Shown: piece after piece, positions 1 to 64,000 of the stretch
How the letters are laid out: each line of letters opens with the position of its first letter
How positions within the stretch are numbered: position 1 is the stretch's first letter
Source: Bacilli bacterium
Lineage (GTDB): Bacteria; Bacillota_I; Bacilli_A; RF39; UBA660
Direction: 5' to 3'
Assembly (NCBI GenBank): GCA_017940575.1
Contig: JAGAYJ010000032.1
Location: forward strand, 11,158 to 75,157
Length of the DNA: 64,000 nucleotides
Translations under genes and position numbers: made by a program
The notes under the pieces: generated by a model
Told to the model about the DNA's origin: nothing
The model's database searches: none
What the model saw: the letters and a program-made list of their open reading frames with translations, nothing else

Positions 1-177
1 AAATCTTTTACCAATATTTGTAATAGCTAAGCTTGATGCGACTTCACCAGCATTATGTCCACCCATACCATCAGCTACAGTCATTAATACTTCACCAGAC
101 ATATTCTCAGTTATTACAACACTATCTTCATTATGGTCTCTAACTTTTCCAGTATCAGTCATGTAATAATAATCCAT
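1..177 (-). CDS. PP2C-family Ser/Thr protein phosphatase, N-terminal part (gene runs off the window start)
   Basis: Not in the ORF track because the window edge truncates it. Minus-strand translation from the ATG at 177 gives [22 protein letters not shown]...[15 protein letters not shown] (PP2C motifs). The start shares one base with the rlmN stop (TAATG). The rlmN-PP2C order is common in Bacillota. Confidence 0.8.
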
Positions 178-1202
178 TATCTAGCCTCCTCATAATTTGA
201 ACGTAACTGTCCACATGCTGCTTTAACATCACGGCCAAACTCTCTTCTGATAGTTACATTTATTTTATTCTTTTTTAATGTATCATAGAATGCCATTATT
301 CTATCTTGTGGTGTTCTTCTAAACTCTATATGACTTGTTTCATTATAAGGAATTAAATTTATATATGCATTCATTCCTTTTACTAAATTAGCAAGTTCTA
401 TAGCACACTCTTTAGAATCATTCACACCATCTAATAAAATATATTCAAATGTTACTCTTCTATTTGTCTTTTTAATATATTCTCTTAATACTTCAAATAA
501 CATATCTAAGTTATATGCTCTATTAATAGGCATTAAGGAATCTCTTAAAGTATTATTAGGTGCATGTAGAGAGATAGCTAAATTAACTTGTTTTCCATGA
601 TTCATGAAATCTTTTATTCTAGGAACTAGGCCACTTGTTGATACAGTTATATGACGTGCTCCTATATCTATACCTTTTGGACAGTTTATTATATCTATAA
701 AATCAATTACATTATCATAATTATCAAAAGGCTCACCTATTCCCATTAAAACGACATGAGAAATTCTTAAATTCTCTAACTCCTCTATTGCAAGTATTTG
801 TTCAACCATCTCATGAGTATATAAGTTTCTAACTTTTTTTAGTCTACCACTTTCACAAAACTTACATCCCATATTACAACCTACTTGAGTTGAAACACAC
901 AAACTATATCCATAATCATGATTCATTAGTACTGCTTCTATTTTATTAGAATCATCTAACTCAAATAAGTATTTTGAAACATCTGTATCAGACGTTTTAG
1001 CAACCAGTTTTATTTTTGAAAAAACAAACTCTTTTTTTAGTAATTCAATAGTATCTTTTTTTACATTTGAAAATTCATCAAAACTCTTTATTCTTTTTTT
1101 ATATATCCACTCAAATGTTTGACTAGCCTTAAATTTTTTCTCACCCTTAGAGACAAAATACTCTTCTAAAGCTTCAAGTGTTATACCATAGATACTCTTC
1201 AT
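177..1202 (-). CDS. rlmN: 23S rRNA/tRNA adenine-C2 methyltransferase RlmN (radical SAM)
   Basis: 341 aa. Radical-SAM CxxxCxxC motif ([12 protein letters not shown]), MGIGEP motif and a C-terminal ACGQL motif. Confidence 0.93.
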
Positions 1203-1232
1203 ACTATCACCTAAATTTAATTATACCAAAAA

Positions 1233-1260
1233 TATAAAAAAAATGGTATATAGAATACCA
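1233..1260 (-). terminator. Rho-independent terminator after the dcw-linked pilin-like gene (hairpin usable on both strands)
   Basis: 6-bp stem TGGTAT/ATACCA (1244-1260) with a 5-nt loop, followed on the minus strand by a run of 8 T. Confidence 0.6.
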
Positions 1261-1265
1261 CTTTT

Positions 1266-2501
1266 TTATTTAATTATGAATGGATTTGTAGAAGTTCCTG
1301 TTGCTGTATCAATATTTGATATATGAGTATTTGAATCAAGTGTAACTACTGCATATATTTGTTTATTATTAACTGGTCCAGTAAGAGCTAGAGTACCATC
1401 ACTATTAACAAACCAAATTTGTGTGCCATTATTATTAAGTGTCCATGTAGTACTAGATGAACCAAACATTTCTTTTAAATAATTATTTTCACTACATGCA
1501 CTTGATAAAAAGTTAGAATCACAAGTGGATGCTGATGCATTTACATAATCAAGTATTGATATCGTACCAACCTTTTGACTTGATAAATTATCTATATTAT
1601 TACTATTTAAAGTTGATTTTAAAGCATCAATTGAGAATTCATTAGATTCAACTTTGCCAATCAAATAATCAGCATTTATTATTTTGTTTGTGTCATAAGC
1701 TATTCCATCATCATCTATTTTTTTCATCAATAGTTCATTTAATGATGACTCTTTAAATGTAATTTGTTCATCCTTATTCCATGTATTAGTTGCAATTGGT
1801 GTTGTACTAATTAGTTTAACTTTATAGTTTTTCTTATCTATACTAAGTATTCTCCATGATGTATTTTTAGAGTTACCACTAGAATCTTTTCCCGTTAAAG
1901 TAACATAGTTATTAGGACTTGTTCCTCTAAATACATATTCACTTTCTAAATCATATAATCCACTATCAGTTTGACCAGAAACTTTTATATTTTTTTTATT
2001 CATTTCATATATAGCATATCCTGTTGATACTGCTTCTTTAGAAGATGATTCTTTTATAAATGTCTTTGCTGATCTATCGTAGGAATAAATGATATAACCA
2101 AATTCTTCATCAATATTTGATTCATTTGCATATGTAGAGCATGTCTTTTCATCATAAATATAGTTATATTTTTTATTATCTTGATTATATCTTATTCTAA
2201 TACAACCATTCATTGTTGATCTATCGCGTGGATTTTTAATTGGATCAGGTTCTAAATAGCCAGAAAATCTTAGAGACTCTAAGCTTATATATATATCATT
2301 AGCATGTGTATTATCTAATAAATCTATATTATTACTTGCCCATTTTTCACTAGCTAATTGTATATCTAAAATTTGGGAATTATATAAGTCTTCCTTTGAA
2401 TCATTAATAACCTTAGCAATATTTGGAAATATTATTAATGATGTAATTGAAAGAATTATTATTACTGAAAGTAATTCTATTAAAGTAAATCCTTTTTTCA
2501 T
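1266..2501 (-). CDS. Prepilin-type N-terminal cleavage/methylation domain protein (large pilin-like, about 411 aa)
   Basis: Preferred start is M8 (MKKGFTLIELLSVIIILSI...), which has an AGGAGG RBS 7 nt upstream that overlaps the PBP stop codon. The class III signal G|FTLIE is followed by a hydrophobic helix. The C-terminal ~380 aa are unrecognised. Confidence 0.7.
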   Translation of the reverse strand: MKKGFTLIELLSVIIILSITSLIIFPNIAKVINDSKEDLYNSQILDIQLASEKWASNNIDLLDNTHANDIYISLESLRFSGYLEPDPIKNPRDRSTMNGCIRIRYNQDNKKYNYIYDEKTCSTYANESNIDEEFGYIIYSYDRSAKTFIKESSSKEAVSTGYAIYEMNKKNIKVSGQTDSGLYDLESEYVFRGTSPNNYVTLTGKDSSGNSKNTSWRILSIDKKNYKVKLISTTPIATNTWNKDEQITFKESSLNELLMKKIDDDGIAYDTNKIINADYLIGKVESNEFSIDALKSTLNSNNIDNLSSQKVGTISILDYVNASASTCDSNFLSSACSENNYLKEMFGSSSTTWTLNNNGTQIWFVNSDGTLALTGPVNNKQIYAVVTLDSNTHISNIDTATGTSTNPFIIK

Positions 2502-2511
2502 AAATAACCTC

Positions 2512-4686
2512 CTATGTTCCAATATTATATTTATTATTTAATATAACGCTTAATGTCATATCATTTGTAACTGTTGAATCTGCTACAATACTTTGTTCTG
2601 TAACATATCCGTATCCTTCTATATTATACTTAATATTTAACATTTTTGAAAGTGTTATAACATCATTTCTACTAAATCCTGTTATATTTGGCATTTTATA
2701 TTCACTTACATTTGTAAGAAGTATTATTTTCTCACCAGGTGCGAGTTCAGTGCCTTTTATAACTGATTGTTTAGTTATTTTATCGCCATTACCTATTATA
2801 ATTGTTTTAATACCATTTGCTTCTAACTCTGACTTTACATCGCTTGTATTTTTACTAATATATGATTTAACAATATAACTTGTAGTTTGCTTCTCTGTAA
2901 TTTCTGTAAACATATTTTTATATTTAGCTATATTTTGCATCAACGATTTAACATTTGTATATAAGCCTGATGATTTACCCCAACTTGGTTTTTTCATAGC
3001 AGCATATATAATTATCTCTGGATCATCTTTAGGAAACATTCCAGAAAATGAGAATATATAATCGTTATCTCCAGTTGAATATGTACCTGTTTGAACATTA
3101 TAAATCTGACTTGTTCCTGTTTTTCCAATTATATTGAAGCCTTCAATTTTATATGGATATCCAGTTGATCCTGGATCAGTTCCATGAATTACATTATACA
3201 TTAAATCTTTTATCTTATTTACAGTATCAACACTTACTGCATCAGTTTCCTCTACTTTTCTTTTATAAATAACTTCATTAGTATCAGAATCAACTATTTT
3301 ACTTACTATATGTGGTTTTAACATTTTACCATTATTTGAAATAATAGTTAATGCTTGAAGTTGTTGAATAGCAGTTGTAGATATACCTTGACCAAATCCT
3401 GCATTTAAAAATTCTACATCATATGTAAACTTGATATTTCCTTTTGATTCATTAGATAACTCAATTCCTGTTAAAGCGCCAAAACCATACTTTTTAAAGC
3501 ACTCTTTTAATTGTTTTTTACTTATTGAATCATTTTTAGAAAGTAAGTTAGCTATACCAACATTACTAGAGTATTCTAATCCTTTATCATATGAAATATT
3601 GCCCCATCCAGGATGATACCAGTCAAATATAATATCTTCTCCTATTGTATAACTACCAGATAAGAAAGTTTCATTTCCATTATATTTTCCATTTTCCATA
3701 GCGCACATATAAGTGAAAGTTTTCATAACTGAACCTGGTTCATATGTTTTAGTTATAAGTGGATTTTCATAGTCAGTTATATCTCTTAAGTTTGGATTAA
3801 ATGAAGGAGTTGAAGATGAAGCTAAAATATCTCCTGTTTTAGCGTCCATTACACTTATAAGTGCCCATTCAGGGTGATAATTATCTTCTATATTTTTAAC
3901 TGCTGATTCTGTAAATCTTTGAATACCTGAATCAATAGTTAGATATATATCTTCACCATTTTTTGCTGGTATTGATTTTTCTTTTGTACCACTTATTTTA
4001 TATCCATATTTATTTACTTGATATTCTGAGTATCCATCAGTACCAGATAGTTTTTTATTGTATTCTGATTCAATACCCATCTCACCAACTATTTCATTAG
4101 TGATTATTTCGTTATCTTCCTCATCATAGGTTTTAACTTCTGTATTCTTAGCATACCCAATTAAATATGAAGCAAAATTACCATTTGGATAAAATCTCTT
4201 TTGACTTTCTGTAAAACTAATTCCTGGCAAGTTTAAAGCAATTATCTCATCTTTTACAATCTCAGTTAAACCTCTACCGAAACTTCCTAATTCAACTTGG
4301 TATTTATCTTGACTCAATTTTTCTACTAGATAATCTTTCTCACAACCTAAGATAGGCGCAAGTAATTCAGCTGTTTTATCAACATCATGTACATAGTCTT
4401 CTTTTGTATATACTTTACTTTTTTCTAGTGATGCAATAATGGTATATGAACTAACATTTAAAGCTAAACTATTTCCTTCGCTATCATAAATAGTTCCTCT
4501 TTTTGCTTTAATTGTTTTTTTAACAGTATTACGACTAGATGCAAATTCCGTCATATTTTTTCCATATATTGTTGGCGATAAAGATAGATAAGCAAATTTA
4601 ATATATAATAAAAAAATGCAAATAGAAAAAACTAAAAATAAGAATTTTGGTAATTGCCAATTTTTTGTTTTCCCTAATGCATTCAT
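2512..4686 (-). CDS. Class B penicillin-binding protein (PBP2B/FtsI-type transpeptidase) with two C-terminal PASTA domains
   Basis: 724 aa with an N-terminal TM segment. Motifs SxxK (GSVMK), SxN (YSSNVG) and KTG (GKTGTSQ). Sits after ftsL in the dcw cluster. Confidence 0.9.
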   Translation of the reverse strand: MNALGKTKNWQLPKFLFLVFSICIFLLYIKFAYLSLSPTIYGKNMTEFASSRNTVKKTIKAKRGTIYDSEGNSLALNVSSYTIIASLEKSKVYTKEDYVHDVDKTAELLAPILGCEKDYLVEKLSQDKYQVELGSFGRGLTEIVKDEIIALNLPGISFTESQKRFYPNGNFASYLIGYAKNTEVKTYDEEDNEIITNEIVGEMGIESEYNKKLSGTDGYSEYQVNKYGYKISGTKEKSIPAKNGEDIYLTIDSGIQRFTESAVKNIEDNYHPEWALISVMDAKTGDILASSSTPSFNPNLRDITDYENPLITKTYEPGSVMKTFTYMCAMENGKYNGNETFLSGSYTIGEDIIFDWYHPGWGNISYDKGLEYSSNVGIANLLSKNDSISKKQLKECFKKYGFGALTGIELSNESKGNIKFTYDVEFLNAGFGQGISTTAIQQLQALTIISNNGKMLKPHIVSKIVDSDTNEVIYKRKVEETDAVSVDTVNKIKDLMYNVIHGTDPGSTGYPYKIEGFNIIGKTGTSQIYNVQTGTYSTGDNDYIFSFSGMFPKDDPEIIIYAAMKKPSWGKSSGLYTNVKSLMQNIAKYKNMFTEITEKQTTSYIVKSYISKNTSDVKSELEANGIKTIIIGNGDKITKQSVIKGTELAPGEKIILLTNVSEYKMPNITGFSRNDVITLSKMLNIKYNIEGYGYVTEQSIVADSTVTNDMTLSVILNNKYNIGT

Positions 4687-4697
4687 TATTACACCTC

Positions 4698-4988
4698 TTA
4701 GTCGTCAATTATTACTATACTATCATTATTATACGCTAAACCCATATCAGATGCAACATCTTTAACTTTATCATAAGCAGTTAATTCATTAACTTTCATA
4801 GTTAAACTTTCATTAACTTTCTTTTGTGCTTCGATATCATTTGCTTGTGATTCAATATTCATACTTAAATTAGTTATACCAGCACTAAAGAAAATACGTG
4901 ATACAACTGTCATAAATAAAGAAAGGAATGCCACACTATATAATAAGACTTCACCTTTTGTAATTCTTGTTTTTCTTTTCTTTACCAT
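4698..4988 (-). CDS. ftsL: Cell division protein FtsL-like (single TM plus coiled coil)
   Basis: Small bitopic protein between rsmH and the PBP, which is the canonical ftsL slot. The ORF-track start at 4997 was trimmed to the ATG with better RBS spacing. Confidence 0.6.
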   Translation of the reverse strand: MVKKRKTRITKGEVLLYSVAFLSLFMTVVSRIFFSAGITNLSMNIESQANDIEAQKKVNESLTMKVNELTAYDKVKDVASDMGLAYNNDSIVIIDD

Positions 4989-5003
4989 ATTAATCATCCC
5001 TTT

Positions 5004-5921
5004 TTATTTTATTTTTTCTATTACTCTTAGTTTAGAAGAACGAGCTCTTGGATTATCTTCTAGTTCTTCACGACTTGGTTTTATAACATTTAATGCTTTA
5101 AATTCTTTTTGATATTCCTCTGGTATGAAAGGTAGATTCTTAAATGCATCATCTATCTTAGATACCTCATTAAACATATTTTTTACTATCTTATCTTCTA
5201 GAGAATGGAATGTTATTACACATATTCTTCCATTTTTATTTAAGAGAGTTAAAGCATCAGATAGCGCTATTTTTAAAACATCTAACTCTTTATTTACTTC
5301 AATACGTATTGCTTGAAATACTTTTCTTGCTGGATGTTTTTCTCTTTTGTACTTTTCTGGTACTGCGCTTTTAACTACATCAACTAATTCTAATGTAGTT
5401 TCAATATTTTTATTTTTTCTATATTCAACAATTTTATCAGCAATTTTAGATGAATACTTTTCCTCACCAAATTCTCTAAATATACGAATTAAATCTTCTT
5501 TAGAGTATTCATTTACAACGTTATAAGCAGATAGACTTTGTGTTTGATCCATACGCATATCTAACTTAGCATCTTTATGAAAGGAAAATCCTCTATAGTC
5601 TTCATCTAATTGGGGAGATGAAACACCTAAGTCAAATAATATTCCATCAACTTTTTCAATACCTAGTTTAGATAATTCACTTTTCATATTTTTAAAATTG
5701 CTTCTGACAATTGTGAAATTACTTCCAATGCTATTTAGTCTTTCACGACTACTTTTGATAGCTTCATCATCTTGATCAAATGATATCAATCTACCATTTT
5801 TTATTCTTTTTAATATCTCACTACTATGTCCTGCATAACCAAGTGTTGCATCTACTATTACACTATCTTCCTTTAAGTTTAAGTTTTCTATACATTCATC
5901 TAATAACACTGATTTATGCAT
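5004..5921 (-). CDS. rsmH: 16S rRNA (cytosine1402-N4)-methyltransferase RsmH
   Basis: 305 aa. HKSVLLDE..., DATLGYAGHS, FDLGVSSPQLD. Follows mraZ. Confidence 0.95.
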   Translation of the reverse strand: MHKSVLLDECIENLNLKEDSVIVDATLGYAGHSSEILKRIKNGRLISFDQDDEAIKSSRERLNSIGSNFTIVRSNFKNMKSELSKLGIEKVDGILFDLGVSSPQLDEDYRGFSFHKDAKLDMRMDQTQSLSAYNVVNEYSKEDLIRIFREFGEEKYSSKIADKIVEYRKNKNIETTLELVDVVKSAVPEKYKREKHPARKVFQAIRIEVNKELDVLKIALSDALTLLNKNGRICVITFHSLEDKIVKNMFNEVSKIDDAFKNLPFIPEEYQKEFKALNVIKPSREELEDNPRARSSKLRVIEKIK

Positions 5922-6348
5922 TATATTCTACAGTGAATAGTTTCTCAGCAATGTCTGAAAGATTTTCTTCATTATCTGTAATAAATTTATTCCAAGATTC
6001 TTTATCCCAGATTTCAATTCTTTCATTAACACCTATGATAACGCAGTCTTTAGTTAAATTAGCATAACTTTTTAGTGATGATACTATATTGATTCTTCCT
6101 TGTTTATCAAAATCATTTTGATCTGCTCCTGATAAGAAGAATCTCATGAATGCTCTGGCATCTTTAGTATTAGGTAATTCTTTATATTTAGAAATAACAT
6201 TATCCCATTCTTCTTTAGGATAGACAAATAAACATTTATCTAAACCACGCGTAACAATAAAGTTAGAACCTAATTTCTCTCTAAATTTAGATGGAATTGT
6301 AAGTCTTCCTTTATCATCAATTGTGTAATTATATTCCCCCATAAACAT
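5914..6348 (-). CDS. mraZ: Transcriptional regulator MraZ
   Basis: MFMGEYNYTIDDKGRLTIPSKFR is the typical MraZ N-terminus with duplicated SpoVT/AbrB-like halves. The ORF-track extension (MDESGKKWVII) reads through the operator/RBS region, so the start is set at 6348. Confidence 0.93.
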   Translation of the reverse strand: MFMGEYNYTIDDKGRLTIPSKFREKLGSNFIVTRGLDKCLFVYPKEEWDNVISKYKELPNTKDARAFMRFFLSGADQNDFDKQGRINIVSSLKSYANLTKDCVIIGVNERIEIWDKESWNKFITDNEENLSDIAEKLFTVEYNA

Positions 6349-6357
6349 AATAATCAC

Positions 6358-6392
6358 CCACTTTTTGCCACTTTCATCCACTTGCTACCACT
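6358..6392 (-). promoter_or_regulatory. Putative MraZ operator: four AGTGG direct repeats with exact 10-nt phasing
   Basis: Minus strand reads AGTGGtagcaAGTGGatgaaAGTGGcaaaaAGTGGgtga (CCACT on the plus strand at 6358, 6368, 6378, 6388). It lies directly downstream of a TTTACA-17-TAAAAT promoter. MraZ proteins are known to bind phased GTGG/TGGG repeats upstream of mraZ. Confidence 0.6.
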
Positions 6393-6421
6393 ATTTTACT
6401 ATTTTATTTATCATTTGTAAA
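6393..6421 (-). promoter_or_regulatory. Sigma-A type promoter of the mraZ/dcw operon
   Basis: TTTACA (6416-6421), 17-nt spacer, TAAAAT (6393-6398). Tandem TTGACA motifs lie further upstream. Confidence 0.5.
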
Positions 6422-6443
6422 TATAATTGTGTCAAAAAAAGTG

Positions 6444-6470
6444 TCAAAAAAAGAAGTTTTTTAAACTTCT
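6444..6470 (-). terminator. Rho-independent terminator after the nucleotidyltransferase gene
   Basis: Stem AGAAGTTT/AAACTTCT with a 3-nt loop, followed on the minus strand by a T-run. Confidence 0.6.
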
Positions 6471-7274
6471 TTATTCATTAATTATTTTATTAAATAGACT
6501 AACATCTTCACTATATGTAACGCCTATAGAAATTGAATCAGTTTCTTTTACAAATACATTTATTTTTTTAGCTTTAATTAACTTATTTATAACTTCTGTT
6601 ATTAAGAATTCATCTGTTTTATAGTCTTTTATATTTTCTATAAACAATTTAAATTCTTCTTTAAATAAAGCTAATATATTAAAATTAAAGCCCCATAGAT
6701 TCATTGATGTTAAAGCATTTGGATCAAGAATAGTATCAGCTATATATGAATCATTTAATTTTTTTATATTAAACTTTTCTTCTATAGATATAAGCTTATT
6801 ATCTTCTACTTTACAAAGCCCTCTATTAACAGGTTGATTTGTAAATATAGTATTTTTTAATTTGTAGCCAACAAGCATATTGTCAGAATTATTAGATAAA
6901 AAGTCATATACTTCTTTTAAAGCTTCATATGAATAAAAGTCATCTGAATTTATTAAACAAAACTTATCGCTTATTAACCCTTCAATATTAAGTATAGCCT
7001 CACCCGTTCCCCATGGTTTTGTACGAGATTCATCTATCTTTTGATAAGCAAAACTATAATCTATATCAATTCTTGGTATTATTTGTTTTAAAAAGTCTTC
7101 TTTTAACTCTTCTCTTATAATAAATACAACTTTATTAAAACCTGCTTTCTTAGCATTTTTAATAGATAATTCCATAATGGTATCATTATTTTCATTTATC
7201 TTAGCAAGTTGTTTTAATGAACCTTTAAATCTAGAGCCAATTCCTGCAGCTAGAATAACTAATGTCACACTCAT
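6471..7274 (-). CDS. Sugar-phosphate nucleotidyltransferase family protein
   Basis: 267 aa. The N-terminal LAAGIGSRF matches the NTP-transferase G-rich loop. Substrate unknown. Confidence 0.6.
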   Translation of the reverse strand: MSVTLVILAAGIGSRFKGSLKQLAKINENNDTIMELSIKNAKKAGFNKVVFIIREELKEDFLKQIIPRIDIDYSFAYQKIDESRTKPWGTGEAILNIEGLISDKFCLINSDDFYSYEALKEVYDFLSNNSDNMLVGYKLKNTIFTNQPVNRGLCKVEDNKLISIEEKFNIKKLNDSYIADTILDPNALTSMNLWGFNFNILALFKEEFKLFIENIKDYKTDEFLITEVINKLIKAKKINVFVKETDSISIGVTYSEDVSLFNKIINE

Positions 7275-7276
7275 AT

Positions 7277-7627
7277 TTACTTCCTAACTGATTTTATAAT
7301 ACTAAATACATTTATATATATAAACATTACAATAAACATAATCCAACCAACTATTGGAATAATCATACAAAGTATCCAACTATAAGGAGTATTATAAATT
7401 GTACTTCCTGATACTTTTAAGTGAGACGCTAATTTACAAAGCATTTGAATCATAAATATTGTAAATAAAACAAATACTGGAAATACTAAATATAAAGTAG
7501 CAAATGTCCAATATTGCCATTTATAATACCAAGCAGCTTTATCATATAGATTATAATTCTTGCAACTTTTAAAGATAAATAGTAAATCAGCTAGTATAAG
7601 TACAAATAATAAATTATATAATAACAT
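7277..7627 (-). CDS. Small polytopic membrane protein, unknown function
   Basis: 116 aa with about 4 hydrophobic segments, tightly packed between mutS and the nucleotidyltransferase gene. Confidence 0.4.
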   Translation of the reverse strand: MLLYNLLFVLILADLLFIFKSCKNYNLYDKAAWYYKWQYWTFATLYLVFPVFVLFTIFMIQMLCKLASHLKVSGSTIYNTPYSWILCMIIPIVGWIMFIVMFIYINVFSIIKSVRK

Positions 7628-7638
7628 ATCATCACCCT

Positions 7639-10176
7639 CTATTTTATTTCACTTTTAAGTTTATAAAGTATATTTAAAGCATCTATTGGAGTTATTGATA
7701 AAATATCTAACTCTTTTAATTCTTTTTCAACTTGTGACTCTTCTTTCATTAAATCATCAAGTGGAAGACTATTTTGAACTATAACATCTCTTTTTGCTTC
7801 TTTATTTTCATATACTTTTAATATTTCATTTGCTCTTTTAATTAAAGCATCAGGTAGATTTGCAAGTTTAGCTACATGTATACCATAACTCTTATCAATA
7901 GAGCCATCATTTACTTTATGAATAAATGTTATATTTCCATCTTCTTCAACGGCACTAACATGTACATTTCTTAAAGTATCTAGTGTATCAGATAGATCAG
8001 TTAACTCATGATAATGTGTTGAGAAAAGTGTTTTACATTTAATATTTTTTTCAATATATTCAATAATTGATTGAGCAAGTGCCATACCATCAAATGTAGC
8101 TGTACCACGACCTAACTCATCAAATAAAACTAAACTATTTTCTGTTGCATTAGAAATAGCATATTCTGCTTCATTCATCTCAACCATAAATGTAGACTCA
8201 CCACTTACTAAATCATCACTTGCACCAATTCTTGTAAATATAGAATCAAATATTGGAAGAATTGCTTCTCGTGCTGGTACAAAACAACCTATTTGAGCCA
8301 TAATAACTGTTATAGCAAGTTGTCTCATATATGTTGATTTACCTGCCATATTAGGTCCAGTTATAAGTAATATATTTGTATTTTCATCCATTATAATATC
8401 ATTAGGTACATATTCTGTATCAATTACTTTTTCAACTACTGGATGTCTATTATCTATAAGTTTTATCTCTCTTTTTTCAGTTAATGTTGGTCTTATATAA
8501 TTGTTTTCTTCTGTAACTGTTGCGAATGATTGTAAGACATCTATCTCACTAATAGTTTTAGCAACGCTTTGTAGTTTTGGAATATATTCTTTAACTTTAT
8601 CACGAATTTCAATGAATAAGTTATATTCTAAATCAATTATTTTTTCTTCAGCATTTAATATTAATGCTTCTTTTTCTTTTAGAATTGGACTTATATATCT
8701 TTCACAGTTAGCAAGTGTTTGTCTTCTTTCATATCCATATTCTGGTTTGATTTCTTTTACATTTCCTTTTGATACTTCTATATAGTATCCAAATACTCTA
8801 TTGTAACCTACTTTTAAGTTTTTAATTCCAGTACGTTCTCTTTCTTCTGCTTCAAAACGCGCTACAAAGTCTTTACCACCTTTTCTTAAATCTTTTAATT
8901 CATCAAGTTCACTATTATATCCATCTTTTATAATATATCCTTCTTTTATAGATAAAGGTGGATTTTCATAAATACTTTCTTCTAATAAATCATATAGTTC
9001 TGATAATGTATCTATATTTTTATAAAACTTAATTTTAGTTAAAATATCTTTTATTCCAGGAAGTACTTTAAGTGATGCTTTAAGTTGAAGTAAGTCTTTA
9101 GCATTAGCGTTTCCAAATGCAACACGACCACTTAAACGTTCTAAGTCATATACATCAAAAAGTAAATTAGTTAAATCTTCTTTTAAAATAAATTCATTTA
9201 AAAGAGTATCTACCATATCATATCTTTTTTCTATTTCATCTTTATTAACTAAAGGACTTTCAATCATTGATTTGAGCATACGAGAACCCATTGCTGTTTT
9301 AGTCTTATCAAGTAACCAAATAAGTGAATAGTTTCTTTGCTTAAGTCTTAAAGTTTCAGTTAGCTCTAAATTTCTTTTAGTATGAACACTCATCTTTAAA
9401 TAGTCTTTATTCTCTTTAATAACAGCTTTTTGAAGGTGAGATAATTCTCTTTTTTGTGTTTTATTTATATATGTTAGTAAATGTTTAATAGTCTCTATAT
9501 ATCTTATATCACCTATATCTTCATAAATATAGTTATATTCATTTAAGTTATCTACATCATCTGATATAGAGATTGCTATTTTGAATTGATTTTTTAAAAG
9601 AGACATAATTGTTTTATCAAGTGTACTTTTAATTACTACTTCTTTAATACCAATACTAACTATCTCACTAACAAGTTTTGAGATATTGTGTTCCATTATA
9701 CTAGCATACACTTCACCTGTTGAGATATCTATATAAGATATAACATATGCATGATTAAAATCAATTATATTTCCTATATAGTTATTTTCAAATTCAACTA
9801 AAGATTCATCTACTATTGTACCCTTACTTATAATTTGAACGATATCTCTTTTAACTATACCTTTAGCTACATTCTTAGGATCTTCTAATTGTTCGCATAT
9901 ACCAATTTTATATCCTTTATCAACTAGTTTTTCTATGTAAAGATTTGCTGCATGATGAGGAATACCACACATTGGGATTTTTTCATCTAATCCCGCACTT
10001 TTACCAGTTAAGGTAAGTTCTAGTTCTCTAGATACTTTAATAGCATCCTCAAAGAACATCTCATAAAAATCACCTAATCTAAAAAAAATAATTACATCTT
10101 CATTATTCTTCTTTATTTCAAGATATTGTCTCATCATTGGCGTAACTTTATTTATGTCTACATCTTGTCTATTCAT
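7639..10176 (-). CDS. mutS: DNA mismatch repair protein MutS
   Basis: 845 aa. TPMMRQYLEIK, Walker A GPNMAGKST, STFMVEM. No mutL follows it. Confidence 0.95.
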   Translation of the reverse strand: MNRQDVDINKVTPMMRQYLEIKKNNEDVIIFFRLGDFYEMFFEDAIKVSRELELTLTGKSAGLDEKIPMCGIPHHAANLYIEKLVDKGYKIGICEQLEDPKNVAKGIVKRDIVQIISKGTIVDESLVEFENNYIGNIIDFNHAYVISYIDISTGEVYASIMEHNISKLVSEIVSIGIKEVVIKSTLDKTIMSLLKNQFKIAISISDDVDNLNEYNYIYEDIGDIRYIETIKHLLTYINKTQKRELSHLQKAVIKENKDYLKMSVHTKRNLELTETLRLKQRNYSLIWLLDKTKTAMGSRMLKSMIESPLVNKDEIEKRYDMVDTLLNEFILKEDLTNLLFDVYDLERLSGRVAFGNANAKDLLQLKASLKVLPGIKDILTKIKFYKNIDTLSELYDLLEESIYENPPLSIKEGYIIKDGYNSELDELKDLRKGGKDFVARFEAEERERTGIKNLKVGYNRVFGYYIEVSKGNVKEIKPEYGYERRQTLANCERYISPILKEKEALILNAEEKIIDLEYNLFIEIRDKVKEYIPKLQSVAKTISEIDVLQSFATVTEENNYIRPTLTEKREIKLIDNRHPVVEKVIDTEYVPNDIIMDENTNILLITGPNMAGKSTYMRQLAITVIMAQIGCFVPAREAILPIFDSIFTRIGASDDLVSGESTFMVEMNEAEYAISNATENSLVLFDELGRGTATFDGMALAQSIIEYIEKNIKCKTLFSTHYHELTDLSDTLDTLRNVHVSAVEEDGNITFIHKVNDGSIDKSYGIHVAKLANLPDALIKRANEILKVYENKEAKRDVIVQNSLPLDDLMKEESQVEKELKELDILSITPIDALNILYKLKSEIK

Positions 10177-10270
10177 ACTACCACCATTTAATATTATACC
10201 GAATTTATTAAATTAAGTCTATTAAATAAATTTAAAAGTGTTATAATTAAATTAGAAGGAGGATGTTTTA

Positions 10271-10657
10271 ATGATTACTTATAATTACAATTTAACAGGT
10301 GGTGAAGAATTAGGAGTTTGGGTAATAATATCATTTATTGCTGCAATTGTTGGAGGTATAATTTTTTACTTTACTTTCTTATCTAAAGAAAATGAAAATG
10401 CTTATACAGGTTTTACAAAAACACTATATGACTTTTTAAATTTCAATACTCTTACAATTGAAGGATTACTTAAAATTTGCTATTTAATTACTGCAATCTT
10501 TATAACACTTTTATCATTTGGATTTATTACAACAAGTTTTCTAGCATTCATTTTATTTATAACACTTGGTAATTTAATGATGCGTGTTTTATATGAATTT
10601 TCACTACTTGTTATATTAATCTATAAGAATGTTAAAGAAATTAATAATAAGAATTAA
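10271..10657 (+). CDS. Small membrane protein (DUF4282-like)
   Basis: 128 aa with three hydrophobic helices. RBS GGAGG upstream. Confidence 0.4.
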   Translation: MITYNYNLTGGEELGVWVIISFIAAIVGGIIFYFTFLSKENENAYTGFTKTLYDFLNFNTLTIEGLLKICYLITAIFITLLSFGFITTSFLAFILFITLGNLMMRVLYEFSLLVILIYKNVKEINNKN

Positions 10658-10733
10658 GAAAAGGTAACTTTTCTTTTTTCTTGACTTTTTATATCTTTTT
10701 AACTATTATAATACCTAGAAAAAAGGTGATTTA

Positions 10734-11312
10734 ATGAGTTATTCATATAGTGTATGTTATTGCTATGAATGTTTAAAGATAAATTTATCTGATCAAAGTA
10801 AATATGATTCTAATAAATACTATTGTCCTGAATATAGAATGTATGTAAATAAAAATGATAGAGCTTGTTCTAAATACTTTGTTTACAATGAATCATTAAA
10901 ACGAAGTGACTGTTTTATTACAACAGCGCTTTGTGATATATTAAATCTAAGTGATGATAATATTTATTTAAATAAACTTAGAAGTTTTAGAGAAGATTAT
11001 ATGAGATATGATACTACATTAATTCCCCTACTTATTGAATATGATATAGTTGGGCCTGTTATAGCTTATAATTTAAAAAATGATATATTTAAAGATATTA
11101 AAAGTTTAATGTTATTAGAGCTTTATATTAAACCTATTTGTAAATTACTTGATGATAAAGAATATACTAGTGCAATTAGTAAATATAAAGATATGACTAA
11201 TGAATTAATAGAATCATATAATTTAGATATAAAAGAATATGATATAAATGATATTGATTTAAATAATATTGGAAAAGGACATAAAATAAAATTAAAAACC
11301 AAGGAAACATAA
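10734..11312 (+). CDS. Cys-rich hypothetical protein
   Basis: 192 aa. N-terminal CxC/CxxC cysteines and a CFITTALC motif. No family recognised with confidence. Confidence 0.4.
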   Translation: MSYSYSVCYCYECLKINLSDQSKYDSNKYYCPEYRMYVNKNDRACSKYFVYNESLKRSDCFITTALCDILNLSDDNIYLNKLRSFREDYMRYDTTLIPLLIEYDIVGPVIAYNLKNDIFKDIKSLMLLELYIKPICKLLDDKEYTSAISKYKDMTNELIESYNLDIKEYDINDIDLNNIGKGHKIKLKTKET

Positions 11313-11326
11313 CCTTGGTTTTATTT
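11297..11326. terminator. Bidirectional terminator between convergent genes
   Basis: 8-bp stem AACCAAGG/CCTTGGTT that encloses the stop codon of the plus-strand gene, with T-runs on both sides. Confidence 0.6.
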
Positions 11327-11863
11327 GAATGTATCTGTAAAAAGATATAAAAACATAGACATAAAAAGGATTATATAAAAAACAACATCAATTATACTAG
11401 TATTTTTATATTTAAATAAGTATTTTTGATAATCATGAGGATGTATTTTTTTATAATACTTTATTTTTAACTTATCATAAAATAATATTATAGTATTTGA
11501 AATGGATCCCATAATAAATCTAAATGCAATAAATAATAAAACAATTATAACAGGTACATAAGCATTAAAATAAGGTATTCTACCTATATAATAATTGGTA
11601 AGCATAAATATTAAAAACTCAATTAAATTTATAAAAAGAGATGTAAAAATACATTTATAATAAGCCAAATATATCCCGCCTAAAAACATTGGTACAATAC
11701 TATTTTCATTTCTATTTAACTTATCAAAGTTACCATTTATATTTTTTTCATCTATGTATTTTTCAGGTTTTTCTTTTAAACTAACTTTATTACCATTTTC
11801 TAAATATCCGCATCTAGGGCAACACTTATCAACTAGCTTTATATTACAGTTTGGGCATTTCAT
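11321..11863 (-). CDS. Zinc-ribbon membrane protein (DUF2628-like)
   Basis: N-terminal CPNC...CPRCG zinc ribbon followed by several TM helices. Confidence 0.45.
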   Translation of the reverse strand: MKCPNCNIKLVDKCCPRCGYLENGNKVSLKEKPEKYIDEKNINGNFDKLNRNENSIVPMFLGGIYLAYYKCIFTSLFINLIEFLIFMLTNYYIGRIPYFNAYVPVIIVLLFIAFRFIMGSISNTIILFYDKLKIKYYKKIHPHDYQKYLFKYKNTSIIDVVFYIILFMSMFLYLFTDTFK

Positions 11864-11944
11864 ACTATCACCTATTTAAATTATATAATAAATATTTAAA
11901 AAAAGAAACAAAAATACTAAGCATTATACTTAGTATTTTATTTA

Positions 11945-12628
11945 TTATAAACTTAATAATTTTGGTAAAACATAATATACAATAAAGAATGTTAATAAAA
12001 GTGCTGGAACATATAAACATGCAATTTTATTTTTATCTATTTTAGTAATTTCCATTAATCCTTGAATAAAATATACCATATAGAACATTGATGCAATAAC
12101 TAATACAAGTAACATTAATTTCATTGATACAAAGATTAATAAAATTGATGCTAAAACAACTGGTGCCATAAATACTGATAAAACACCTATAAATGCAATT
12201 GTTTCTTTAACAGTTAATTTATCTTTAAATAATTTATTAGCAATTAAATAAATTATAAATGCTAATACTGCATACCATATAACTGATACTAAAAATCCAG
12301 ATATAAATGTTTTTAAAAATGGAACTTTATACATAGAACGCATACTAAACATAAAGCCAGTACTTAATTTACTAACACCCTCACTTAATATTAAATATGT
12401 AAATAGTCCAGATAATATTGATACTATGCAAAGTGATATAAGTCCAAATAAAAAGTTATCTTCATTTGAGTTTTCCTTAATTGTATCTACTGGTTTTAAA
12501 AATATACTTTTTAAAATTTCAATATACTTATTACAAAAATTAGATACTTGATTATTTTCCTTAACTTTTACACAATCACATCTTCCATCTTTTAATTCTT
12601 TACCACAGTTTGTACAAAATTTTGACAT
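11945..12628 (-). CDS. Zinc-ribbon plus Yip1-like polytopic membrane protein
   Basis: N-terminal CTNCG...C.C followed by about 5 TM helices. Confidence 0.45.
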   Translation of the reverse strand: MSKFCTNCGKELKDGRCDCVKVKENNQVSNFCNKYIEILKSIFLKPVDTIKENSNEDNFLFGLISLCIVSILSGLFTYLILSEGVSKLSTGFMFSMRSMYKVPFLKTFISGFLVSVIWYAVLAFIIYLIANKLFKDKLTVKETIAFIGVLSVFMAPVVLASILLIFVSMKLMLLVLVIASMFYMVYFIQGLMEITKIDKNKIACLYVPALLLTFFIVYYVLPKLLSL

Positions 12629-12639
12629 TTAATTACCTC

Positions 12640-13833
12640 CTAATAAAAATATGTTTTTAAATTTTTAACATCAACCAAATTATAATTTTTAGAACTAATA
12701 TCAAATACTAGTGTAAAATAATTAGTATTTGTCTTTGGTTCTACTTCTTCTGAAACATCAAGTGTTGGATAAGTAACTTTGTATGTAAATTTAGTTTTAA
12801 GTGATACAACTAAATTTCCATCATTATCAATTGTTGCATTATAAATATCTATATCATCAAATGTAATACTAGTTAATTTAACACTTGAGTGATTATTTAA
12901 ATTTTTAGAAAAACTTGTATAACTTTTCTCTAAATTTGTTAAATCTTTTGCCTTGAAGTTAGATTTGATTTCATCAAATGATTTACTTTCAATTGCACTT
13001 TTATAAACTATCTCTAATGATTCTTTTGATGCTTTAGTTATTTTTTTAGCATCTTCTTCACTTAAATTCTTTCCAGTTAATTTTAATTGATATTGTTTAA
13101 GAATTATACTTGGTCTTACCTCTTCTTTTACTTTTATTCCATTTTTTAAAGTAACTTCTATATCAGTTTTTGCTATAAATACTTGAGGTAATTTATATAC
13201 ATCAATTTTTTCGTATGAAGAATCTTTATCTAAGTATTTACTTGATACATTAATTCCTCCATAAGTAACTTTAGTATCTTTTGGAACTATTATTTTATAA
13301 TCTTTTAAAATAATATTAGTAGCATTATAATCACTAATAGTCCACTTATCAAAAAATAAGAATTTTTTATCTTTATCTTTATTAAGAATTATATAGCGAT
13401 TATTTTCACTACTTCCACCTTTTGTTGTATATGTGAATTTAACTTTAGCACTTAAATTACTAGTACCATATATAACTTCACCTATTTTATAGTTTTCAAT
13501 ATTAGAGTCTTTAGTATTACTTTCAATTATTTTTTTAAATGTTTTTTTAGATATAAATGTTTTATCACCATCTAAGTCAAGTAAACTATATAAAGCATTA
13601 CTATCTTTATTTATACTAGCTTTAATATATTTACTAGCTACATGTTTTGGACTAGTTAAGATATTTAGTGTTACTAAACATATAACTAATAGTGCAACAA
13701 CAGCACTAATAATTATAGCTAATTTATTGTTTTTAAAATCAAATTTAGTTTTTTCTTTTTTTACTTTTGCTCCACATTCACCACAAAATTTTGATCCTTT
13801 TTTTATTTTTTTACCGCATTCACTACAATACAT
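12640..13833 (-). CDS. Zinc-ribbon, single-TM protein with a large extracytoplasmic domain
   Basis: MYCSECGKK...CGECG, one TM helix, then about 330 aa of beta-rich sequence. Confidence 0.45.
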   Translation of the reverse strand: MYCSECGKKIKKGSKFCGECGAKVKKEKTKFDFKNNKLAIIISAVVALLVICLVTLNILTSPKHVASKYIKASINKDSNALYSLLDLDGDKTFISKKTFKKIIESNTKDSNIENYKIGEVIYGTSNLSAKVKFTYTTKGGSSENNRYIILNKDKDKKFLFFDKWTISDYNATNIILKDYKIIVPKDTKVTYGGINVSSKYLDKDSSYEKIDVYKLPQVFIAKTDIEVTLKNGIKVKEEVRPSIILKQYQLKLTGKNLSEEDAKKITKASKESLEIVYKSAIESKSFDEIKSNFKAKDLTNLEKSYTSFSKNLNNHSSVKLTSITFDDIDIYNATIDNDGNLVVSLKTKFTYKVTYPTLDVSEEVEPKTNTNYFTLVFDISSKNYNLVDVKNLKTYFY

Positions 13834-13955
13834 TTTTACACTTCCTTTCTATTAAAGATTATAATTATTTAACACTTATTTGTCAATTTTAGTTTACATA
13901 TCTTTAAATAGAATTATCAAGAACTAATCATGTTATAAATACATATAATAGTTTT

Positions 13956-14864
13956 TTATTTGATATTATAATTAATTATTATTCTTTTTATATCATTCAA
14001 AATAGTTTCTTTTATATTTCTATCCTCTAACACATTAATACTAGATTTTCTATATCCAATATGATTAATAGAATTGCCAGAATGATATATTTTATTTTTA
14101 TCAATTATAATATACCTATCATGAAAAGTATCGTTAAATATAACCATTAAATTACTATATGTATCATTATATTTTTCTATATCTAAACTAGTTAGTTTAG
14201 ACTTTGCACTTGTAATTAATATAACTTTACTTTTTAAATTCTTGATCATATCTAGAATTGTTTTATCTGTATACCTGTCAACTATTATTAATTCCTTTTT
14301 TGCTTCACTAAAAATATCTATAATTTTAGAATATGCATCATATATTTTACCATTAAAATAAATTTCATTAACTTTTCTTTTTTCTTCAAACTTCTGAAAT
14401 GATTCTTTCAATAATTTTATATCTTCTGTATTTTTTAAAACTTGTTTATTTACAAATTTTTGTTCTATTAAATTATCACTAATATAGCGTCTTAAAGCAA
14501 TAAATGCATCCATTATTTTAATACTTATTTCTTCTGCGACTTCTGTTTTTAATACTGTTGCAAGCATGGCAACACCTTGTTCTGTAAAAACATATGGCAA
14601 ATACTTAGAATATTTACCTTGTTCTAATTCTAAGGTTTCAGATTGAAACCTTAGAATTTCATAATATTCTTCTCTAGTTAATTTAAACATAAATCTTTCT
14701 GGAAATCTATTTATATGTCTTTTTACTGCTAAGTTAAGAGTTTTAGTTCCATTTTTACACTTATATAATTTAGCTAAATCACTGTCAAGCATAACTTGAC
14801 GTCCTCTTATTTCATAAATCATATTTTCTATATTTGTTTCTTCTTTAAGCACTATATTATTCAT
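13956..14864 (-). CDS. ORF6N-domain DNA-binding protein with a C-terminal PLD-like (HxR variant) domain
   Basis: IRGRQVMLDSDLAKLY...KRHINRFPERFMFKLT...YVFTEQGVAMLA is the ORF6N domain. The C-terminus has FHDRYIIID...YHSGNSIN. Confidence 0.7.
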   Translation of the reverse strand: MNNIVLKEETNIENMIYEIRGRQVMLDSDLAKLYKCKNGTKTLNLAVKRHINRFPERFMFKLTREEYYEILRFQSETLELEQGKYSKYLPYVFTEQGVAMLATVLKTEVAEEISIKIMDAFIALRRYISDNLIEQKFVNKQVLKNTEDIKLLKESFQKFEEKRKVNEIYFNGKIYDAYSKIIDIFSEAKKELIIVDRYTDKTILDMIKNLKSKVILITSAKSKLTSLDIEKYNDTYSNLMVIFNDTFHDRYIIIDKNKIYHSGNSINHIGYRKSSINVLEDRNIKETILNDIKRIIINYNIK

Positions 14865-14919
14865 AAAACCTCCCGATTTAATAACAAAGTTGAATATGAA
14901 TTATCAATTTGTCAACTAC

Positions 14920-14948
14920 AATATAATAAACATTTGTTCACGTGTTAA
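14920..14948 (-). promoter_or_regulatory. Candidate promoter of the ORF6N gene with a degenerate LexA (Cheo) box in the spacer
   Basis: Minus strand: TTAACA-cgtGAACAAATGTTTat-TATATT (17-nt spacer). The box GAACAAATGTTT closely resembles lexA box 2 (GAACAAAAGTTT). Confidence 0.35.
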
Positions 14949-14975
14949 TGTTTTTTATGAATAAAAATAAACTAT

Positions 14976-15080
14976 TTAAACATCAATTTGTTTTCTTGAT
15001 ATATTAAGTAATATTCCCATAGAACAAAGTGTAATAAGTAAACTAGAGCCACCATATGAAAAAAATGGGAGTGTTACTCC
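14976..15080 (-). pseudogene. Displaced 3'-end remnant of ftsW
   Basis: Translates to [34 protein letters not shown], against the live ftsW tail ...[11 protein letters not shown]. There is no start codon and no upstream gene body. Confidence 0.8.
15012..15080. repeat. 69-bp direct repeat, copy A (68/69 identical to 15768-15836)
   Basis: Aligned by hand. The only mismatch is A versus G inside tatgaAaaaaatggg/tatgaGaaaaatggg. Confidence 0.9.
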
Positions 15081-15162
15081 ATAAGCATTACACTCACAAC
15101 TGAAATTTATCAGGTAACAAATACACTATAAATGTTTTTTGTAAACTGCATTACCTAAAAAG

Positions 15163-15708
15163 TCATTTATTTATTATAGTATAAACTTTTTGATTATAAT
15201 AATTTTCACCTAGTTTATAGCTATCTTTTCTTTCTGATTCAAAATGCATGCCAATACTTTCAGCAAGTTTTATTGACGCTTCATTTTCTACAACAATATT
15301 AGCATCAATTCTATGAAATTTTAATTTATTAAATCCAAAATCAATTACTTTTGTAACCGCTTCTTTTCCGTAACCTCTATTATTATATTTATAACTAATG
15401 ATATACCCAATTTTGCAATTATTATTTAGAATATCCTTTGTGTGTAATTGAACAAGCCCAATAATTTCATTAGTCTCTTTTAATACAACTCCCCATCTAA
15501 AATGATTTCCATTTGCATACCATTCTTTATATTTTTCTACTAATGGTTTATATGACTCAAATGAATCAAATGGCAATTGATAATAATACTTAAAATAATC
15601 AAAATTATTATATATATTTTGATATAACATCTCTGCGTCTTCGTCTACAACTTTTCTTAAAATTAATCTTTCTGTTTCTAGTTCTTCAAATAAATCATCT
15701 TTTTCCAT
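15163..15708 (-). CDS. GNAT-family N-acetyltransferase (RimJ/RimL-like)
   Basis: 181 aa. ERLILRK..., the GYIISYKYNNRGYGKEAV acetyl-CoA loop and RIDANIVVENEASIKLAESIGM. Confidence 0.8.
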   Translation of the reverse strand: MEKDDLFEELETERLILRKVVDEDAEMLYQNIYNNFDYFKYYYQLPFDSFESYKPLVEKYKEWYANGNHFRWGVVLKETNEIIGLVQLHTKDILNNNCKIGYIISYKYNNRGYGKEAVTKVIDFGFNKLKFHRIDANIVVENEASIKLAESIGMHFESERKDSYKLGENYYNQKVYTIINK

Positions 15709-15737
15709 ATTTACACCTCAATAGTAATTATATCATA

Positions 15738-16823
15738 TTATGAACTATTTCTAGAAATATTTAAAAGTATTCCCATAGAACAAAGTGTAATAAGTAAACT
15801 AGAGCCACCATATGAGAAAAATGGGAGTGTTACTCCTGTAACTGGAATAAGACCTACTACCACCATTAAATTAAGTATTGCTTGAAAAGATAGTTCAAAT
15901 GTTATTCCAAAAGCTAAATACTTTCTAAATAGATCTTGTGAATTTATAGCTATTTTAAAGCCTTTATAAATAATTATTAAGAATAAAGTAGATACAATTA
16001 TTATTCCCATAAAGCCAAATTCCTCAGCTATTATAGAGAATATAAAATCAGTTTGAGGTTCAGGAAGATAAAAATGTTTTTGTCTTGAATTTAGAAAACC
16101 ATATCCAAATAAACCTGATGGACCTATAGCATATAAACTCTGTATTATTTGAAATCCACTACCTAAAGGATCACTCCATGGATTTATAAAAGATATTATT
16201 CTCTTTAGTCTATATGGAGCCATAATAATTAAACCAATTATTCCTGCAACTCCAATTAATCCAAGTTTTATAAAAAACTTTAGATTTGCGCCTGCAACAA
16301 ACAAAAGCCCTATAATAGACATTACAATTATTACACCAGTACCAAAGTCAGGTTGTAACATAATAAGTAAAAATATAAACATAGTAACACCTAATATAGG
16401 AAGAACACACTCTTTTAATTTTTTTATATTTTTTTGATTAAGTGATAAATATTTAGAGGCATAAATAATAAGTATTAATTTAGCTGCTTCACTAGGCTGG
16501 ATTCCTAAAGGACCTATTCCAAACCAACTACGTGATCCATTTCTAACGGTTCCTATACCTGGTATAAGTACAAGTATTAATAAAACAATTATAGCAAGTA
16601 GTAATTTATTTGAATTATCATATATTTTTTTATAATCAATTTTACTAATTATAATCATTAAAAATATTCCTAATATAAAGAATAACAATTGATGTTTAAC
16701 AAACTTAAATTGATCATTAAACTTATATTCGGCCCATATATTTGAGGCTGAATAAATCATAATTATACCAAAGATAGATGCAAGTATAACTGTTATAAAA
16801 AGTGTTTTATCAAACTTTCTCAT
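15738..16823 (-). CDS. ftsW: SEDS-family peptidoglycan glycosyltransferase FtsW/RodA/SpoVE
   Basis: Polytopic protein with PEPQTDFIFSIIAEEFGF and [14 protein letters not shown]. The start is set at the ATG (MRKFDKTLF...) that overlaps the mraY stop as ATGA. The ORF-track start at 16907 would overlap mraY by 88 nt. Confidence 0.9.
   Translation of the reverse strand: MRKFDKTLFITVILASIFGIIMIYSASNIWAEYKFNDQFKFVKHQLLFFILGIFLMIIISKIDYKKIYDNSNKLLLAIIVLLILVLIPGIGTVRNGSRSWFGIGPLGIQPSEAAKLILIIYASKYLSLNQKNIKKLKECVLPILGVTMFIFLLIMLQPDFGTGVIIVMSIIGLLFVAGANLKFFIKLGLIGVAGIIGLIIMAPYRLKRIISFINPWSDPLGSGFQIIQSLYAIGPSGLFGYGFLNSRQKHFYLPEPQTDFIFSIIAEEFGFMGIIIVSTLFLIIIYKGFKIAINSQDLFRKYLAFGITFELSFQAILNLMVVVGLIPVTGVTLPFFSYGGSSLLITLCSMGILLNISRNSS
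15768..15836. repeat. 69-bp direct repeat, copy B (inside the live ftsW 3' end)
   Basis: See copy A. The two copies bracket only the GNAT gene. Confidence 0.9.
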
Positions 16824-17812
16824 AGCCACACTCCATAAATAAGTGCAACTATGGCTGCAATTAAACCAATTGTCCAAAATAGTTTTACTATATCTCTTTC
16901 TTTCCAACCCATTTTTTCTAATGAGTGATGAATAGGTGCCATTGGAAAAAGTCTTTTTTTAGTTAATTTATAATAATATCTTTGAATAATACAAGACATA
17001 GTCTCAATTACAAATACAATGCCAATTAAAACAAGTAAAAGTTCATGACGAGTTAAAATTGCAATACTACCTAAGGTTGCACCCAAAGTTAAAGAACCAG
17101 TATCACCCATAAATATTTTAGCTGGATTTACATTATAAAATAGAAAACCTAAGATGGATCCAGCTAGTACAAAACAAAACAAACTAATTTCTAAATATCC
17201 TTCTAACCAACCTGTATTTAAGCTTAAAACACCAAATGTTAAAAACGCTATAAAAGATAAACCTCCAGCAAGCCCATCCAAGCCATCTGTTAAATTAACA
17301 GCATTTGAACTTGCAACTAAAACAAAAAGAATAAATAATCCATAAAACCATCCAATATCTAATTTTATATGAAGTGAATGTATCCATAGTAATGGTTCAT
17401 TATCAGCTCTTAAAAAAAGAAGAAAGAAAACAACTGCTATTATTGCTTGATAAAGAAGTTTTTGTGTCTCACTAAGCCCATCATTATTATGTCTTTTTAT
17501 TATTAAATAATCATCTATAAATCCTATTAAAAAGTAACCAAGAAAGGTAAATAAAACAATAAATAAATTATATGATAAATCTATTTTTTTTAATATATAA
17601 AAGAATGTTAAGATAACAATTGAAGATATAATAAATATAATGCCACCCATGGTTGGTGTATGCTTTTTTGTTTTGTGTCTTTCACTTAAATAAATGCTCA
17701 AATTTTGATTTATATTAAAATGGTGTAAGAAAGGAATTATTATAAATCCAAGTACTATAGAAAAGATAAATGCTGATAAGAAACCTATCAATAAAAGTAT
17801 TAATGTTCTCAA
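16820..17812 (-). CDS. mraY: Phospho-N-acetylmuramoyl-pentapeptide transferase MraY
   Basis: 330 aa. GFIDDY, NAVNLTDGLDGLA, MGDTGSLTLG and PIHHSLE motifs. Confidence 0.93.
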   Translation of the reverse strand: MRTLILLLIGFLSAFIFSIVLGFIIIPFLHHFNINQNLSIYLSERHKTKKHTPTMGGIIFIISSIVILTFFYILKKIDLSYNLFIVLFTFLGYFLIGFIDDYLIIKRHNNDGLSETQKLLYQAIIAVVFFLLFLRADNEPLLWIHSLHIKLDIGWFYGLFILFVLVASSNAVNLTDGLDGLAGGLSFIAFLTFGVLSLNTGWLEGYLEISLFCFVLAGSILGFLFYNVNPAKIFMGDTGSLTLGATLGSIAILTRHELLLVLIGIVFVIETMSCIIQRYYYKLTKKRLFPMAPIHHSLEKMGWKERDIVKLFWTIGLIAAIVALIYGVWL

Positions 17813-17821
17813 CTTTGCACC

Positions 17822-19726
17822 TCACTTAAGCATTAATTTTACAACTTCACCTTCATATATTCTCTCACCACTTTTAGGTGTTTGATAAATTACGCTATTA
17901 CCAGCACCTGAGTATTCTACTTTAAAGGGTTTTAGTTCCGTTATTGCTTCTTTTAGAGTTTTGCCAACAACATTAGGAACTGTTACATATTTTTTTTCAT
18001 TAAAGTTATAATTCTTTTCACTTGCACCACTTGGTTTTTTTATGTTTAAAATATCAATTGAATCTTTTAATATATTTCTAACTATTGGAGCTGCTATAGT
18101 ACCTCCGTACTGTGTAATTCCTTTAGCATTATCAATTGCAACATAAACTACTATCTCAGGTTTATTAGCTGGCATAAAGCCCATAAATGAAACTATATAG
18201 TTGCCACTCATATAATGTCCGTCTTTAACTTTCTGAGCAGTACCAGTCTTACCACCTACTCTATAACCATCTATAAATGCATTTCTACCTGTACCATTTG
18301 TAACAACACTTTCTAGTGCATATCTAACCTTCTCACTAGTAGACTCTGATATAACTTTTCTAACTATTTTAGGACTATTTTGTTTTATAACAGTATTAGT
18401 CTCAGGTTCATTTATACTTTTTACTATATATGGCTTATATAAAATACCACCATTAATAGCTGCTGATACGGCTGTAATTTGTTGAATTGGCGTTACACTT
18501 ACACCTTGTCCAAAAGATGTAGTTGCAAGTTCAACTGGACCTACTTTATCTAAGTTAAAAAGAATTCCTTTAGCCTCACCATTTAAATCAACACCTGTTT
18601 TATTACCGAATCCAAACTTTTTAATATATTCAAATAGTTTTTCTTTACCTATCTTTTGTCCCATTACAACAAATCCTGGATTACAAGAGTTTTCTACTAC
18701 TTGAAGGAAAGTCTCTTCGCCATGTCCTCCTGCTTTCCAACATTTTATTCTTGCATTTTCAACACTTATTCTACCAGAATCATAGTAGTGATCATTCTCT
18801 AAGTCTATTAAATTTTCATCAAGTGCGGTTGCTAAAGTAATTATTTTAAAAGTACTTCCAGGTTCATATGTTGCCCAAATAGGTAGATTTCTATTTAGTT
18901 CTTCTACATTATATTTTTGATAATTTGAAGGTGAAAAATTAGGACGTGCTGTAATAGCTAAAATTTCACCATTATTCGGATTCATTATAATTCCTATTGC
19001 TTGATCTGGATTATATTTGCCCCATGCATTATCTATTTCTCTTTCTAATACTTTTTGAAGCTCTGCATTTATAGTAAGAGTTAAATTCATTCCATCTTGT
19101 GGCTCCAAGTACGTCTCTTCTAACTCTAACTTTCCTCCTTTAGCATCACTTATATATTTAATAGCTCCATATTCACCAGTTAAGTATTTATCATACATTA
19201 ACTCTAGCCCACTTAAACCTTGATTATCTATTCCAACATAACCAAGTGTATGAGCAAGCATCTTATCATTTGGATAAAATCTTTTAGATTCTTTTACTAA
19301 ATATACACCATCTAATTTTAGACTATTTATCTTATCTGCTATATCAAATGATAATCTTCTACCTTCTGGATGTACTCTTTCAATAGATGTTTTTTTAGAT
19401 ACATGAGCTAACATATCTTTATATGATGTATTTAAAATATTTGATAATTCCTTAGCTGTTTTTTCCTTGTCTTTTATTTGATTTGGAATAAGTACTAAAG
19501 ATACAGTTGTTTTATTATCAGCTAAAACAACTCCTTTACTATCGTATATTTTTCCTCTATCTGCTTCTATTGGTAAGTTTCTATTCCAAAGTAAATCAGC
19601 AAGTTTATTTAATTTTTTATAGTTAAATACCTGTATATAAAATACTTTAAAAATGATTAAAAAAAACAAAAGTATTATTCCTACAAATACTAGTTTAATT
19701 CTAATATGTATATTTTTATAGAACAT
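17822..19726 (-). CDS. Class B penicillin-binding protein (SpoVD/FtsI-like) with one PASTA domain
   Basis: 634 aa. SxxK (GSTFK), SxN (ENSCN region) and KTG (GGKTGTAQ), plus a C-terminal PASTA domain. Sits upstream of mraY. Confidence 0.9.
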   Translation of the reverse strand: MFYKNIHIRIKLVFVGIILLFFLIIFKVFYIQVFNYKKLNKLADLLWNRNLPIEADRGKIYDSKGVVLADNKTTVSLVLIPNQIKDKEKTAKELSNILNTSYKDMLAHVSKKTSIERVHPEGRRLSFDIADKINSLKLDGVYLVKESKRFYPNDKMLAHTLGYVGIDNQGLSGLELMYDKYLTGEYGAIKYISDAKGGKLELEETYLEPQDGMNLTLTINAELQKVLEREIDNAWGKYNPDQAIGIIMNPNNGEILAITARPNFSPSNYQKYNVEELNRNLPIWATYEPGSTFKIITLATALDENLIDLENDHYYDSGRISVENARIKCWKAGGHGEETFLQVVENSCNPGFVVMGQKIGKEKLFEYIKKFGFGNKTGVDLNGEAKGILFNLDKVGPVELATTSFGQGVSVTPIQQITAVSAAINGGILYKPYIVKSINEPETNTVIKQNSPKIVRKVISESTSEKVRYALESVVTNGTGRNAFIDGYRVGGKTGTAQKVKDGHYMSGNYIVSFMGFMPANKPEIVVYVAIDNAKGITQYGGTIAAPIVRNILKDSIDILNIKKPSGASEKNYNFNEKKYVTVPNVVGKTLKEAITELKPFKVEYSGAGNSVIYQTPKSGERIYEGEVVKLMLK

Positions 19727-19762
19727 AGTATCACCAGTTAATTATATGAAAAAAGAACAGAA

Positions 19763-22039
19763 TTATTCTGTTCTAAGCGCTATTACAGGATCTTTTTTAG
19801 AAGCTATTTTAGCTGGTATAAATCCTCCAATTAAAGTTAAAGTCATACTTATTATAATAAGTATTATAGCATGAATTGGATTAAGGTTTGCAACACCTTC
19901 TAGTTTAGATAACTCATATATTATATTATTTATTGGAACTATTAAGATATTTGCAATTATAATACCTAAAATACCACTAAATAAACCAATTATTAAAGTC
20001 TCTGCATTAAATACACGCGTTATATCTTTTTTACGTGCTCCTATTGCTCTTAAGATACCTATTTCTTTAGTACGTTCTAGTACTGATGTATATGTAATTA
20101 TTCCAACCATTATACTTGATACTATTAATGATATTGATGAAAAAGCAATAAGTACTATAGTAATAGCATCCATTATACCACCAGATAATGATGTAATCAT
20201 TTTAGCTTGATCCATATAAATAATCTTATCAGCGTCTTTCTTATCTTTATTATATTTATCTAAGTATTTAAGAATTTCATCTTTACTATCAAAGTCTTTT
20301 GGATAAATAGAAATTGCTGCAGGAACTTTATATGCACCAAGCATTGTAAGCATCATATTCTTTTCAGTATTTATATTTTCTTTATCAAAAGGAACCTTAG
20401 TTAATATATTAAAATCACTATTTATTTGTTCTTTAACAATACTTGATTCATTATTTTTATCTATTATAGTACTTATTAAAGATTGATTATATAAAATACC
20501 AGTTCCAGATAAGGTCGCAAAATCATTATCTTTCTTACCTCTAATAATTCCTTTAATCTTAAGTGTTATATTAGATTCATTATTATATAACTCTTCTAAG
20601 TTTGTATTAGGTATATAGTTTGCTCCTATTTTAGAATAAAGTGTATCATTTAAAACAACTTTAAATTCTTTATCCATTATATCTTCAAAACTAATATTAG
20701 TATTATCATAACCTAGAGTTTTTAAAATCTCTTCATTTATTCTATTTTTAGAGTCAACTAGTATATATAAAGCATATGGATCATTTGTGAATGTGCCTTC
20801 TATAACATCAAAGTTATCACGCATTATACTTGATATATCATTATCCATTGAACTTGGAATAGATGACATAATAGAATTAGTATCAATCTCTTTTACTTTA
20901 TCATTAACCTTAGTATACATATTTATTTTACTAATCATTGTATACTGTATACCACCAACTAAATTTTTATCAATAGACTCTATATAATTTAAATAGTTAC
21001 TATCTATATTATTCTTATGTTCAGATGTTACATTTATCTTTAAAGGATGTATTACTTTATCACTTGAATATTCAGTGTATTCATCATGAGTATTAGTAAC
21101 ATTTGTAAGATCAATAGTTGACTCACTTATTAAAATAGGTGCTTGTGATAACGTATCTTTTTCAAACTCATCAATTTTAATTTTAAATCCATTAGATAAA
21201 GCTAGTATTAAAGCAATACCAATTATACCTATAGATGAGGCAAATGATGTAATAAATGTTCTTCCAAACTTAGTTTTTAAATTGTTAAAAGAAAGACTAA
21301 TTGCACTCATATAACTCATCTTAGTTTTCTTAATAGTTAATTTATCATTTTTATCTATCTCTTCATATGGGTTAGTATCATTTACTACTTCTCCATCTTT
21401 AAACTCAATTATTCTATTAGAATAAGTATTAGCAAGTTCTGGATTATGTGTAACCATTATAACTAATTTATCTTTAGATATTTCTTTAATCAAATCCATA
21501 ATTTGTTTACTTGTTTTAGAGTCAAGTGCACCAGTTGGTTCATCTGCAAGTATTATATCAGGATTATTTACTAAAGCACGCGCTATTGCAACCCTCTGCA
21601 TCTGACCACCTGATAATTGATTTGGTCTTTTATGAGCATGTTCTTTTAAGCCTACTTTAGTTAATGCATCAAGAGCTAATTTTTTTCTTTTAGATCTTTT
21701 ATAACCACTTAATGTCGTAGACATAATAACATTATCTATTACACTTATATGAGATATTAAATTATAACTTTGAAATATAAATCCTACACAGTTATTTCTA
21801 TAAAAGTCCCAATTAATATCTTTAAACTTCTTAGTACTTTTATTATTAATAATTAAATCACCACTATCATATCTATCCAAACCACCTATAATATTTAATA
21901 AAGTTGTTTTACCAGAACCACTTGGTCCTAATATAGATACAAACTCATTTTTTCTAAATTTAATGTTAATACCTTTTAATGCATGTTGTACAAAATCACC
22001 AGTTTTATAACTTTTTTTGATATTTTTTAATTCTAGCAT
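19763..22039 (-). CDS. ABC transporter, fused ATP-binding and FtsX/MacB-type permease protein
   Basis: 758 aa. Walker A GPSGSGKTT, signature LSGGQMQRV and Walker B ILADEPTGALD, then a large extracytoplasmic loop and a C-terminal FtsX-like 3-TM bundle. Confidence 0.85.
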   Translation of the reverse strand: MLELKNIKKSYKTGDFVQHALKGINIKFRKNEFVSILGPSGSGKTTLLNIIGGLDRYDSGDLIINNKSTKKFKDINWDFYRNNCVGFIFQSYNLISHISVIDNVIMSTTLSGYKRSKRKKLALDALTKVGLKEHAHKRPNQLSGGQMQRVAIARALVNNPDIILADEPTGALDSKTSKQIMDLIKEISKDKLVIMVTHNPELANTYSNRIIEFKDGEVVNDTNPYEEIDKNDKLTIKKTKMSYMSAISLSFNNLKTKFGRTFITSFASSIGIIGIALILALSNGFKIKIDEFEKDTLSQAPILISESTIDLTNVTNTHDEYTEYSSDKVIHPLKINVTSEHKNNIDSNYLNYIESIDKNLVGGIQYTMISKINMYTKVNDKVKEIDTNSIMSSIPSSMDNDISSIMRDNFDVIEGTFTNDPYALYILVDSKNRINEEILKTLGYDNTNISFEDIMDKEFKVVLNDTLYSKIGANYIPNTNLEELYNNESNITLKIKGIIRGKKDNDFATLSGTGILYNQSLISTIIDKNNESSIVKEQINSDFNILTKVPFDKENINTEKNMMLTMLGAYKVPAAISIYPKDFDSKDEILKYLDKYNKDKKDADKIIYMDQAKMITSLSGGIMDAITIVLIAFSSISLIVSSIMVGIITYTSVLERTKEIGILRAIGARKKDITRVFNAETLIIGLFSGILGIIIANILIVPINNIIYELSKLEGVANLNPIHAIILIIISMTLTLIGGFIPAKIASKKDPVIALRTE

Positions 22040-22126
22040 TTTATCTCCTCCTACTAATATTATACGAGAAAAATTTCTAATTTCCTTCTTAAATTATATA
22101 TTTTTTTTATATTTTTGTAAATTTAT

Positions 22127-22147
22127 AAAAAAAGGAACTATTGTTCC
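22127..22147 (-). terminator. Rho-independent terminator overlapping the stop codon of the MATE fusion gene
   Basis: GGAAC-aata-GTTCC followed by 7 T on the minus strand. Confidence 0.6.
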
Positions 22148-24105
22148 TTTAAAATAATATCTTTAATCAATTCTGCAGTTTTTAAAGTTCCAAGTTTATC
22201 TGTGTTGATTGCTATATCATAATTATTAAAATTCATCCAATTTTGATTTGTATAATATTTATAATGTTTAGCTCTTTGTTTATTTATTTTATTTATTTCT
22301 TTTAAAGCTGTATCTTTCTTTAAACCATAATATTTAACAGCTCTCTTAACTTTATCAGAGTCATTACTATATAAGAAAACTTTAAATACATTTTTTTTAC
22401 CTCTTAAAATATAATCAGCACATCTACCAATAATAATGCATGATTCCTTAGATAAATTTTTTATAACTTTTTCCTCAGCTATAAATATTGCATCATCATT
22501 ACTATAGAAATATTTTGTGTTTTTTGTTTGTTCATTATCTTTTATATATTCACTATCTAACCCTGATTCTAATGATGCAAGCGCTATTAAATCTCTATCA
22601 TAATATTGAATTCCTAATTCCTCAGCAAGTAGTTTACCAACGTATCTTCCACCACTACCATATTCACGTGAAATGGTAATAACTATATTATTCTTTAAAA
22701 CAGGTTTCTTATATTGAATATCATCAACTGCTATTTCTCCTAAAACACTATTTGATAATTTTTTATATTCAGACATAAATATATAAATAGCTAAAACAAA
22801 ACATAATATATCAGCTATAGGTTCTGCAATTAAGGCTCCATCGATACCCATTACATGACATAATATAATTGAAAGTGGAATAAATAATATTATTTGTCTT
22901 GTAAATGATAGTATTGTTGACTTCTTTACATTACCAAGTGATTGAACTGATATACTTGTTGACATTTCAAGTGAGTTAATACCTACTAACATAAAGAATA
23001 TACGAGAAAACTTAACAGCAAATTCAATAAATAAATCATATGTTGGATCATTTTTCTTAATGAAAATACTTGCTAATTCACTAGGAAATAATAATATTAT
23101 TATATTATATATAATACCAACTATAAATCCTGTTAAAACAACTTTTCTTAAAGTTTCCTTTACTCTATCATAATTATGTGCTCCATAATTAAAACCAATT
23201 ATAGGTTGTGCTCCAATTGCTATACCTAAAATTAGTGAAATATAAATACTATTTATCTTAGATAAAACTCCGTAAACTGAAAGTGGTATATCAGCACCAT
23301 ATTTACTAGAACTTCCATATTTAGTCATTAAGTTATTCATAACAACAAATACAGCTAAAACAGTCATTTGTGTTATAAAACTTGAAACACCAAGACTAAG
23401 TACCTTTGTAGTTTCACTATTAATTTTAATATCTTTTTTAGTTAATTTAATAGATTTCATTTTAGCAATATATAGAATTGCTATTATAAATGACACTGCT
23501 TGACCTAATATAGTTGCAAGTGCTCCTCCTTTAACTCCCATATTAAGTCCAAATATAAAGACTGGATCTAATATTAAGTTAATAATAGCTCCAACCACTA
23601 AACATACCATTGAATAATTTGGAGAACCATCTGCTCTAATCAAAGATGATAAACCAGAATAAATAATCATAAAAGGAATACCTAGTAATATTATTCTTCC
23701 ATATTCGATTGCATAACTATATACATTATCTGTACATCCAAATAATCTAACTAATATAGGAAGAAAAGCTTCTCCTAAAATAAGTAATATAATTGAAGAT
23801 GTAAATAGTAAAAATAAGCTTGTTCCGATACCTTTAGCTGCAGATTTACTATCACCTTCGCCAAGTCTTAAACTAAGATTAGCTGCTGCTCCATTTCCAA
23901 TTAAGCTTGCAGATGCACTGCAAAGCATTACAAGTGGAAAAATTACATTAGTTGCAGCATTACCAAGTGTCCCAACACCTTGTCCAATAAATATTTGATC
24001 AACTATATTATAAACTGAATTAATTAACATACTTATAATACATGGTATTGAAAATGATAATAATAATTTATTAATACTATCTTTTCCTAAATCTATTTTT
24101 TTCAT
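22138..24105 (-). CDS. MATE-family efflux transporter fused to a C-terminal cytidylate-kinase-like (P-loop) domain
   Basis: The first ~450 aa are a 12-TM MATE protein (NSVYNIVDQIFIG...). The last ~190 aa read ITISREYGSGGRYVGKLLAEELGIQYYDRDLI, the cytidylate kinase-like family signature. It is one uninterrupted ORF. Confidence 0.8.
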   Translation of the reverse strand: MKKIDLGKDSINKLLLSFSIPCIISMLINSVYNIVDQIFIGQGVGTLGNAATNVIFPLVMLCSASASLIGNGAAANLSLRLGEGDSKSAAKGIGTSLFLLFTSSIILLILGEAFLPILVRLFGCTDNVYSYAIEYGRIILLGIPFMIIYSGLSSLIRADGSPNYSMVCLVVGAIINLILDPVFIFGLNMGVKGGALATILGQAVSFIIAILYIAKMKSIKLTKKDIKINSETTKVLSLGVSSFITQMTVLAVFVVMNNLMTKYGSSSKYGADIPLSVYGVLSKINSIYISLILGIAIGAQPIIGFNYGAHNYDRVKETLRKVVLTGFIVGIIYNIIILLFPSELASIFIKKNDPTYDLFIEFAVKFSRIFFMLVGINSLEMSTSISVQSLGNVKKSTILSFTRQIILFIPLSIILCHVMGIDGALIAEPIADILCFVLAIYIFMSEYKKLSNSVLGEIAVDDIQYKKPVLKNNIVITISREYGSGGRYVGKLLAEELGIQYYDRDLIALASLESGLDSEYIKDNEQTKNTKYFYSNDDAIFIAEEKVIKNLSKESCIIIGRCADYILRGKKNVFKVFLYSNDSDKVKRAVKYYGLKKDTALKEINKINKQRAKHYKYYTNQNWMNFNNYDIAINTDKLGTLKTAELIKDIILKEQ

Positions 24106-24116
24106 AACTACCTCCT

Positions 24117-24146
24117 AAAAAAAAACAAGTTGCTTTACGCAGCCTG
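24117..24146 (-). terminator. Rho-independent terminator after rnc
   Basis: 8-bp stem (7 pairs plus one mismatch) followed by 9 U on the minus-strand RNA. Confidence 0.55.
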
Positions 24147-24181
24147 TTAATTATATCATATTTTTTACATTAATGTAAACA

Positions 24182-24841
24182 CTATTTTACACTTTTTTCC
24201 AAAGCACTTTTAGCAGCCATTTGTTCTGCTTCCTTTTTTGTATGAGCAATTCCCTCTCCATATATCACATCATCAATTTTAACAATTGCTTTAAATGTTT
24301 TATTATGCGCAGGACCTACTTCATCTACAATTACATATTCTAAGCTTCTTTTATCTGTTTGAACTAATTCTTGAAGTTCAGACTTATAATCATCAAAATA
24401 ATCTAGTTTATGTTCTTTCATAAACTCTATAGTTGTTTTATATATAATTTCTTTTGCTTTTAGGTATCCTTGATCTAAATAAACAGCTCCTATAAATGAT
24501 TCAAAAATATCTGCAACAATTGCTTTTCTATCTCTACCACCACTTAACTCTTCACCGTGACCTAAGTTTAAATATTTATTTAAACCTAATTTCATAGAGT
24601 ATTCATAGTTTGCATTCTCACATACATAGTGAGCTCTTATTTTTGTCATTTTACCTTCAGGATATCCTGTATTATTGTATAAAAAATCACTAACAACAAG
24701 TTCTAAGACAGCATCTCCCAAGTACTCTAATCTCTCATATGAAACTTTACCATGTTCATTCGCAAAAGATGTATGCGTAAATGCAGTCTTATATAATTCC
24801 ATATTAGTTGTTTTTATATTTAAATCATCAAGTATTTCCAT
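24182..24841 (-). CDS. rnc: Ribonuclease III
   Basis: 219 aa. ERLEYLGDAVLE signature and a C-terminal dsRBD (GPAHNKTF...GEGIAHTKKEAEQMAA). Confidence 0.93.
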   Translation of the reverse strand: MEILDDLNIKTTNMELYKTAFTHTSFANEHGKVSYERLEYLGDAVLELVVSDFLYNNTGYPEGKMTKIRAHYVCENANYEYSMKLGLNKYLNLGHGEELSGGRDRKAIVADIFESFIGAVYLDQGYLKAKEIIYKTTIEFMKEHKLDYFDDYKSELQELVQTDKRSLEYVIVDEVGPAHNKTFKAIVKIDDVIYGEGIAHTKKEAEQMAAKSALEKSVK

Positions 24842-24891
24842 AAAATCACCAAGTTAATTATAACTCAATTTACTTAAAAAAGAAATATCAA

Positions 24892-24920
24892 TTTACAAAA
24901 GAGTCATTATCTAGTATAAT
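24892..24920 (+). promoter_or_regulatory. Sigma-A type promoter for the yidD / ZnuA-like gene pair
   Basis: TTTACA-17 nt-TATAAT, 15 nt upstream of the yidD ATG. Confidence 0.55.
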
Positions 24921-24934
24921 TAATATGATGATTT

Positions 24935-25153
24935 ATGAAATATATATTAATAAAAATAATAAGAATGTATCAAAATATTCCAGGAGATTTCCATAATCAT
25001 TGTAGGTTCTATCCAACATGCTCTAATTATGCAATTGAAGCAATTAATGAATATGGAAGTTTTAAAGGAACATTTATGGCAATTAAAAGAATAATAAGGT
25101 GTAGACCTTTTGGAAAAAAGGGTTATGATCCTGTGAAAGGAAGATTGAAGTGA
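24935..25153 (+). CDS. yidD: Membrane protein insertion efficiency factor YidD
   Basis: 72 aa. [19 protein letters not shown]...RIIRCRPF. Confidence 0.85.
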
Positions 25154-26013
25154 AAAAAATAAAAATAATATTAATTATAGGACTTACTTTTTTGATGACT
25201 GGATGTTTTAAACAAGATGATTTTGAAAATGTAAAAATTTATTCCACAATATACCCTATTGAATATATTACAAATTATTTATATGGTGAATATAGCAGCA
25301 TTTCTAGTATTTATCCAAATGGTGTTAATGTAAGTACTTATGAGTTAACTAATAAGCAAATAAAAGATTATAGTAATATGCATTTATATGTGTTTAATGG
25401 AAATAATGATAAAGAATCTAATTATGTAACATCAATATTTAAATATAATAAAAACCTAAAAATAATAGATGCTACTAATACTATGGAATATAACTATAAT
25501 GAATTAGAACTTTGGTTAGATCCATCAAATTTCTTAATGATGGCCCTTAATATTAAAAATGGTATTTTAGAGTATACTACTAATCATTATTTAAATGAAA
25601 AAATTGAAGAAAACTATAATAATTTAAAAATTGAAATATCAAAAATAGACGCTAATTTAAAATTAATGTATGAAAATGCTACATATAAAACTATAGTAGT
25701 AGATAATAGTGCTTTAAAGTTTTTAGAAAAATATGGATTTAATGTTATAGTACTTGATGATAAAGAGTTAACTGATAAAACTATTTTAGAAGTTAAAAAC
25801 CTAATCAATAGTAAGCAAGTTAATTATATATTTACATTTGATGAAAATAATTTAAATAATATAGTTAAGAATATTAAAGAAGAAACTGGAATTAGTATTA
25901 AAGAACTATATACAATTGATAACTTAACAGATGAAATGAGAAAAAATAAAGAATCATATATTACTCTATTAAATGAAAATATTGATATGTTAAAAGATGA
26001 ATTATATAATTAA
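25150..26013 (+). CDS. Metal (Zn/Mn) ABC-type substrate-binding lipoprotein, ZnuA/TroA-like, orphan
   Basis: Lipobox LMTGC, GTG start overlapping the yidD stop (GTGA), and LWLDPSN, which resembles the HxWLDP motif. No cognate permease or ATPase is adjacent. Confidence 0.55.
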
Positions 26014-26070
26014 TTCATTTTTTTGTGACATAAAAAATATATATTCATAATATACTATAGGTGGTTTTTT

Positions 26071-26847
26071 ATGTATAGTTTTTTTATTGAGTTAAATCCT
26101 ATTATACAAGCATTACTTGCAACTCTATTTACATTTAGTGTAACAGTTCTTGGATCAGCTTTAGTTTTTATATTTAAAAAGACAAATAAAAATATTATGG
26201 ATGCTATGTTAGGATTTGCTGGAGGCATTATGATTGCTGCTTCTTTTTGGTCACTTTTAAACCCTGGAATAGAAATGGCTAAAACTTTAAATATGACTGT
26301 TTGGTTAATTATATTTTTAGGCTTCGCATCAGGTGGATTATTACTTTTTATTGGTGATAAAATATTTGATCACTACATGGATAAAGAATCGGGTATAAAA
26401 AGAATATCAATGCTAATATCTTCAATTACTCTTCATAATATTCCTGAAGGTTTAGTTGTAGGTGTAGCATTTGGATCATTAATCTATAATGAGACTACTA
26501 TTACTTCTGCCCTACTTTTAGCTCTTGGAATTGGTATTCAAAATTTTCCTGAAGGAACAGCTGTAAGTGTTCCTTTAAGACGTGAAGGAATGTCTAGGTT
26601 TAAAGCTTTTATATATGGTTCAATGAGCGGAATAGTAGAACCTATTAGTGGTGTAATTGGAGCTTTACTTGTTTTAAAAATTAAAACACTTCTACCCTTT
26701 TTACTTTCATTTGCTGCAGGTGCTATGATATATGTTGTAGTTGAAGAGATAATTCCTGAAAGTCAAACAAACGAAAGAAAAGATTTAATGGCAATGTTTA
26801 CAATTATAGGTTTTTCTATAATGATGATTTTAGACATTGCTTTATAA
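26071..26847 (+). CDS. ZIP-family divalent metal (zinc) transporter
   Basis: 258 aa, 8 TM. HNIPEGLVVG and QNFPEGTAVS, the twin ZIP/GufA motifs. Confidence 0.85.
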   Translation: MYSFFIELNPIIQALLATLFTFSVTVLGSALVFIFKKTNKNIMDAMLGFAGGIMIAASFWSLLNPGIEMAKTLNMTVWLIIFLGFASGGLLLFIGDKIFDHYMDKESGIKRISMLISSITLHNIPEGLVVGVAFGSLIYNETTITSALLLALGIGIQNFPEGTAVSVPLRREGMSRFKAFIYGSMSGIVEPISGVIGALLVLKIKTLLPFLLSFAAGAMIYVVVEEIIPESQTNERKDLMAMFTIIGFSIMMILDIAL

Positions 26848-26871
26848 ACAAACTAAATAGTTTGTTTTTTT
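26846..26871 (+). terminator. Rho-independent terminator of the ZIP gene
   Basis: AAACAAACT-aaat-AGTTTGTTT followed by TTTT. Confidence 0.7.
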
Positions 26872-26875
26872 AAGT

Positions 26876-26901
26876 ACAAAAAAACCGTTATAATAACGGT
26901 T
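26876..26901 (-). terminator. Rho-independent terminator of tRNA-Ser
   Basis: AACCGTTA-tta-TAACGGTT followed by 7 T on the minus strand. Confidence 0.7.
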
Positions 26902-26911
26902 AATTTCTTAA

Positions 26912-27002
26912 TGGCGGAGTAGGCGAGATTTGAACTCGCGCGCCAGTTGCCCGACCTACACCCTTAGCAGGGGCGCCTCTTCAGCCTCTTGAGTACTACT
27001 CC
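26912..27002 (-). tRNA. tRNA-Ser (anticodon GCU), 91 nt with encoded CCA
   Basis: Folded by hand: acceptor GGAGTAG/CTACTCC, anticodon loop CUGCUAA, long variable arm, T-arm CGAGTTCAAATCTCG, discriminator G plus CCA. Confidence 0.9.
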
Positions 27003-27016
27003 AGACTACGAATATA

Positions 27017-27045
27017 ATTTTACATTATATCGCTTTTTATGTCAA
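27017..27045 (-). promoter_or_regulatory. Sigma-A promoter of tRNA-Ser
   Basis: TTGACA-17 nt-TAAAAT, with the -10 element ending 14 nt upstream of the mature 5' end. Confidence 0.65.
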
Positions 27046-27052
27046 GTCTATT

Positions 27053-27535
27053 TTATTCAAAAGATTCATCATAATTCTCACTTTTATAGTTTTCACCACA
27101 TCTTAAATATGGACTATAAGTATTATTTCCATCGTAAACTATATAACCAATGCATTTATTTTCTTTATCTTTTGGATCATATAAATCTTCCATATATTCA
27201 TCACTTACTAATTTAGATGTTTTAATAATTATTCTATCAGTTTTTCCTGTATAGTTAGTTGTTACATAAACTTTAGCAGTACTAACCATTTTTTCAAGTA
27301 AAATATCATATCCTGTTATTTTTTTATTATCTTCTTTACTCTCTTCTTTATTTTTATCCTCTATTATTTCTACATTTTCTAACTTTTTAACTTCACTTAC
27401 ATGTTTTATATCATCTACTTCACTATTAATATTCATAAAATTTCTATCAATAACAATAACACATATAACAAGTATAATCAAGAAAAAAGAAATAAAGAAT
27501 AGTAAATCTTGAAGTGTGAATCCTTTATTATTCAT
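27053..27535 (-). CDS. Prepilin-type N-terminal domain protein (divergent pseudopilin-like)
   Basis: MNNKGFTLQDLLFFISFFLIILV. The G|FTLQD signal has Asp instead of Glu at +5. The start overlaps the NrtR-like gene by 8 nt. Confidence 0.6.
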   Translation of the reverse strand: MNNKGFTLQDLLFFISFFLIILVICVIVIDRNFMNINSEVDDIKHVSEVKKLENVEIIEDKNKEESKEDNKKITGYDILLEKMVSTAKVYVTTNYTGKTDRIIIKTSKLVSDEYMEDLYDPKDKENKCIGYIVYDGNNTYSPYLRCGENYKSENYDESFE

Positions 27536-28190
27536 ATGTTATTACCTCACTATCTTTAAATCTATATAGTTTTGCTGGTCTACCCATTTTATTATTTGTT
27601 TTATAATTAGTATCTTCTAATATATTTAAATTAAGTATCATTTTTCTAAAGTTTCTTCTATCTAGTTTTTTACCTAATATTTGTTCATATACAACTTGTA
27701 GTTCAGGTAAAGTAAAATCACTTGGAAAGAATATTTTTAACATAATAGGATTAGTTAAATATCTCTTTAAATGATTAATAGCATCCTTTAATATATCAGC
27801 ATGATCAAATATCATTTTTGGTATTTCATCTACATTAAACCAAACACCTTCATAAGGAGTTTTTTTCTTATGCATTAAAAGTGATTCCTCATCAATAATA
27901 CCTATTACTGAGTTACCAAGTATTCTATCATTAGGTAGTCTATCAACTTTACTAAATATATTACATTGTTCTATATGGATATCTTTAAGTCCAACATATT
28001 CTTCTATAGTAGCAAGTGCACATTCTTCAATAGTTTCACTAGTCATAAGTAAATTACTAGGAAGCATCCAATAACCTTTAAATGGTTCTTCCAATCTTCT
28101 TATTAAATATACTTTTAAACTATTCTTATCTATTGTAAATACGTTTGTTAAAACTTCTATTTGATTTATATATCTTCTATCTATATCCAT
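27528..28190 (-). CDS. NrtR-like regulator (degenerate Nudix domain plus C-terminal winged helix)
   Basis: The Nudix fold has a degenerate box (SETIEECALATIEEYVGL). The C-terminus reads FTLPELQVVYEQILGKKLDRRNFRKMILNLNILEDT...GRPAKLYRF, typical of NrtR. The start was trimmed to MDIDRRY because the ORF-track start is the promoter -35 element TTGACA. Confidence 0.75.
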   Translation of the reverse strand: MDIDRRYINQIEVLTNVFTIDKNSLKVYLIRRLEEPFKGYWMLPSNLLMTSETIEECALATIEEYVGLKDIHIEQCNIFSKVDRLPNDRILGNSVIGIIDEESLLMHKKKTPYEGVWFNVDEIPKMIFDHADILKDAINHLKRYLTNPIMLKIFFPSDFTLPELQVVYEQILGKKLDRRNFRKMILNLNILEDTNYKTNNKMGRPAKLYRFKDSEVITYE

Positions 28191-28206
28191 ATATATCACC
28201 ATAATA

Positions 28207-28235
28207 ATTATATATAAATATACATATTTTGTCAA
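28207..28235 (-). promoter_or_regulatory. Consensus sigma-A promoter of the NrtR-like/pilin-like pair
   Basis: TTGACA-17 nt-TATAAT (perfect hexamers). Confidence 0.65.
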
Positions 28236-28242
28236 AGAATAT

Positions 28243-28271
28243 AAAGAAAAAACATATATTAGATATATGTT
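28243..28271. terminator. Hairpin terminator (bidirectional appearance)
   Basis: AACATATAT-tag-ATATATGTT, a 9-bp stem with T-rich tracts on both strands. Confidence 0.45.
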
Positions 28272-28482
28272 TAATATTTTTTTAATATCTATTAATTTTA
28301 ATAATTCATATATTTTTCATAGTTCTATTTATAAAATTCGCTAAGTCAATTTTTAGAAATCAAAAACATTTTCTATTCATTTTTCAAAATTAGTCATTTG
28401 TAATAATTCTTAAAATATATTAGTATTTACTTTGACACATTTTATTATTGTTGTGCTTCTTTCTTAGAAAGGAGTGATAAGT

Positions 28483-28560
28483 ATGAAGCGAAATAAAAAA
28501 TTCTTACATACTGAAGTAATCATTCTTCTATTAATAATTATTATTCTACTTGTTAGATAG
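28483..28560 (+). CDS. Unannotated 25-aa hydrophobic peptide (type I toxin-like): MKRNKKFLHTEVIILLLIIIILLVR
   Basis: ATG preceded by AAAGGAG at 8-nt spacing. The peptide has a basic N-terminus, a 15-residue I/L/V core and a terminal Arg. It lies in a 630-bp otherwise non-coding gap, and a convergent sRNA candidate abuts its stop codon. Confidence 0.4.
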   Translation: MKRNKKFLHTEVIILLLIIIILLVR

Positions 28561-28561
28561 T

Positions 28562-28649
28562 AAAAATAATAAAAGAACACAACATATTACACTGTAATAG
28601 TTGTGTTCAATACACAAGTATCTGAGCACACATAATAAGGTGTGTCTCT
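28562..28649 (-). ncRNA. Candidate ~88-nt small RNA convergent with the 25-aa ORF (putative type I antitoxin)
   Basis: It has its own TTGACT-16-TATAAT promoter. The 5' hairpin is GAGACACAC/GTGTGCTC. The 3' terminator is a 9+7-bp stem at 28575-28608 followed by TTTTATTATTTTT. Confidence 0.4.
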
Positions 28650-28655
28650 AATTAA

Positions 28656-28683
28656 ATTATACTCTAAATTATTATTTAGTCAA
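28656..28683 (-). promoter_or_regulatory. Near-consensus sigma-A promoter of the candidate sRNA
   Basis: TTGACT (28678-28683), 16-nt spacer, TATAAT (28656-28661). Confidence 0.55.
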
Positions 28684-28746
28684 ACAGATTTTTATACATT
28701 TTTTAATTTTCTACCCTGTGCCTACACTACCGTTCGGCACCAATAT

Positions 28747-28770
28747 CCCCCTCATCATTAGATGAGGGGG
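28747..28770. other. Perfect GC-rich hairpin CCCCCTCATC-ATTA-GATGAGGGGG
   Basis: 10-bp perfect stem with a 4-nt loop and no U-tract on either strand. It sits about 100 nt downstream of the pilin-like stop, inside the GC-rich block. Confidence 0.85.
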
Positions 28771-28795
28771 ATAGGGATTCAAGATTAGAAGATAT

Positions 28796-28850
28796 GCGAA
28801 TCATCTTATTATTATCTAGTTATTATGTTGGTCACTACCTGATGATTCGC
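28796..28850. repeat. 10-bp perfect inverted repeat GCGAATCATC / GATGATTCGC flanking a 35-bp AT-rich segment
   Basis: Read directly from the sequence. It shares the TCATC...GATGA core with the neighbouring hairpin. Confidence 0.85.
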
Positions 28851-28868
28851 CTTCGGGAGCAGCAATAC

Positions 28869-29798
28869 CTAAGAGCATACAGCTGCACCACCGCCAAGGA
28901 CATCGCATCCACCAACATCGTAAGCATAGACGGTCACAGTGCCATCAGAACTCGCATACGCATAGACAGAGTCGCCATAGCAGCGGACACCGTTAGAATC
29001 AACACCGCAGCTATCGTTTCCAAATGTATTTAATAATAATGTTTTATTTTGCTCAAATTTAGAAACATCTGCACTTCTCTCTAAGCAAAATTCTTGTCCA
29101 TTATTACCACATACATCAATTTCTTCTATTATCTCATTTGAATTTAATGTATGTTTTAAATAGACGTTCCAACTTGCATCTGGACTTGTCTTATAATCTA
29201 GATTTGGTGTTGTAAAATTTGATGCAACACATTCACCAGGTAGATTTGAATTATGACATTCCTCTTCTGTATTAAATGGAATATCTATATTATTATATGT
29301 AGTAAATACATATTTACTTCCCATATCTTGATTTGCATCAATTGGGTATCCTACATGTGTTGCTCCATTTACTCTGCTATATACAACGTTTGGATAACTA
29401 TTATCTACAACACAGTTATTTTCTTTAGTAGAACTTTTAATTTTATTATTCTCTACTACTACTTTATATTTTCCTATACATAAAGTAGATGATGATACTT
29501 TACCATTTGATAAGGCAACATATCCACTACTAGGAGTTTGTCCTTTTACTTTAACTCCTTTACTAATTAGTTCTGATACATTATATCTACTATTTAAATC
29601 AATTTTATTTGCCTCAGTTAGTTCATTTAACATAGCTTGTTTTTCTACAGCGTCAATCCATCCTAAAGCAGATGATTCTGCTCCTCCTTTTCTTGCTTTC
29701 TCAACAATACCTGAAATAGTTGGAACAGCAATTAAAGCAATGATTGCTAGTATTACTATTACTGCAAGTAATTCTATAAGTGTAAAACCTTTTTTCAT
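28869..29798 (-). CDS. Type IV pilin-like protein (prepilin N-terminus) with a compositionally foreign Cys/Gly-rich C-terminal tail
   Basis: MKKGFTLIELLAVIVILAIIALIAVP... The N-terminal ~60 aa are paralogous to the pilin-like gene at 47556-48017. The last ~47 codons are about 53% G+C. Confidence 0.75.
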   Translation of the reverse strand: MKKGFTLIELLAVIVILAIIALIAVPTISGIVEKARKGGAESSALGWIDAVEKQAMLNELTEANKIDLNSRYNVSELISKGVKVKGQTPSSGYVALSNGKVSSSTLCIGKYKVVVENNKIKSSTKENNCVVDNSYPNVVYSRVNGATHVGYPIDANQDMGSKYVFTTYNNIDIPFNTEEECHNSNLPGECVASNFTTPNLDYKTSPDASWNVYLKHTLNSNEIIEEIDVCGNNGQEFCLERSADVSKFEQNKTLLLNTFGNDSCGVDSNGVRCYGDSVYAYASSDGTVTVYAYDVGGCDVLGGGAAVCS

Positions 29799-29941
29799 AA
29801 ATTACCTCCTATATTTTACTAAATTAATTATATAAAAAATACCTTATATATGCAACAAAAATTTTTTTACTTTACACCCTATTTAGTCAAATATCGACAT
29901 ATATAAGATATATAATACACCTCCAAGAAAGAAGGAATATA

Positions 29942-30750
29942 ATGAATAATTTAAAAATAACAAATTCAAATTTCTAAATATTAAACATATTGATGAAAAT
30001 GGATTAGAATATTGGAATGCAAGAAAGTTAATGAAAGCTTTAGAATATACTGAATATAGAAAATTTCTACCAGTAATTAATAAAGCAATTATATCTTGCG
30101 AAAACATTAATCATAATAAAAATAACCATTTTGTTGATGTCAACAAAATGGTCAATATTGGTTCCAATACATCTAGAACAATAAAAGATTACAAGTTATC
30201 AAGATATGCCTGTTATCTTATTGCTCAAAATGCTGATTCAAGAAAAAAAGTTGTAGCTTTCGCTCAAACATACTTTGCTTATCAAACAAGAAAACAGGAA
30301 CTATTAGAACAAAACTATAATATGCTTACTGAAGAAGATAAAAGAATATTTAATAGAAAATTAACTAAAAAAGGAAACTATGAACTTAATCAAACGGCTT
30401 TAAAAGCAGGCGTTAGAAACTTTGGTAAATTCCGAAACGTTGGATATAAAGGTTTATATAATGGAGAAACTGCTGATGATATTGCAAAAAGAAAGAATCT
30501 TCATTATAGAGAAGAAATACTTGACCATATGGGAAGCGAAGAGTTAGCTGATAATTTATTTAGAATAGTTCAAACAGAATCTAAGATTAGAAATGAAAAA
30601 ATTATTGGAGAAGATAATTGTAGTAAAACACACTATGATATGGGACATAATATTAGAGAATTTATAAAAAATAATGGAGGAACTATGCCTGAGAACTTAC
30701 CTACTCCAAAGCATAGTTTAAAAGAAATAGAAAATAAAAAAGAGAGTTAA
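29942..30750 (+). pseudogene. dinD: dinD-family (DNA-damage-inducible protein D-like) gene with an N-terminal frameshift
   Basis: An ATG at 29942 with a GAAGGA RBS encodes MNNLKITNSNF, then TAA at 29975. The -1 frame continues NIKHIDENGLEYWNARKLMKALEY..., colinear with the intact paralog at 61444-62277 (MSKIILKNSIFEDIKHIDEEELEYWSARELQKVLGY). The ORF track starts only at the internal Met (30031). Confidence 0.6.
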
Positions 30751-30758
30751 TAACTCTC

Positions 30759-33700
30759 TTAGTTCATAAATTCTTCTTCAAGTACATCTAGTGGCTCTTG
30801 ATTAATTGTCTCTTCTTCTAATTCATATTCATGATTACGATATATTCTTGCACCAGTACCAGCAGGTATTAGTTTACCAATAATAACGTTTTCTTTTAGA
30901 CCATTTAAGTGATCTACTTTACCATGAATTGCAGCATCAGTTAAGATTCTAGTTGTCTCTTGGAATGATGCAGCTGATAAGAATGAATCAGTCTCTAGTG
31001 ACGCTTTAGTAATACCAAGAAGTACTAGACGTCCAGTAGCTGGATTTTTACCTTGAAGGATTAATTCTTTATTGATTTCTCTAAAGTGATTTATATTTAC
31101 CATAGTTCCTGGTAAGAATAGAGAATCACCAGAGTTAACAATCTTAATTCTTGAAATCATACGTTTAGCTATAATTTCAACGTGTTTATCTGAGATATCA
31201 ACACCTTGAGAACGATAAACTTTTTGAATTTCAGATAAAATATATTGTTGAACAGTAATTGGGTCAGTTACAACTAATAACTCTTTTGGTGAAATAGCAC
31301 CATGAGTAAGTCTTTGACCTGAAACTACTTCGTCACCCTTTTCTACAGCAAGTTTAGCGCCATAGTTAGATGTATGTTTTTTAACTTCAACATCATTTTT
31401 AACTGAAATAATAAATTTACCATTATCTTCAGTAATATCAGATACAACACCATTAATTTCTGAGATTGTAGCTTTACCTTTTGGATTACGTGCTTCGAAT
31501 AACTCTTGAACACGTGGAAGACCTTGAGTAATATCGTCTCCGGCAACACCACCTGAGTTGATAGTACGCATTGTAAGTTGGGTACCAGGTTCACCAATTG
31601 ATTGAGCAGCCATAATACCAACAGCCTCACCTATTTCAACCTCAAATCCTGTAGCTAAGTTACGTCCATAACAATGTTTACAAACACCGTCTTTAGATTT
31701 ACAAGTTAAAGCAGTTCTAATAGATACTTTTTCAATTCCAGCAGCAATTATCTTGTCAGCTAAAACTTCAGTAATGTATACATTTCTATCTGCAATAACT
31801 TCTTTAGTCTCAGGGTTAATTACTTTTTTATTTGTATATCTACCAACGATACGGTCTCTAAGTGACTCAATAACTGTACCATCAGTATTTAAGAATGCTG
31901 ATACAACAACACCTTCATCAGTACCACAATCTTCTTCTTTAACGATGATTTCTTGTGCTACATCAACAAGTCTACGAGTTAAGTAACCAGCATCTGCTGT
32001 TTTAAGGGCTGTATCAACGAAACCTTTTCTGATTGAGTGAGTACCTAAGAAGAATTCTGATACTCTTGCACCTTCAGTAAATGAAGATGTGATTGGAACT
32101 TCATCTGGTTTACCATTTGGTTTGTTCATTAAACCACGCATACCAGCCATTTGGTTGTAGTTTGACATGTTACCACGGGCACCAGAATCAATCATCATTG
32201 AAATTGGATTATCTTTATTATTTTTAATAATATCTGAAAGTTCATCTGCGATTTTAGTTCTTGCTTCATTCCATGATGCAATAACATTTTCGTATCTTTC
32301 ATCTTCAGTGATAATACCACGTTTATATTGTTTATTAATTTTAGCAACTTTTTCTCTAGCTTTAGCAAGTATCTCAGGTTTATCTTTTGACATAATAATG
32401 TCTCCAATACCAATTGAAATACCAGATAATGTAGATTCATTAAATCCTAAATCTTTCATTTTATCAAGCATAATTGATGTTTCAGTTGTTTGATAACGTT
32501 TATAGATTTGAGCGATTAACTTAGTTAATACTTTCTTACCGAATGGTTTAACTATAGGCATTTCAGCTATTGCAGCTTTAATATCAGTTCCCATAGGTAA
32601 GAAATATTTGCTAGGTGTTACACCTTCAATGTTTTCTTTTTCACCTTCATTGATATATTGGAATGTATCAGGGAAAATTTCATTGAATTTTAACTTACCA
32701 ACTGTAGTTACTAAATATTTATCTTTTTGTTCTTCTGTAAATAATTTATGTTTAAATCCTCTAACTGGGATTGCAATTCTTGCATGTTGAGTAATTTCAC
32801 GTCTTTCTAAAGCCATTAATGCTTCGTTAGGATCTTTAAATACTCTACCTTCACCTTTATCTCCAGCTTTTTCAATAGTAATATAATAGTTACCTAAGAT
32901 CATATCTTGTCCTGGAGTAACAATTGGATTACCATCAGATGGTTTTAGGATGTTGTTAGCACCTAACATAAGTATTCTAGCTTCTGCTTGTGCTTCTTCA
33001 CTAATTGGAACGTGTACTGCCATTTGGTCTCCATCGAAGTCGGCATTGAATGCTGTACATACAAGTGGATGAAGTCTGATTGCACGTCCATTAACTAATT
33101 TTGGTTCAAATGCTTGAATACCAAGTCTATGAAGTGTTGGAGCACGGTTTAACATAACTGGATGTTCTTTTATTTTTTCCTCAACAATATCCCAAACTCT
33201 TGGATCTTGATTTTCAATCATACGTTTTGCAGCTTTAATATTAGATGCTATTTCTTTTGATACTAAACCATTAATAATATATGGTTTAAATAGTTCTACA
33301 GCCATCTCTCTTGGAATACCACACTCATACATTTTTAAGTTTGGTCCAACAACGATAACTGAACGACCTGAGTAGTCAACACGTTTACCAAGTAAGTTTT
33401 GACGGAAACGTCCTTGTTTACCTTTTAACATGCTAGATAATGATTTTAAAGGTCTATTTCCAGCACCAGTAACATTTCTACCACGTCTACCATTATCAAA
33501 TAATGCATCTACTGCTTCTTGAAGCATACGTTTTTCATTTTGAATAATAATAGATGGAGCACCTAATTCCATTAACTTTTTAAGACGGTTATTACGGTTA
33601 ATAACTCTTCTATATAAGTCATTTAAATCAGATGATGCAAATCTACCACCATCAAGTTGAATCATTGGTCTTAACTCTGGTGGAATAACTGGAAGTACAT

Positions 33701-34391
33701 CCATAATCATCCATTCAGGTTTATTACCAGATTCTAAGAATGCATCAAGTACATCTAAACGTTTAATTAAACGAATTCTTTTTTGACTTGAAGAATCTTT
33801 AATTTCATCTATTTCTTTTTTAATTTCAGCTACTTCTTTTTCTAGATCAACTTGTTGTAATAACTCTTTAATAGCCTCAGCACCCATACCTACTCTAAAT
33901 GTGTTTCCATATTTTTCATAATAAGCACGGTATTCTTTATCAGAAATAGTTTGTTTTTTCTCTAGAGGAGCACTACCTGGATCTAGTACTACGTAAGATA
34001 CGAAGTATAAAACTTCCTCTAAGTCTCTTGGAGACATATCTAGTACAAATCCCATACGTGAAGGAATTCCTTTAAAGAACCAAATGTGTGATACTGGAGT
34101 AGCAAGTTCGATGTGACCCATACGTTCACGACGAACTTTAGCTCTAGTTACTTCTACTCCACATCTATCACAAACGATATTTTTATATCTAAGTCTCTTG
34201 TACTTACCACAGCTACATTCATAGTCTTTAGTAGGTCCAAAGATTTTTTCACAGAATAAACCATCTCTTTCTGGTTTTAAAGTACGATAGTTTATTGTTT
34301 CTGCTTTTTTAACTTCTCCATGTGACCATTCACGGATTTTTTCAGGAGAGGCTATTGATATTCTTAAACCTTCAATATTATTTACGTCCAT
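30759..34391 (-). CDS. rpoC: DNA-directed RNA polymerase subunit beta'
   Basis: 1210 aa. [12 protein letters not shown] catalytic motif and an N-terminal Zn-binding Cys cluster. Confidence 0.97.
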
Positions 34392-34392
34392 A

Positions 34393-37300
34393 TTATTCCT
34401 CTCCTTCCATTGCTTCTAATTCATCAAGTGGTGCATCTTCAATGCTATCTAAATCATTATCAAATTCATCACTTTCATCTTCAGTAACTTCTTCAGTTGG
34501 TTCCTCAACTTCTAAATCAGTAGGAGCATCAGCTAATAATGCTTCATCTTCCTCTTCTTCCACTTCTTTAAAGTCTACAAATTCACCTTCTGAATTAAGT
34601 ACTGTTATATCAAGACCTAATGCTTGGAATTCTTTAATTAATACTCTAAAGCTTTCAGGTACGCCAGATTTTGGAAGTGGTACACCTTTAACTAAAGCTT
34701 CATAAGCACGTACACGTCCAACAACGTCATCTGATTTAATAGTCATCATCTCTTGTAGGATATGAGCAGCACCATATGCATAAAGTGCCCAAACTTCCAT
34801 TTCACCGAATCTTTGACCACCAAATTGTGCTTTACCACCAAGAGGTTGTTGTGTAACAAGTGAATAAGGACCTGTTGATCTTGCATGTAATTTATCATCA
34901 ACCATGTGGTTAAGTTTGATAAAGTACATAACACCAACACTTATTCTATTATCGAAAGGTAATCCTGTTCTACCATCATATAATACAGATTTACCATCTT
35001 CAGATACACCTGCTTCTTTTAGAGCATCAACGATTTCATCTACATTAGCACCATCAAATACTGGTGTTGCCATATATACGCCTAACTCTTTAGCAGCCAT
35101 ACCTAAGTGCATTTCTAAGATTTGTCCTAAGTTCATACGAGATGGAACTCCAAGTGGGTTAAGTAAGATATCAACTGGTTTACCATTTGGTAAGTATGGC
35201 ATATCTTCTTCAGGAAGTACTAAAGATACAACACCTTTGTTACCATGACGTCCAGCCATCTTATCTCCAACTGTGATCTTACGTTTTTGTGCGATATATA
35301 CACGAACTATTTTAGATACACCAGCTGGAAGTTCATCAGAATCTTCTTTAGTGAATATTTTAACATCGTGAACAATTCCTGCTCCACCATTTGGAACACG
35401 AAGTGATGTATCTCTAACTTCACGAGTTTTTTCGCCGAATATTGCATGTAATAATTTTTCTTCTGAAGTAAGTTCAGCCATTCCTTTTGGAGTAACTTTA
35501 CCTACTAAGATATCATCTGGTTTTACTTCTGTACCAATTCTTACAATACCGTTTTCATCTAAGTTTTTACGAGCTTCTTCACCAACATTTGGAATATCAC
35601 GAGTAAACTCTTCTGTACCTAGTTTAGTATCACGGCATTCGATTTGATAGTCTTCTATATGAATTGATGTATAAACATCATCTTTAACTAATCTTTCATT
35701 TAGGATAACAGCATCCTCATAGTTATAACCATTAAAGTTCATGAATGCGACAGTAACGTTTTTACCTAAAGCCATTTCACCTTTATCAGTTGATGGACCA
35801 TCAGCAATAACTTGTCCAGCTTTAACAGCATCATTTTTTCTAACGATTGGAACTTGATGATAACATGTACCTGCATTTGAACGTTCAAAACCATTTAAGT
35901 AATATGTATCCATACCACCTTTAGTTTTAACAACAATCTTTTTAGCATCTACATAATCAACTATACCATCAGCATTAGATATAACTACTGCTCCTGAATC
36001 ACGTGCTGCAATAGCCTCAACTCCAGTTCCTACAAGTGGAGCTTCTGCTTTTAAAAGTGGGATTGCTTGACGTTGCATGTTAGCACCCATTAGAGCACGT
36101 TTACCATCATCGTGTTCAAGGAATGGAATACCTTGAGTTGCGATTGATACAACTTGTTGTGGTGAAACATCCATGTAATCAACTTTTTCTGATTCAATCA
36201 TGATATTTTCTCCACGATATCTAACTGGAACTTCTTCATCTACTATTACATCATCTTTAATGTTAACAGCAGCTTGTGAAATATAATAATCTGCTTCTTC
36301 ATCAGCTGTCATATAAACAACTTCATCAGTTAATTTCTTATTATCAATTTTTCTATATGGAGTCATAATAAATCCATATTCATCTATTTTAGCATAACTT
36401 GATAACTGAGTAATAAGACCGATATTAGGTCCTTCTGGAGATTCTACTGGACAAAGTCTTCCGTAGTGTGAAACGTTAACGTCACGTACGTCGATTCCTG
36501 CTCTATCACGAGAAAGTCCTCCAGGTCCTAAAGAAGAAAGTCTTCTTTTATTTGAAAGTTCTGCAACTGGGTTAATTTGATCCATGAATTGTGAAAGTTG
36601 TGATGAACCAAAGAACTCTTTAATTGAAGCAGTAAGTGGTCTAATGTTGATTAATGTCTTAGGTGTTACTTCAGTTATTTCTTGAGTACTCATACGGTCA
36701 CGAATAACTCTTTCAATTCTTGAAATACCAATTCTAAATTGATTTTGTAATAATTCACCAACTTGACGTACACGTCTATTAGATAAGTGGTCAATTTCAT
36801 CAAATGAACCAATTCCTTCAAGTAAGTTTAAGTAATAAGATACTGATGCATATACATCTGAGATAGTAAGTCTTTTTATATCAGTTGTATAATCATTACC
36901 TATAACTCTAACAACTTTTGTTGGATCTAATTTAGAATATACTTTAACCATTTGAACTTTATTATAAGTATCAAGTTCATTATTGATTAATACTTCTTTT
37001 ACACCATATCCATCATTGAATACTGGTTTTAATTTTTCTAGTAACTCTTTAGTTACAACGTCACCAATAGATGCTACAACTTCGCTTCCAACTTTAATAT
37101 CTTCAGCAAGTGTACATCCAAGAAGTCTATCTGTAACATTAAGTTTACGGTTAAATTTATATCTACCTACTTTAGCTAAATCATATCTAAATGCATCAAA
37201 AAATCTTGTGATTAATTGGTTTTTAGCTGAATCTAGTGTAGATGGTTCACCAGGTCTTAATTTTGAATGAATTTCAATTAAAGCCTCGTCAGTATTTTTA

Positions 37301-37977
37301 TTTGCATCTTTAGCAATAGTGTTTTTAATATATTCATTATCACCAAATAAATCTAGAATATCCTCATCACTTGATAATCCTAGTGCTCTAAGTAGTGTTG
37401 TGATAGGTACTTTTCTAGTACGGTCAATTCTAACATGAATTACATTTCTAGCGTCTAATTCATATTCAAGCCAAGTACCACGTGTAGGTATTATTTGACT
37501 TGTAATAACTTTACGACCATTTTTGTCTATTTCACTACCAAAATAAACAGATGGTGATCTAACTAATTGAGATACGATAACTCTCTCAGCACCATTGATA
37601 ACAAATGTACCTGATTCAGTCATGACAGGCATATCTCCAAGATAAATTTCTTGTTCTTTAACTTCACCTGTTTCATGATTAAATAGTCTTGCTTCAACCT
37701 TTAAAGGTGCTGCATAAGTCGCATATCTGTCTTTACAGTCTTTGATAGAATATCTTGGTTGTTCAAAATGATATTCACCAAAATCAAGTGATAAATTTCC
37801 AGTAAAGCTTTCAACTGGAAAAATATCTTTGAAAACTTCTTCAATTCCTTCTGTTAAAAATAAATCATATGATTTTTTTTGAATCTCAAGTAAGTTTCCT
37901 AATTCAATTGCATTTTTTGTTTTTGCGTAGTTTCTTCTTTCACGATAATCGCCAAATTTTTTAACTGTATAAGCCAC
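34393..37977 (-). CDS. rpoB: DNA-directed RNA polymerase subunit beta (acidic C-terminal tail)
   Basis: Conserved throughout (e.g. [13 protein letters not shown]). The likely start is the GTG at 37977 ([17 protein letters not shown]) behind a GGGGTGA RBS. The ORF-track TTG start at 38058 reads through the promoter region. Confidence 0.96.
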
Positions 37978-38073
37978 TCTTTCACCCCTATGTACTAAAT
38001 TTTTCATCGGAACATAACTTAAATGCAAAGTGTATGCGTCAATATATAATTTTATCAAACACTAAGCAATAAG

Positions 38074-38661
38074 TCAATGTTTAGAAGCACAAATAATGTA
38101 AAAACCTTTATTTTTATTTACTATTTCAACTTTATATTCTAACTCTAGATCTTTAGCCACACTTTTAGCCCCTTGATCTTTATTTATAACAATCCAAAGT
38201 TGACCATTTTCTTTTAAATAATCTTTTGCTTTAAATAATATTTCATATAATATTTTTTTACCAACTCTAATTGGTGGATTGGATATAATATAGTCAAATG
38301 ATTTATCAACATTTTCATATAAATTACTTTCTCTTATATCAACATCAACATTATTTAATTTAGCATTTTTAAGCGCTAAATCAACACTTCTTTTATTAAT
38401 ATCTATCATAGTAACTGATGCATTAGTTACTTTTTTTATATATATACCAATAGGACCATATCCACATCCAAAATCTAATATATCACCTTTTATATTTTCT
38501 AAATCTAAACTACTTAAGAGTGTCCTTGTTCCGAAATCTAGTTTATTTTTTGAAAATACCCCGTTATCAGTGATTAATTTAAGTTTTGTTCCATTTATAT
38601 CAACAATTATTTCTTTTTCCTTACTTTTCAAATCTTTATCATATTCAAAATAATGTGCCAT
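38074..38661 (-). CDS. Class I SAM-dependent methyltransferase (RsmC/YbxB-like)
   Basis: 195 aa. DFGCGYGPIG SAM motif and NPPIR. Its position between rplL and rpoB matches B. subtilis ybxB. Confidence 0.8.
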   Translation of the reverse strand: MAHYFEYDKDLKSKEKEIIVDINGTKLKLITDNGVFSKNKLDFGTRTLLSSLDLENIKGDILDFGCGYGPIGIYIKKVTNASVTMIDINKRSVDLALKNAKLNNVDVDIRESNLYENVDKSFDYIISNPPIRVGKKILYEILFKAKDYLKENGQLWIVINKDQGAKSVAKDLELEYKVEIVNKNKGFYIICASKH

Positions 38662-38726
38662 AATATGTCCTTTTCTAAATACGACGAAAGCCCATACAGT
38701 TCATGTATAGGCTAAAGCGTCATAAA

Positions 38727-39095
38727 TTATTTAACTTCGATAGTAGCGCCAGCTTCTTCGAATTTAGCTTTTAATTCATTAGCTTCATCAGTAGAAATGT
38801 TTTCTTTGATAACTCCACCGTTATCAGCGATGTCTTTAGCTTCTTTTAATCCTAATCCAGTAGCTTCTCTAACTAATTTAATAACTGGAAGTTTGTTTGC
38901 ACCAGCATTAACTAAAGTTACAGTAACTGTAGAAGGTCCTTCTTCAGCAGCAGCTTGAGCAGGAGCAGCAGCAACAGCTACAGCACTTGGATCAACACCA
39001 AATTCTTCTTTCATTGCATCTACTAATTCTTTAATTTCTAATATAGTCATTTCTTTTAATCCACTAATAAATTCATCTTTTGTAAATTTTGCCAT
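38727..39095 (-). CDS. rplL: 50S ribosomal protein L7/L12
   Basis: MAKFTKDEFISGLKEMTILEIKELV... The start is at the second Met, behind AAGGAGG. Confidence 0.95.
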   Translation of the reverse strand: MAKFTKDEFISGLKEMTILEIKELVDAMKEEFGVDPSAVAVAAAPAQAAAEEGPSTVTVTLVNAGANKLPVIKLVREATGLGLKEAKDIADNGGVIKENISTDEANELKAKFEEAGATIEVK

Positions 39096-39134
39096 TTTAT
39101 ATTCCTCCTTCATAATTTATAAAATTTAACTTAA

Positions 39135-39629
39135 TTATTTTTCTTCTAGTTGTTTACCATATAGGTCTAAACAAATTGATAAGTCGCGAACTGTACCCAT
39201 AAGTCCACCAGCAAGCATTGTAAGTAATCCTTCTCTTGATGGAATTGAAGCAAGTTCAGCAAGTTTTGCTGAGTCAACAACGTCACCGTTAACAACACCA
39301 GCTTTTATTTCTAATGCTTTATGCTTTTTAGCGAAATCGCTTAAGATTTTAACAGGAGCGATTTCATCTTTACCAAAAGCAATAGCCTTAGGTCCATTTA
39401 AGTGTTCATTTAAATCAATATTAATTGATTCAAGTGCTCTTTTTGTTAATGTATTTTTGTATACTTTGAATTCAGAGTCAGATTCTCTTAAAGCTCTTCT
39501 AAGTTCATTAGTTTCACTAACTGTAAGTCCACGATATTCAAATAATACGTAGCTTGCTGAATCTTTAAGTTTACTAGCTATCTCATTAACAACTTCTTGT
39601 TTTTTCTCAATGATTTTTTGATTAGCCAC
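39135..39629 (-). CDS. rplJ: 50S ribosomal protein L10
   Basis: 164 aa with a GTG start behind AGGAGG. Typical L10 sequence and position. Confidence 0.95.
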   Translation of the reverse strand: MANQKIIEKKQEVVNEIASKLKDSASYVLFEYRGLTVSETNELRRALRESDSEFKVYKNTLTKRALESINIDLNEHLNGPKAIAFGKDEIAPVKILSDFAKKHKALEIKAGVVNGDVVDSAKLAELASIPSREGLLTMLAGGLMGTVRDLSICLDLYGKQLEEK

Positions 39630-39764
39630 TATTACACCTCCTTATGAATTCCGTAAAAAGCCCCTACTAAACATAGTAAGGGCCGAAAAGACTTATATAT
39701 AAGTTCCTCGGTAGGATATTAAGCATACGCCCCTACTGTCTACGGTACAATATTTCTCAAAAAC
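39630..39764 (-). promoter_or_regulatory. rplJ (L10) leader RNA with an attenuator-type terminator
   Basis: The structured leader contains CCGUAGACAGUAGGGG...CCUACCGAGG, then a 9-bp hairpin CCCUUACUA/UAGUAGGGG followed by CUUUUU. The upstream segment AGUAGGGGCG could pair alternatively. The position matches the known Firmicute L10 leader. Confidence 0.55.
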
Positions 39765-39770
39765 ATATTA

Positions 39771-39799
39771 ATTATATCATACTTTTAATTACATGTCAA
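39771..39799 (-). promoter_or_regulatory. Consensus promoter for rplJL embedded in the end of rplA
   Basis: TTGACA-17 nt-TATAAT. The -35 element lies within the last rplA codons (tTTGACAtgtaa). Confidence 0.6.
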
Positions 39800-40484
39800 A
39801 GTCTGTTACATCAATTTTAACACCAGGTCCCATTGTTGAAGATACTGATACATTTAGTAAGTATTTTCCTTTAACAGTTGCTGGTTTTGATTTTTGAATT
39901 AATGAAACGAAAGCTTTAACATTTTCAACTAATTTATCAGCATCAAATGAAGATTTACCAACTAAAACGTGAACATTACCGTATGAATCAGTTCTGTATT
40001 CAACACGTCCTTTTTTAACATCTTCAACTGCTGTTTTAGTATCCATAGTAACTGTTCCTGTTTTAGGGTTTGGCATTAATCCTTTTGGTCCTAAAACACG
40101 TCCAATTTTACCTAAAGCAGGCATCATGTCTGGTGTTGCAATCATAGTATCGAATTCGAACCAATTTTCTTTTTCGATTTTTTCGATGTAATCCATATCT
40201 CCAACATAGTCAGCTCCAGCAGCTTTTGCAGCTTCAGCTTGAGCACCTTTAGCTAAAACTAAAACTCTTTTAGTTTTACCAGTACCATTAGGTAATACTA
40301 CAGCTCCTCTTAATTGTTGATCAGCTTTTTTTGTATCAAGATTTAATCTTAATGCAAGTTCAACTGAAGAATCAAATTTAGCTATAGAAGTTTCTTTAAC
40401 TAATTTAATTGCTTCTTCTAAAGTATATGCTTTAGTTTTATCAATTTTATTTAAAGCTTCTACATATTTTTTACTTCTTTTCAT
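39789..40484 (-). CDS. rplA: 50S ribosomal protein L1
   Basis: 231 aa with typical L1 sequence. Follows rplK. Confidence 0.95.
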
Positions 40485-40554
40485 TTTTTAACCTCCTTAT
40501 GTGGTTTTAAGCGGACTTTATTCCTCCCACAGGGAATACTTTTTTTGCGTTTAA

Positions 40555-40980
40555 TTAGTCTTCAACTTTAACGCCCATATTTTTAGCTGTTCCAGCAACG
40601 ATTTTCATTGCTTCTTCAACTGTATAAGCGTTTAAGTCTGGCAATTTAATTTCAGCGATTTCTCTTAATTGATCTTTTGTTAAAGTTGCAACATTTTCAT
40701 TTGCACCTTTACTAGCTCCTTTTTTAATACCAGTAAGCTTTTTAATTAATGAAGCTGCTGGTGGAGTTTTGATTACAAAATCAAAAGTTCTATCTTCATA
40801 TACTGAGATTTCAACTGGAAGAATATCTCCCATTCTATCTCTTGTCATATCATTATATTTTGTACAAAATTCTTGAATATTAATTCCTGCAGGTCCAAGT
40901 GCAGTACCAACTGGTGGAGCTGGTGTAGCTTTTCCAGCTTGAATTTGAATTTTGATTACTTTTGTTACGTTCTTTGCCAC
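40555..40980 (-). CDS. rplK: 50S ribosomal protein L11
   Basis: (V)[28 protein letters not shown]. The start is set at the second GTG because the first GTG (40989) lies inside the AGGAGGTG RBS. Confidence 0.95.
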
Positions 40981-41112
40981 GAAAAACACCTCCTATAAAT
41001 TTTTTTCGCGAGTGGTTCTAATGATTCCGCTTGTTATCTCCCACTTGTTTAATCTATATAAATTTATATATAGCTAGTTTAATATATCATATTTTTAAAT
41101 GTTTGTAAATAT

Positions 41113-41706
41113 TTATTTTAATTTTTGATGTCTTTTAATATTGATTACAATTTTATATCCATCAATTTTTTTCAATACATTTTCATTTGATGGATTTTTA
41201 ATATATTCAGCTCTTCTTATATCTATATTATAATCAATATCATCTATTGTTTTAAGTTCATTTATAGCATCAACAATAAAATTCATAAATTCATCATATT
41301 TTACTTTTGCAAGTATAAAATTGGGAAGAAGGATTTCTTTACCCATTTTCTTAAGAACTAAATCGGATAAATAATTTCTACTTTCCATAAATCTATATTC
41401 AGCCTCTATTTGCATAATCATAGGTGCAAGCATACTTTTCATATTACCAACTATATTCAGATACATTGGATAATATGGACTATTTTGATAAGCAATATCT
41501 TCACTATTAGTTTGCTCATTATTATCCGTTTTATTGTTTTCCTTAAATAAATCCTGAATCATTTTAGCGTTTTCATTATATTTATAATCTAATAATGATT
41601 CTAATTTTTCATCGATATTTGTTTCTTTAGGTATATCTACACTACTTGAATCATTTATTTGATTAAATAATGCATTAATTTCTTCTTGAGATAAATTTTT
41701 ATCCAT
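41113..41706 (-). CDS. Hypothetical 197-aa protein inserted between nusG and rplK
   Basis: The ATG lies 1 nt after the nusG stop, with an AAGGA RBS inside the nusG 3' end. The N-terminus MDKNLSQEEINALFNQ resembles the LSQxEIDALL motif. No other recognisable domain. Confidence 0.5.
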   Translation of the reverse strand: MDKNLSQEEINALFNQINDSSSVDIPKETNIDEKLESLLDYKYNENAKMIQDLFKENNKTDNNEQTNSEDIAYQNSPYYPMYLNIVGNMKSMLAPMIMQIEAEYRFMESRNYLSDLVLKKMGKEILLPNFILAKVKYDEFMNFIVDAINELKTIDDIDYNIDIRRAEYIKNPSNENVLKKIDGYKIVINIKRHQKLK

Positions 41707-41707
41707 G

Positions 41708-42244
41708 TTAGTCCTTAGCTATTTCACTAAGTTGTAATTCAACGATTGTCTCTTGTCCAAATAAGTCTAATGCAACCTCAACAGATTGAGCTTCCATATT
41801 AATTGATCTAATTTTACCTAACATATTAGCAAATGGTCCAGATATAACTTTAACTGTATCATCAACGTTTAAGTCATTTCCAATCTCTAACCTACTCATA
41901 CCCATAGAACCAAGTATCTTATCTACTTCCATTGGAGTTAATGGGAATGGTTTAGCACCTTTACCTGATGATCCGATAAATCCTGTAACACCTGGTGTGT
42001 TACGAACGATAAACCATGCTTCATCAGTCATAACCATTTCAACTAAGATATAACCGGGAAACATTTTCTTAACTTTAGTTTTTTCTTTTCCATCTTTATT
42101 TACTTCTACTTCTGTTTGTTCTGGAACTACTACTCTTAAGATATAGTCTTCCATCCCCATAGTAGATGCACGCATCTCTAATTTTTCTTTTACCTTATTC
42201 TCGTGTCCTGAATAAGTATTAACTACATACCATTCTTTTTCCAT
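41708..42244 (-). CDS. nusG: Transcription termination/antitermination factor NusG
   Basis: 178 aa. WYVVNTYSGHENKV NGN domain and a C-terminal KOW domain. Confidence 0.95.
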   Translation of the reverse strand: MEKEWYVVNTYSGHENKVKEKLEMRASTMGMEDYILRVVVPEQTEVEVNKDGKEKTKVKKMFPGYILVEMVMTDEAWFIVRNTPGVTGFIGSSGKGAKPFPLTPMEVDKILGSMGMSRLEIGNDLNVDDTVKVISGPFANMLGKIRSINMEAQSVEVALDLFGQETIVELQLSEIAKD

Positions 42245-42420
42245 TAAATCACCGTTTTGATTAATGAAAGAACTAAGTCAAGAACTGCAAAGAATACAGC
42301 AAATATTATTACAAATGATAAAGTTGCTGCTGAATTTTTTACCATTTGTTTTTTTTCAGGCCATCTTACTTTTTTCATTTCAGATTTAACACCTACCAAA
42401 AATCTAGCTATTTTTTTCAT
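42244..42420 (-). CDS. secE: Preprotein translocase subunit SecE
   Basis: MKKIARFLVGVKSEMKKVRWP followed by a single TM. Start trimmed to the Met behind AAAGGTGA. The stop overlaps the nusG start. Confidence 0.85.
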   Translation of the reverse strand: MKKIARFLVGVKSEMKKVRWPEKKQMVKNSAATLSFVIIFAVFFAVLDLVLSLIKTVI

Positions 42421-42476
42421 TAAATCACCTTTCATACTTTTTTCCACTAAAAAAACACTTTTTCGTGTTCAATTAG

Positions 42477-42505
42477 ATAATATCACTTTTGTCTTTAAAA
42501 GTCAA
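42477..42505 (-). promoter_or_regulatory. Sigma-A promoter for secE-nusG
   Basis: TTGACT-17 nt-TATTAT, immediately downstream of the pilin-like gene. Confidence 0.5.
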
Positions 42506-42509
42506 TATA

Positions 42510-42887
42510 TTATTGATTATTACAATTAGTATCAACTAATTCAAAATCCGTAAACTCTTTATTAGGGTTTAAAGTTGCTTTAACATACTTAGTTAAAGAT
42601 ATCTCTTTTCTAGATACTGGATCCATTATTGGACTATCTAAGTATTCATCATTTACAAGCTTATCAAGTGATATACAATAGCTACTTCCTACATCAATAC
42701 TTTTATTTATTCCATAATCATCCATATATAATTTAGCAGCGTTATATATAATATCAAGTGTAGATGTGCTAATATCATTTTTCTTTTCATTTATTTGATT
42801 CGTTATTGATGGGATTGCAATTAATAGTATACCAATAAATATAATTGATGCAGCCATCATTTCTATAAGCGTAAAACCTCGTTTCAT
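42510..42887 (-). CDS. Prepilin-type N-terminal domain protein (small pilin/pseudopilin-like)
   Basis: MKRGFTLIEMMAASIIFIGILLIAIPS, with the start at the Met behind AGGTGA. The ORF-track start at 42932 is 15 codons further upstream. Confidence 0.65.
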   Translation of the reverse strand: MKRGFTLIEMMAASIIFIGILLIAIPSITNQINEKKNDISTSTLDIIYNAAKLYMDDYGINKSIDVGSSYCISLDKLVNDEYLDSPIMDPVSRKEISLTKYVKATLNPNKEFTDFELVDTNCNNQ

Positions 42888-42947
42888 ATTATCACCTATT
42901 ATTATTTTATCAATATATTTAATATAATTCAATTTAAACTTAAAGAT

Positions 42948-44078
42948 TTATCTTTTTTTACTTCTTTTTTTATATTTATTAAATTGATTAATAAAATAAT
43001 TATCTGTCATACCTGCAATATAATCAATTACTTTTCTAGCATTGTTAGTACTTTCAATATATTCATCACTCATTTTATTTAAAAAAGCATTATATATATC
43101 AGCGCTATAATCTTCACTTTCAAGTTGATCCATATATGATTCAAATAAAGTCTTAAACATCAATTTATATTCATCAATCATTGCTTTAGTATTTGCTTTA
43201 CTATATATATTTTCATAATTGAATTTTTTTAAATCTCTAAGTGCTTTATAAACTTCATCAGACATTTTAATATATGGTTTATCTTTACTATTTTTAATAA
43301 TATCTAAAATAATATTATTTATTATTGTACTATTATCAGAACCTAAGATAGATGTAATACCATCAGGTATTTCAGTCCTATCAAATCTACCTAGTCTAAT
43401 AGCATCTTCTATATCTCTTCCAACATAAGCAATAACATCAGATAGTCTTACAATACATCCTTCTAAAGTCATTGGTACTAATTTTTTTATTGCATCAGGA
43501 TTAGTGTAGCAATCACTATATTCTTTTAAAAATTCTTCTTTTGTTTTTTCTCTAGGTTTATATTCACCCATTACAAATTCACCATTATGGCATAATATTC
43601 CATCTAATGTTTGAAGAGTTAAATTGCTACCTTTACCATTATTTTCAACATCCATCAATAGTCTAGCACTTTGAACATTATGATTAAAATAGGTATTATC
43701 ATATTTTAAAGATAACTCATTTAATATAGATTCTCCTGTATGTCCAAATGGAACATGACCTAAATCATGACCTAGTGCAATTGCTTCAATCAAGTCTTCA
43801 TTTAAGTTTAAAGCTCTACCTATTGTACGAGCTATTTTTGATACAAATTGAACATGTACCATACGTTTAGATATATTATCATTTTCTTCTAAACTATAGA
43901 CTTGTGTCTTATCAATATATCTTGTATAAGATAGAGAATAAATTATTCTATCTACATCTCTAAAATAACTTGGTCTAATATCTTCTTCATAAGGTTTTAA
44001 GTGAATTGCATCTGAATCTTTTGTAGCATATTCTGAATAAGTATTTTCATATTTTAACATTCTTGATTTAGTATCCAT
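42948..44078 (-). CDS. dGTPase-like HD-domain dNTP triphosphohydrolase
   Basis: 376 aa. FRDVDRIIYS..., the HD motif ALGHDLGHVPFGH, and a C-terminal DYIAGMTDNY. Confidence 0.8.
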   Translation of the reverse strand: MDTKSRMLKYENTYSEYATKDSDAIHLKPYEEDIRPSYFRDVDRIIYSLSYTRYIDKTQVYSLEENDNISKRMVHVQFVSKIARTIGRALNLNEDLIEAIALGHDLGHVPFGHTGESILNELSLKYDNTYFNHNVQSARLLMDVENNGKGSNLTLQTLDGILCHNGEFVMGEYKPREKTKEEFLKEYSDCYTNPDAIKKLVPMTLEGCIVRLSDVIAYVGRDIEDAIRLGRFDRTEIPDGITSILGSDNSTIINNIILDIIKNSKDKPYIKMSDEVYKALRDLKKFNYENIYSKANTKAMIDEYKLMFKTLFESYMDQLESEDYSADIYNAFLNKMSDEYIESTNNARKVIDYIAGMTDNYFINQFNKYKKRSKKR

Positions 44079-44131
44079 ATTATCACCTCTTAAATTATAG
44101 CATTTTTTTAAAATAACATAAAGAACAATTA

Positions 44132-44362
44132 TTAATTTTCTATCTCTTTATAATCATCAATATATTTATAATTCATATTATTATTATTTGAAATAGCTGA
44201 TATTTTAGTTCCTTTTTCGTATAGGTCTCTTGTACCTCTTGCTACACTTCCACCTCTTTTAGTGACTTTTAAATCATCACTTAATCCAGTAGGTTGTTCT
44301 ATCTTAGCAATATCACGGGTTGCAATTTCATCAATTCCAATAGATGAATCAAAAACTTTTAT
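44132..44362 (-). pseudogene. Startless C-terminal fragment of a Bro-N-family gene
   Basis: A 76-codon open frame without ATG/GTG/TTG: ...IDEIATRDIAKIEQPTGLSDDLKVTKRGGSVARGTRDLYEKGTKISAISNNN... From memory of the family, this matches the GGxVAxxxRxxxExxTG tail seen at the C-terminus of full-length Bro-N/antirepressor-like proteins. Confidence 0.35.
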
Positions 44363-44435
44363 CTACTTTTTTTCCACCTATTTTTATTAATCATAACTTA
44401 AATGATTCTCTATTAATATATAAACAACATTATTT

Positions 44436-45299
44436 TTATTTTTTTGTATCTAATAATTTTTTATCTAATTTTTCAATACCAAGTACATTTTTGTCTTTTG
44501 ATAAAATACTAAGTTCTTTTCTTGCAGCAACATTTAATTTTTCAAGCCTTTCACTTTGTTTTATGTTATTATCAATCATGTTAGCATTTAACACTTCTAA
44601 ATTACTTAAAACTATTAAATAAAGTATATCTGCATAATCTCTTATATTACCCTCTAAATTGGGATTATTTTTTCTCCATTCTCCCGCAGTCATACCAAAC
44701 AATGCAACATTTATTACATCAGCTTCATTTGCATAAACAAATTGTTTTTGTTTCTCAGTAAGCTTAGGTACAATATTTCCCTTAATACTATCTGTATGTA
44801 TTCTATAATTAGTTTTAGATAGACTTCTTCTAACAGACCATTCTATTTTTTCTTGATAACTTTCATTATATTTTAATCTTTTAAATTCCTTTATTAAATA
44901 TATTTTAAATAAATTGTCAATCCATGAAGCAAATTCTAATGCTATGTCAGCATGTGCAAATGTTCCAACACTATATTTACCTTTACTATATGTCATACCA
45001 ATAGCATTAACTCTTGTACACCATTGACTTGGTGTCATTGTAAAAGACCTTTTAGGTGCTTCGTTTTTAATTAGGCTGAATTCCGCCGAATTAAAATTTT
45101 CATTACTTAATTCTTCCCATAATCCTAGAAATTCTATTGTATCATAATTACTTAGCCATTTTTTTATTACATCTGATGGATCATTTGGATTTTTATATCT
45201 TGCTAAATCTGTTAATGAAATATAATCCTCATCATTAATTCTCATTACTCTAATTTCACTTTCATTTACATTCATAATAGTTGTAATTCTATCATTCAT
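44436..45299 (-). CDS. KilA-N domain DNA-binding protein
   Basis: 287 aa. RVMRINDEDYISLTDLARYKN...DVIKKWLSNYDTIEFLGLWEELSN...FAHADIALEFASWI. Confidence 0.7.
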   Translation of the reverse strand: MNDRITTIMNVNESEIRVMRINDEDYISLTDLARYKNPNDPSDVIKKWLSNYDTIEFLGLWEELSNENFNSAEFSLIKNEAPKRSFTMTPSQWCTRVNAIGMTYSKGKYSVGTFAHADIALEFASWIDNLFKIYLIKEFKRLKYNESYQEKIEWSVRRSLSKTNYRIHTDSIKGNIVPKLTEKQKQFVYANEADVINVALFGMTAGEWRKNNPNLEGNIRDYADILYLIVLSNLEVLNANMIDNNIKQSERLEKLNVAARKELSILSKDKNVLGIEKLDKKLLDTKK

Positions 45300-45393
45300 A
45301 TAATTAATTCTCCTTTCTTTTTTTTACTATATTTATAATGCCAATATTGATAAAAAAATTTTATAGTGTCTTATTAATTCAACATTAATAAAA

Positions 45394-45723
45394 CTATATC
45401 ATTTTATATAAAACACTCTTCTTTAAAACTAAAACTGATTCGATAAGTCTAAATATTCCCTCAGTATCAAGCGTATCAGTTTCTCTATATTTCCCATCTT
45501 TAGCTATCATTTTTAACTGTACGATATTATCGTACAGTTGACTTCCTTCGTTATTTAATTCATTCTTTAAATCGCTCCAATATCGTCTTGGATTCGAACT
45601 ATTAGTTAATGCTTTAATCACATCAACTACACTGAAATAATACTCTTCCTTTTCATTATCCCAAATACTTCTGATTTCACTGCCTTCAAATAAGTTTGAA
45701 ATAGTTTCTAATTTGTCTTTCAT
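45394..45723 (-). pseudogene. Bro-N-family gene, N-terminal 109 codons only (truncated)
   Basis: FEGSEIRSIWDNEKEEYYFSVVDVIKALTNSSNPRRYWSDLKNELNNEGSQLYDNIVQLKM...FRLIESV, then unrelated residues and a stop. Full-length relatives continue for about 150 aa. The matching tail fragment lies at 44132-44362, beyond the KilA-N gene. Confidence 0.5.
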
Positions 45724-45756
45724 ATAAAACCTCCTATTTTTTAAATTTAAAAACTA

Positions 45757-45791
45757 TTTACAACATACTACATACTACATTTTAATAATAA
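45757..45791. repeat. Promoter/leader repeat, copy 2 (TTTACAACATACT[A]CAT... with an internal CATACTA duplication)
   Basis: Aligned by hand to 46798-46825. It includes a TATTAT -10-like element (45785-45790, minus strand) but has no -35 element or LexA box. Confidence 0.6.
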
Positions 45792-45832
45792 GTTTTTTAT
45801 AAATCTCTTTTCTAATAAAAGAAATCATATTT

Positions 45833-46723
45833 TTATATTAATTGATATTCTCTAACCACTATTCTTTCATCTGAACAGTATTCAATAACAAATTTATTTT
45901 CTCTTTTACAAATTAATATTCCCATTGTATTATTATTTCCATATTCTTTAATATTTTTATCTATATAATTCATATACTTTTGAACTTGTGATATATATTC
46001 TACTTTAAATTCAGTTACTTTAAGTTCTACTACAACATAAGAATTATACTTTATATTAAATAGTAAAAAATCAATATAATGATTTTTATCACCTATTTTT
46101 ATCTTGTATTCACCACCTATGAAGCTAATCGAGTTACCAAGACCTTTCATAAATGATTCTATATCTTCTAATATTAACTGATGTAAGGCTTTTTCATTAG
46201 TTATTTCTGTACTATTCCTATTCCTAATTAATATAGGATTTGGAACTAAATCTTGTAGTTCAATCTTTTCGTCGTTTATAAGTTTATTCTTTGTTTCAAT
46301 AGGTAATCTTTCATATTCCCTATTTTTAATAATCTCTCTAAGCTTATTTCTACTTAAGTTTCTTTTAACACATTGTTCAAAATAATAGTTTATTTCATTT
46401 ATGTCTTTTAATGGTAATAACTCCGAATAATGACTCCATGTCAATTGTGTCGCCACTGGCGACACTTTTCTATTTTTAAACATATTATAAAATTGTTTCA
46501 TTCTAAATAAAGTTCTTCGATTATATTTTTTACCAACTTCTAAAACTAATTTTTTAGAATATTCTTCTATTATATTATCTCCATATTTTCCACCAGCTTC
46601 ATTTAATAATTTGCCAATTTCAAAATATGTCATAACTTTATGTCTTTCTTTTGAATAATCTTTAACTCTCGAATATACTTCGTTATCTATTAGTTTATTC
46701 TTTATCTCATTATAATAATTCAT
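45833..46723 (-). CDS. DUF1016/YhcG-family PD-(D/E)XK nuclease-like protein
   Basis: LTWSHYSELLPL..., and a C-terminal core YIDFLLFN...VVVELKVTEF. The start is at MNYYNEIKN, behind AAAGGAG. Confidence 0.7.
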   Translation of the reverse strand: MNYYNEIKNKLIDNEVYSRVKDYSKERHKVMTYFEIGKLLNEAGGKYGDNIIEEYSKKLVLEVGKKYNRRTLFRMKQFYNMFKNRKVSPVATQLTWSHYSELLPLKDINEINYYFEQCVKRNLSRNKLREIIKNREYERLPIETKNKLINDEKIELQDLVPNPILIRNRNSTEITNEKALHQLILEDIESFMKGLGNSISFIGGEYKIKIGDKNHYIDFLLFNIKYNSYVVVELKVTEFKVEYISQVQKYMNYIDKNIKEYGNNNTMGILICKRENKFVIEYCSDERIVVREYQLI

Positions 46724-46797
46724 ATTGCTCCTTTCTACGATATACATTCTTAAAGATCTAATTTGTTAGTTTTACATTACCTAATAGAAAAAAGAAT

Positions 46798-46825
46798 ATT
46801 TACAACATACTGCATTTTTATTATA
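46798..46825. repeat. Promoter/leader repeat, copy 1
   Basis: TTTACAACATACTGCATTTTTATTATA on the plus strand. It overlaps the -10 element and the start of the 5' UTR of the DUF1016 gene. Confidence 0.6.
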
Positions 46826-46848
46826 GCGAACGCTTGTACGTATGTCAA
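46820..46848 (-). promoter_or_regulatory. Consensus promoter of the DUF1016 gene with a LexA (Cheo) box in the spacer
   Basis: Minus strand: TTGACA-taCGTACAAGCGTTCGc-TATAAT (17-nt spacer). On the plus strand the box reads CGAACGCTTGTACG (46827-46840), one mismatch from CGAAC-N4-GTTCG. Confidence 0.6.
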
Positions 46849-46851
46849 GAA

Positions 46852-46881
46852 AAATAAAAAAATTAGTAAATTAATACTAAT
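46852..46881 (-). terminator. Rho-independent terminator of the pilin/tail-collar operon
   Basis: ATTAGTA-ttaatt-TACTAAT followed by 7 T. Confidence 0.6.
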
Positions 46882-46882
46882 T

Positions 46883-47554
46883 TTATTCATATCTAATTGC
46901 ATACATTACAGATGTGTTTGTTGGACGTGATGTATATTTAGCATAACTTCCAGATGCACTCGTAATATTACCACTAAATGTTGCTTGTGATAAAACAGTT
47001 CCATATGTTTTATCAGCATATTGTGGGTCAGTCCATGATGAATCATTTGTACTAAGACTTCTATAAGAATATAATCCACCTTTATTTGCATTAAAAATAT
47101 GTGCAAACGCTGTACCATCTTGATGCACACCTACATCTGCACCACTACCTTGATTAGCATGACTATTAGTTCCAGTTCCTCTTAAGAATTCCCCTCTTAA
47201 ATCAGGTACTGCAAATGTTGTAGTTCCATCCCCACCAAATTTATTATAAGATCCAAAATTTGTCTTTATATGTTCTGCTAAAATTGGATAATCACTTATT
47301 TTATAAGTTTTACCATCACACTCTAAATAATGTTCTGGTACAATTGTACCCATATAATTTATTATCTCACCTACTGGAGTTTTAATAGTGTCATAATAAT
47401 ATAAGCTATCTATTGCGGCTTCTACATTACTAACATTCCATTTAGAATCTTTTGGATGATACTCTATATTGCTTGCTAGTAAACTAGAAGCTAGTACATT
47501 AGCCATTGTTCCAATTAATACACCTATAATTATAGTTAAAATTGTCTTTTTCAT
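46883..47554 (-). CDS. Secreted/anchored phage tail-collar domain protein
   Basis: An N-terminal signal/anchor, then GTIVPEHYLECDGKTYKISDYPILAEHIKTNFG...GGDGTTTFAVPDLRGEFLRGTG, the tail-collar (Collar) domain signature. Confidence 0.7.
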   Translation of the reverse strand: MKKTILTIIIGVLIGTMANVLASSLLASNIEYHPKDSKWNVSNVEAAIDSLYYYDTIKTPVGEIINYMGTIVPEHYLECDGKTYKISDYPILAEHIKTNFGSYNKFGGDGTTTFAVPDLRGEFLRGTGTNSHANQGSGADVGVHQDGTAFAHIFNANKGGLYSYRSLSTNDSSWTDPQYADKTYGTVLSQATFSGNITSASGSYAKYTSRPTNTSVMYAIRYE

Positions 47555-47555
47555 A

Positions 47556-48017
47556 TTAACCTCTTAAATCATCTAAAGCATCTGCTACAGATTTTCCATC
47601 TTTATATTCTACTTGACTAGCATCAGTAATCTCTTCTTCACATTTTTTAATAGCTTTTGCTAATCCATTACTATATTCAACAGTATAATTACTAATACAC
47701 ATAGATGCACTTTCAACTTTATTGCTTGAAATTACTATTGTTCCGCTTGTAGGTTTTTTACCTTTTACTGATACATTATACTTGCTTTCTAGTGGAAGTT
47801 CTAATTCACCAGTAGGAATTTCATTTTCACCTTTAACTTGATTTAAAAGCATTGCTTTTTCAACGGCATCAATATATCCTATTGCACTAGCCTCAGCTGA
47901 TCCTTTTTTAGCTTTTTCAATTACACTTCTAAGAGCAACTGTAGTAATTAATGCTATAATTGCAAGTATTACAATAACCGCAAGTAACTCAATTAGTGTA
48001 AAACCTTTTTTTGTCAT
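47556..48017 (-). CDS. Type IV pilin-like protein
   Basis: MTKKGFTLIELLAVIVILAIIALITT... It stops 1 nt before the tail-collar gene start. Confidence 0.75.
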   Translation of the reverse strand: MTKKGFTLIELLAVIVILAIIALITTVALRSVIEKAKKGSAEASAIGYIDAVEKAMLLNQVKGENEIPTGELELPLESKYNVSVKGKKPTSGTIVISSNKVESASMCISNYTVEYSNGLAKAIKKCEEEITDASQVEYKDGKSVADALDDLRG

Positions 48018-48075
48018 TTAATTCACTCCTATCTTATAATTAAAGTATATACAATTATATAAAAAAAAGCAAGTA

Positions 48076-49818
48076 TTATTCTAATACTGCTTTAATTCTT
48101 CTAACACCTGCTGAAGATGCTTCTTCTTTTTTTATTTTAAAGTGACCTAGTTCACTTGTATTTTTAACATGTGGTCCACCGCATAATTCTTTTGATACAT
48201 CACCAATTGAATATACGGTTACTTGATCTGGATATTTTTCTATAAACATACATTCAGCACCACTGTCTATTGCCTCTTGTTTTGACATAGAATCAACTCT
48301 TACATCAAGCCCTTCTTTAATCCATTCATTAACTAATTCTTCTACTTTGTTTTTCTCTTCATCAGTTAATTTATGATCACAGTTAAAGTCAAAACGCATT
48401 CTCTCTTCTGTTATATTAGACCCCCTTTGATGAGTATCAGGATCTACTACTACTTTTAATGCTGCATTAAGTAAGTGTGTTGCTGTATGATATTTAGTTT
48501 CAATCTCACTATTACCAGCAAGTCCACCTTTAAATTTACCTTGAGATGCACCTCTAGATAATTCTTGATGTTCTCTAAATTTTGTTTTAAATCCTTGGAC
48601 ATCAACAGAAAGGCCTCTATCTTTAGCTTCTTCTATAGTTAACTCAATAGGAAATCCATATGTATCATATAAATGGAATGCTTGAGTTGCATCTATACTA
48701 TTTGCTTTACTTGCTATTTTTTCAAATTCTCTTAAACCTTTTTCTAAAGTTCTATTGAATTTAATTTTTTCATTTTTTAACACTTCAAGTACTACTTCTT
48801 TATTTTGTTCTAACTCACTATAATATTTAGAATATAATTCTATTATTTTATTAGCAAGTATTTGTTCCCAATCAGAATTAATATCAATGTTTAATTTTTT
48901 AGCTGTTCTAATTGTTCTTCTAATTAGTCTTCTTAAGATATAGCCTTGATCTGTATTAGATGGCTTTATACCTGCAGGATCAGCAGATATAAATACACTT
49001 GTTCTAATGTGATCAGCTATAATTCTCATTTCACGTTCATGTCCAATATATGTAAGGCCTGATATTTCTTCAATTAAATTAATAACTGGAGTCCAAATAG
49101 AAGATTCATAGTTATCAAGTTTTCCTTCTAATATTGCAGTAGTTCTTTCAACTCCCATACCAGTATCTACATTTTTATTAGGAAGTTCTGTATATGTACC
49201 ATCAGCGTGTTTTTCATATTGCATAAATACGTCATTCCAAATTTCAACCCATCTTTCATCCTCTGGATCAAATTTAGCTGGTATTTCATCATCGCTTCTA
49301 AAATAAAACATTTCAGAGTCTGGTCCACAAGGTCCAGTTTCACCTGCTATCCAAAAGTTATCATTACTAGTTGGTGCGATTCTATCTTCTGGAATTCCAA
49401 GAGAAATCCATATATCATGAGCTTCCTTATCAAATGGAATCTCATCATTACCAGCAAATATAGTAACACCAAGTCTCTCAACTGGAATATTTAATACTTT
49501 AGTTAAAAATTCAAAACTCCAAGTAATTGCTTCTTTTTTAAAATAATCTCCAAGTGACCAGTTACCAAGCATTTCAAAGAATGTATGATGATATGTATCA
49601 CCAATATTTTCTAGGTCATTTGTTCTAACACATTTTTGATAATCTGTAAGTCTTGTTCCATATGGATGTTTAGCACCTAATAAATATGGAATTAATGGTT
49701 GCATACCAGCAGTATTAAATAATACTGAAGGATCATTTTCAGGAACTACAGGACTACTTGGTATTTGTTTATGTCCTTTACTTACGAAATAATTTATATA
49801 TAAGTCTTTAAGATTCAT
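48076..49818 (-). CDS. alaS: Alanine--tRNA ligase, short form (580 aa, no C-Ala domain)
   Basis: The N-terminal class II core (FNTAGMQPL, HHTFFEMLGNWS), an editing-domain HxxxH (HTATHLLN) and CGGPHV. The protein ends right after the editing domain. Confidence 0.8.
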   Translation of the reverse strand: MNLKDLYINYFVSKGHKQIPSSPVVPENDPSVLFNTAGMQPLIPYLLGAKHPYGTRLTDYQKCVRTNDLENIGDTYHHTFFEMLGNWSLGDYFKKEAITWSFEFLTKVLNIPVERLGVTIFAGNDEIPFDKEAHDIWISLGIPEDRIAPTSNDNFWIAGETGPCGPDSEMFYFRSDDEIPAKFDPEDERWVEIWNDVFMQYEKHADGTYTELPNKNVDTGMGVERTTAILEGKLDNYESSIWTPVINLIEEISGLTYIGHEREMRIIADHIRTSVFISADPAGIKPSNTDQGYILRRLIRRTIRTAKKLNIDINSDWEQILANKIIELYSKYYSELEQNKEVVLEVLKNEKIKFNRTLEKGLREFEKIASKANSIDATQAFHLYDTYGFPIELTIEEAKDRGLSVDVQGFKTKFREHQELSRGASQGKFKGGLAGNSEIETKYHTATHLLNAALKVVVDPDTHQRGSNITEERMRFDFNCDHKLTDEEKNKVEELVNEWIKEGLDVRVDSMSKQEAIDSGAECMFIEKYPDQVTVYSIGDVSKELCGGPHVKNTSELGHFKIKKEEASSAGVRRIKAVLE

Positions 49819-50374
49819 GTTGTACCTCCTCTATCATATTACTAACTTTTTCACCTAAATCAGGAATTGTACCATCATTAATAAGTACATAATCAAAATT
49901 TTCATAGTCATCCAAATCAATTTCCGTTGGATGATTCTTTTGTTCTTCAGTTAAACCATTATCAAAATTTGGTCTAATAAGACGAAGAGCATATATATTA
50001 TCAAACTTATTTCTTGGAATGTCAATCTCTATTTTTAATCTAACATCACTAATTGTAATAATATCATAAAAGAATGAATAAACTTTAATATCTTCTACTA
50101 ATTTTTTTACAAAGAAATCAGCTCCAAGTTTATTTCTAATGATATCTGTTCCAAGTACTTGTAATAATTCTCTTGGCTTATTATCTTCAGAGCCATCCCA
50201 ATTAGTTATTACTTTAGCATATTCTTTAATATAAGAAGAATATTGAAGATTAATAACTCTCATATTCTTTTTTTCATATTCATGTTTTATAAACTTAGCA
50301 GTTGTATCTTTTCCAGCTCTTGCTTTACCACTTATTAAAAATATTTTAGGATTTCTACTTTCCAAAATAATCAA
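49808..50374 (-). CDS. P-loop kinase, dNMP-kinase-like
   Basis: Walker A GKARAGKDT, LLQVLGTDIIR and SDVRLKIE. Overlaps the alaS start by 11 nt. Confidence 0.55.
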   Translation of the reverse strand: MIILESRNPKIFLISGKARAGKDTTAKFIKHEYEKKNMRVINLQYSSYIKEYAKVITNWDGSEDNKPRELLQVLGTDIIRNKLGADFFVKKLVEDIKVYSFFYDIITISDVRLKIEIDIPRNKFDNIYALRLIRPNFDNGLTEEQKNHPTEIDLDDYENFDYVLINDGTIPDLGEKVSNMIEEVQHES

Positions 50375-50377
50375 CTC

Positions 50378-51526
50378 CTATACATTTTCAAATAAATCTA
50401 TATTTAATTTATCCATAAAGAATACTACAATTGATTTTAAAACAGCTATTAAAGGTGTTGATATAACCATACCAATTATACCAAGGAAATGACCAAATAT
50501 AAGTAGACCTACAATAATTGTTACTGGGTGTAATTTTGTAGTCTTACTCATTATAACTGGTTGCATAAAATTTCCTTCTAAGAACTGAATAACAACAATT
50601 GAAATAAGCGTTAAAATACCTGTAATTGGACTTTTAGCAAATCCAACTATTACAGCAGGTATGCCTCCAATATAAGGTCCTGCATATGGTATAACATTTG
50701 TAATACCACAGAATAACCCAAACAAAAGTGGTGCTCTAAGTCCAACTAACATAAATGCTATTGATGTAATTACAAATACAAAGAATGCATCAATTATGGC
50801 ACCATTAATAAATTTTCTAAGTGAATTATTAATTTCATCGCCAAGTTCTCTTGTATCTTTTTGGTATTTTTTAGGAAGCAAAGTAATAAGTAATTCTCCT
50901 GCATTATCAAATCCCATAAGTAAATAAAATCCAATAATTAATCCTACCACAAATGAACCCATACCAGATATAAATGTTTTTACTAAACCTACTGCTTTAT
51001 CAGGAAGTATTGTTGTGATAGAAGTTGAAAAATCTTCCATTTTAGTAAATATATTAGACTTAACAACATCAGCATTAAATCCATCTATTTTACTCATTTT
51101 AGATAATATATCTGACACCCATTCTTTAACACTATCAAATATAGATGGAAGTGTTTGAATAAAGTCATTTATTTGATCTCTTAATATTGGAATAATTGAT
51201 CCTACTAATAAAGCAAGTAGTCCAATAAATACAATATATACAATTGCTGTACCAATTGATCTTTTAATACCTTTCTTTTGAAGTTTTTTTACCATTGGCG
51301 CAAATAACCATGCAATAAATAAACCAATAAAAAGTGGTGCCAATATTTTTAAAATTACTAATATTAAGTATTTGATTTGTAATTCTTTAAACACCTTAAT
51401 TATAAAGAATAATGCAACTATAATTATAAAGATATATGCAATCTTTAAAATATTATCAAGTAAATTGATTGCTTCATTTACTTTTTCAATATCTAAATCT
51501 TCTTTATTTTTTACCTTTTTAAACAT
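50378..51526 (-). CDS. AI-2E family transporter (PerM/YhhT-like)
   Basis: 8 TM with NVIPYAGPYIGGIPA. The start is at MFKKVKN, behind TAGGTGAT and a TATAAT -10 element. Confidence 0.8.
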   Translation of the reverse strand: MFKKVKNKEDLDIEKVNEAINLLDNILKIAYIFIIIVALFFIIKVFKELQIKYLILVILKILAPLFIGLFIAWLFAPMVKKLQKKGIKRSIGTAIVYIVFIGLLALLVGSIIPILRDQINDFIQTLPSIFDSVKEWVSDILSKMSKIDGFNADVVKSNIFTKMEDFSTSITTILPDKAVGLVKTFISGMGSFVVGLIIGFYLLMGFDNAGELLITLLPKKYQKDTRELGDEINNSLRKFINGAIIDAFFVFVITSIAFMLVGLRAPLLFGLFCGITNVIPYAGPYIGGIPAVIVGFAKSPITGILTLISIVVIQFLEGNFMQPVIMSKTTKLHPVTIIVGLLIFGHFLGIIGMVISTPLIAVLKSIVVFFMDKLNIDLFENV

Positions 51527-51628
51527 AAAATCACCTAATAATATTATAGCAAAAAAAAAAGTTAATATAAACAATTAATTGTCTAGTTGTACTATTTTAG
51601 ACATATTAATCAATATTTTATATTAACA

Positions 51629-51715
51629 CTATGCCATATAAGCAACCATAATTATAAAAAACATAGCTATAATCATTGTTTTACTTTCTACTAAATCTCT
51701 TAATACACATACCAT
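51629..51715 (-). CDS. Unannotated 28-aa hydrophobic peptide divergent from lexA: MVCVLRDLVESKTMIIAMFFIIMVAYMA
   Basis: ATG preceded by AAAGGGA at 7-nt spacing. It is driven by TTGACA-17-TATTAT, whose spacer is a LexA box. It is too short for the ORF track. Confidence 0.45.
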   Translation of the reverse strand: MVCVLRDLVESKTMIIAMFFIIMVAYMA

Positions 51716-51739
51716 ACTATCATCCCTTTCGTTAAATTA

Positions 51740-51768
51740 ATAATAACACGAACAAAACTTCGTGTCAA
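51740..51768 (-). promoter_or_regulatory. Promoter of the 28-aa ORF with LexA box 1 in the spacer
   Basis: Minus strand: TTGACA-CGAAGTTTTGTTCGtgt-TATTAT. On the plus strand box 1 reads CGAACAAAACTTCG (51749-51762). Confidence 0.6.
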
Positions 51769-51777
51769 CAGTTTTAA

Positions 51778-51817
51778 CGAACAAAAGTTTGACTTTACAT
51801 TTTTTTTATGATATTAT
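51778..51817 (+). promoter_or_regulatory. lexA promoter with LexA box 2 overlapping the -35 element
   Basis: CGAACAAAAGTTTG (51778-51791), TTGACT (51789-51794), 17-nt spacer, TATTAT (51812-51817). Confidence 0.6.
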
Positions 51818-51846
51818 ATACATGTAAGTTAAAAAAGGAGGTTTAT

Positions 51847-52464
51847 ATGGAAAAATTAACTAAAAGACAAGAAGATATTTTAGACTATATAAAAAAATAT
51901 ATTGTTGCTCATGGATTTCCACCTACTATTAGAGAAATAGGTGCAGCTCTTGATTTATCTAGTCCAGCAACAATACATGCACATCTTGCTAATCTAGAAA
52001 AAAAAGGTTTTATTAAAAAACAAGATTCTAAAAATAGAACATTAGAATTACTTGTTGATAATGAATATGATGTTAAAGATGAATTAACTATAGAAGTTCC
52101 TTTACTTGGTAAAATCACTGCAGGAAATCCAATTGAAGCAATTGAACATCCTGATGAGTTTTTTCCAATTCCATCATATTTAATTCCAAAAGGAAAAGAT
52201 GTATTTACACTAAATGTACATGGTGAAAGTATGATAAATGCAGGAATTCTTGATGGTGATATCGTAATTGTTGAAAAATCTAATACTGCAAGAAACGGTC
52301 AGATAGTAGTTGCAATGACAGACGAAAAAGAAGTAACACTTAAAACATTCTATAAAGAAAAAGATCATATAAGACTTCAACCTGAAAATGATTCAATGGA
52401 ACCATTTATATTTAAAAATGTGAAAATACTAGGTATAGCAATCGGATTATACAGAAAAATATAG
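51847..52464 (+). CDS. lexA: SOS repressor LexA
   Basis: MEKLTKRQEDILDYIKKYI...GFPPTIREIG (wHTH), the VPLLGKITAG cleavage-site region, and the GESM...K peptidase S24 domain. The start is at 51847, behind AAGGAGG. Confidence 0.93.
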   Translation: MEKLTKRQEDILDYIKKYIVAHGFPPTIREIGAALDLSSPATIHAHLANLEKKGFIKKQDSKNRTLELLVDNEYDVKDELTIEVPLLGKITAGNPIEAIEHPDEFFPIPSYLIPKGKDVFTLNVHGESMINAGILDGDIVIVEKSNTARNGQIVVAMTDEKEVTLKTFYKEKDHIRLQPENDSMEPFIFKNVKILGIAIGLYRKI

Positions 52465-52483
52465 CTTATAAGCTATATTTTTT

Positions 52484-53266
52484 TTAATGATTGTTTTTGT
52501 AATTTTCATACCAAGATTTAACTTTTACTTTTTCTTCTTCATATATATTTGATGTAGTATCTTTTAAAGATTTGCCAGTATCTTTCAAATTATCATGTAG
52601 ATTATCTATACTATCAAGTGTCTCATCACTTAAATTCTCTTTTATATTATTGATAATTCCATTATATTGGTCAAAAGTCCAATCTGCAGCTTTATTATAT
52701 TTATTTTTTATATCTTCTTTATATGTCGGATATTTAATTGATATTATACTATCTATCTCAGCAAAATCATTTAATATTGTTTTTTTTGTTTCTTCTTTTA
52801 AATCATTATACCTAATTCCATAAATTTCTGTATCATAAAAAATAAAATCAGTAATTGTTATAAATAAGTCAATTGCTTTTTCCTTAAATTCATCTAAACT
52901 TGATGTATTTTTTAAATCATTCTTTAAATCATTAAAATAAGTAACAATAATCTCATCATTTGTTTGAGCATTATTTTCACTATTTAAATCAGTAGTATTT
53001 TGTTCTTCTAAAATTGCATTTGATTCATTAGTTACATCATTACCAGATTCATCAATAATTGTAATAACATATTCATCAGTTTGATTATTATCTGGTTCAA
53101 TATGATCTAAATCAATTTTTTCATCAAAAACAGTTTCTTCTTCAATTTTAGGTTCACTTTTATACTCAACTTCTCTGGTCTCTCCACATGATGTCATTAA
53201 TATAATTGAACTTGGAACAATCATTAATATGCCTTTATAAATTTTTAAGTTTTTCAATTTTCTCAT
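52484..53266 (-). CDS. Acidic lipoprotein, unknown function
   Basis: MRKLKNLKIYKGILMIVPSSIILMTSC (lipobox), then a highly acidic D/E/N-rich sequence. The start choice is uncertain (alternatives 53296 and 53224), and it overlaps the queH 3' end. Confidence 0.45.
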   Translation of the reverse strand: MRKLKNLKIYKGILMIVPSSIILMTSCGETREVEYKSEPKIEEETVFDEKIDLDHIEPDNNQTDEYVITIIDESGNDVTNESNAILEEQNTTDLNSENNAQTNDEIIVTYFNDLKNDLKNTSSLDEFKEKAIDLFITITDFIFYDTEIYGIRYNDLKEETKKTILNDFAEIDSIISIKYPTYKEDIKNKYNKAADWTFDQYNGIINNIKENLSDETLDSIDNLHDNLKDTGKSLKDTTSNIYEEEKVKVKSWYENYKNNH

Positions 53267-53867
53267 CCCTTTCCATCTTAGAATAAATACATCCACAGTA
53301 ATCTTGTCTATATAAGTTATATACTTTAGATAATTCTATACTTCTCTTATATCCATTATTCTTTTTAAAATCAGAATATAAATATTTAATATTATATTTT
53401 TCACTCAACTCTTCTCCTATTTTATTTAATACTTGACTATTTTTATAAGGGCTTACAGTTAAAGTTGTTCCAAAATAGTCATAGTTTCTATCGTGAGCTA
53501 CTTGTGCGGTTTTCTCTAGTCTCATTCTATAGCACTTAAAGCATCTTTCTCCGCCTTCTTTTGCATGTTCTAATCCCTTAGCTATTTTTAAAAAATCATT
53601 ATAGTCATATCCAACTTCTATAAAATCAAGTTTATTTTTAGATTTAAATTCACTAATAAACTTCTTTTGTTCTTCTTTTCTCTTTTCATATTCAGTTATA
53701 GGAGAAATATTAGGATTATAATATATTACTGTTATATCAAAATAATTTGATAAATATTCAATGCAACGAGATGAACAAGGCGCACAGCAAGAATGAAGTA
53801 ATAACTTTGGTGTATAGTCTAGAGATTCAACTAATTCTTCTAATTTTTTTTGATAATTAACATTCAT
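53235..53867 (-). CDS. queH: Epoxyqueuosine reductase QueH (DUF208)
   Basis: LLLHSCCAPCS, CFKCYRMRL and YCGC motifs. Confidence 0.85.
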   Translation of the reverse strand: MNVNYQKKLEELVESLDYTPKLLLHSCCAPCSSRCIEYLSNYFDITVIYYNPNISPITEYEKRKEEQKKFISEFKSKNKLDFIEVGYDYNDFLKIAKGLEHAKEGGERCFKCYRMRLEKTAQVAHDRNYDYFGTTLTVSPYKNSQVLNKIGEELSEKYNIKYLYSDFKKNNGYKRSIELSKVYNLYRQDYCGCIYSKMERDEKIEKLKNL

Positions 53868-53911
53868 GTAACCCCTCCTTAATTGACATTTATTATATTC
53901 TAAAAAAATTA

Positions 53912-53944
53912 AAAAATCAAATTAAAAAGAGCTTATAACTCTTT
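53912..53944 (-). terminator. Rho-independent terminator after the redox operon
   Basis: AAAGAG-7 nt-CTCTTT followed by a T-rich tract. Confidence 0.45.
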
Positions 53945-55152
53945 TAAAACTTAAGCATTAATATATTAGGTGCGAAAATCATTAAAATACCAAGTATTAA
54001 CATTAGTATTCCTCCTATTAAATGAGAATACTTATTGTATTTATTAGATATACCAGTAACCTCTAAAGTTACCATAGCAATTAAAAATACAATAATGTCA
54101 TCTAACATATAAAATACTATATATAAAATCATATATAAGAAATATTCAATACTATTTAAATTGTGTAAAGCTAATATTTCAGAATAAATTACAGGCCAAC
54201 CTGCTGAACATACAAATTCAATTGCATTTATTGAAAATGCAAGTCCAATTAAACCAATACTTGAAATTATAAAGTTTTTCTCATTTATATATTTCTTAAT
54301 ACGCATCATTATTTTTTTACGTTTTTCTTTATCAGCAACCTCACAACCAACTTCACTAGTCCTTGATTTAATAAAGCCATTAAAATTCCAAATAGAACCA
54401 ACTATTGCGATAACACCGACAAGTTTTAAAACAAGCTTAGACTGAGCAAGTGATAATACGCTTATCCAAGCCCCCATAAATAGCATATATACAAGTCCTG
54501 ATGCAACTAAAAATACTAGTCCCAAGCCAATTCTCTTTTTCTTATCTTTTACAGATATTAACATACTAACTAAGAAAATTAAAACCCACATGGCACATGG
54601 ATTAAAACCATCTATACTACCAAATATAATCGCAACTACTGGAATAGATACTTTAGATTTACTTACCTTACCAATCAAAGGAAGCTTAATAGTATCATCT
54701 TCTGTATTTGTTTTATTATCATCAGTTATTTCTTTATCTATTTTATTAATATCAACAACTTCATTTTTTTCTTCTACAAGTGATACTAAATCGTAATAAT
54801 CTTCATTTTGATATTTATCTACAAAATGAATAATTTGATCTTTAATAGAATCACTATAACCAGTAAGACCAATCTCACCTATTACAGTATAAGGTACATA
54901 ATTATGTTGCGCTCCAATAGACTTTTTAACTAAATCAAGTAAATTAGCATTAGTCTCATTATTAGTTACTTCAAACATTCTAACTTTCACATTACTATTT
55001 TCTTTAATATATTGATTTAAAAACTTTTCTTCTGCTGCACAGTGTGGGCAAGTTTCACTATAAAATAAATTAATAGTTATTTCCTTAGCACTTACACATC
55101 CAGCAATTAAAAATAATATTATAGAAAATAGAATATATTTTAAATACTTCAT
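53944..55152 (-). CDS. Membrane protein: exported thioredoxin-fold domain (CPHC) fused to a polytopic CcdA/DsbD-like domain
   Basis: A signal peptide, SETCPHCAAE, then about 6 TM including GFNPCAMWVL. Confidence 0.5.
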   Translation of the reverse strand: MKYLKYILFSIILFLIAGCVSAKEITINLFYSETCPHCAAEEKFLNQYIKENSNVKVRMFEVTNNETNANLLDLVKKSIGAQHNYVPYTVIGEIGLTGYSDSIKDQIIHFVDKYQNEDYYDLVSLVEEKNEVVDINKIDKEITDDNKTNTEDDTIKLPLIGKVSKSKVSIPVVAIIFGSIDGFNPCAMWVLIFLVSMLISVKDKKKRIGLGLVFLVASGLVYMLFMGAWISVLSLAQSKLVLKLVGVIAIVGSIWNFNGFIKSRTSEVGCEVADKEKRKKIMMRIKKYINEKNFIISSIGLIGLAFSINAIEFVCSAGWPVIYSEILALHNLNSIEYFLYMILYIVFYMLDDIIVFLIAMVTLEVTGISNKYNKYSHLIGGILMLILGILMIFAPNILMLKF

Positions 55153-55403
55153 ATAATTTCCTCAATTTCCTTAAAAAATTCTTTTTCAGATTTCTCTCCA
55201 ATGATTCTTTTTACCTCTATATTATTTTTATATATAATTAAAACTGGTAAAATTTCACCAACATTATATTCATCAATATCATCCATATCATAGTCTAATT
55301 CAACATATTCAAAATCACTATATATCTCTTTTAGTTTTTTCCAAAGTTTATTCATTATAATACAACTAACACACCAAGTAGATGAAATTCTAACAAACTT
55401 CAT
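55149..55403 (-). CDS. Thioredoxin-like small protein (CVSC)
   Basis: 84 aa. SSTWCVSC active-site-like motif. ATGA overlap with the downstream gene. Confidence 0.55.
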   Translation of the reverse strand: MKFVRISSTWCVSCIIMNKLWKKLKEIYSDFEYVELDYDMDDIDEYNVGEILPVLIIYKNNIEVKRIIGEKSEKEFFKEIEEII

Positions 55404-55405
55404 AA

Positions 55406-56530
55406 TTAATTTAAGCTATTAAACTTATCTATGCATTTATCAAATGCATTTAAAAAACAATCTACTTCTTCTTTAGTTGTATATCCTGATAAACTAATTC
55501 TTATACTATGTTTAGATGCTTCATTATCCTTTGTAACTTCAAGTACGCTTCTACTAACTGGATTATTAGAAGAACATGCACTTTGAGTTGAAATATAAAT
55601 ATCATATTCTTCTAGTGCGTGTTGCATAGATTCTGGTTTAGCATTCATAACACTTAAATTTAAAATGTGTGGTATAGAATACTCATTACTATTTATTCTT
55701 ACATTTTCATATTTTTTTAAATTATCTTTAATGTAATTATTCAAATCAAGCACATGTTTATAATTATCATCTAACTCTTCATCAATTAATCTTAAGGCTT
55801 TAGATATTGATGTTATAAGAGGTAAAGCTGGTGTACCTGATCTATAAATAGTTGTGGACTTTCCACCATGTATTAAAGGCTCTATTAAGATATTGTCACG
55901 TTTTATTAAAACACCAACACCTTTAGGACCATAGAATTTATGAGCAGTAAAACTAATTAAATCAATATCACTATAGTCAATTCTAACTTTACCTACTGCT
56001 TGTGTTGCATCGACATGAAAAGCACAATTATAGTTCTTTAATAATTTGGCTATCTCTTCTATATTTTGTCTAACACCTGTTTCACTATTAACAGCTCCAA
56101 TACTAACTAATATAGTATCATCTCTCAAAAGATTTTTTAAATCATCTATATCAACTAATCCAAATGAGTTAGTTTTTACAAAATCTACCTCAAAACCTAA
56201 ATTAGATAAATAACCTAATGGTCCATAAATTGATGAGTGCTCTAAGTTAGTTGATATAATATGCATTCCTCTTTGTTTATTTCTTAGTGCATATCCTTTA
56301 ATAGCTAAGTTATTTGATTCACTAGCACATGATGTATAAATAATATCTTCACTCTTACATCCCATAATTTTAGCAATTTGATTAGTTGATGCATCAATTA
56401 ATTTTTTAGCATCAACACCTAGTTTATGTAATGAATTTGGATTTGCAAAATAATCCTTACTTGATTTTATATACGTATCTAAGACTTCATCTCTTGTCTT
56501 AGTGGTTGCTGAATAATCTAAATATACCAT
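55406..56530 (-). CDS. Cysteine desulfurase (NifS/IscS-like, class V aminotransferase)
   Basis: YLDYSATT, FTAHKFYGPKGVG (PLP lysine) and the SACSS active-site Cys region. Confidence 0.88.
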   Translation of the reverse strand: MVYLDYSATTKTRDEVLDTYIKSSKDYFANPNSLHKLGVDAKKLIDASTNQIAKIMGCKSEDIIYTSCASESNNLAIKGYALRNKQRGMHIISTNLEHSSIYGPLGYLSNLGFEVDFVKTNSFGLVDIDDLKNLLRDDTILVSIGAVNSETGVRQNIEEIAKLLKNYNCAFHVDATQAVGKVRIDYSDIDLISFTAHKFYGPKGVGVLIKRDNILIEPLIHGGKSTTIYRSGTPALPLITSISKALRLIDEELDDNYKHVLDLNNYIKDNLKKYENVRINSNEYSIPHILNLSVMNAKPESMQHALEEYDIYISTQSACSSNNPVSRSVLEVTKDNEASKHSIRISLSGYTTKEEVDCFLNAFDKCIDKFNSLN

Positions 56531-56583
56531 AATATCACCTTAAAATAATTATATCACACTTGTCAATATACAAAAAAGATAGC

Positions 56584-56838
56584 TTAACTATCTTGATTAT
56601 TCTTTATATAGTTATTAAGTTCAGCCATAGCTTGATCTGTAAACATTGGTATTAATTTTTGAATCAAGGCTTGATTATTTATTTCAACTAAATAATCATC
56701 TTCTAAATAACAAAACTTAAAATCTTCATTCTTTTCAATATTAGCAATATAAAAATAAAACTTGTCTTCTAAATCAACTTTGCTAATTACCATATATTTA
56801 TTATCTTTAAGTGTTACTATATCTCTAACTTCTAACAT
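56584..56838 (-). CDS. Small acidic protein (DUF1292-like)
   Basis: 84 aa. The resemblance to DUF1292 is weak. Confidence 0.35.
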   Translation of the reverse strand: MLEVRDIVTLKDNKYMVISKVDLEDKFYFYIANIEKNEDFKFCYLEDDYLVEINNQALIQKLIPMFTDQAMAELNNYIKNNQDS

Positions 56839-57191
56839 AGATTTTTCTCTCTTTCTATTTCATCTTTATCCTCTAAATGATGTTTAATAAGCATATCAAT
56901 CACTTCTTTTGAGTATTCTTTATTCATTATAGCTTTATTTAATTTTAAATAATTTAAATATGATTTGATGCCTTTTATTAAAGTAATATTAAATATAGAA
57001 ACACCAGTAAATGCTGTAATAATAAGAGCAATTGTTTTCAATTTTCCATCATATATTCTTGTCTCAGCAAGTTCGAAAGCACTTAAATATACAATTGATA
57101 TTCCAACTAATTTAGCATAATAAAATGCATCATACTTTAAATTATCTCTATATTTTTCAATATTACTTATTTTAAATCTATTTTGTTCCAT
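56832..57191 (-). CDS. Small membrane protein, unknown function
   Basis: Two TM helices. Start trimmed to MEQNRF, behind GGTGAT, to avoid overlapping truB. Confidence 0.35.
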   Translation of the reverse strand: MEQNRFKISNIEKYRDNLKYDAFYYAKLVGISIVYLSAFELAETRIYDGKLKTIALIITAFTGVSIFNITLIKGIKSYLNYLKLNKAIMNKEYSKEVIDMLIKHHLEDKDEIEREKNLC

Positions 57192-57199
57192 TTTATCAC

Positions 57200-58045
57200 C
57201 TATAACATTTTCCATGGTTTCATTTTAGTTTTATCTTTTGCGTATTCTTCATATATAGCAATGAGCTTATTATCTTTTATAAAAGCTACTATATCAGTAT
57301 TATATCTATTTTCTAAAATTGAGCCATTTTTTATCTTTGAATATAAAAAATCATCAACTTCTATTTTTTTATAATCAATTACATCTAAGATATTTATAAA
57401 CTTATATTTACCATTTCTTACATCTTCTATTTGATACGAATCTTCTATATTAAATATACCTTGTTTTATTCTTCTTAAATTAGTCATTATAGCTCCACAT
57501 TTTAAATAGTTACCAATATCATTTATTAAACTTCTGATATATGTTCCTTTTGAAACTAAGCATTTAATCTTAATAGTGTTTTCTTCTATAGAAAGAATTT
57601 CTAATTCTTTTATATCTACTTCTCTTTTAGGTAATAAAACCTCTTTATTACTTCTTGCATAATCATATAGTTTTTTACCATTTACTTTAACAGAAGAATA
57701 TATTGGTACTTCTTGCATATATTTACCCTTAAAAGACATAATAGCATTTATTATTTCCTCTTTTGTTAAAGCAACATTATTTTCTTCTAATATAGCACCT
57801 TCTATATCATATGTATCAGTTTTAATACCTAGCTTAAATTCGGCTATATATTCTTTATAAGTAGATGTAAGTATTTCACCTAATTTTGTATATTTACCTA
57901 TAGTACAAACAAGAACACCAGTTGCAAGTGGATCAAGTGTTCCTGTATGACCTACTTTTTTTGTATGAAATATATGAACTAAGTCATTTACAACATCTCT
58001 AGAGGTAATGCCTTTTTCTTTATCAATTACAATTATTCCATCCAT
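57200..58045 (-). CDS. truB: tRNA pseudouridine55 synthase TruB
   Basis: MDGIIVIDKEKGITSRDVV...KVGHTGTLDPLATGVL (catalytic Asp). Confidence 0.9.
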   Translation of the reverse strand: MDGIIVIDKEKGITSRDVVNDLVHIFHTKKVGHTGTLDPLATGVLVCTIGKYTKLGEILTSTYKEYIAEFKLGIKTDTYDIEGAILEENNVALTKEEIINAIMSFKGKYMQEVPIYSSVKVNGKKLYDYARSNKEVLLPKREVDIKELEILSIEENTIKIKCLVSKGTYIRSLINDIGNYLKCGAIMTNLRRIKQGIFNIEDSYQIEDVRNGKYKFINILDVIDYKKIEVDDFLYSKIKNGSILENRYNTDIVAFIKDNKLIAIYEEYAKDKTKMKPWKML

Positions 58046-58046
58046 A

Positions 58047-59324
58047 TTAAAAATCCTTATATTCAAGTTCTAGATCTAATATACGTATTGTATCACCATC
58101 TTGAGCACCAGCTTCTCTTAAAGCATCATCAATACCCATACGTCTTAATTGATTTGAAAATCTTCTAACAGCCTCATCAGTTTGGAATTTAGTCATACGA
58201 AGAAGTTTTTCAACTCTCTCACCTTTAATAACCCAAACATTTCCATCTTTTACAATAGTAAACGGTTTTTCACGTTTAAATTTATATAAAACATGAGACT
58301 CTATTTTATCTTCTTCATATAAAGGCTCTCTTTCAATTGTATCTAACATATCAGATAACTCATTTATAACCTCTTTAAGTCCAGTTGAAGTTAGAGCAGA
58401 TACTTCAAATATTTTTCTATCTTTAATTTTATCTTTAAATGATTTTAGATTTTCCTTAGATGTTTCCATATCCATTTTATTAGCAATTATTATCTCAGGT
58501 TTATTCATTAATTTTTTATCAAAATTTTCTAACTCTTTTCTAATAGTTATATAGTCATTATATGGATCTCTTCCTTCCATACCACTCATATCTATAACAT
58601 GAGCTATAACACGTGTTCTTTCAATGTGTTTTAAAAATCTATCACCAAGTCCTGAACCTAATGATGCTCCTTCTATAAGACCTGGCAAATCTGCCATAAC
58701 AAATGATTTACCCTCTCTTACACTTACAACACCTAAGTTTGGAGTAAGAGTTGTAAAGTGATAAGCCGCAATCTTAGGTTTAGATGAAGATACTTTAGAA
58801 ATTAATGTTGATTTTCCAACACTAGGTAGACCTACTAGTCCAACATCTGCAAGCAGTTTAAGTTCTACTTTTAATTTTCTTATCTCTCCTGGTTCACCAT
58901 TTTCTGAGTAGGCAGGAGCTGGATTAGAATGAGTTGCGAAAGCAATATTTCCTCTACCTCCACGTCCACCATAAGCAACAACTACATTTTCACCCTTTTT
59001 AGTTAAATCAGCAATAATCATGCCAGTCTCAGCATCACTTACTACAGTTCCAACTGGAACTTTTATAACTACATCTTCGGCATTTTTTCCATTTTTAGCT
59101 TTACCTTCACCATTAGCACCTTTAGATCCTTTAATAAATCTTTTGTATCTAAGGTCAATTAATGTATTTAATCCTTCATCAGTTTCAAATATGATGTCTG
59201 ATCCTTTTCCACCATTTCCACCAAATGGTCCTCCCATAGCAACAAATTTTTCACGTCTAAATGCCATACATCCGTTACCACCATCACCTGCGTTAACTTC
59301 AACCGTTACTTCATCTATAAACAT
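58047..59324 (-). CDS. obg: GTPase Obg/CgtA
   Basis: MFIDEVTVEVNAGDGGNG (Obg fold), GLPSVGKST, DLPGLIEGA, and a C-terminal OCT domain. Confidence 0.95.
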   Translation of the reverse strand: MFIDEVTVEVNAGDGGNGCMAFRREKFVAMGGPFGGNGGKGSDIIFETDEGLNTLIDLRYKRFIKGSKGANGEGKAKNGKNAEDVVIKVPVGTVVSDAETGMIIADLTKKGENVVVAYGGRGGRGNIAFATHSNPAPAYSENGEPGEIRKLKVELKLLADVGLVGLPSVGKSTLISKVSSSKPKIAAYHFTTLTPNLGVVSVREGKSFVMADLPGLIEGASLGSGLGDRFLKHIERTRVIAHVIDMSGMEGRDPYNDYITIRKELENFDKKLMNKPEIIIANKMDMETSKENLKSFKDKIKDRKIFEVSALTSTGLKEVINELSDMLDTIEREPLYEEDKIESHVLYKFKREKPFTIVKDGNVWVIKGERVEKLLRMTKFQTDEAVRRFSNQLRRMGIDDALREAGAQDGDTIRILDLELEYKDF

Positions 59325-59380
59325 AATATCACCCGTTTCTTCTAAAAGATTATAACAAATTTATATATATTTGTAAAATA

Positions 59381-59416
59381 GAAAATAAGAAAAGATAAAG
59401 AATAATTCTTTATCTT
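59381..59416 (-). terminator. Rho-independent terminator of trpS (encloses the stop codon)
   Basis: 11-bp perfect stem AAGATAAAGAA/TTCTTTATCTT followed by a T-rich tail. Confidence 0.65.
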
Positions 59417-60393
59417 GTAAGTCCCATAGTTTGTTTTAATAAAGCGTATTTTTCTTGAGCTATCTTACTTGTTACATTAAGACCATTATCTAATATTTCA
59501 TCTATTTCATTACTATTTTGATACATCTCATATTTTTCTTGAATTGGTTTTAGTGTATCAATTACTACATCAGCAACAGCACCTTTAAATGTTCCATAAT
59601 TAGAATCTTTAAATTTGTCTTCTACTTCACTAACTGATAGATTAGATAGAGCACTATAAATATTTATTAAATTACTAATTCCAGGTTTATTTACTGGGTC
59701 AAATTTTATAGACATATCAGAATCAGTTGTAGCACGCATTATTTTTTTTCTAATATCTTCTTCACTATCAAGTAGATAAATAATACCATTTTTATTCTCG
59801 CTTGATTTACTCATTTTATGAGTAGGATCTATTAAATCCATAATTTTTTTACTATTTGTTCCAATTAATGGTTCAGGCATAGTAAATATTTCTTTATTAT
59901 ATTTTTTATTTACTCTATCTGCTATATTACGAGCAAGTTCTACGTGTTGTTTTTGATCTTGACCTACAGGTACTAAATCAGTATTATAAATAAGTATATC
60001 TGATGCCATTAAAACAGGATAAGTTAAAAGTCCTGATGAGAATGATTTGTGTTTTTGTGACTTATCTTTAAATTGTGTCATACGAGTTAACTCACCATAT
60101 GGAGTTAAACACTCTAACATCCAAGACACATTTGCATGATAAACATTTTCTGATTGTAAGAAGATAGTATTCTTATCTTTATCTATTCCGCAAGCTAAAT
60201 ATATAGCTAGTAAATTTCTAATATTTTTCTTTAACTCACTTGGATCTTGTTCAACAGTTATAGCATGCATATCAGCAACGAATATAAAACTATCATAATT
60301 ATTTTGATATTCAACCATTTGTCTTATTGCACCTATATAGTTTCCAAGTGTAATCTCTCCAGTTGGTTGCAAGCCTGTTAACATTCTTTTCAT
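59410..60393 (-). CDS. trpS: Tryptophan--tRNA ligase
   Basis: 327 aa. GLQPTGEITLGNYIG (HIGH-like) and KMSKS. Confidence 0.95.
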   Translation of the reverse strand: MKRMLTGLQPTGEITLGNYIGAIRQMVEYQNNYDSFIFVADMHAITVEQDPSELKKNIRNLLAIYLACGIDKDKNTIFLQSENVYHANVSWMLECLTPYGELTRMTQFKDKSQKHKSFSSGLLTYPVLMASDILIYNTDLVPVGQDQKQHVELARNIADRVNKKYNKEIFTMPEPLIGTNSKKIMDLIDPTHKMSKSSENKNGIIYLLDSEEDIRKKIMRATTDSDMSIKFDPVNKPGISNLINIYSALSNLSVSEVEDKFKDSNYGTFKGAVADVVIDTLKPIQEKYEMYQNSNEIDEILDNGLNVTSKIAQEKYALLKQTMGLTR

Positions 60394-60437
60394 AATATCA
60401 CCTAATTCATTATAACATAAAAATGACTATTAAGTCA

Positions 60438-60566
60438 TTATTTTGTTTTTATACATATTTTTTCATATTTTAAGAAGTTTGCACATTCTTTTAAATAATC
60501 TTGTTTCATTTTATATTCTTGTTTAGTAATTACCTTCTCTTTATATAAATGTTCTAACGTTTTCAT
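60438..60566 (-). CDS. Possible 42-aa SHOCT-like small protein
   Basis: MKTLEHLYKEKVITKQEYKMKQDYLKECANFLKYEKICIKTK. LxxLYxxxVITxxEY resembles the SHOCT motif. It is followed by the hairpin ATGACT-taat-AGTCAT plus Ts. No clear RBS. Confidence 0.25.
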   Translation of the reverse strand: MKTLEHLYKEKVITKQEYKMKQDYLKECANFLKYEKICIKTK

Positions 60567-60616
60567 TTTTTTATGATATGTATTATAACACATATATTAA
60601 TATGTCAAAAAAAACA

Positions 60617-61390
60617 TTAGATATTTGCTAATGTTTTTTCTACTACTCTTTTTATATCTCTTTCATTAAATGGTTTTGAAAGTACATCTGCAATTGGATA
60701 ATTAAATGCTCTTTCAATGTTTTCTTTTGAATCTTCACCAGTTATAATTGATACTGGAATTTTTTTAAATAAACCATTGTTTCTAAAGTAATCTAACACT
60801 TCAAATCCATTTACATTTGGCATATTTAAGTCAAGTAACATAGCTACAATATTATCATTTGTAGCAATAATATTTAAAGCTTCTTTACCATCGTTAGCTA
60901 TTAATACATTATATGTATCATTGAATATTTTTTGAACAAATGTAGAGATAATTGTAGAATCATCTACAACTAAGATAGTTTTATCTTTTTGAACATTGCT
61001 TGTATTTTCACTAAATACTTTAACGTTTACTTCACGTCCAAGGTATGAACTTGCAACTTCTACAATTCTTTTAGCTTCATTCATTAAAATGTCATAGTTT
61101 ACATATACATATTCTACATTATTTGCTTTACTAGCCATTTCATGATTATAAGAAAGTTCAGCAAGTTTAGTAAATCCTAAATATTTAGAATCACTTTTTA
61201 GTGAGTGTACTAATATAGCATAGTTAGCCATATCAGATGCTTCTTTATATCTTTCTATATCAGATAATTTTTGATCAACATTAGCTAAGAATTCTTCTAA
61301 TGTTTCATTATATGTTTCCATATCTCCAAAAAGTTCTAAACTTTGATCAACATCTACTCCATTTGATTTTAATATATTTACGTCTCTCAT
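60617..61390 (-). CDS. Hpt-domain plus receiver-domain phosphorelay protein
   Basis: N-terminal Hpt domain (VHSLKSDSKYLG) and a C-terminal REC domain (VVDDS...LLDLNMPNVNG...SKPF). Confidence 0.75.
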   Translation of the reverse strand: MRDVNILKSNGVDVDQSLELFGDMETYNETLEEFLANVDQKLSDIERYKEASDMANYAILVHSLKSDSKYLGFTKLAELSYNHEMASKANNVEYVYVNYDILMNEAKRIVEVASSYLGREVNVKVFSENTSNVQKDKTILVVDDSTIISTFVQKIFNDTYNVLIANDGKEALNIIATNDNIVAMLLDLNMPNVNGFEVLDYFRNNGLFKKIPVSIITGEDSKENIERAFNYPIADVLSKPFNERDIKRVVEKTLANI

Positions 61391-61443
61391 TCTATCACCC
61401 TAATTTGATTATAGCACAATATATTTTTTAATACTATACTATT

Positions 61444-62277
61444 TTACAACATTTGACTCATTTTTTTACATGTTTCTCTATTTGTTTTAAGTTCTTTTAA
61501 ACTTTTATTTGGAGTTGGTAAATTCTCAGGCATTAAACCACCAGCCTCTTTTATAGCCTTCCTAACAATTTTTCCAATTTGATTATGAGCTACATTACAA
61601 TTATTTTCACCCATTATATTTTCATTTTTTATTTTAGATTCTGCTTGCGTAATTCTAAACAAATTAGCTGCTAGTTCTACACTTCCCATATTATCTAGTA
61701 TATCCTCTCTATATCTTAAGTTTTTTCTTTTTGCTATGTCGTTTGCAGTCTCACCATTGTATAAACCTTTATATCCAGCATTATGAAATTTATCAAAGTT
61801 TTTAACTCCACTTTTACTAGCAGTTTTATTTAACAATAAATTAGCTTTTTTAGTTAAGTCTCTTTGGTATTTTCTCCGTTCCAATTCAGTTAGTTCATCA
61901 ATATTTGTCTCTAATAATTCTTGCTTTCTTGCCTGTATTGCAAAATAAGTTTGAGCAAGAGCTATATTTTCTAAATGTGAATCACCATTTTGAGCAATCA
62001 AATAGCATGCGTAGCGTGATAGTTTATAATCTATAATTTTTCTTTTTGTCATAGACCCTATATTAACCATTTTGTCCAATTGGACAAAATGGTTTAAAAC
62101 ATTATCACCACTTTTTATACATGAGGTTTTAGCCTTTCCAATAATATTATTAAATTTTCTCCATTCCTTGTATCCTAATACTTTTTGAAGTTCTCTCGCA
62201 CTCCAATATTCTAATTCCTCTTCATCAATATGTTTAATATCTTCAAATATAGAATTTTTTAATATAATTTTACTCAT
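61444..62277 (-). CDS. dinD: DNA-damage-inducible protein D family protein (intact copy)
   Basis: 277 aa. EYWSARELQKVLGY...MVNIGSMTKRKIIDYKLSRYACYLIAQNGD...AQTYFA. C-terminal GGLMPENLPTP. Confidence 0.75.
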   Translation of the reverse strand: MSKIILKNSIFEDIKHIDEEELEYWSARELQKVLGYKEWRKFNNIIGKAKTSCIKSGDNVLNHFVQLDKMVNIGSMTKRKIIDYKLSRYACYLIAQNGDSHLENIALAQTYFAIQARKQELLETNIDELTELERRKYQRDLTKKANLLLNKTASKSGVKNFDKFHNAGYKGLYNGETANDIAKRKNLRYREDILDNMGSVELAANLFRITQAESKIKNENIMGENNCNVAHNQIGKIVRKAIKEAGGLMPENLPTPNKSLKELKTNRETCKKMSQML

Positions 62278-62352
62278 AGTATTTCTCCTTTCATTTAAGG
62301 ATATATATTAATTTTAAATTATATTAAATTCAACTAATTCGACAAAAGAAGA

Positions 62353-62380
62353 CAAAAAAAGAATTAAATAATTAATTCTT
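62353..62380 (-). terminator. Rho-independent terminator of the histidine kinase gene (encloses the stop codon)
   Basis: AAGAATTAA-ttat-TTAATTCTT followed by TTTTTT. Confidence 0.65.
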
Positions 62381-63958
62381 TATGTAAGTATTTAAGATTT
62401 TATTTAATTCCATTTTATCAATTGGTTTAGATAAGTAATCATTAAATCCTTCTTCAAGATATTTTTCTCTCATACCAGATATAGCATTAGCAGTTAAAGC
62501 TATTACAGGTATATTAAAGTTTTCTATTTCTTTTAATTTATGGAATGTTTCAACACCACTCATATTAGACATCATATCATCCATTAAAATTATATCAAAT
62601 TGTTCTCCTGATTTAATTAAATCAATACACTCAAATCCACTTTCTATAGTTTTAATCTCACAGTTATATTTTTCAATTAAACGTGATGCTACTTTTAAGT
62701 TTAATTTATTATCATCAACTATTAATACTTTTTTACCAGTTAAATCTCTAATATCTGAACTGTTATTTTCATTTTCTATTTTTATTTGTTCTGGAGCTTT
62801 ATGTATAATTCCTTGATCAAGTGCCACAGTAAATTTAGAACCTTTACCATATACACTTTGAACCATTATTCTACCATTCATTAAATCTACTAATCTTTTT
62901 GTAATAGCAAGTCCAAGTCCAGTTCCTTCAATTGTTTTATTTTTTTCTAAATCAAGTCTTTGAAACTTATCAAATAATTGATCTATGTTTTCTTTTTTAA
63001 TACCTATTCCAGTATCTTCAACAGATATTATAAGTCTACAAACACTATTATTTTGAATAGAAGATACTCTAAATATTACTTCTCCTTCTTTAGTATACTT
63101 AATAGCATTTGTAAGTAAGTTTAATATTATTTGTTTGACACGAACAGCATCACCATATAAAATTGGCGGAATGCTCTTATCAAAAATCGGTTTAAAGTCC
63201 AACTTTTTATCACCCATACGGGCTTTAGATAAAGCAACTAGGTCATTTAATACTTCATATATATTATATTCGCCATTTACTATCTCTATCTTATTTGCTT
63301 CAATTTTTGAAATATCCAAAATTCCATTAACAAGTTCAAGTAATGATTCACTTGCCCTTACTATATCTTTAACTTCTTCCTCAGCTTGCTCTGGCAAATT
63401 CTCTTCTTGTAGAGCTTGAGAAAAACCTACTATTGCATTTAGTGGAGTTCTTATTTCATGAGACATAGAACTTAAGAATTCTGATTTTGATTGATTAGCT
63501 CTATCTGCTTGATCACGAGCAATATTAAGTTGTTCTATCATAGCAAGATCGGGATTTTCTATTGTAAAATACATCATCACTATTGCTATTGCATGTGATG
63601 GAACAATAAATAAAAATTCTATATGAACGACTTGTATTACAGTACATATAATTCCAAAGACAATTGAACTAATCAATGGAATAGATTGCTTTTTAAAAAA
63701 GTTTTTTCTATTAAGAATTCCACATATCATTATACATGCCATACCTATTGAAAAAGCTAAATATTGAAAAGTAGTTCCAACTCCTTTTGGATAAATATAA
63801 GTATCATTCAATTCAATTTCTACCGGTAAAACTAAAGATAGTATAAAAAATATAATATAAAAAATTGTTAAAACCTTTTTTAAAGACTTATATTTTTTAT
63901 CATCGATGTCTTCAAAATCAAAAAAAACAACAAAACCATAAAGAACAAAATAATACAT
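62372..63958 (-). CDS. Hybrid sensor histidine kinase (TM sensor, HisKA, HATPase_c, REC)
   Basis: About 5 N-terminal TM helices, the H-box SHEIRTPLNAI, the G-boxes DTGIGI and GTGLGLAI, and a C-terminal receiver (VDDNKLN...DDMMSNMSG...SKP). Confidence 0.85.
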   Translation of the reverse strand: MYYFVLYGFVVFFDFEDIDDKKYKSLKKVLTIFYIIFFILSLVLPVEIELNDTYIYPKGVGTTFQYLAFSIGMACIMICGILNRKNFFKKQSIPLISSIVFGIICTVIQVVHIEFLFIVPSHAIAIVMMYFTIENPDLAMIEQLNIARDQADRANQSKSEFLSSMSHEIRTPLNAIVGFSQALQEENLPEQAEEEVKDIVRASESLLELVNGILDISKIEANKIEIVNGEYNIYEVLNDLVALSKARMGDKKLDFKPIFDKSIPPILYGDAVRVKQIILNLLTNAIKYTKEGEVIFRVSSIQNNSVCRLIISVEDTGIGIKKENIDQLFDKFQRLDLEKNKTIEGTGLGLAITKRLVDLMNGRIMVQSVYGKGSKFTVALDQGIIHKAPEQIKIENENNSSDIRDLTGKKVLIVDDNKLNLKVASRLIEKYNCEIKTIESGFECIDLIKSGEQFDIILMDDMMSNMSGVETFHKLKEIENFNIPVIALTANAISGMREKYLEEGFNDYLSKPIDKMELNKILNTYIKN

Positions 63959-64000
63959 CCATAAAACATAATATATATATAATAATTTAACAAAAATATT

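Follow-up and report, generated by a model that had tools for sequence, protein, structure and literature searches.

A conserved type I toxin-antitoxin-like cassette with a 25-residue peptide ORF and a convergent antisense RNA in an uncultured ruminant-gut bacterium

The question raised by this locus is whether a cassette of about 370 bp from an uncultured ruminant-gut bacterium, carrying an ORF for a 25-residue peptide and a convergent antisense small RNA (sRNA), is a type I toxin-antitoxin-like module, as an original prediction had proposed. The window, which is the whole stretch of DNA analysed, is 64,000 nucleotides long, and it has been compared with related loci of about 1 Mb. The proposed anatomy is supported by three independent copies, and we consider that the cassette is probably a self-contained type I toxin-antitoxin-like unit, with a peptide that would be toxic and an sRNA that would neutralise it. 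Its features, in window coordinates, are the following.

28320 to 28690, no strand assigned: entire conserved cassette, present or absent as a unit; three-way similarity begins at about 28320
28372 to 28397, plus strand: upstream block ATTCATTTTTCAAAATTAGTCATTTG, 77-92% identical in three copies
28398 to 28426, plus strand: weak peptide promoter TTGTAA-17-TAGTAT, 8/12 consensus; start predicted at 28433/28434
28434 to 28460, plus strand: 5' arm of a predicted long-range 5'-3' mRNA helix, pairing with 28620-28646
28468 to 28474, plus strand: Shine-Dalgarno sequence AAAGGAG, 8 nt upstream of the ATG at 28483
28483 to 28560, plus strand: 25-codon ORF for a putative membrane toxin, encoding MKRNKKFLHTEVIILLLIIIILLVR; conserved in three copies
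28504 to 28527, plus strand: ORF-internal block, codons 8-15, predicted to pair with the Shine-Dalgarno sequence and AUG
28563 to 28649, minus strand: predicted antisense sRNA (about 85 nt), putative antitoxin; conserved in L107 and L198
28575 to 28608, minus strand: sRNA terminator hairpin, 15 pairs and one bulge; U-tract at 28574-28562, UUUUAUUAUUUUU
28620 to 28648, both strands: sRNA 5' hairpin (minus), doubling as the 3' arm of the mRNA 5'-3' helix (plus); stems conserved
28656 to 28683, minus strand: sRNA promoter TTGACT-16-TATAAT, -35 at 28683-28678 and -10 at 28661-28656; 11/12 consensus

Occurrence of the cassette

Two diverged homologues of the cassette were found at the loci L107 and L198. 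Part by part they have 66-94% identity, the elements are conserved at the three loci with 66-100% identity, and the flanks are unrelated. In the three-way comparison, the similarity between copies ends on the right at 28683-28690, just past the sRNA -35 box. The L107 copy lies at a different genomic site, between a lipoprotein gene and lexA, on a 6-kb contig that has no retroelement on it. The L198 copy is found where a diversity-generating retroelement ends, and in both L198 and L194 the cassette begins at the stop codon of the final retroelement gene. The cassette in the window occupies the spot where the core of this retroelement is missing, and the boundary of the core loss falls exactly at the sRNA -35 box; no template repeat, reverse transcriptase or Avd was found within the 64-kb window.

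The synteny comparison suggested with the original prediction revealed empty sites in relatives and the cassette at another site in L107. Locus L001 has the same site as the window with the cassette absent, and the lexA site of L107 is empty in the window and in 33 relatives. Both sites are unoccupied in closely related strains, so the cassette is a discrete unit that occurs sporadically and in single copy. BLAST and a covariance model detected no additional copy in the 64-kb window or in related loci totalling about 1 Mb, and no target-site duplication was seen at the compared sites (L001 and L107). Its rarity and single-copy state count against the type I reading, as the loci of such systems are often multi-copy.

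The L107 locus was obtained from a metagenome scan with a palindromic 9+9-nt stem pattern, and L198 was recovered independently of the terminator hairpin, through a neighbouring pilin-like protein. Because the L107 search pattern required those stems, the identity of the terminator stems in L107 is non-independent evidence. This pattern was too unspecific, with about 120 chance hairpins and at least one true homologue among the matches listed, and further homologues of the cassette may be present in metagenomes. Two other loci, L041 and L064, have 22 nt in common with the cassette but are unrelated terminators, and were rejected. BLAST against plasmids and phages gave chance AT-rich matches only, and five DNA patterns searched against viral contigs gave zero matches or just ordinary ribosome-binding sites.

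The peptide ORF and the antisense RNA

The AAAGGAG sequence, its 8-nt spacing and the ORF at 28483-28560 are all present as originally described, and the Shine-Dalgarno region AGAAAGGAGTGATA is invariant in the three copies. Lack of conservation of the ORF had been named as a result that would speak against the module; the ORF is conserved with 25 codons in all three copies, and the homologous peptides MQKNEKLLHTEVIILLGIIIVLLVR and MRKNEKILHAEVIILLFIIIILILK have the same length, start and stop as MKRNKKFLHTEVIILLLIIIILLVR. The layout claimed for the peptide, with a basic N-terminus, an Ile/Leu/Val core and a terminal Arg, is kept in both homologues (terminal Arg/Lys). The peptide would insert into the membrane, with a hydrophobic run that is uninterrupted over 13 residues only (18 with FLHTE) and is short for a membrane span.

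Variable sites in the ORF number 12, 4 and 8 at the first, second and third codon positions, respectively, with the second varying least, and the replacements are conservative. Each pair of ORFs differs by 16-17 substitutions, yet the Shine-Dalgarno sequence, start, length, stop and hydrophobic core have been kept; in a simulation of random substitutions, the probability of an open ORF with a core at least as hydrophobic was 0-0.004 per pair. Between the window and L198 ORFs there are 3 synonymous against 9 non-synonymous codon changes, which indicates that purifying selection on the peptide is moderate and visible mainly as conservative replacement. AGGAG-led starts mostly mark real genes in the window (18 of the 25 occurrences of AGGAG, 4-10 nt and ATG head ORFs of at least 70 aa), and the cassette ORF is the sole AGGAG-led short ORF (at least 20 aa) with a long hydrophobic run. 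Judged from the sequence, the peptide is presumably encoded by a translated ORF. Searches of the peptide against Pfam (E up to 1) and NCBIfam gave no match, and nothing was found with the 46-aa extended ORF of L107 as the query. One antisense frame across the peptide ORF, at 28464-28580 in the window, is open in all three copies as well. It was rejected as the actual gene because it lacks a Shine-Dalgarno sequence, starts within the terminator stem and has variable ends, and because its changes (4 synonymous against 8 non-synonymous) show a worse pattern than those of the peptide ORF.

On the opposite strand, the TTGACT-16-TATAAT promoter was confirmed, with hexamers that are invariant in the three copies and spacers of 16, 17 and 16 nt. 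A short RNA would be expected from it (about 88 nt in the original prediction), with a start predicted at A28649 or G28648. The proposed complementarity of the sRNA and the mRNA holds for the predicted transcripts: over an overlap of about 85 nt (28563-28649), the sRNA is a perfect complement of the whole mRNA 3' UTR. Folding of the RNA from 28650 to 28558 gave a 5' hairpin, a small hairpin and the long terminator hairpin at -27.8 kcal/mol (z = -4.7, with none of 200 shuffles as stable). The 5' hairpin and the terminator hairpin followed by a U-tract, both part of the original claim, are therefore in the predicted fold, and they are conserved in the three copies. All 15 terminator pairs are invariant and its loop alone varies (AGU, AUC and AUUU on the sRNA strand), and the changes in the loop of the 5' hairpin parallel those in the mRNA 5' arm. 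The covariance model derived from the three copies scored 103-113 bits on those copies and had no other match, and Rfam searched over 28398-28683 with gathering thresholds or E up to 10 gave nothing relevant. A second contact of the sRNA with the mRNA 5' UTR and Shine-Dalgarno sequence (duplexes of -23.3 and -24.6 kcal/mol) was rejected because these energies are within one standard deviation of those of shuffled sRNAs. Control by SOS/LexA, which was considered because of the neighbouring genes dinD and lexA, was also rejected: the LexA boxes of this organism are found upstream of lexA, and no LexA box within one mismatch was found in or near the cassette.

Folding of the peptide mRNA and the proposed control

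The weak toxin promoter of the original prediction is present, and a promoter-like site is found at the matching position in the three copies (TTGTAA-17-TAGTAT, TTGATT-16-TATAAA and TTGCAC-17-TATTAT). Each of them ends 7-8 nt ahead of GACAC at the predicted mRNA 5' end; the position is conserved, the sequence is not. The promoter spacer is 49-69% identical against 77-92% in the adjoining block 28372-28397, for which a UP element or an operator are candidate roles.

The 5' arm of the mRNA pairs with 28620-28646 in both the minimum-energy fold and the three-copy consensus fold. This helix has 23 pairs, with 2 compensatory and 4 one-sided changes and 97% of cells paired, and cognate arms (-25.9 and -30.4 kcal/mol) pair more stably than chimeric ones (-22.1 and -23.1 kcal/mol). 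The sequence of the 5' arm is nearly identical to the sRNA 5' end. Codons 8-15 pair with AGGAGUGAU and GUAUG in every fold; they are the most conserved coding stretch (100%, 88% and 88% identity between copies, against 67-86% in flanking codons), and the only paired-position change in L198 leaves a U-G pair. This 5'-3' helix and the hairpin of Shine-Dalgarno sequence and AUG, both predicted, were not in the original prediction and are revealed by the comparison of copies. The presence/absence polymorphism of the cassette and its retroelement context are further additions to that prediction. The peptide mRNA fold is far more stable than shuffles, and 69 pairs make up the consensus structure, in which 96.6% of cells are paired. 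A covariation analysis had also been suggested, and compensatory changes were found in the three-copy alignment: five pairs are changed on both sides, compared with 1.7 in shuffles (4/500) and 0-2 in slid controls, although these statistics are thin because there are just three independent sequences. Neither the terminator stem nor that of the Shine-Dalgarno hairpin ever varies, which is no evidence for or against pairing.

The plus strand showed no convincing intrinsic terminator by which the peptide mRNA could end, and the hairpin at 28575-28608 lacks a U-tract in the plus orientation in all three copies, as had been claimed. The read-through expected from this agrees with the mRNA structure: because the conserved 5'-3' helix requires an mRNA reaching to about 28646, read-through past the hairpin is implied, and hence overlap with the sRNA.

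What the analysis shows is the conserved ORF, the two promoters, the structure of the sRNA, the helices of the mRNA and the mobility of the cassette. From these features we infer that the two RNAs are transcribed, that the peptide is a toxin neutralised by the sRNA, and that RNase III takes part. The weak promoter would give an mRNA of about 215-230 nt from about G28434, which would be kept translationally inert by pairing of its 5' end with its 3' end (28434-28460 with 28620-28646), and burial of the Shine-Dalgarno sequence and AUG against codons 8-15 would be a second block on translation. The near-consensus convergent promoter (28683-28656) would give the sRNA of about 85 nt, running from 28649 to 28563. 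Since the sRNA 5' end resembles the mRNA 5' end, the sRNA would compete with it for the mRNA 3' arm. Once bound, it would form an RNA duplex of about 85 bp, which is a potential substrate of RNase III, and an RNase III gene is located in the window at 24182-24841. The binding would also free the CU-rich 5' UTR to re-pair with the Shine-Dalgarno sequence; when the 3' arm was removed in silico, the freed 5' UTR paired with the Shine-Dalgarno sequence in both copies folded. The outcome would be mRNA decay together with a sustained translational block, as with bsrG/SR4.

The conserved ORF, sRNA and mRNA structures would fit equally well a small-membrane-protein gene under cis-antisense control, in which the sRNA tunes the level of a benign regulator or accessory peptide, and the single-copy state of the cassette is compatible with this. 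We regard such a gene as unlikely, though worth serious consideration, because a weak promoter facing a near-consensus antisense one, a Shine-Dalgarno sequence and AUG that are buried, and the 5'-3' lock are in combination typical for harmful products, and because sporadic occurrence at differing loci beside accessory DNA is more in keeping with selfish or addiction modules than with housekeeping peptides. That a promoter-like site, hairpins and an AT-rich ORF have come together in an intergenic gap by chance can be practically dismissed. Promoter-like sites of at least 9/12 are no commoner in the window than in shuffles, and AT-rich DNA is rich in Ile/Leu/Lys/Asn codons; however, promoters of at least 11/12 number 18, against 7.0 +/- 2.5 in shuffles, and the near-consensus promoters in the window are mostly real signals. 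Conservation of the whole arrangement in two diverged homologues argues decisively against chance: the elements are conserved at three loci with unrelated flanks and with compensatory changes, and the homologues have already refuted a coincidence.

Mobile DNA offers other readings of the same locus. Inverted repeats bracket about 210 bp (28434-28460 and 28620-28646), the unit is inserted at differing sites, and hydrophobic ORFs arise easily in AT-rich DNA, so that the cassette might be a non-coding mobile element with MITE-like terminal repeats, or a stand-alone sRNA gene, with an incidental ORF. This is improbable, as the conserved unit reaches well past both arms to both promoters, neither a second copy (64 kb and about 1 Mb of related loci) nor a target-site duplication was seen, and the ORF features with the hydrophobic core survive 16-17 substitutions per pair. 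In L198 and L194 the cassette follows directly on the stop codon that closes the retroelement genes, and in the window the core is missing, which could also mean that the cassette is an accessory part of the retroelement, such as a 3' terminator or regulatory RNA, left after core deletion. We find this highly improbable, since the L107 cassette is without a retroelement on its 6-kb contig and the window cassette is intact without Avd or reverse transcriptase in 64 kb.

Significance and comparison with known type I systems

To our knowledge, almost all characterised type I systems are from a few cultured model bacteria, and a literature search found no described type I system for this uncultured gut Bacilli group. 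The toxin-antitoxin-like cassette is a candidate family with good support, from gut Bacilli that are uncultured and have AT-rich, reduced genomes. Antisense control by 3' overlap and a 5'-3' lock of the mRNA, two regulatory ideas usually found apart, appear to be joined in about 370 bp, which makes the cassette an attractive minimal model and perhaps a portable part for RNA control. Its location at the retroelement end and its survival after core loss suggest a role in stabilising accessory DNA. In a bolder version, which we consider speculative and rather unlikely, it would be a new autonomously spreading addiction module guarding an island with a retroelement-diversified pilin-like surface protein, and its antitoxin would act by strand-displacement mimicry, a mechanism not described before: the sRNA 5' end, a copy of the mRNA 5' end, would evict the latter from the lock and an RNase III substrate would form. 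Since deletions of the antitoxin promoter would not survive under addiction, the core-loss boundary at the -35 box would then be an addiction footprint.

Compared with the Bacillus subtilis toxins, the cassette peptide is shorter (25 aa against 30-59) and has the opposite polarity, with its charged end N-terminal and its hydrophobic end C-terminal. We know of no long 5'-3' closing helix and no sRNA mimicking the mRNA 5' end described for the B. subtilis systems. The cassette shares with txpA/RatA and bsrG/SR4 a long 3'-end overlap (predicted, about 85 nt), and its predicted refolding, with the freed 5' UTR on the Shine-Dalgarno sequence, resembles the helix extension by SR4; it has no sequence relation to these systems (no Pfam, NCBIfam or Rfam match). 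In bsrG/SR4 and txpA/RatA, a 3'-end overlap of 100-140 bp is accompanied by RNase III-assisted decay and extended Shine-Dalgarno sequestration (PMC3834814, PMC6562991). An antitoxin promoter stronger than the toxin promoter is common to the cassette and bsrG/SR4, txpA/RatA, bsrE/SR5 and yonT/SR6, and so are a Shine-Dalgarno sequence sequestered in the toxin mRNA, RNase III in the host and a location in accessory DNA, which is prophage-like elements in B. subtilis (PMC6562991, PMC3834814).

The long-distance 5'-3' pairing of the mRNA, a 23-pair helix in the computed fold, is a trait of the hok and aapA systems. The hok mRNA has a fold-back interaction, and in hok/Sok and aapA1/IsoA1 the antisense RNA has its pairing target in the 5' region of the 3'-processed, activated mRNA. 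Unlike these, the cassette sRNA covers the 3' UTR only, and with it the lock's 3' arm; the sequences are not similar, and those hosts are Gram-negative. A locked full-length mRNA with a sequestered Shine-Dalgarno sequence likens the cassette to hok/Sok (plasmid R1) and aapA1/IsoA1, as does, for its peptide, the AapA1 toxin of about 30 aa with essential C-terminal basic residues (PMC5416894, PMC8309996). The full-length aapA1 toxin mRNA of Helicobacter pylori is inert (PMC5416894), and type I toxins are as short as 19-30 aa, with AapA1 needing its C-terminal basic residues (PMC8309996).

The fst/RNAII system (par, pAD1) resembles the cassette in that, in a Gram-positive host, the gene of a small hydrophobic toxin and its antisense RNA are transcribed convergently. 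In par, a shared bidirectional terminator and 5' direct repeats serve for pairing. In contrast, the cassette hairpin has its U-tract on the minus strand only and the 5' ends are alike, not complementary; with no Pfam Fst_toxin match (E up to 1) and no shared bidirectional terminator, the cassette falls outside the Fst/Ldr family. The ibs and shoB toxins are similar to the cassette peptide in size class, with no homology. Sib lies entirely antisense to the coding region of ibs; OhsC, a divergent RNA, acts at the 5' end. The toxins of ibs/Sib and shoB/OhsC of Escherichia coli are hydrophobic peptides of 19 and 26 aa, and the membrane is depolarised on their over-expression (PMC8309996). Of the generic features of type I systems, a small hydrophobic ORF and a complementary antisense RNA with its own promoter and terminator were found in silico, and a new type I toxin-antitoxin family that combines 3'-overlap antisense control with a hok/aapA1-like 5'-3' lock is credible.

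The cassette and its homologues

The cassette (window 28320-28690) consists of a 25-codon ORF for a putative membrane toxin and a convergent small RNA (sRNA), its putative antitoxin. Each of the following features, on which the original prediction of a type I toxin-antitoxin-like module was based, was found in the sequence where it had been placed.

28398-28426, + strand: weak promoter of the peptide mRNA, TTGTAA-17-TAGTAT
28468-28474, + strand: Shine-Dalgarno AAAGGAG, then 8 nt and ATG at 28483
28483-28560, + strand: peptide ORF, product MKRNKKFLHTEVIILLLIIIILLVR
28575-28608, - strand: sRNA terminator hairpin, 15 pairs, then UUUUAUUAUUUUU
28683-28656, - strand: sRNA promoter, TTGACT-16-TATAAT, 11 of 12 consensus positions

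The promoter and AGGAG signals are backed by background counts in this 25% G+C window. AGGAG with ATG after 4-10 nt occurs 25 times and leads ORFs of at least 70 aa in 18 cases, and the candidate peptide is the sole short ORF (at least 20 aa) with a long hydrophobic run among these AGGAG-led starts; promoters with at least 11 of 12 matches number 18, against 7.0 +/- 2.5 in shuffles. In the predicted fold of the sRNA (- strand, 28650 to 28558), at -27.8 kcal/mol (z = -4.7; 0 of 200 shuffles equally stable), the terminator hairpin is preceded by a 5' hairpin and a small one in the middle. No U-tract follows the terminator hairpin on the + strand of the window. The peptide matched no Pfam or NCBIfam model, and the cassette segment no Rfam family even at E up to 10. 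A nearby tRNA gene at 26915-27002 (-), scoring 49.9 bits in a permissive Rfam run, is probably tRNA-Ser because of its long variable arm and the anticodon GCU in the alignment; since the whole-window Rfam run at gathering thresholds did not report it, the filters of that run can miss real RNAs.

A metagenome scan for the terminator stems, an unspecific pattern, gave at least 120 matches, mostly chance hairpins, with one true homologue among the matches listed (L107, positions 2598-2919, 79% identical to window 28380-28694). L107 comes from a related organism, as the proteins flanking its cassette share 85-92% identity with those of window genes at 50375-53879. The second homologue, L198, was reached independently via relatives of the pilin-like protein encoded beside the cassette. 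On the three copies from which it was built, an sRNA covariance model scores 103-113 bits, and neither the window nor about 1 Mb of relatives' loci yields a further match; the cassette is therefore discrete, rare and single-copy, and occurs at different loci. Identity between copies is uneven and tracks the predicted functional elements, and likeness stops just beyond the sRNA -35 box.

Pairwise identity by element among the three independent copies available
sRNA promoter: 86-93%
Terminator hairpin: 94% (100% in the stems around a variable loop; L107 was ascertained via these stems)
Shine-Dalgarno region: 84-95%
Codons 8-15: 88-100%
Block preceding the peptide -35: 77-92%
Linker joining the sRNA hairpins: 45-55%
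Peptide promoter region: 49-69%
Sequence beyond 28320: 42-64%

The peptide ORFs of L107 and L198 are MQKNEKLLHTEVIILLGIIIVLLVR and MRKNEKILHAEVIILLFIIIILILK, respectively. All three have 25 codons and an identical Shine-Dalgarno, start and stop; they differ at 16-17 nucleotides per pair, with 12/4/8 variable sites at codon positions 1/2/3, and replacements are mainly conservative (Lys/Arg; swaps within Ile, Leu, Val and Phe). When substitutions equal in number to those observed per pair were placed at random, start, frame and stop stayed intact in 10-13% of trials, and a core at least equally hydrophobic was also retained in 0-0.4%. The five remaining frames contain stops or show poorer substitution patterns. 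An antisense frame is open in all three copies (window 28464-28580, - strand; L107 2713-2880; L198 3724-3942; 38, 55 and 72 aa, respectively); it begins within the terminator stem, has variable ends and no preceding Shine-Dalgarno in any copy, and probably just reflects codon composition.

The peptide promoter (TTGTAA-17-TAGTAT, TTGATT-16-TATAAA and TTGCAC-17-TATTAT) is kept in position and not in sequence, and GACAC starts 7-8 nt after each version. The spacer of the sRNA promoter (28662-28677) carries a palindrome, CTAAAT-N4/5-ATTTAG, kept in all three copies; it may serve as an operator, or provide the peptide mRNA with a weak 3'-terminal hairpin.

Predicted structure of the peptide mRNA

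Folding of the + strand gave two features absent from the original prediction, namely a 5'-3' helix between 28434-28460, the predicted start of the mRNA, and 28620-28646, and a hairpin in which the Shine-Dalgarno and AUG pair to codons 8-15 (AGGAGUGAU with AUCAUUCUU, GUAUG with CAUAC). Both are retained in the consensus fold of the three mRNAs, which has 69 pairs with standard pairing in 96.6% of cells. Covariation had been proposed as a check on the module, and compensatory mRNA pairs were indeed found across the copies: 5 pairs changed on both sides, compared with 1.7 +/- 1.1 in shuffles (4 of 500 reach 5) and 0-2 in slid controls. Of the 23 pairs of the 5'-3' helix, 2 are compensatory and 4 differ on one side, and its arms pair at -25.9 and -30.4 kcal/mol in cognate combinations versus -22.1 and -23.1 in window/L107 chimeras.

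This helix implies an mRNA that passes the sRNA terminator and reaches 28646 or further, in agreement with the read-through proposed originally. Because 28434-28460 and 28620-28646 form an inverted repeat, the 5' ends of sRNA and mRNA are almost identical in sequence. With the 3' arm removed in silico, the freed CU-rich 5' UTR paired with the Shine-Dalgarno in both copies folded.

Genomic setting

By its flanking genes the window belongs to uncultured gut Bacilli, a group represented by MAGs from the guts of ruminants and other animals. An assembly artefact is excluded as the source of the arrangement, because 27500-30800 is present at 100% identity in five independent assemblies. The cassette shares a strain-variable island (28260-30652), which separates rpoC from an NrtR-like gene (Nudix plus winged-helix), with a pilin-like gene and with dinD (30031-30750; no LexA box within one mismatch). 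Synteny, also proposed as a check, revealed a cassette present or absent among relatives and at different loci. In the related loci L002 and L027 (NrtR-like neighbour 93% identical in protein and 98.7% in DNA over that gene, respectively), rpoC adjoins the NrtR-like gene directly and all of 28260-30652 is absent. L001 (95%) has the pilin-like gene and G+C-rich tail and lacks about 28262-28700; its contig is too short for dinD. The L107 cassette lies between a lipoprotein gene and lexA, where the window and 33 relatives' loci (LexA 90-98% identical to that of L107) have just a 19-nt bidirectional terminator.

An AT-rich hairpin at 28243-28279 (AAAGAAAAAACATATAT / ATATATGTTTAATATTT, then a T-run on the - strand), also in L001, is probably a terminator insulating the NrtR-like promoter (28235-28207, 12/12 consensus matches) from upstream transcription. 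The insertion point of the cassette lies immediately beyond this hairpin, and the L107 cassette likewise adjoins a host terminator hairpin. In L198, a T-box-like leader (about 4130-4363; …AAGGTGGTACCACGG…, then a terminator) precedes the gene flanking the cassette, so that the neighbour on the peptide-promoter side differs in each copy.

Near the window's own lexA, a conserved hydrophobic ORF of 28-32 aa (MVCVLRDLVESKTMIIAMFFIIMVAYMA, 51629-51715, - strand), called as a gene in many relatives, is divergent from lexA, with two LexA boxes, CGAACAAAACTTCG and CGAACAAAAGTTTG, between them (within 51749-51791). It may encode an SOS-induced small membrane peptide, either a YneA/SosA division-inhibitor analogue or a tisB-like toxin. 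A third LexA-box-like site with one mismatch (CGAACGCTTGTACG, 46827-46840) overlaps a 12/12 promoter on the - strand (46848-46820) and probably points to a further SOS gene.

The pilin-like gene (28869-29798, -) is the target of a diversity-generating retroelement, as judged by comparing window 28700-29798 (-) with L198 240-3671 and a further locus, L194. Both loci have an 80% identical homologue and, after it, a template repeat and genes for bAvd, a reverse transcriptase and a MutS_I-domain protein, in that order; template repeat and variable region are 83% identical, with mismatches nearly all at template adenines. The L198 cassette follows, and there, as in part in L194, it starts at the stop codon of the last retroelement gene. 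Avd and reverse transcriptase are absent from the window, where the core loss ends exactly at the antitoxin -35 box (junction 28691/28684). The window variable region (about 28870-29030) has 44-48% G+C in a genome of about 25% and an in-frame TAG, leaving the protein 20 aa shorter. A perfect 13-bp G+C-rich hairpin downstream of it (28744-28773) resembles the hairpin that such retroelements use for target recognition. This island link, and a core loss stopping at the antitoxin -35 box, provide a testable angle.

Interpretation and known systems

From its sequence, we rate the cassette as a putative new type I toxin-antitoxin-like family, outside all described families. Chance as the source of its features is excluded by the homologues L107 and L198. 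Its inverted repeat might suggest a MITE-like or purely non-coding element, which is unlikely because the conserved unit reaches past the repeat, is single-copy and shows coding constraint on the peptide ORF. That the cassette is an accessory part of the retroelement bordering it in L198 is also unlikely, since L107 has no retroelement and the window retains the cassette without one. There is a small but appreciable probability that the peptide is a small membrane protein that is not toxic and is controlled by an antisense RNA.

For a toxin-antitoxin module, the peptide mRNA would be weakly transcribed, and two structures, the Shine-Dalgarno/AUG hairpin and the 5'-3' helix, would hold it closed and untranslated. 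The sRNA, predicted to be transcribed strongly, would evict the mRNA 5' end by pairing along the entire 3' UTR (about 85 bp), giving a duplex that would be an RNase III substrate, and the freed 5' UTR would keep the Shine-Dalgarno blocked. An RNase III gene lies at 24182-24841 in the window.

SR4 has a dual action on bsrG mRNA and txpA/RatA is RNase III-dependent (PMC3834814, PMC6562991), and the predicted mechanism would match both. The closed mRNA recalls the inert full-length mRNA of aapA1 (PMC5416894), and the peptide, in its size and terminal basic residue, is in keeping with known membrane toxins (19-30 aa; PMC8309996). The cassette is predicted to work like the Bacillus 3'-overlap type I systems, with a hok/aapA1-style lock in addition.

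What the first reader, a model, noticed from the sequence alone, without database searches (positions are those of the whole stretch)
28711..29025. Abrupt GC-rich, adenine-poor block covering the C-terminal tail and 3' flank of a pilin-like gene
Composition, by hand count:
- 28871-29020 is 79/150 G+C (about 53%).
- 28711-28870 is 70/160 G+C (about 44%).
- The next 80 nt of the same gene (29021-29100) is 21/80 G+C (about 26%), and the whole window looks under 30%.

Where the block sits:
- The switch occurs inside the CDS, about 47 codons before the stop: ...GNDSCGVDSNGVRCYGDSVYAYASSDGTVTVYAYDVGGCDVLGGGAAVCS.
- It continues through the stop codon into non-coding DNA.

Codon and base usage:
- Codon choice changes as well. 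GGC, GCG, CGC, GTC, GAC and ACC are used, so amino-acid composition alone does not explain the shift.
- The coding strand of the tail is only about 16% A (24/153).
- The tail has four Cys and an internal VYAY...G repeat.

Possible explanations (inference):
- (a) A recently acquired or recombined C-terminal module, making this a mosaic pilin tip.
- (b) A target of directed hypervariation. A C-terminal, A-depleted segment followed by GC-rich hairpins is reminiscent of a DGR variable region, but no reverse transcriptase or template repeat is present in these 64 kb.
- (c) A structured 3' RNA element that was acquired together with the tail.
Basis: partly seen in the sequence, partly recalled or inferred. 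Interest (0 to 1): 0.7.

Follow-up and report, generated by a model that had tools for sequence, protein, structure and literature searches.

The report
Orphaned DGR variable region in pilin-like gene
The GC-rich, adenine-poor end of this pilin-like gene is the footprint of a retroelement that rewrites a protein tip by targeted mutation. A related strain still carries the retroelement next to the gene, but here it has been cleanly removed, leaving the rewritten tip and its docking site behind.

Summary
At 54.7% G+C, the block is the most GC-rich 150 nt in a 27% G+C window.

It is the variable region (VR, 28852-29011, minus strand) of a diversity-generating retroelement (DGR) target, plus a conserved structured 3' flank (28691-28850). 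The gene encodes a type IV pilin-like protein with a 175-aa C-terminal domain, whose last 46 residues are the VR.

The closest homologue (80% aa) lies in a syntenic locus, L009. There it is followed by TR-bAvd-RT-MutS-like genes, and 25 of 28 VR/TR mismatches fall on TR adenines. In the window this 2.3-kb cassette is absent, with the junction at about 28684-28690. No RT, Avd or TR occurs in the 64 kb or in 10 kb further left.

Composition is explained. Family TRs are 43-46% GC and 27-28% A, and their VRs are 51-56% GC and 15-17% A. The window VR is 53% and 16%.

A 2-nt insertion creates the TAG stop, so part of the "3' flank" is former coding sequence.

The most likely reading is a leftover VR frozen after cassette loss. 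A DGR acting in trans is not excluded. This is a known mechanism with a scarcely described target scaffold that has no PDB fold match.

The parts
28869..29798 (-). Type IV pilin-like gene (309 aa). It is the DGR target gene, truncated by a premature TAG.
   Evidence: ORF. PF07963 N_methyl scores 29 bits against a cutoff of 21.2. TIGR02532 scores 33.6 bits against a cutoff of 16.3. A profile of the family matches the N-terminal ~55 aa of solved type IV pilins. There are 5268 homologues.
29724..29795 (-). Prepilin-type N-terminal cleavage/methylation motif (KKGFTLIELLAVIVILAIIALIAV), with G at -1, F at +1 and E at +5.
   Evidence: G4, F5 and E9 are invariant in alignment A1.
28872..29396 (-). 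C-terminal 175-aa beta-rich module (residues 135-309) that carries the VR. It is shared at DNA level with homologues that have different N-terminal halves.
   Evidence: blastn shows that L007 and L011 both become alignable to the window at 29397. The AF2 domain model has pLDDT 94.7 and pTM 0.89. Foldseek finds no PDB match with E<0.001.
28852..29011 (-). DGR variable region (VR), the stretch homologous to the template repeats of relatives. It is 53% G+C and 16% A.
   Evidence: Alignment to the L009 and L007 VR/TR pairs. Mismatch to the L009 TR is 26/44 at A positions and 19/115 elsewhere, p = 3e-7. Coordinates.
28870..28871 (-). 2-nt insertion (TA) relative to all homologues. It creates the in-frame TAG stop inside the TR-homologous 3' end of the VR.
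   Evidence: DNA alignment and protein alignment. The same insertion is present in L001-L003, which come from three samples.
28816..28869 (-). Former C-terminal extension, now out of frame (GIAAPEGESSGSDQHNN*). Homologues keep this extension in frame.
   Evidence: Read directly from the sequence and compared with the homologues' ...GLVAPEGESSSSEP... tails.
28796..28850 (-). Hairpin H1. The arms GCGAATCATC (28841-28850) and GATGATTCGC (28796-28805) begin 1 nt after the end of VR/TR homology.
   Evidence: The arms are conserved in L009 and L007.
28775..28793 (-). Conserved flank motif ATCTTCTAATCTTGAATCC.
   Evidence: Near-invariant in 5 loci. Also present (CATCTTGTAATCTTGAATC) directly after the VR of the more distant DGR in L032.
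28744..28773 (-). Hairpin H2 (TATCCCCCTCATC-TAAT-GATGAGGGGGATA).
   Evidence: In L032 hairpins of unrelated sequence occupy the same place.
28718..28740 (-). Hairpin/motif H3 (GTGCCGAACGGTAGTGTAGGCAC).
   Evidence: Conserved in 5 loci and in L032.
28684..28690 (.). Junction where the 2.3-kb TR-bAvd-RT-MSL cassette of the syntenic relative (L009, about 1345-3690) is absent.
   Evidence: L009:13-1342 aligns to window 30024-28691 and L009:3672-4080 aligns to window 28683-28281. Three-way junction alignment A2.

Best explanation
**What it is.** The block is the variable region (VR) of a diversity-generating retroelement (DGR) target, together with the conserved cis-acting flank that follows VRs in this DGR family.

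**How the family works** (shown in relatives, and established for DGRs in general):
- A template repeat (TR) is transcribed.
- The DGR reverse transcriptase, with Avd, copies it into cDNA and misincorporates opposite template adenines.
- The cDNA replaces the VR at the 3' end of the target gene. Sequences at and after the VR's 3' end guide this replacement.

**Why the composition is odd.**
- Scaffold codons in the TR avoid A, so they are never mutated.
- Variable codons in the TR are AAY.
- After A-to-N replacement, the VR ends up adenine-poor and much more GC-rich than the 27% G+C host genome.

**The protein.** It has a type IV pilin-like N-terminus and pilin core (residues 1-134). This carries a 175-aa beta-rich C-terminal domain. 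The last 46 residues of that domain are the VR. Variable residues alternate with V/A/G/C scaffold residues along beta-strands.

**State in this window.** The adjacent TR-bAvd-RT-MutS-like cassette seen in a syntenic relative is precisely absent. The VR is therefore an orphan.
- I put DGR origin at about 0.9.
- Given DGR origin, I put about 0.6-0.65 on a leftover frozen in its last diversified state after loss of the cassette. This is inferred.
- The remaining 0.35-0.4 is for a VR still serviced in trans by a DGR elsewhere in the genome.
For: **Canonical DGR beside the closest homologue.**
- In L009 the target gene (80% aa identity to the window protein) is followed by a TR, bAvd (PF22296 6e-13; NF033474 2e-12), an RT (PF00078 2e-20) and a MutS_I-domain protein.
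- The RT translation contains the strings IGNQTSQ and YMDD. That these are DGR-RT hallmarks is from my own knowledge.
- The L009 VR (1024-1178) and TR (1450-1604) are 83% identical. Of 28 mismatches in the core, 25 fall on TR adenines.
- The same adenine bias appears in L032, with 19/46 A positions against 6/124 other positions mismatched, and in L007, with 20/38 against 8/99.

**Synteny and precise absence of the cassette.**
- The two sides of the L009 cassette align to window 30024-28691 and 28683-28281.
- tblastn with the L009 Avd, RT and MSL proteins, and blastn with the TRs, find nothing else in the 64 kb.
- No RT occurs in 10 kb further left.

**The window VR carries the DGR signature.**
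- Against the L009 TR it mismatches at 26/44 A positions and 19/115 other positions (p = 3e-7). The 16.5% at non-A positions equals the general divergence of the locus.
- Across 13 homologues, column entropy is 2.31 bits at codons with A in TR positions 1 or 2, against 1.15 bits elsewhere (p = 6e-6).

**Composition is quantitatively reproduced.** Family TRs are 43-46% GC and 27-28% A. Their VRs are 51-56% GC and 15-17% A. The window VR is 53% GC and 16% A. Its third-position A is 3/46 against 127/263 in the body of the gene.

**Conserved flank.** The 3' flank is conserved in 5 loci. Its motifs recur after the VR of a DGR whose RT is only 62% identical.

**Evidence for the frozen state.**
- The VR is identical in the three contigs retrieved, each from a different sample, and six contigs encode the identical 309-aa protein.
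- A 2-nt insertion persists inside the TR-homologous region, where retrohoming would be expected to overwrite it.

**Precedents for partial loss.**
- L007 retains a TR remnant with a 6-nt deletion and has no Avd or RT.
- L011 is another orphan VR.
- 'Leftover' DGR targets are described in Treponema denticola (PMC4891356).
Against: - No TR or RT was found for this genome, so DGR origin rests on homologues rather than on a cognate TR.
- Only about 74 kb of the genome could be inspected. Remote DGR targets more than 100 kb from the RT are documented (PMC5758913).
- The VR shows no compositional decay and its flank is intact. This fits a recent loss, but it fits continued servicing in trans equally well.
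- Identical VRs across samples do not discriminate. Members of the 90% cluster of the DGR-linked homologue P0002 also share one VR while differing in the body.
- The function of the conserved flank is inferred from position and conservation only.
Confidence: 0.8

Rival explanations
1. The VR is a live remote target. A DGR (TR, Avd, RT, possibly MSL) located elsewhere in the same genome still diversifies this VR in trans.
For: - The VR shows no decay of composition, and its flank with the H1-H3 hairpins is intact.
- Non-adjacent and remote targets are documented for 45 of 372 DGRs, and trans action has been shown experimentally (PMC5758913).
- RTs of this family are common in related Bacilli metagenome bins, with 774 hits.
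Against: - The syntenic relative has its own adjacent cassette, so the ancestral arrangement was cis, and that cassette is what is missing.
- No TR, RT or Avd occurs in 64 kb plus 10 kb.
- The 2-nt insertion inside the TR-homologous 3' end has not been overwritten.
- The three contigs retrieved, each from a different sample, have the same VR, and six contigs encode the identical protein.
- Pattern scans for a matching VR/TR core in GTDB representatives, JGI metagenomes and IMG/VR gave only chance hits. These collections probably do not hold this organism.
Confidence: 0.3
2. The block is a horizontally acquired or recombined C-terminal module whose composition reflects a GC-richer donor, with no retroelement involved.
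For: - The C-terminal module, VR and flank are shared at DNA level with proteins that have different N-terminal halves. L007 and L011 both become alignable at window 29397.
- L032 has a membrane-anchor N-terminus with the same C-terminal scaffold.
Against: - The composition switch is not at the module boundary (29397). It is at the VR start (about 29011), and the rest of the module has host-like composition.
- Mismatches to relatives' TRs are adenine-specific.
- A foreign donor would not explain third-position A of 7% together with T of 52%.
Confidence: 0.03
3. The GC-rich stretch is primarily a structured non-coding RNA gene or cis-regulatory RNA that the pilin ORF happens to read into.
For: - The flank folds significantly better than shuffles (z = -4.9) and is more conserved than the coding sequence.
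- GC-rich sequence has few stop codons, and a 79-aa ORF is also open on the opposite strand.
Against: - There is no Rfam match at gathering score or at E<=1, apart from a 12-bit chance hit.
- The tail is translated and conserved as protein scaffold in more than 25 homologues, with invariant Cys and Gly.
- The tail is modelled at pLDDT about 95 as part of a compact domain.
Confidence: 0.03
4. The tail undergoes Neisseria-type pilin antigenic variation, that is, gene conversion from silent cassettes, with the conserved flank acting like the Sma/Cla repeat.
For: The gene shows hypervariable Cys-bracketed C-terminal pilin segments and a conserved 3' flank shared by several pilin-like loci. The resemblance to Neisseria pilE/pilS is recalled from general knowledge.
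Against: - There is no second copy of the tail in 64 kb.
- In relatives the only second copy is a single TR that differs at adenines and is linked to an RT.
Confidence: 0.02

Closest known systems
Canonical DGRs (Bordetella phage BPP-1 mtd/TR/avd/brt prototype)
   Same: - The VR lies at the 3' end of the target ORF.
- TR/VR mismatches fall almost only at TR adenines.
- Variable codons in the TR are AAY.
- Avd plus an RT containing the strings IGxxxSQ and YMDD are present in the relative L009.
- A hairpin follows the VR directly.
   Different: - In the window itself the TR, Avd and RT are absent.
- The conserved post-VR element is long (about 110-160 nt, three hairpins plus two conserved motifs), not a single short hairpin.
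- The VR-bearing domain gives no Foldseek match to any solved structure.
DGRs with Avd plus the MutS-like (MSL) accessory gene: 'architecture D' of Wu et al. 2018 (PMC5758913), and the Bacteroides Bfr/Bth/Bun DGRs (bioRxiv 10.1101/2024.11.15.621889)
   Same: The relatives L009 and L032 have target-TR-avd-RT followed by a 134-137-aa MutS_I-domain protein.
   Different: - The hosts are low-GC Bacilli from gut metagenomes.
- The target is type IV pilin-like rather than a C-type lectin-fold protein or a type V pilin.
- No MSL is present in the window.
[quoted passage not shown] 2016, PMC4891356)
   Same: A VR-bearing target gene persists without an RT or TR. The VR still differs from relatives' TRs mostly at adenine positions.
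   Different: - Here the loss is mapped to a precise junction in a syntenic locus.
- Intermediate decay states are seen in relatives: a TR remnant in L007 and ameliorated tails in L004 and L005.
DGR-diversified type V pilus tip pilins of Bacteroides (bioRxiv 10.1101/2024.11.15.621889)
   Same: The logic is the same: a pilus subunit carries a DGR-diversified C-terminal head.
   Different: - The pilus system is unrelated. Type V pilins are lipoprotein precursors, whereas this protein has a type IV prepilin N-terminus.
- The Bacteroides heads are C-type lectin folds. This domain gave no structural match.
[quoted passage not shown]
   Same: It is a type IV pilin / pseudopilin-class N-terminus on a DGR target.
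   Different: That paper gives only a one-line mention in a survey. The scaffold, the flank and orphan copies are not described there.

Membership tests
Diversity-generating retroelement (complete element) | A reverse transcriptase of the DGR clade encoded with the element. | tested here: not met
   tblastn with the L009 RT finds no homologue in the 64-kb window. No RVT_1 gene occurs in the 10 kb to the left. An RT is present in the syntenic relative L009 (PF00078 2e-20, containing the strings IGNQTSQ and YMDD).
Diversity-generating retroelement (complete element) | A template repeat paired with the VR, differing from it essentially only at TR adenines. | tested here: not met
   The window holds no second copy of 28701-29060 and no match to the relatives' TRs other than the VR itself. 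The feature is met in relatives: L009 has 25/28 mismatches at A, and L032 and L007 show the same bias.
Diversity-generating retroelement (complete element) | An accessory gene (Avd, HRDC or MSL). | tested here: not met
   No Avd or MSL homologue is in the window. The only MutS_I hit is the genuine mutS at 7639-10176. bAvd and MSL are present in L009 and L032.
DGR target gene / variable region | The VR lies at the 3' end of an ORF, is adenine-depleted relative to the TR, and shows variation confined to TR-adenine codons. | tested here: met
   - The VR (28852-29011) forms the last 46 codons of the gene.
- It is 16% A. Against the L009 TR, 59% of A positions and 16.5% of other positions differ.
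- The family-wide entropy test gives p = 6e-6.
DGR target gene / variable region | Target-recognition sequences at or after the 3' end of the VR (IMH-like end of homology plus a hairpin). | tested here: inconclusive
   The end of homology (GCTCCCGAR) and a downstream element with three hairpins are conserved in 5 loci and in L032. Their function in retrohoming was not tested and cannot be tested with these tools.
DGR target gene / variable region | Present-day diversification, seen as within-population VR variants. | not testable with these tools
   No reads are available. The VR is identical in the three contigs retrieved, each from a different sample, and the 90% cluster of P0001 has a single member. 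The same is true of the DGR-linked P0002 cluster.
C-type lectin-fold DGR variable proteins (Mtd, TvpA class) | The VR is displayed on a C-type lectin / FGE-sulfatase-like fold. | tested here: not met
   - The AF2 models are confident (pLDDT 88.4 for the whole protein, 94.7 for the C-terminal domain).
- Foldseek against 350,542 PDB chains and against BFVD gives no hit with E<0.001, and the best TM-score is about 0.2.
- Pfam finds only N_methyl.
- Caveat: Foldseek can miss very divergent folds.
Type IV pilin / pseudopilin | A class III signal peptide with a G(-1)|F(+1)xxxE(+5) motif followed by a hydrophobic alpha-1 helix. | tested here: met
   - The N-terminus reads MKKG|FTLIELLAVIVILAIIALIAV.
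- PF07963 and TIGR02532 score above their cutoffs.
- A family profile matches residues 1-55 of solved pilins (PilE1, 2e-9).
- The model shows helix 7-60 followed by a four-stranded sheet.
Type IV pilin / pseudopilin | Processing by a prepilin peptidase and assembly by a type IV pilus or Com machinery. | not tested
   No search for PilD, PilB or PilC homologues was made. Only other pilin-like genes were noted in the window (1266-2522, 27053-27535, 47556-48017).

The most novel reading that the evidence does not exclude
The 175-aa C-terminal domain may be a previously undescribed DGR display scaffold, neither C-type lectin nor Ig-like.
- It would be a disulfide-braced beta-meander in which variable residues alternate with V/A/G along strands.
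- It is mounted on type IV pilin-like or membrane anchors in low-GC gut Bacilli.
- It would be recognised through an unusually long conserved post-VR element: two motifs plus hairpins.

Orphan VRs such as this one would then be compositional fossils. They could be found by GC and adenine skew alone, which RT-anchored DGR finders cannot do.
Probability: 0.35. Interest if true: 0.6.

Novelty: new member of a known kind. Interest (0 to 1): 0.45.

Why it matters
- **A hard-to-explain anomaly is explained.** A 53% G+C, adenine-poor patch inside a gene of a 27% G+C genome is accounted for quantitatively by a known mechanism.
- **Composition alone can flag these regions.** Skew in G+C and adenine can reveal DGR variable regions that have lost their retroelement. 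RT-anchored DGR finders would miss such copies.
- **An under-described target class.** The family comprises type IV pilin-like proteins of uncultured gut Bacilli. Their diversified C-terminal domain has no detectable structural relative.
- **A candidate recognition element.** The long conserved post-VR element could be tested in reconstituted DGR systems.
- **A natural decay series.** The loci form a series: complete DGR (L009), TR remnant (L007), intact orphan VR (window, L011) and ameliorated tails (L004, L005). This series could be used to study how DGRs are lost.

Tried and rejected
- **Self-comparison.** Comparing 28701-29060 with the whole window at word size 7 gave only the H2 hairpin and no TR.
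- **Rfam.** At gathering score on the window, only the L10 leader matched. At E<=1 on 28100-29100, only a 12-bit chance hit appeared. On L009 and L007, only a T-box ahead of ileS matched. No known RNA family covers the flank.
- **Pattern scans for a VR/TR core** (TGCKNNTGCGNNTNYYGATGGCNNTGTG). GTDB representatives gave 13 hits, JGI metagenomes 6 and IMG/VR 1. The GTDB hits come from unrelated taxa. The three I measured are 45-56% G+C, and the one I inspected (L013) has no VR-like sequence. The seven JGI and IMG/VR hits are 44-69% G+C and have no similarity to the VR.
- **Flank-motif scans** in IMG/VR and JGI gave 0 hits.
- **Within-cluster variants.** I looked for VR variants within 90% protein clusters as a proxy for activity. 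It was uninformative, because the DGR-linked P0002 cluster also has an invariant VR.
- **Same-genome RT.** I looked up RT P0140 because it sat on a similar number of contigs. It comes from different samples and belongs to a different DGR.
- **Contig walking.** The left side gave 10 kb with no RT. The right-edge look-up failed because the product is not on record.
- **Fold searches.** Foldseek on the whole protein (PDB, BFVD) and on the C-terminal domain (PDB) gave no significant match.
- **Hypotheses considered and rejected.** These were a foreign-donor mosaic, an ncRNA gene, and pilE/pilS-type gene conversion (see rivals).
Full report
**1. The observation**

The window is 27.1% G+C. The most GC-rich 150-nt stretch (54.7%) starts at 28843. 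It is about 5 sd above the mean of sliding windows and is the only stretch above 50%.

The ORF 28869..29798 on the minus strand encodes 309 aa. It has a prepilin-type N-terminal methylation motif. PF07963 and TIGR02532 both score above their cutoffs.

Codon usage changes in the last 46 codons:
- Third-position A falls from 48% (127/263) to 7% (3/46), p = 2e-8.
- Third-position C rises from 5% to 35%.

The other sharp GC peak nearby is a tRNA-Ser gene at 26912-27002.

**2. Homologues show a hypervariable tail on a fixed scaffold**

A protein search returned thousands of pilin-like relatives. In the 25 closest, the body is well conserved. The last ~46 residues vary strongly on an invariant frame, C.V.S..V.C...S V.A.A...G.V.V....C.V..GGAA.C. 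Most homologues then continue with ...GLVAPEGESSSSEP....

In the window this extension is still encoded after the TAG stop, but in another frame (GIAAPEGESSGSDQHNN*). A 2-nt insertion (TA, about 28870-28871) created the stop. The three contigs retrieved, each from a different sample, carry exactly the same sequence, so it is not a sequencing error.

**3. The closest homologue is a DGR target**

P0002 (80% identity) lies on L009. It is followed by a bAvd gene, a 367-aa reverse transcriptase and a 134-aa MutS_I-domain protein. The RT contains the strings IGNQTSQ and YMDD. That these are DGR-RT hallmarks is from my own knowledge.

A 155-nt direct repeat links the tail (VR, L009:1024-1178) to a copy 426 nt downstream (TR, 1450-1604) at 83% identity. 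Of 28 mismatches in the core, 25 fall on TR adenines. The TR carries 16 AAY codons at exactly the hypervariable protein positions.

Two further loci show the same bias:
- L032, whose RT is 62% identical to that of L009.
- L007, which retains a TR remnant with a 6-nt deletion but has no Avd or RT.

The Avd plus MutS-like arrangement is the known 'architecture D' of Wu et al. 2018 (PMC5758913).

**4. The window is the same locus without the cassette**

L009:13-1342 aligns to window 30024-28691 at 83.6% identity. L009:3672-4080 aligns to window 28683-28281 at 81%. The three-way junction alignment shows that about 2.3 kb is missing between window 28684 and 28690. The missing piece comprises a promoter-like region, the TR, avd, the RT gene and MSL.

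Searches with the L009 proteins and with both TRs find nothing else in the 64 kb. The only MutS_I hit is the genuine mutS. Ten more kilobases to the left contain no RT.

**5. The window VR bears the DGR signature**

Against the L009 TR, the window VR differs at 26 of 44 adenine positions and at only 19 of 115 other positions (p = 3e-7). The 16.5% at non-adenine positions equals the divergence of the surrounding locus. The VR was therefore most probably written by the orthologous TR, which has since been lost.

Across 13 homologues, column entropy is 2.31 bits at codons with A in TR positions 1 or 2, against 1.15 bits elsewhere (p = 6e-6).

**6. Why it is GC-rich and A-poor**

| Sequence | G+C | A | Source |
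|---|---|---|---|
| Family TRs | 43-46% | 27-28% | |
| Family VRs | 51-56% | 15-17% | |
| Window VR | 53% | 16% | |

My inference is as follows. Scaffold codons must avoid adenine to stay invariant, which explains GGC, GTC, GCG, TGC and TCT. A-to-N mutagenesis then removes more than half of the remaining adenines.

More distant homologues lack the conserved flank and have tails of only 39-40% G+C with 23-26% A (L004, L005). These look like older orphans drifting back to host composition.

**7. The 3' flank**

Window 28691-28850 is conserved in five loci. It is more conserved there than the coding sequence. It folds into three hairpins (z = -4.9):
- H1 (28796-28850) starts 1 nt after the end of TR/VR homology and loops out the C-terminal extension.
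- Motif ATCTTCTAATCTTGAATCC (28775-28793) follows.
- H2 lies at 28744-28773.
- H3 lies at 28718-28740.

In L032 the same motifs directly follow the VR, but the hairpins between them have unrelated sequences. This argues for conserved structure rather than conserved sequence.

No Rfam family matches the flank. By position it corresponds to the target-recognition region of DGRs, but that function is inferred and not shown.

**8. The protein**

The AlphaFold2 model of the whole protein (pLDDT 88) shows a pilin helix at residues 7-60 and a four-stranded sheet, followed by a separate C-terminal domain. Modelled alone, residues 135-309 reach pLDDT 94.7 and pTM 0.89. The VR forms the last six short beta-strands.

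Foldseek finds no significant match in the PDB or BFVD for either model. A sequence profile matches only the N-terminal 55 residues of solved pilins.

The C-type lectin fold typical of DGR targets was therefore tested and not detected. Foldseek can miss very divergent folds, so this is not proof of absence.

The module, VR and flank are shared at DNA level with proteins that have other N-terminal halves. L007 and L011 both become alignable to the window at 29397. L032 has a membrane anchor instead of a pilin N-terminus.

**9. Live or fossil?**

For a frozen leftover:
- The cis cassette is deleted.
- The TA insertion lies inside the TR-homologous region and has not been overwritten.
- The VR is identical in the three contigs retrieved from three samples, and six contigs encode the identical protein.
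- The 90% protein cluster has a single member.

Against:
- Only about 74 kb of the genome could be inspected.
- Remote targets are known.
- The VR shows no compositional decay.
- The DGR-linked P0002 cluster also shows an invariant VR, so assembly-level identity does not discriminate.

I put DGR origin at about 0.9. Given that, I put about 0.6-0.65 on a leftover and 0.35-0.4 on trans servicing.

**10. Known or new?**

- DGRs, the MSL accessory gene and leftover targets (Treponema denticola, PMC4891356) are all known.
- A 'G-type pilin' domain on DGR targets has been listed as rare (PMC11661182).
- DGR-diversified type V pilins are described in Bacteroides.

This is a new member of a known kind. 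Two possibly new aspects remain unproven: a non-lectin display scaffold and a long conserved post-VR element.

Noticed in passing
window 28568-28683 (minus strand): A strong promoter-like site (TTGACT-16-TATAAT, 28656-28683) sits exactly at the cassette-deletion junction. Two hairpins and a T-run follow (28625-28647, 28568-28608). The region is 81% identical to L009:3672-4080. In L009 it precedes a T-box-like leader (66 bits, below the gathering score) and ileS. In the window no T-box or ileS follows.
   Followed up: partly
window 28484-28561 (+): A tiny ORF encodes a hydrophobic 25-aa peptide (MKRNKKFLHTEVIILLLIIIILLVR). The surrounding 28474-28582 is 76% identical to L007:7024-7137, which lies upstream of the pilin-like gene in that locus.
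   Followed up: no
window 1266-2522, 27053-27535, 47556-48017 (all minus strand): Three further pilin-like genes. Those at 1266-2522 and 47556-48017 have N_methyl hits. The 27053-27535 product has no N_methyl hit and looks pilin-like only by its N-terminal sequence. The 153-aa one lies directly upstream of a phage-tail-collar-domain protein (46883-47554). None has a GC-rich tail.
   Followed up: partly
L039:15427-17418 (about 5-7 kb beyond the window's left end); L040:6349-8067: A 663-aa pilin-like protein has an AT-rich C-terminus (...FFIRGGVMDNKSS...) that resembles lectin/FGE-sulfatase-type DGR target tails by eye. In another sample the same gene is cut to 572 aa by a stop codon.
   Followed up: no
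L007:8876-9030: A template-repeat remnant with a 6-nt deletion lies after the VR. No avd or RT follows; the next gene encodes pyruvate phosphate dikinase. This is an intermediate stage of DGR decay in a homologous locus.
   Followed up: yes
L004, L010, L037, L038 (contig ends): Four homologue contigs stop 8-245 nt after the target gene's stop codon. This would fit assemblies breaking at the VR/TR repeat or at the multi-copy flank.
   Followed up: no
L032:4800-5480: A related DGR has a 218-aa target with a membrane-anchor N-terminus instead of a pilin motif. Its VR carries a 12-nt insertion relative to its TR.
   Followed up: partly
window 30031-30750 (+), 44436-45299 (-), 45833-46747 (-): Bro-N-like, KilA-N and YhcG/DUF1016 nuclease genes are scattered among core genes (rpoBC, ribosomal proteins). 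A Bro-N gene also lies divergently upstream of the target gene in L009 and L037.
   Followed up: no
window 26912-27002 (-): A tRNA-Ser(GCU) gene accounts for the second-highest local GC peak (46.7%).
   Followed up: yes

Follow-up and report, generated by a model that had tools for sequence, protein, structure and literature searches.

The short open reading frame that lies divergent from lexA in the window (by which we mean the whole 64-kb stretch of DNA analysed) is a real gene, and it belongs to an undescribed family. We believe that it is best read as encoding a LexA-repressed, membrane-anchored inhibitor of cell division, and we would put the probability of this reading at about 55%. The proposal is an analogy with YneA, SosA and SidA that draws on where the gene lies, how it is regulated and what topology its product has; LexA binding, induction by DNA damage and inhibition of division at this gene are what we infer. 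The copy in the window encodes only 28 aa and is a derived, species-specific truncation of a family whose usual members have 42-51 aa. The gene would probably serve as an SOS checkpoint in a large, uncultured and genome-reduced group of gut bacteria. No concept is overturned by this; a specialist would expect a small membrane protein opposite lexA.

The gene family and its place next to lexA

A hidden Markov model (HMM) of the family gave 56 matches among 20,935 small stop-to-stop pieces drawn from 161 loci and the window. All 56 are on the strand opposite lexA and at most 300 nt upstream of it, and of the 44 RF39-like genome loci whose upstream sequence is long enough, 35 carry the gene. The LexA relatives in these RF39-like Bacilli share 59-97% identity; in LexA of the window itself, the site of cleavage is Ala-Gly (ITAGNPI), and the catalytic motifs are those with Ser (GESM) and Lys (TLK). 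An exhaustive search of 1.84 billion proteins returned 148 clusters at 50% identity, all of 34-85 aa, and at 90% identity there are 49 clusters in a word-indexed database. None of the 148 clusters is named or has a Pfam or NCBIfam match. Scans of six or seven family members against Pfam, NCBIfam and PHROGs at permissive thresholds produced noise only, and tblastn of one member against phage genomes found no match. The family, with at least 148 clusters at 50% identity, has been either uncalled in RF39 (at 28 aa) or labelled hypothetical, and the earlier suggestion that it could be undescribed is borne out by the lack of a match to any Pfam, NCBIfam or PHROG family together with its conservation in relatives.

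In the family, pN/pS is 0.19 over the N-terminus and the transmembrane helix versus 0.62 over the tail, which in normal members evolves almost freely; the third codon position is the most variable in the alignment. Among 180 distinct members aligned, a Gly within the helix is conserved in 89%, which indicates specific helix packing; a Tyr is also conserved, and the C-terminus has a conserved ...[IV]xxN-x end. The first-pass annotation had proposed to look for short transmembrane frames opposite lexA in related genomes and to ask whether they are conserved as coding frames. Such frames were found in 56 loci of RF39-like gut Bacilli, with pN/pS of 0.16-0.19 over the N-terminus and the helix.

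The peptides have an uncharged run of 15-20 residues between an N-terminal flank with a net charge of +1 to +5 and a tail of -2 to -6. The predicted topology is N-in, with one transmembrane helix and a short acidic tail outside. AlphaFold2 run on the family alignment returned a single helix, confident only over the transmembrane part, and a low-confidence tail.

The family gene is single-copy and chromosomal. Its link with lexA is constant, and the gene downstream varies by clade: tkt, sirA, yneF, a holA-like gene or an AI-2E permease gene. In B. subtilis the order is lexA, yneA-yneB-ynzC, tkt, sirA, yneF. The locus tags of ynzC and yneF are BSU17880 and BSU17910, respectively (PMC3814617). 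Among the family loci, the downstream gene is transketolase (tkt) in L005, L019, L029, L032 and L047, UPF0154/YneF in L003-L028, and sirA followed by yneF in L030 and L042. Since these relatives carry tkt, sirA or yneF downstream, and so share the neighbourhood of YneA, the family gene holds the B. subtilis yneA position. The first-pass annotation had drawn an analogy with the position of yneA and sosA, and the synteny (lexA, the small ORF, then tkt, sirA or yneF) strengthens it. Neither yneB nor ynzC follows the small ORF in the family loci, and in the window clade the genes downstream encode an AI-2E permease and a dNMP kinase rather than the products of tkt, sirA or yneF. In Lachnospiraceae loci, classic YneA-like genes with a transmembrane helix and LysM occupy the equivalent place and have Cheo boxes. 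The lexA/yneA neighbourhood outlived genome reduction, while the protein was replaced or shrunk past recognition.

Control region and predicted transcript

The features of the locus are collected in Table 1. The earlier description of the intergenic region was correct in both coordinates and sequences: two Cheo-type boxes upstream of lexA, the second lying over the -35 element of the lexA promoter and the first inside the 17-nt spacer of an oppositely oriented promoter, which is followed by a ribosome-binding site and the 28-codon frame.

Table 1. Features of the lexA/small-ORF region (positions in the window)
Feature	Position	Strand	Details
Intrinsic-terminator-like element	51551..51627	-	AU-rich hairpin 51627..51561, then U10 51560..51551; directly 3' of the small ORF
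Small ORF, 28 aa	51629..51715	-	MVCVLRDLVESKTMIIAMFFIIMVAYMA; ATG at 51715, TAG at 51631-29
Shine-Dalgarno	51723..51729	-	AAAGGGA; 7 nt between AAAGGGA and ATG
Small-ORF promoter	51740..51768	-	TTGACA (51768-63), 17 nt, TGn-TATTAT (51745-40); 11/12 matches plus TG
LexA (Cheo-type) box 1	51749..51762		CGAACAAAACTTCG; in the spacer of the divergent small-ORF promoter
LexA (Cheo-type) box 2	51778..51791		CGAACAAAAGTTTG; over the -35 of the lexA promoter
lexA promoter	51789..51817	+	TTGACT (51789-94), 17 nt, TATTAT (51812-17), TG extension; 10/12 matches
lexA, SOS repressor, 205 aa	51847..52464	+	Pfam LexA_DNA_bind 2.7e-24, Peptidase_S24 8.6e-34

Each box has one mismatch to CGAAC-N4-GTTCG, and only three sites across the 64 kb come within one mismatch of it. 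Box 1, which fills the first 14 nt of the spacer, is part of an extended palindrome CACGAA..TTCGTG. The overlap of box 2 with the lexA -35 implies autoregulation of lexA; both elements are conserved among relatives, the box as (C/T)(G/A)AAC-N4-GTTTG. On the other side, 30 of the 32 distinct family promoters have the form TTGAC(A/G)-17 nt-TAnnnT with a LexA box abutting the -35, and the 17-nt spacer is invariant in the conserved small-ORF promoters. A 22-aa "ORF" at 51700..51768 was dropped as a gene; it is merely the translated DNA of the conserved promoter and box.

The start of the small ORF is 131 nt from the lexA ATG. Its transcription is predicted to begin at about 51733, which gives a leader of about 18 nt. 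In relatives the leader is likewise short and the Shine-Dalgarno sequence strong (GGGAGG or GGAGG at an equal distance from the start). The fold of the whole transcript is unremarkable (z -0.82). The terminator-like hairpin has dG -16 kcal/mol and z -3.97, with none of 200 shuffles equally stable. The AI-2E permease gene downstream has a promoter that overlaps the 3' arm and the U-run of this element. A hairpin with U8 is likewise found in three relatives (L001, L002 and L081), with different stem sequences.

Known SOS inhibitors and the proposed function

We presume that lexA is paired back to back with a monocistronic SOS gene. In an undamaged cell, LexA dimers on box 2 and box 1 would close both promoters to RNA polymerase; once the DNA is damaged, LexA would cleave itself under stimulation by RecA and so free the near-consensus promoter of the small ORF. 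The resulting transcript of about 180 nt (the 18-nt leader, the Shine-Dalgarno sequence, 28 codons and the hairpin/U10 terminator) would be translated without further control. The peptide would enter the membrane with its N-terminus inside; family members of normal length would also expose a short acidic tail on the outside. It may delay septation, and its target would be the septal peptidoglycan synthase, FtsW together with a class B penicillin-binding protein, to which it would bind in the plane of the membrane.

Small single-helix SOS division inhibitors that adjoin lexA and lack sequence conservation between lineages have been described (PMC6851548). Like the members of this class (YneA, SosA, ChiZ and DivS), the small ORF is divergent from lexA, has an operator in its promoter and encodes a single N-terminal helix. 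YneA, which is known from B. subtilis and also from Listeria, resembles the family in its position opposite lexA, the Cheo box in its promoter, the small product and the single N-in transmembrane helix. It differs in being about 100-146 aa long with an essential extracellular LysM domain, whereas the RF39 family has 42-51 aa (28 aa here) and no LysM: none of the family members scanned matched LysM even at E <= 10, while a Lachnospiraceae control protein did. An hhalign comparison of the family with the YneA-like proteins of Lachnospiraceae (L050-L055) gave a probability of 1%. The earlier statement that the peptide has no similarity to YneA or SosA therefore holds in that none was detected, and, as no homology to the YneA-like proteins was detected, the link to YneA function is one of position and architecture only. 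It speaks against a division inhibitor that the transmembrane helix of YneA alone binds FtsW without blocking division, for which the LysM domain is required (PMC13396833). Further points against it are the essential extracellular segment of SosA, the nearly free evolution of the family tail, and the loss of the conserved Gly and of the C-terminal Asn end in a window peptide that has no extracellular residues.

SosA of Staphylococcus (77 aa) is similar to the family in being divergent from lexA, LexA-controlled, lineage-restricted and without homology to other inhibitors, and in having an N-terminal transmembrane helix with an extracellular C-terminal part that lacks LysM. The extracellular part of SosA has about 45 residues, that of the family is a poorly constrained tail of about 20 residues, and the window allele has none. 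The membrane-proximal extracellular segment of SosA is essential (PMC6851548) and conserved, in contrast to the poorly constrained RF39 tail, and no sequence similarity between the two was detected. The extreme C-terminus of SosA is a turnover signal; one may speculate that the conserved ...[IV]xxN-x end of the family plays a similar role.

SidA of Caulobacter crescentus (29 aa) is SOS-induced, close to the window peptide in size and little more than a transmembrane helix; its targets, late in division, are FtsW/FtsI, and it is the only precedent for a bare transmembrane inhibitor. The differences are that its host is a Gram-negative alphaproteobacterium with a different LexA box, that sidA is not known to be adjacent to lexA, and that no homology to the family was detected. 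YneA, SosA, ChiZ and SidA have all been modelled on FtsW TM7, with SidA on the face opposite to YneA and SosA (PMC13396833).

The 28-aa allele and alternative explanations

The window peptide consists of a short N-terminus (residues 1-12) and a 16-residue hydrophobic segment that reaches the C-terminus, with no tail or extracellular residues. It matches the family HMM with E = 9e-8. The identical ORF within an identical 307-nt region occurs in six independently assembled metagenome contigs, so it is not an assembly artefact; the contigs encoding identical LexA are near-identical to one another, and the 28-aa allele is fixed in the species. The other members of the closest clade (L001, L002, L081, L161-164) all have 32 aa. 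For the diversity of this clade, the metagenome scan contributed one new allele (L081) and an exact-protein look-up one more (P0049). The "28-aa miniature" of the first-pass annotation is thus a real ORF, but it does not represent the family norm, since typical members have 42-51 aa with an extracellular tail and even the closest relatives have 32 aa.

A chance ORF in AT-rich intergenic DNA, with box 1 only adding to the autoregulation of lexA, can be considered, as DNA of 27% G+C often contains short ORFs and promoter-like hexamers, and a generic scan gave 9 promoter-like sites where 7.0 were expected. This explanation is already refuted by the comparative data: 56 loci and 148 clusters share the frame, the start codon context and the hydrophobic pattern, at a pN/pS far below 1, and perfect TTGACA-N17-TATNAT promoters number 5 in the 64-kb window against 0.24 expected, a 20-fold difference. 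It is very unlikely, too, that the small membrane protein is induced in the SOS response for some other purpose, such as modulation of a transporter or of lipids and the envelope, or that it is a leader (upstream ORF) tuning the downstream gene. Many small membrane proteins do regulate larger ones, the main clade has no terminator between the small ORF and yneF (itself encoding a small membrane protein), and in the window the small ORF precedes the gene of an AI-2E family permease. However, the downstream gene differs between clades while the lexA link is constant, downstream genes have their own promoters, a terminator follows the ORF in the window clade, and the conservation of the helix at the amino-acid level is unexpected for a leader peptide. 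Somewhat less improbable, though still unlikely, is a membrane toxin of the TisB/DinQ type, which would perturb or depolarise the membrane and cause dormancy or growth arrest rather than act on the divisome. The peptide loosely resembles Fst-type toxins, which have a transmembrane helix and a charged tail. The E. coli type I toxins TisB (29 aa) and DinQ (27 aa; PMC3567139) are LexA-repressed and, like the window peptide with the LexA box in its promoter, very small and single-helix; the window allele encodes hardly more than a hydrophobic helix. These toxins depolarise the membrane and do not target the divisome; they have antisense RNAs (IstR-1 and AgrB), and their translation is gated by 5' UTRs that are processed and structured (PMC3567139). 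Neither element is present or conserved at the small ORF. An antisense RNA gene has neither room nor conservation, the next promoter in the main clade lying about 25 nt past the stop; the closest relatives, read by eye, do not conserve the promoter-like site found on the plus strand at 51623-51652; and instead of a long leader that hides the ribosome-binding site there are some 18 nt with the Shine-Dalgarno sequence exposed. The sole hit of 51300-52000 in Rfam, to a snoRNA, was spurious and below threshold, so that no known RNA matched, and the searches for phage sequences and for PHROG, Pfam or NCBIfam toxin families found no match. The single-copy chromosomal gene at the yneA position also argues against a toxin, and the conserved helix Gly and Tyr suggest a specific partner.

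The remaining alternative is compatible with a division inhibitor and concerns this species only: the family is functional, but the 28-aa allele is inactivated or decaying. We consider this possible, although its odds are clearly poorer than those of the main reading. The four 32-aa alleles of the clade are under purifying selection (pN/pS = 0.16, with one serine codon appearing as TCT, AGC or TCG), while in the window codons 1-22 are conserved and codons 23-28 have pN of about 0.55 relative to the clade. The conserved transmembrane Gly is replaced by Met23, and the C-terminal [IV]-x-x-N-x end of the family, G-[IL]-N-Y in the clade, is lost; because of these two losses the activity of the allele is uncertain, and it may be weakened or altered. 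DNA identity to relatives drops from 80-95% to 38-53% in 51578-51637 only. In a MAFFT alignment the window has a net +7 nt after Tyr26 and ahead of the ancestral stop, a difference that would change the reading frame; we do not claim an exact 7-nt insertion as the truncating mutation, as the AT-rich 3' region can be aligned pairwise in more than one way and the exact event cannot be reconstructed, which weakens the argument for decay. The YneA and SosA precedents, which require the extracellular part (PMC13396833, PMC6851548), also favour decay. Against it, the promoter, box, ribosome-binding site, start codon, first 22 codons and terminator have stayed intact, the allele is fixed across the six independent samples, and the new end is still hydrophobic with Val24 and Tyr26 retained. 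Moreover, SidA is active as a 29-aa transmembrane peptide, and SosA without its last 10 residues is more active, not less (PMC6851548).

To return to the division-inhibitor reading, a stronger version of it seems rather doubtful to us, namely that the RF39 peptides, including the 28-32-aa forms almost without an extra-membrane part, are fully active SOS checkpoint effectors. If it were true, a transmembrane helix alone would be enough to inactivate FtsW in a lineage of Gram-positive type, unlike YneA and SosA, which cannot do without their extracellular parts. The peptide would then be a minimal natural inhibitor of a SEDS polymerase, at the end of a reductive series from a helix with LysM through a helix with a tail to the helix only. 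The 45-, 32- and 28-aa forms make up a natural truncation series for asking which parts of an inhibitor are needed, and this bears on the idea of FtsW TM7 as a common target and on the design of SEDS inhibitors. A peptidoglycan wall is predicted in most RF39 species (PMC10868615). The window itself encodes an FtsW/SEDS protein (2e-114), with ftsW at 15741-16826, as well as two PASTA-domain penicillin-binding proteins of class B, with a pbp gene at 17825-19726, and FtsW and the class B penicillin-binding proteins are possible, candidate targets of the peptide.

Distribution and coding signal of the small ORF

The 28-codon ORF divergent from lexA is a real gene. Its family is new by sequence and lacks annotation; the kind is known: small membrane proteins controlled by an SOS box and encoded at the lexA/yneA locus. 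LexA was scanned in one genome per species (80 loci) and in metagenomes (80 further loci). The nearest lexA relatives are uncultured gut "Bacilli/Tenericutes" MAGs (e.g., CAG:822, Candidatus Coprosoma) whose complete genomes measure 1.3-1.5 Mb; we label them RF39-like reduced Bacilli, an inferred placement. The G+C content of the window is about 27% (range 23-34%).

Of 44 RF39-like genome loci with enough upstream DNA, 35 have a small ORF on the same strand that starts at the same distance; typical members are MEFLKCKSVIALVVMILGVSYISALDNATIQSHAQDNNINVVEKA (45 aa) and MKEMVKSKSIIGFVIFVLGVVYINTPSLSYSDENQEILDSQETNYTYNI (49 aa). The family HMM was searched against every stop-to-stop piece of 20-120 codons (20,935 in total) from 161 loci and the window. 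It matched 56, all of them opposite lexA and directly upstream, including metagenome loci absent from model building. The sequences carry a clear coding signal: in one clade (19 members) pN/pS is 0.19 for the N-terminus and transmembrane helix and 0.62 for the tail, and the third codon position varies most. The comparative search with a codon-level test proposed in the first-pass annotation was positive. The family was also suspected to be undescribed, and Pfam, NCBIfam and PHROGs scans indeed gave no match. In protein databases it forms 49 clusters at 90% identity, none with a Pfam domain and with "hypothetical protein" as the sole name in use; when 1.84 billion representatives were searched exhaustively with HMMER, 148 clusters at 50% identity emerged (34-85 aa).

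Members begin with a short positive N-terminus (net charge +1 to +5), continue with 15-20 uncharged residues and end in a mostly acidic tail of about 20 residues (net -2 to -6). From these charges the positive-inside rule predicts an N-in, C-out topology, which is that of YneA (B. subtilis) and SosA (Staphylococcus) (PMC6851548). AlphaFold2 gives a single helix, confident over the membrane part only. Among 180 distinct members, conservation is highest at a Lys preceding the helix (95%), an acidic position close to the N-terminus (90%), a Gly within the helix (89%), a Tyr or Phe three residues beyond that Gly (89%) and the C-terminal end [IV]-x-x-N-x (Asn in 72%). That a single helix conserves a Gly and an aromatic residue suggests specific helix-helix packing, not generic damage to the membrane.

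The tail is nearly free to change yet closes with [IV]-x-x-N-x, which the 32-aa forms keep (..G-[IL]-N-Y) without the rest of the tail; one idea, by analogy with the SosA C-terminus, is a protease or turnover tag. In the ME[FIL]LKCK clade (L003-L028; about 130 nt upstream of lexA, minus strand), the Shine-Dalgarno sequence precedes a pair of overlapping ATGs, GGGAGGTATGAAATATGGAA. The real gene starts at the second, which has the optimal spacing; from the first runs an 8-codon mini-ORF in another frame, MKYGIFKM, that may tune translation or have no meaning.

Regulatory region and the allele of the window

Re-reading the 131 nt upstream of lexA confirmed the two Cheo-type boxes first described, box 2 over the lexA -35 element and box 1 within the spacer of an opposite promoter followed by an RBS and the small ORF (Table). 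One-mismatch Cheo boxes number only three in 64 kb; perfect TTGACA-N17-TATNAT promoters number five against 0.24 expected. The layout TTGAC(A/G), C(G/A)AAN-N4-GTT(C/T)G, TGn, TAnnnT recurs in 30/32 distinct family promoters, always with a 17-nt spacer. Operator occupancy blocking RNA polymerase is the standard repressor mechanism, and a LexA dimer on the box in the spacer would occlude the polymerase.

Table. Features of the window
Feature	Position	Strand	Remarks
Division/cell-wall genes	2512..4686, 5004..6381, 15738..19726	-	MraZ, RsmH, class B PBPs with PASTA, FtsW/SEDS, MraY
Pilin-like ORFs	1266..2522, 27053..27535, 28869..29798, 47556..48017	-	four ORFs
Paralogous pair	30031..30750; 61444..62277	+; -	~240-277 aa
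YhcG/DUF1016 nuclease gene	45833..46747	-	304 aa
Its promoter	46820-46848	-	TTGACA-TACGTACAAGCGTTCGC-TATAAT, second box-in-spacer promoter
Third Cheo-type box	46827-46840		CGAACGCTTGTACG, within TTGACA-TATAAT spacer
Alanyl-tRNA synthetase-like gene	48076..49818	-	580 aa
Terminator-like element	51627..51561		AU-rich hairpin, then U10, directly after small-ORF stop
Small ORF	51715..51629	-	28 codons
Small-ORF RBS			AAAGGGA, 7 nt, ATG
Small-ORF promoter		opposite to lexA	TTGACA-17-TGn-TATTAT
Box 1	51749-62		CGAACAAAACTTCG, first 14 nt of the 17-nt spacer of the small-ORF promoter
Box 2	51778-91		CGAACAAAAGTTTG, overlaps -35 of lexA promoter
lexA promoter		+	TTGACT-17-TATTAT
lexA	51847..52464	+	both LexA domains detected

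Considering that a hairpin (dG -16 kcal/mol, z-score -3.97; 0/200 shuffles equally stable) and U10 directly follow the stop, the unit is predicted to form a transcript of its own, about 180 nt long and with a leader of 18 nt. The leader is short, the Shine-Dalgarno sequence is strong, and the fold of the predicted transcript contains no unusual structure (z -0.82), so control appears purely transcriptional.

The closest relatives (L001, L002, L081, L161-164) all have a 32-aa form, MVYV[LF]KDLVESKTMI[IM]AMLF[IV]IGV[LM]YL[SC]G[IL]NY. They share the synteny QueH, lexA, ORF, AI-2E permease, dNMP kinase, AlaRS, and LexA identity to the window is 95-97% (measured for L001, L002 and L081). In the 32-aa form the Gly, Tyr and terminal -N-Y are preserved, and this form is under purifying selection (pN/pS 0.16). 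Against it, the window allele shows pN 0.06-0.09 over codons 1-22 and about 0.55 thereafter; it has Met in place of the conserved Gly, and with a stop codon four codons early the Asn motif is lost. In lexA and the permease gene the DNA is 80-95% identical to that of the relatives, against 38-53% in 51578-51637. Seven extra nucleotides lie between Tyr26 and the ancestral stop; the AT-rich alignment is ambiguous and the mutational event cannot be named. The 28-aa allele is fixed in the species, since six contigs from independent samples, all encoding the identical LexA, have this ORF and agree over the same 307 nt with 0-1 mismatch; they also rule out an assembly error. The allele has an intact promoter, box, RBS, start codon and terminator. 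The 28-aa ORF first reported is a real gene, but an atypical copy. We take seriously that this allele could be weakened or dead, although we lean against it; this would be compatible with the explanation proposed for the family.

The downstream AI-2E permease gene is split into two ORFs (177 + 210 aa) in a metagenome contig (L166, 55..1180) and has an early stop after ATGTTTAAA in L001 (~3690-3700); it may be decaying in some strains.

Position in the yneA slot and proposed function

The small ORF occupies the yneA slot, and in relatives the downstream genes mirror the B. subtilis order lexA, yneA-yneB-ynzC, tkt, sirA(yneE), yneF. The locus tags of ynzC and yneF are BSU17880 and BSU17910 (PMC3814617). 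The positional analogy drawn earlier holds: relatives have downstream a transketolase gene (Pfam 3.5e-111), a UPF0154/YneF gene (1.4e-24), or yneF behind a gene of the SirA family (6e-06, above the Pfam cut-off). In more distant Clostridia loci that the same scan gave (L050, L053-L055, L058), the place is taken by YneA-like genes of 100-146 aa with TM and LysM parts and Cheo boxes. The RF39 family has no profile similarity to these proteins (hhalign probability 1%), as the first-pass annotation had said of YneA. The family may be a shrunken yneA or a replacement.

We believe that a division-delaying checkpoint peptide is the best explanation, the function being inferred. Repressed by LexA and anchored in the membrane, the peptide would bind the FtsW-bPBP synthase and delay septation. 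Small single-TM SOS inhibitors adjoining lexA, unconserved in sequence between lineages, are an established pattern (PMC6851548). The YneA transmembrane helix binds FtsW TM7, and SosA, ChiZ and SidA were modelled on the same helix (PMC13396833). FtsW (2e-114), MraY, MraZ, RsmH and two PASTA-domain class B penicillin-binding proteins are encoded in the window, from which we conclude that the organism has a septal peptidoglycan machine; most RF39 species are predicted to be walled (PMC10868615). These genes are present although relatives carry "Tenericutes"-like labels. Two comparisons count against the window peptide as an inhibitor: in YneA the transmembrane helix by itself leaves division unblocked, and SosA requires its membrane-proximal extracellular segment. 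SidA (Caulobacter) is the sole precedent for a peptide that, like the one in the window, has no outside part.

A membrane toxin like TisB or DinQ of E. coli would be the rival reading; however, its hallmarks are lacking. A conserved antisense promoter was not found, nor is there space for one; the transcript fold gave no structured leader, Rfam no match, and there were no copies elsewhere in the scanned loci and none in phages. A role as leader peptide or regulator of the neighbouring gene is unlikely, because the downstream gene varies between clades while the link to lexA stays constant. The finding is mainly of value for the SOS regulon of a large lineage of uncultured gut bacteria, where it fills a gap; secondarily, the natural series of 45-, 32- and 28-aa truncations could test the minimal requirements of such inhibitors.

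Other observations

The gene behind the second box-in-spacer promoter, a YhcG/DUF1016 PDDEXK nuclease (Pfam 2.6e-31 and 2.4e-26), is a candidate member of the SOS regulon. The paralogous pair shares the core ..VNIGS.T.R.I.DYKLSRYACYLIAQN.D... and by eye resembles DinD-type "DNA-damage-inducible protein D"; one paralog has a sub-threshold Bro-N match (E 1.9e-4), and the one-mismatch scan of the window placed no LexA box beside either. The pilin-like ORFs have a type IV pilin/pseudopilin-like N-terminus (K-G-F-T-L-I/Q-E/D-L-L and a hydrophobic helix), with an N_methyl match on a relative's homolog that is weak in the precomputed Pfam record; together they may form a set for a competence pilus or type IV pilus, dispersed over the window. 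The usual bacterial AlaRS has about 870 aa, far more than the window product; its homolog in L161 has tRNA-synt_2c and tRNA_SAD matches.
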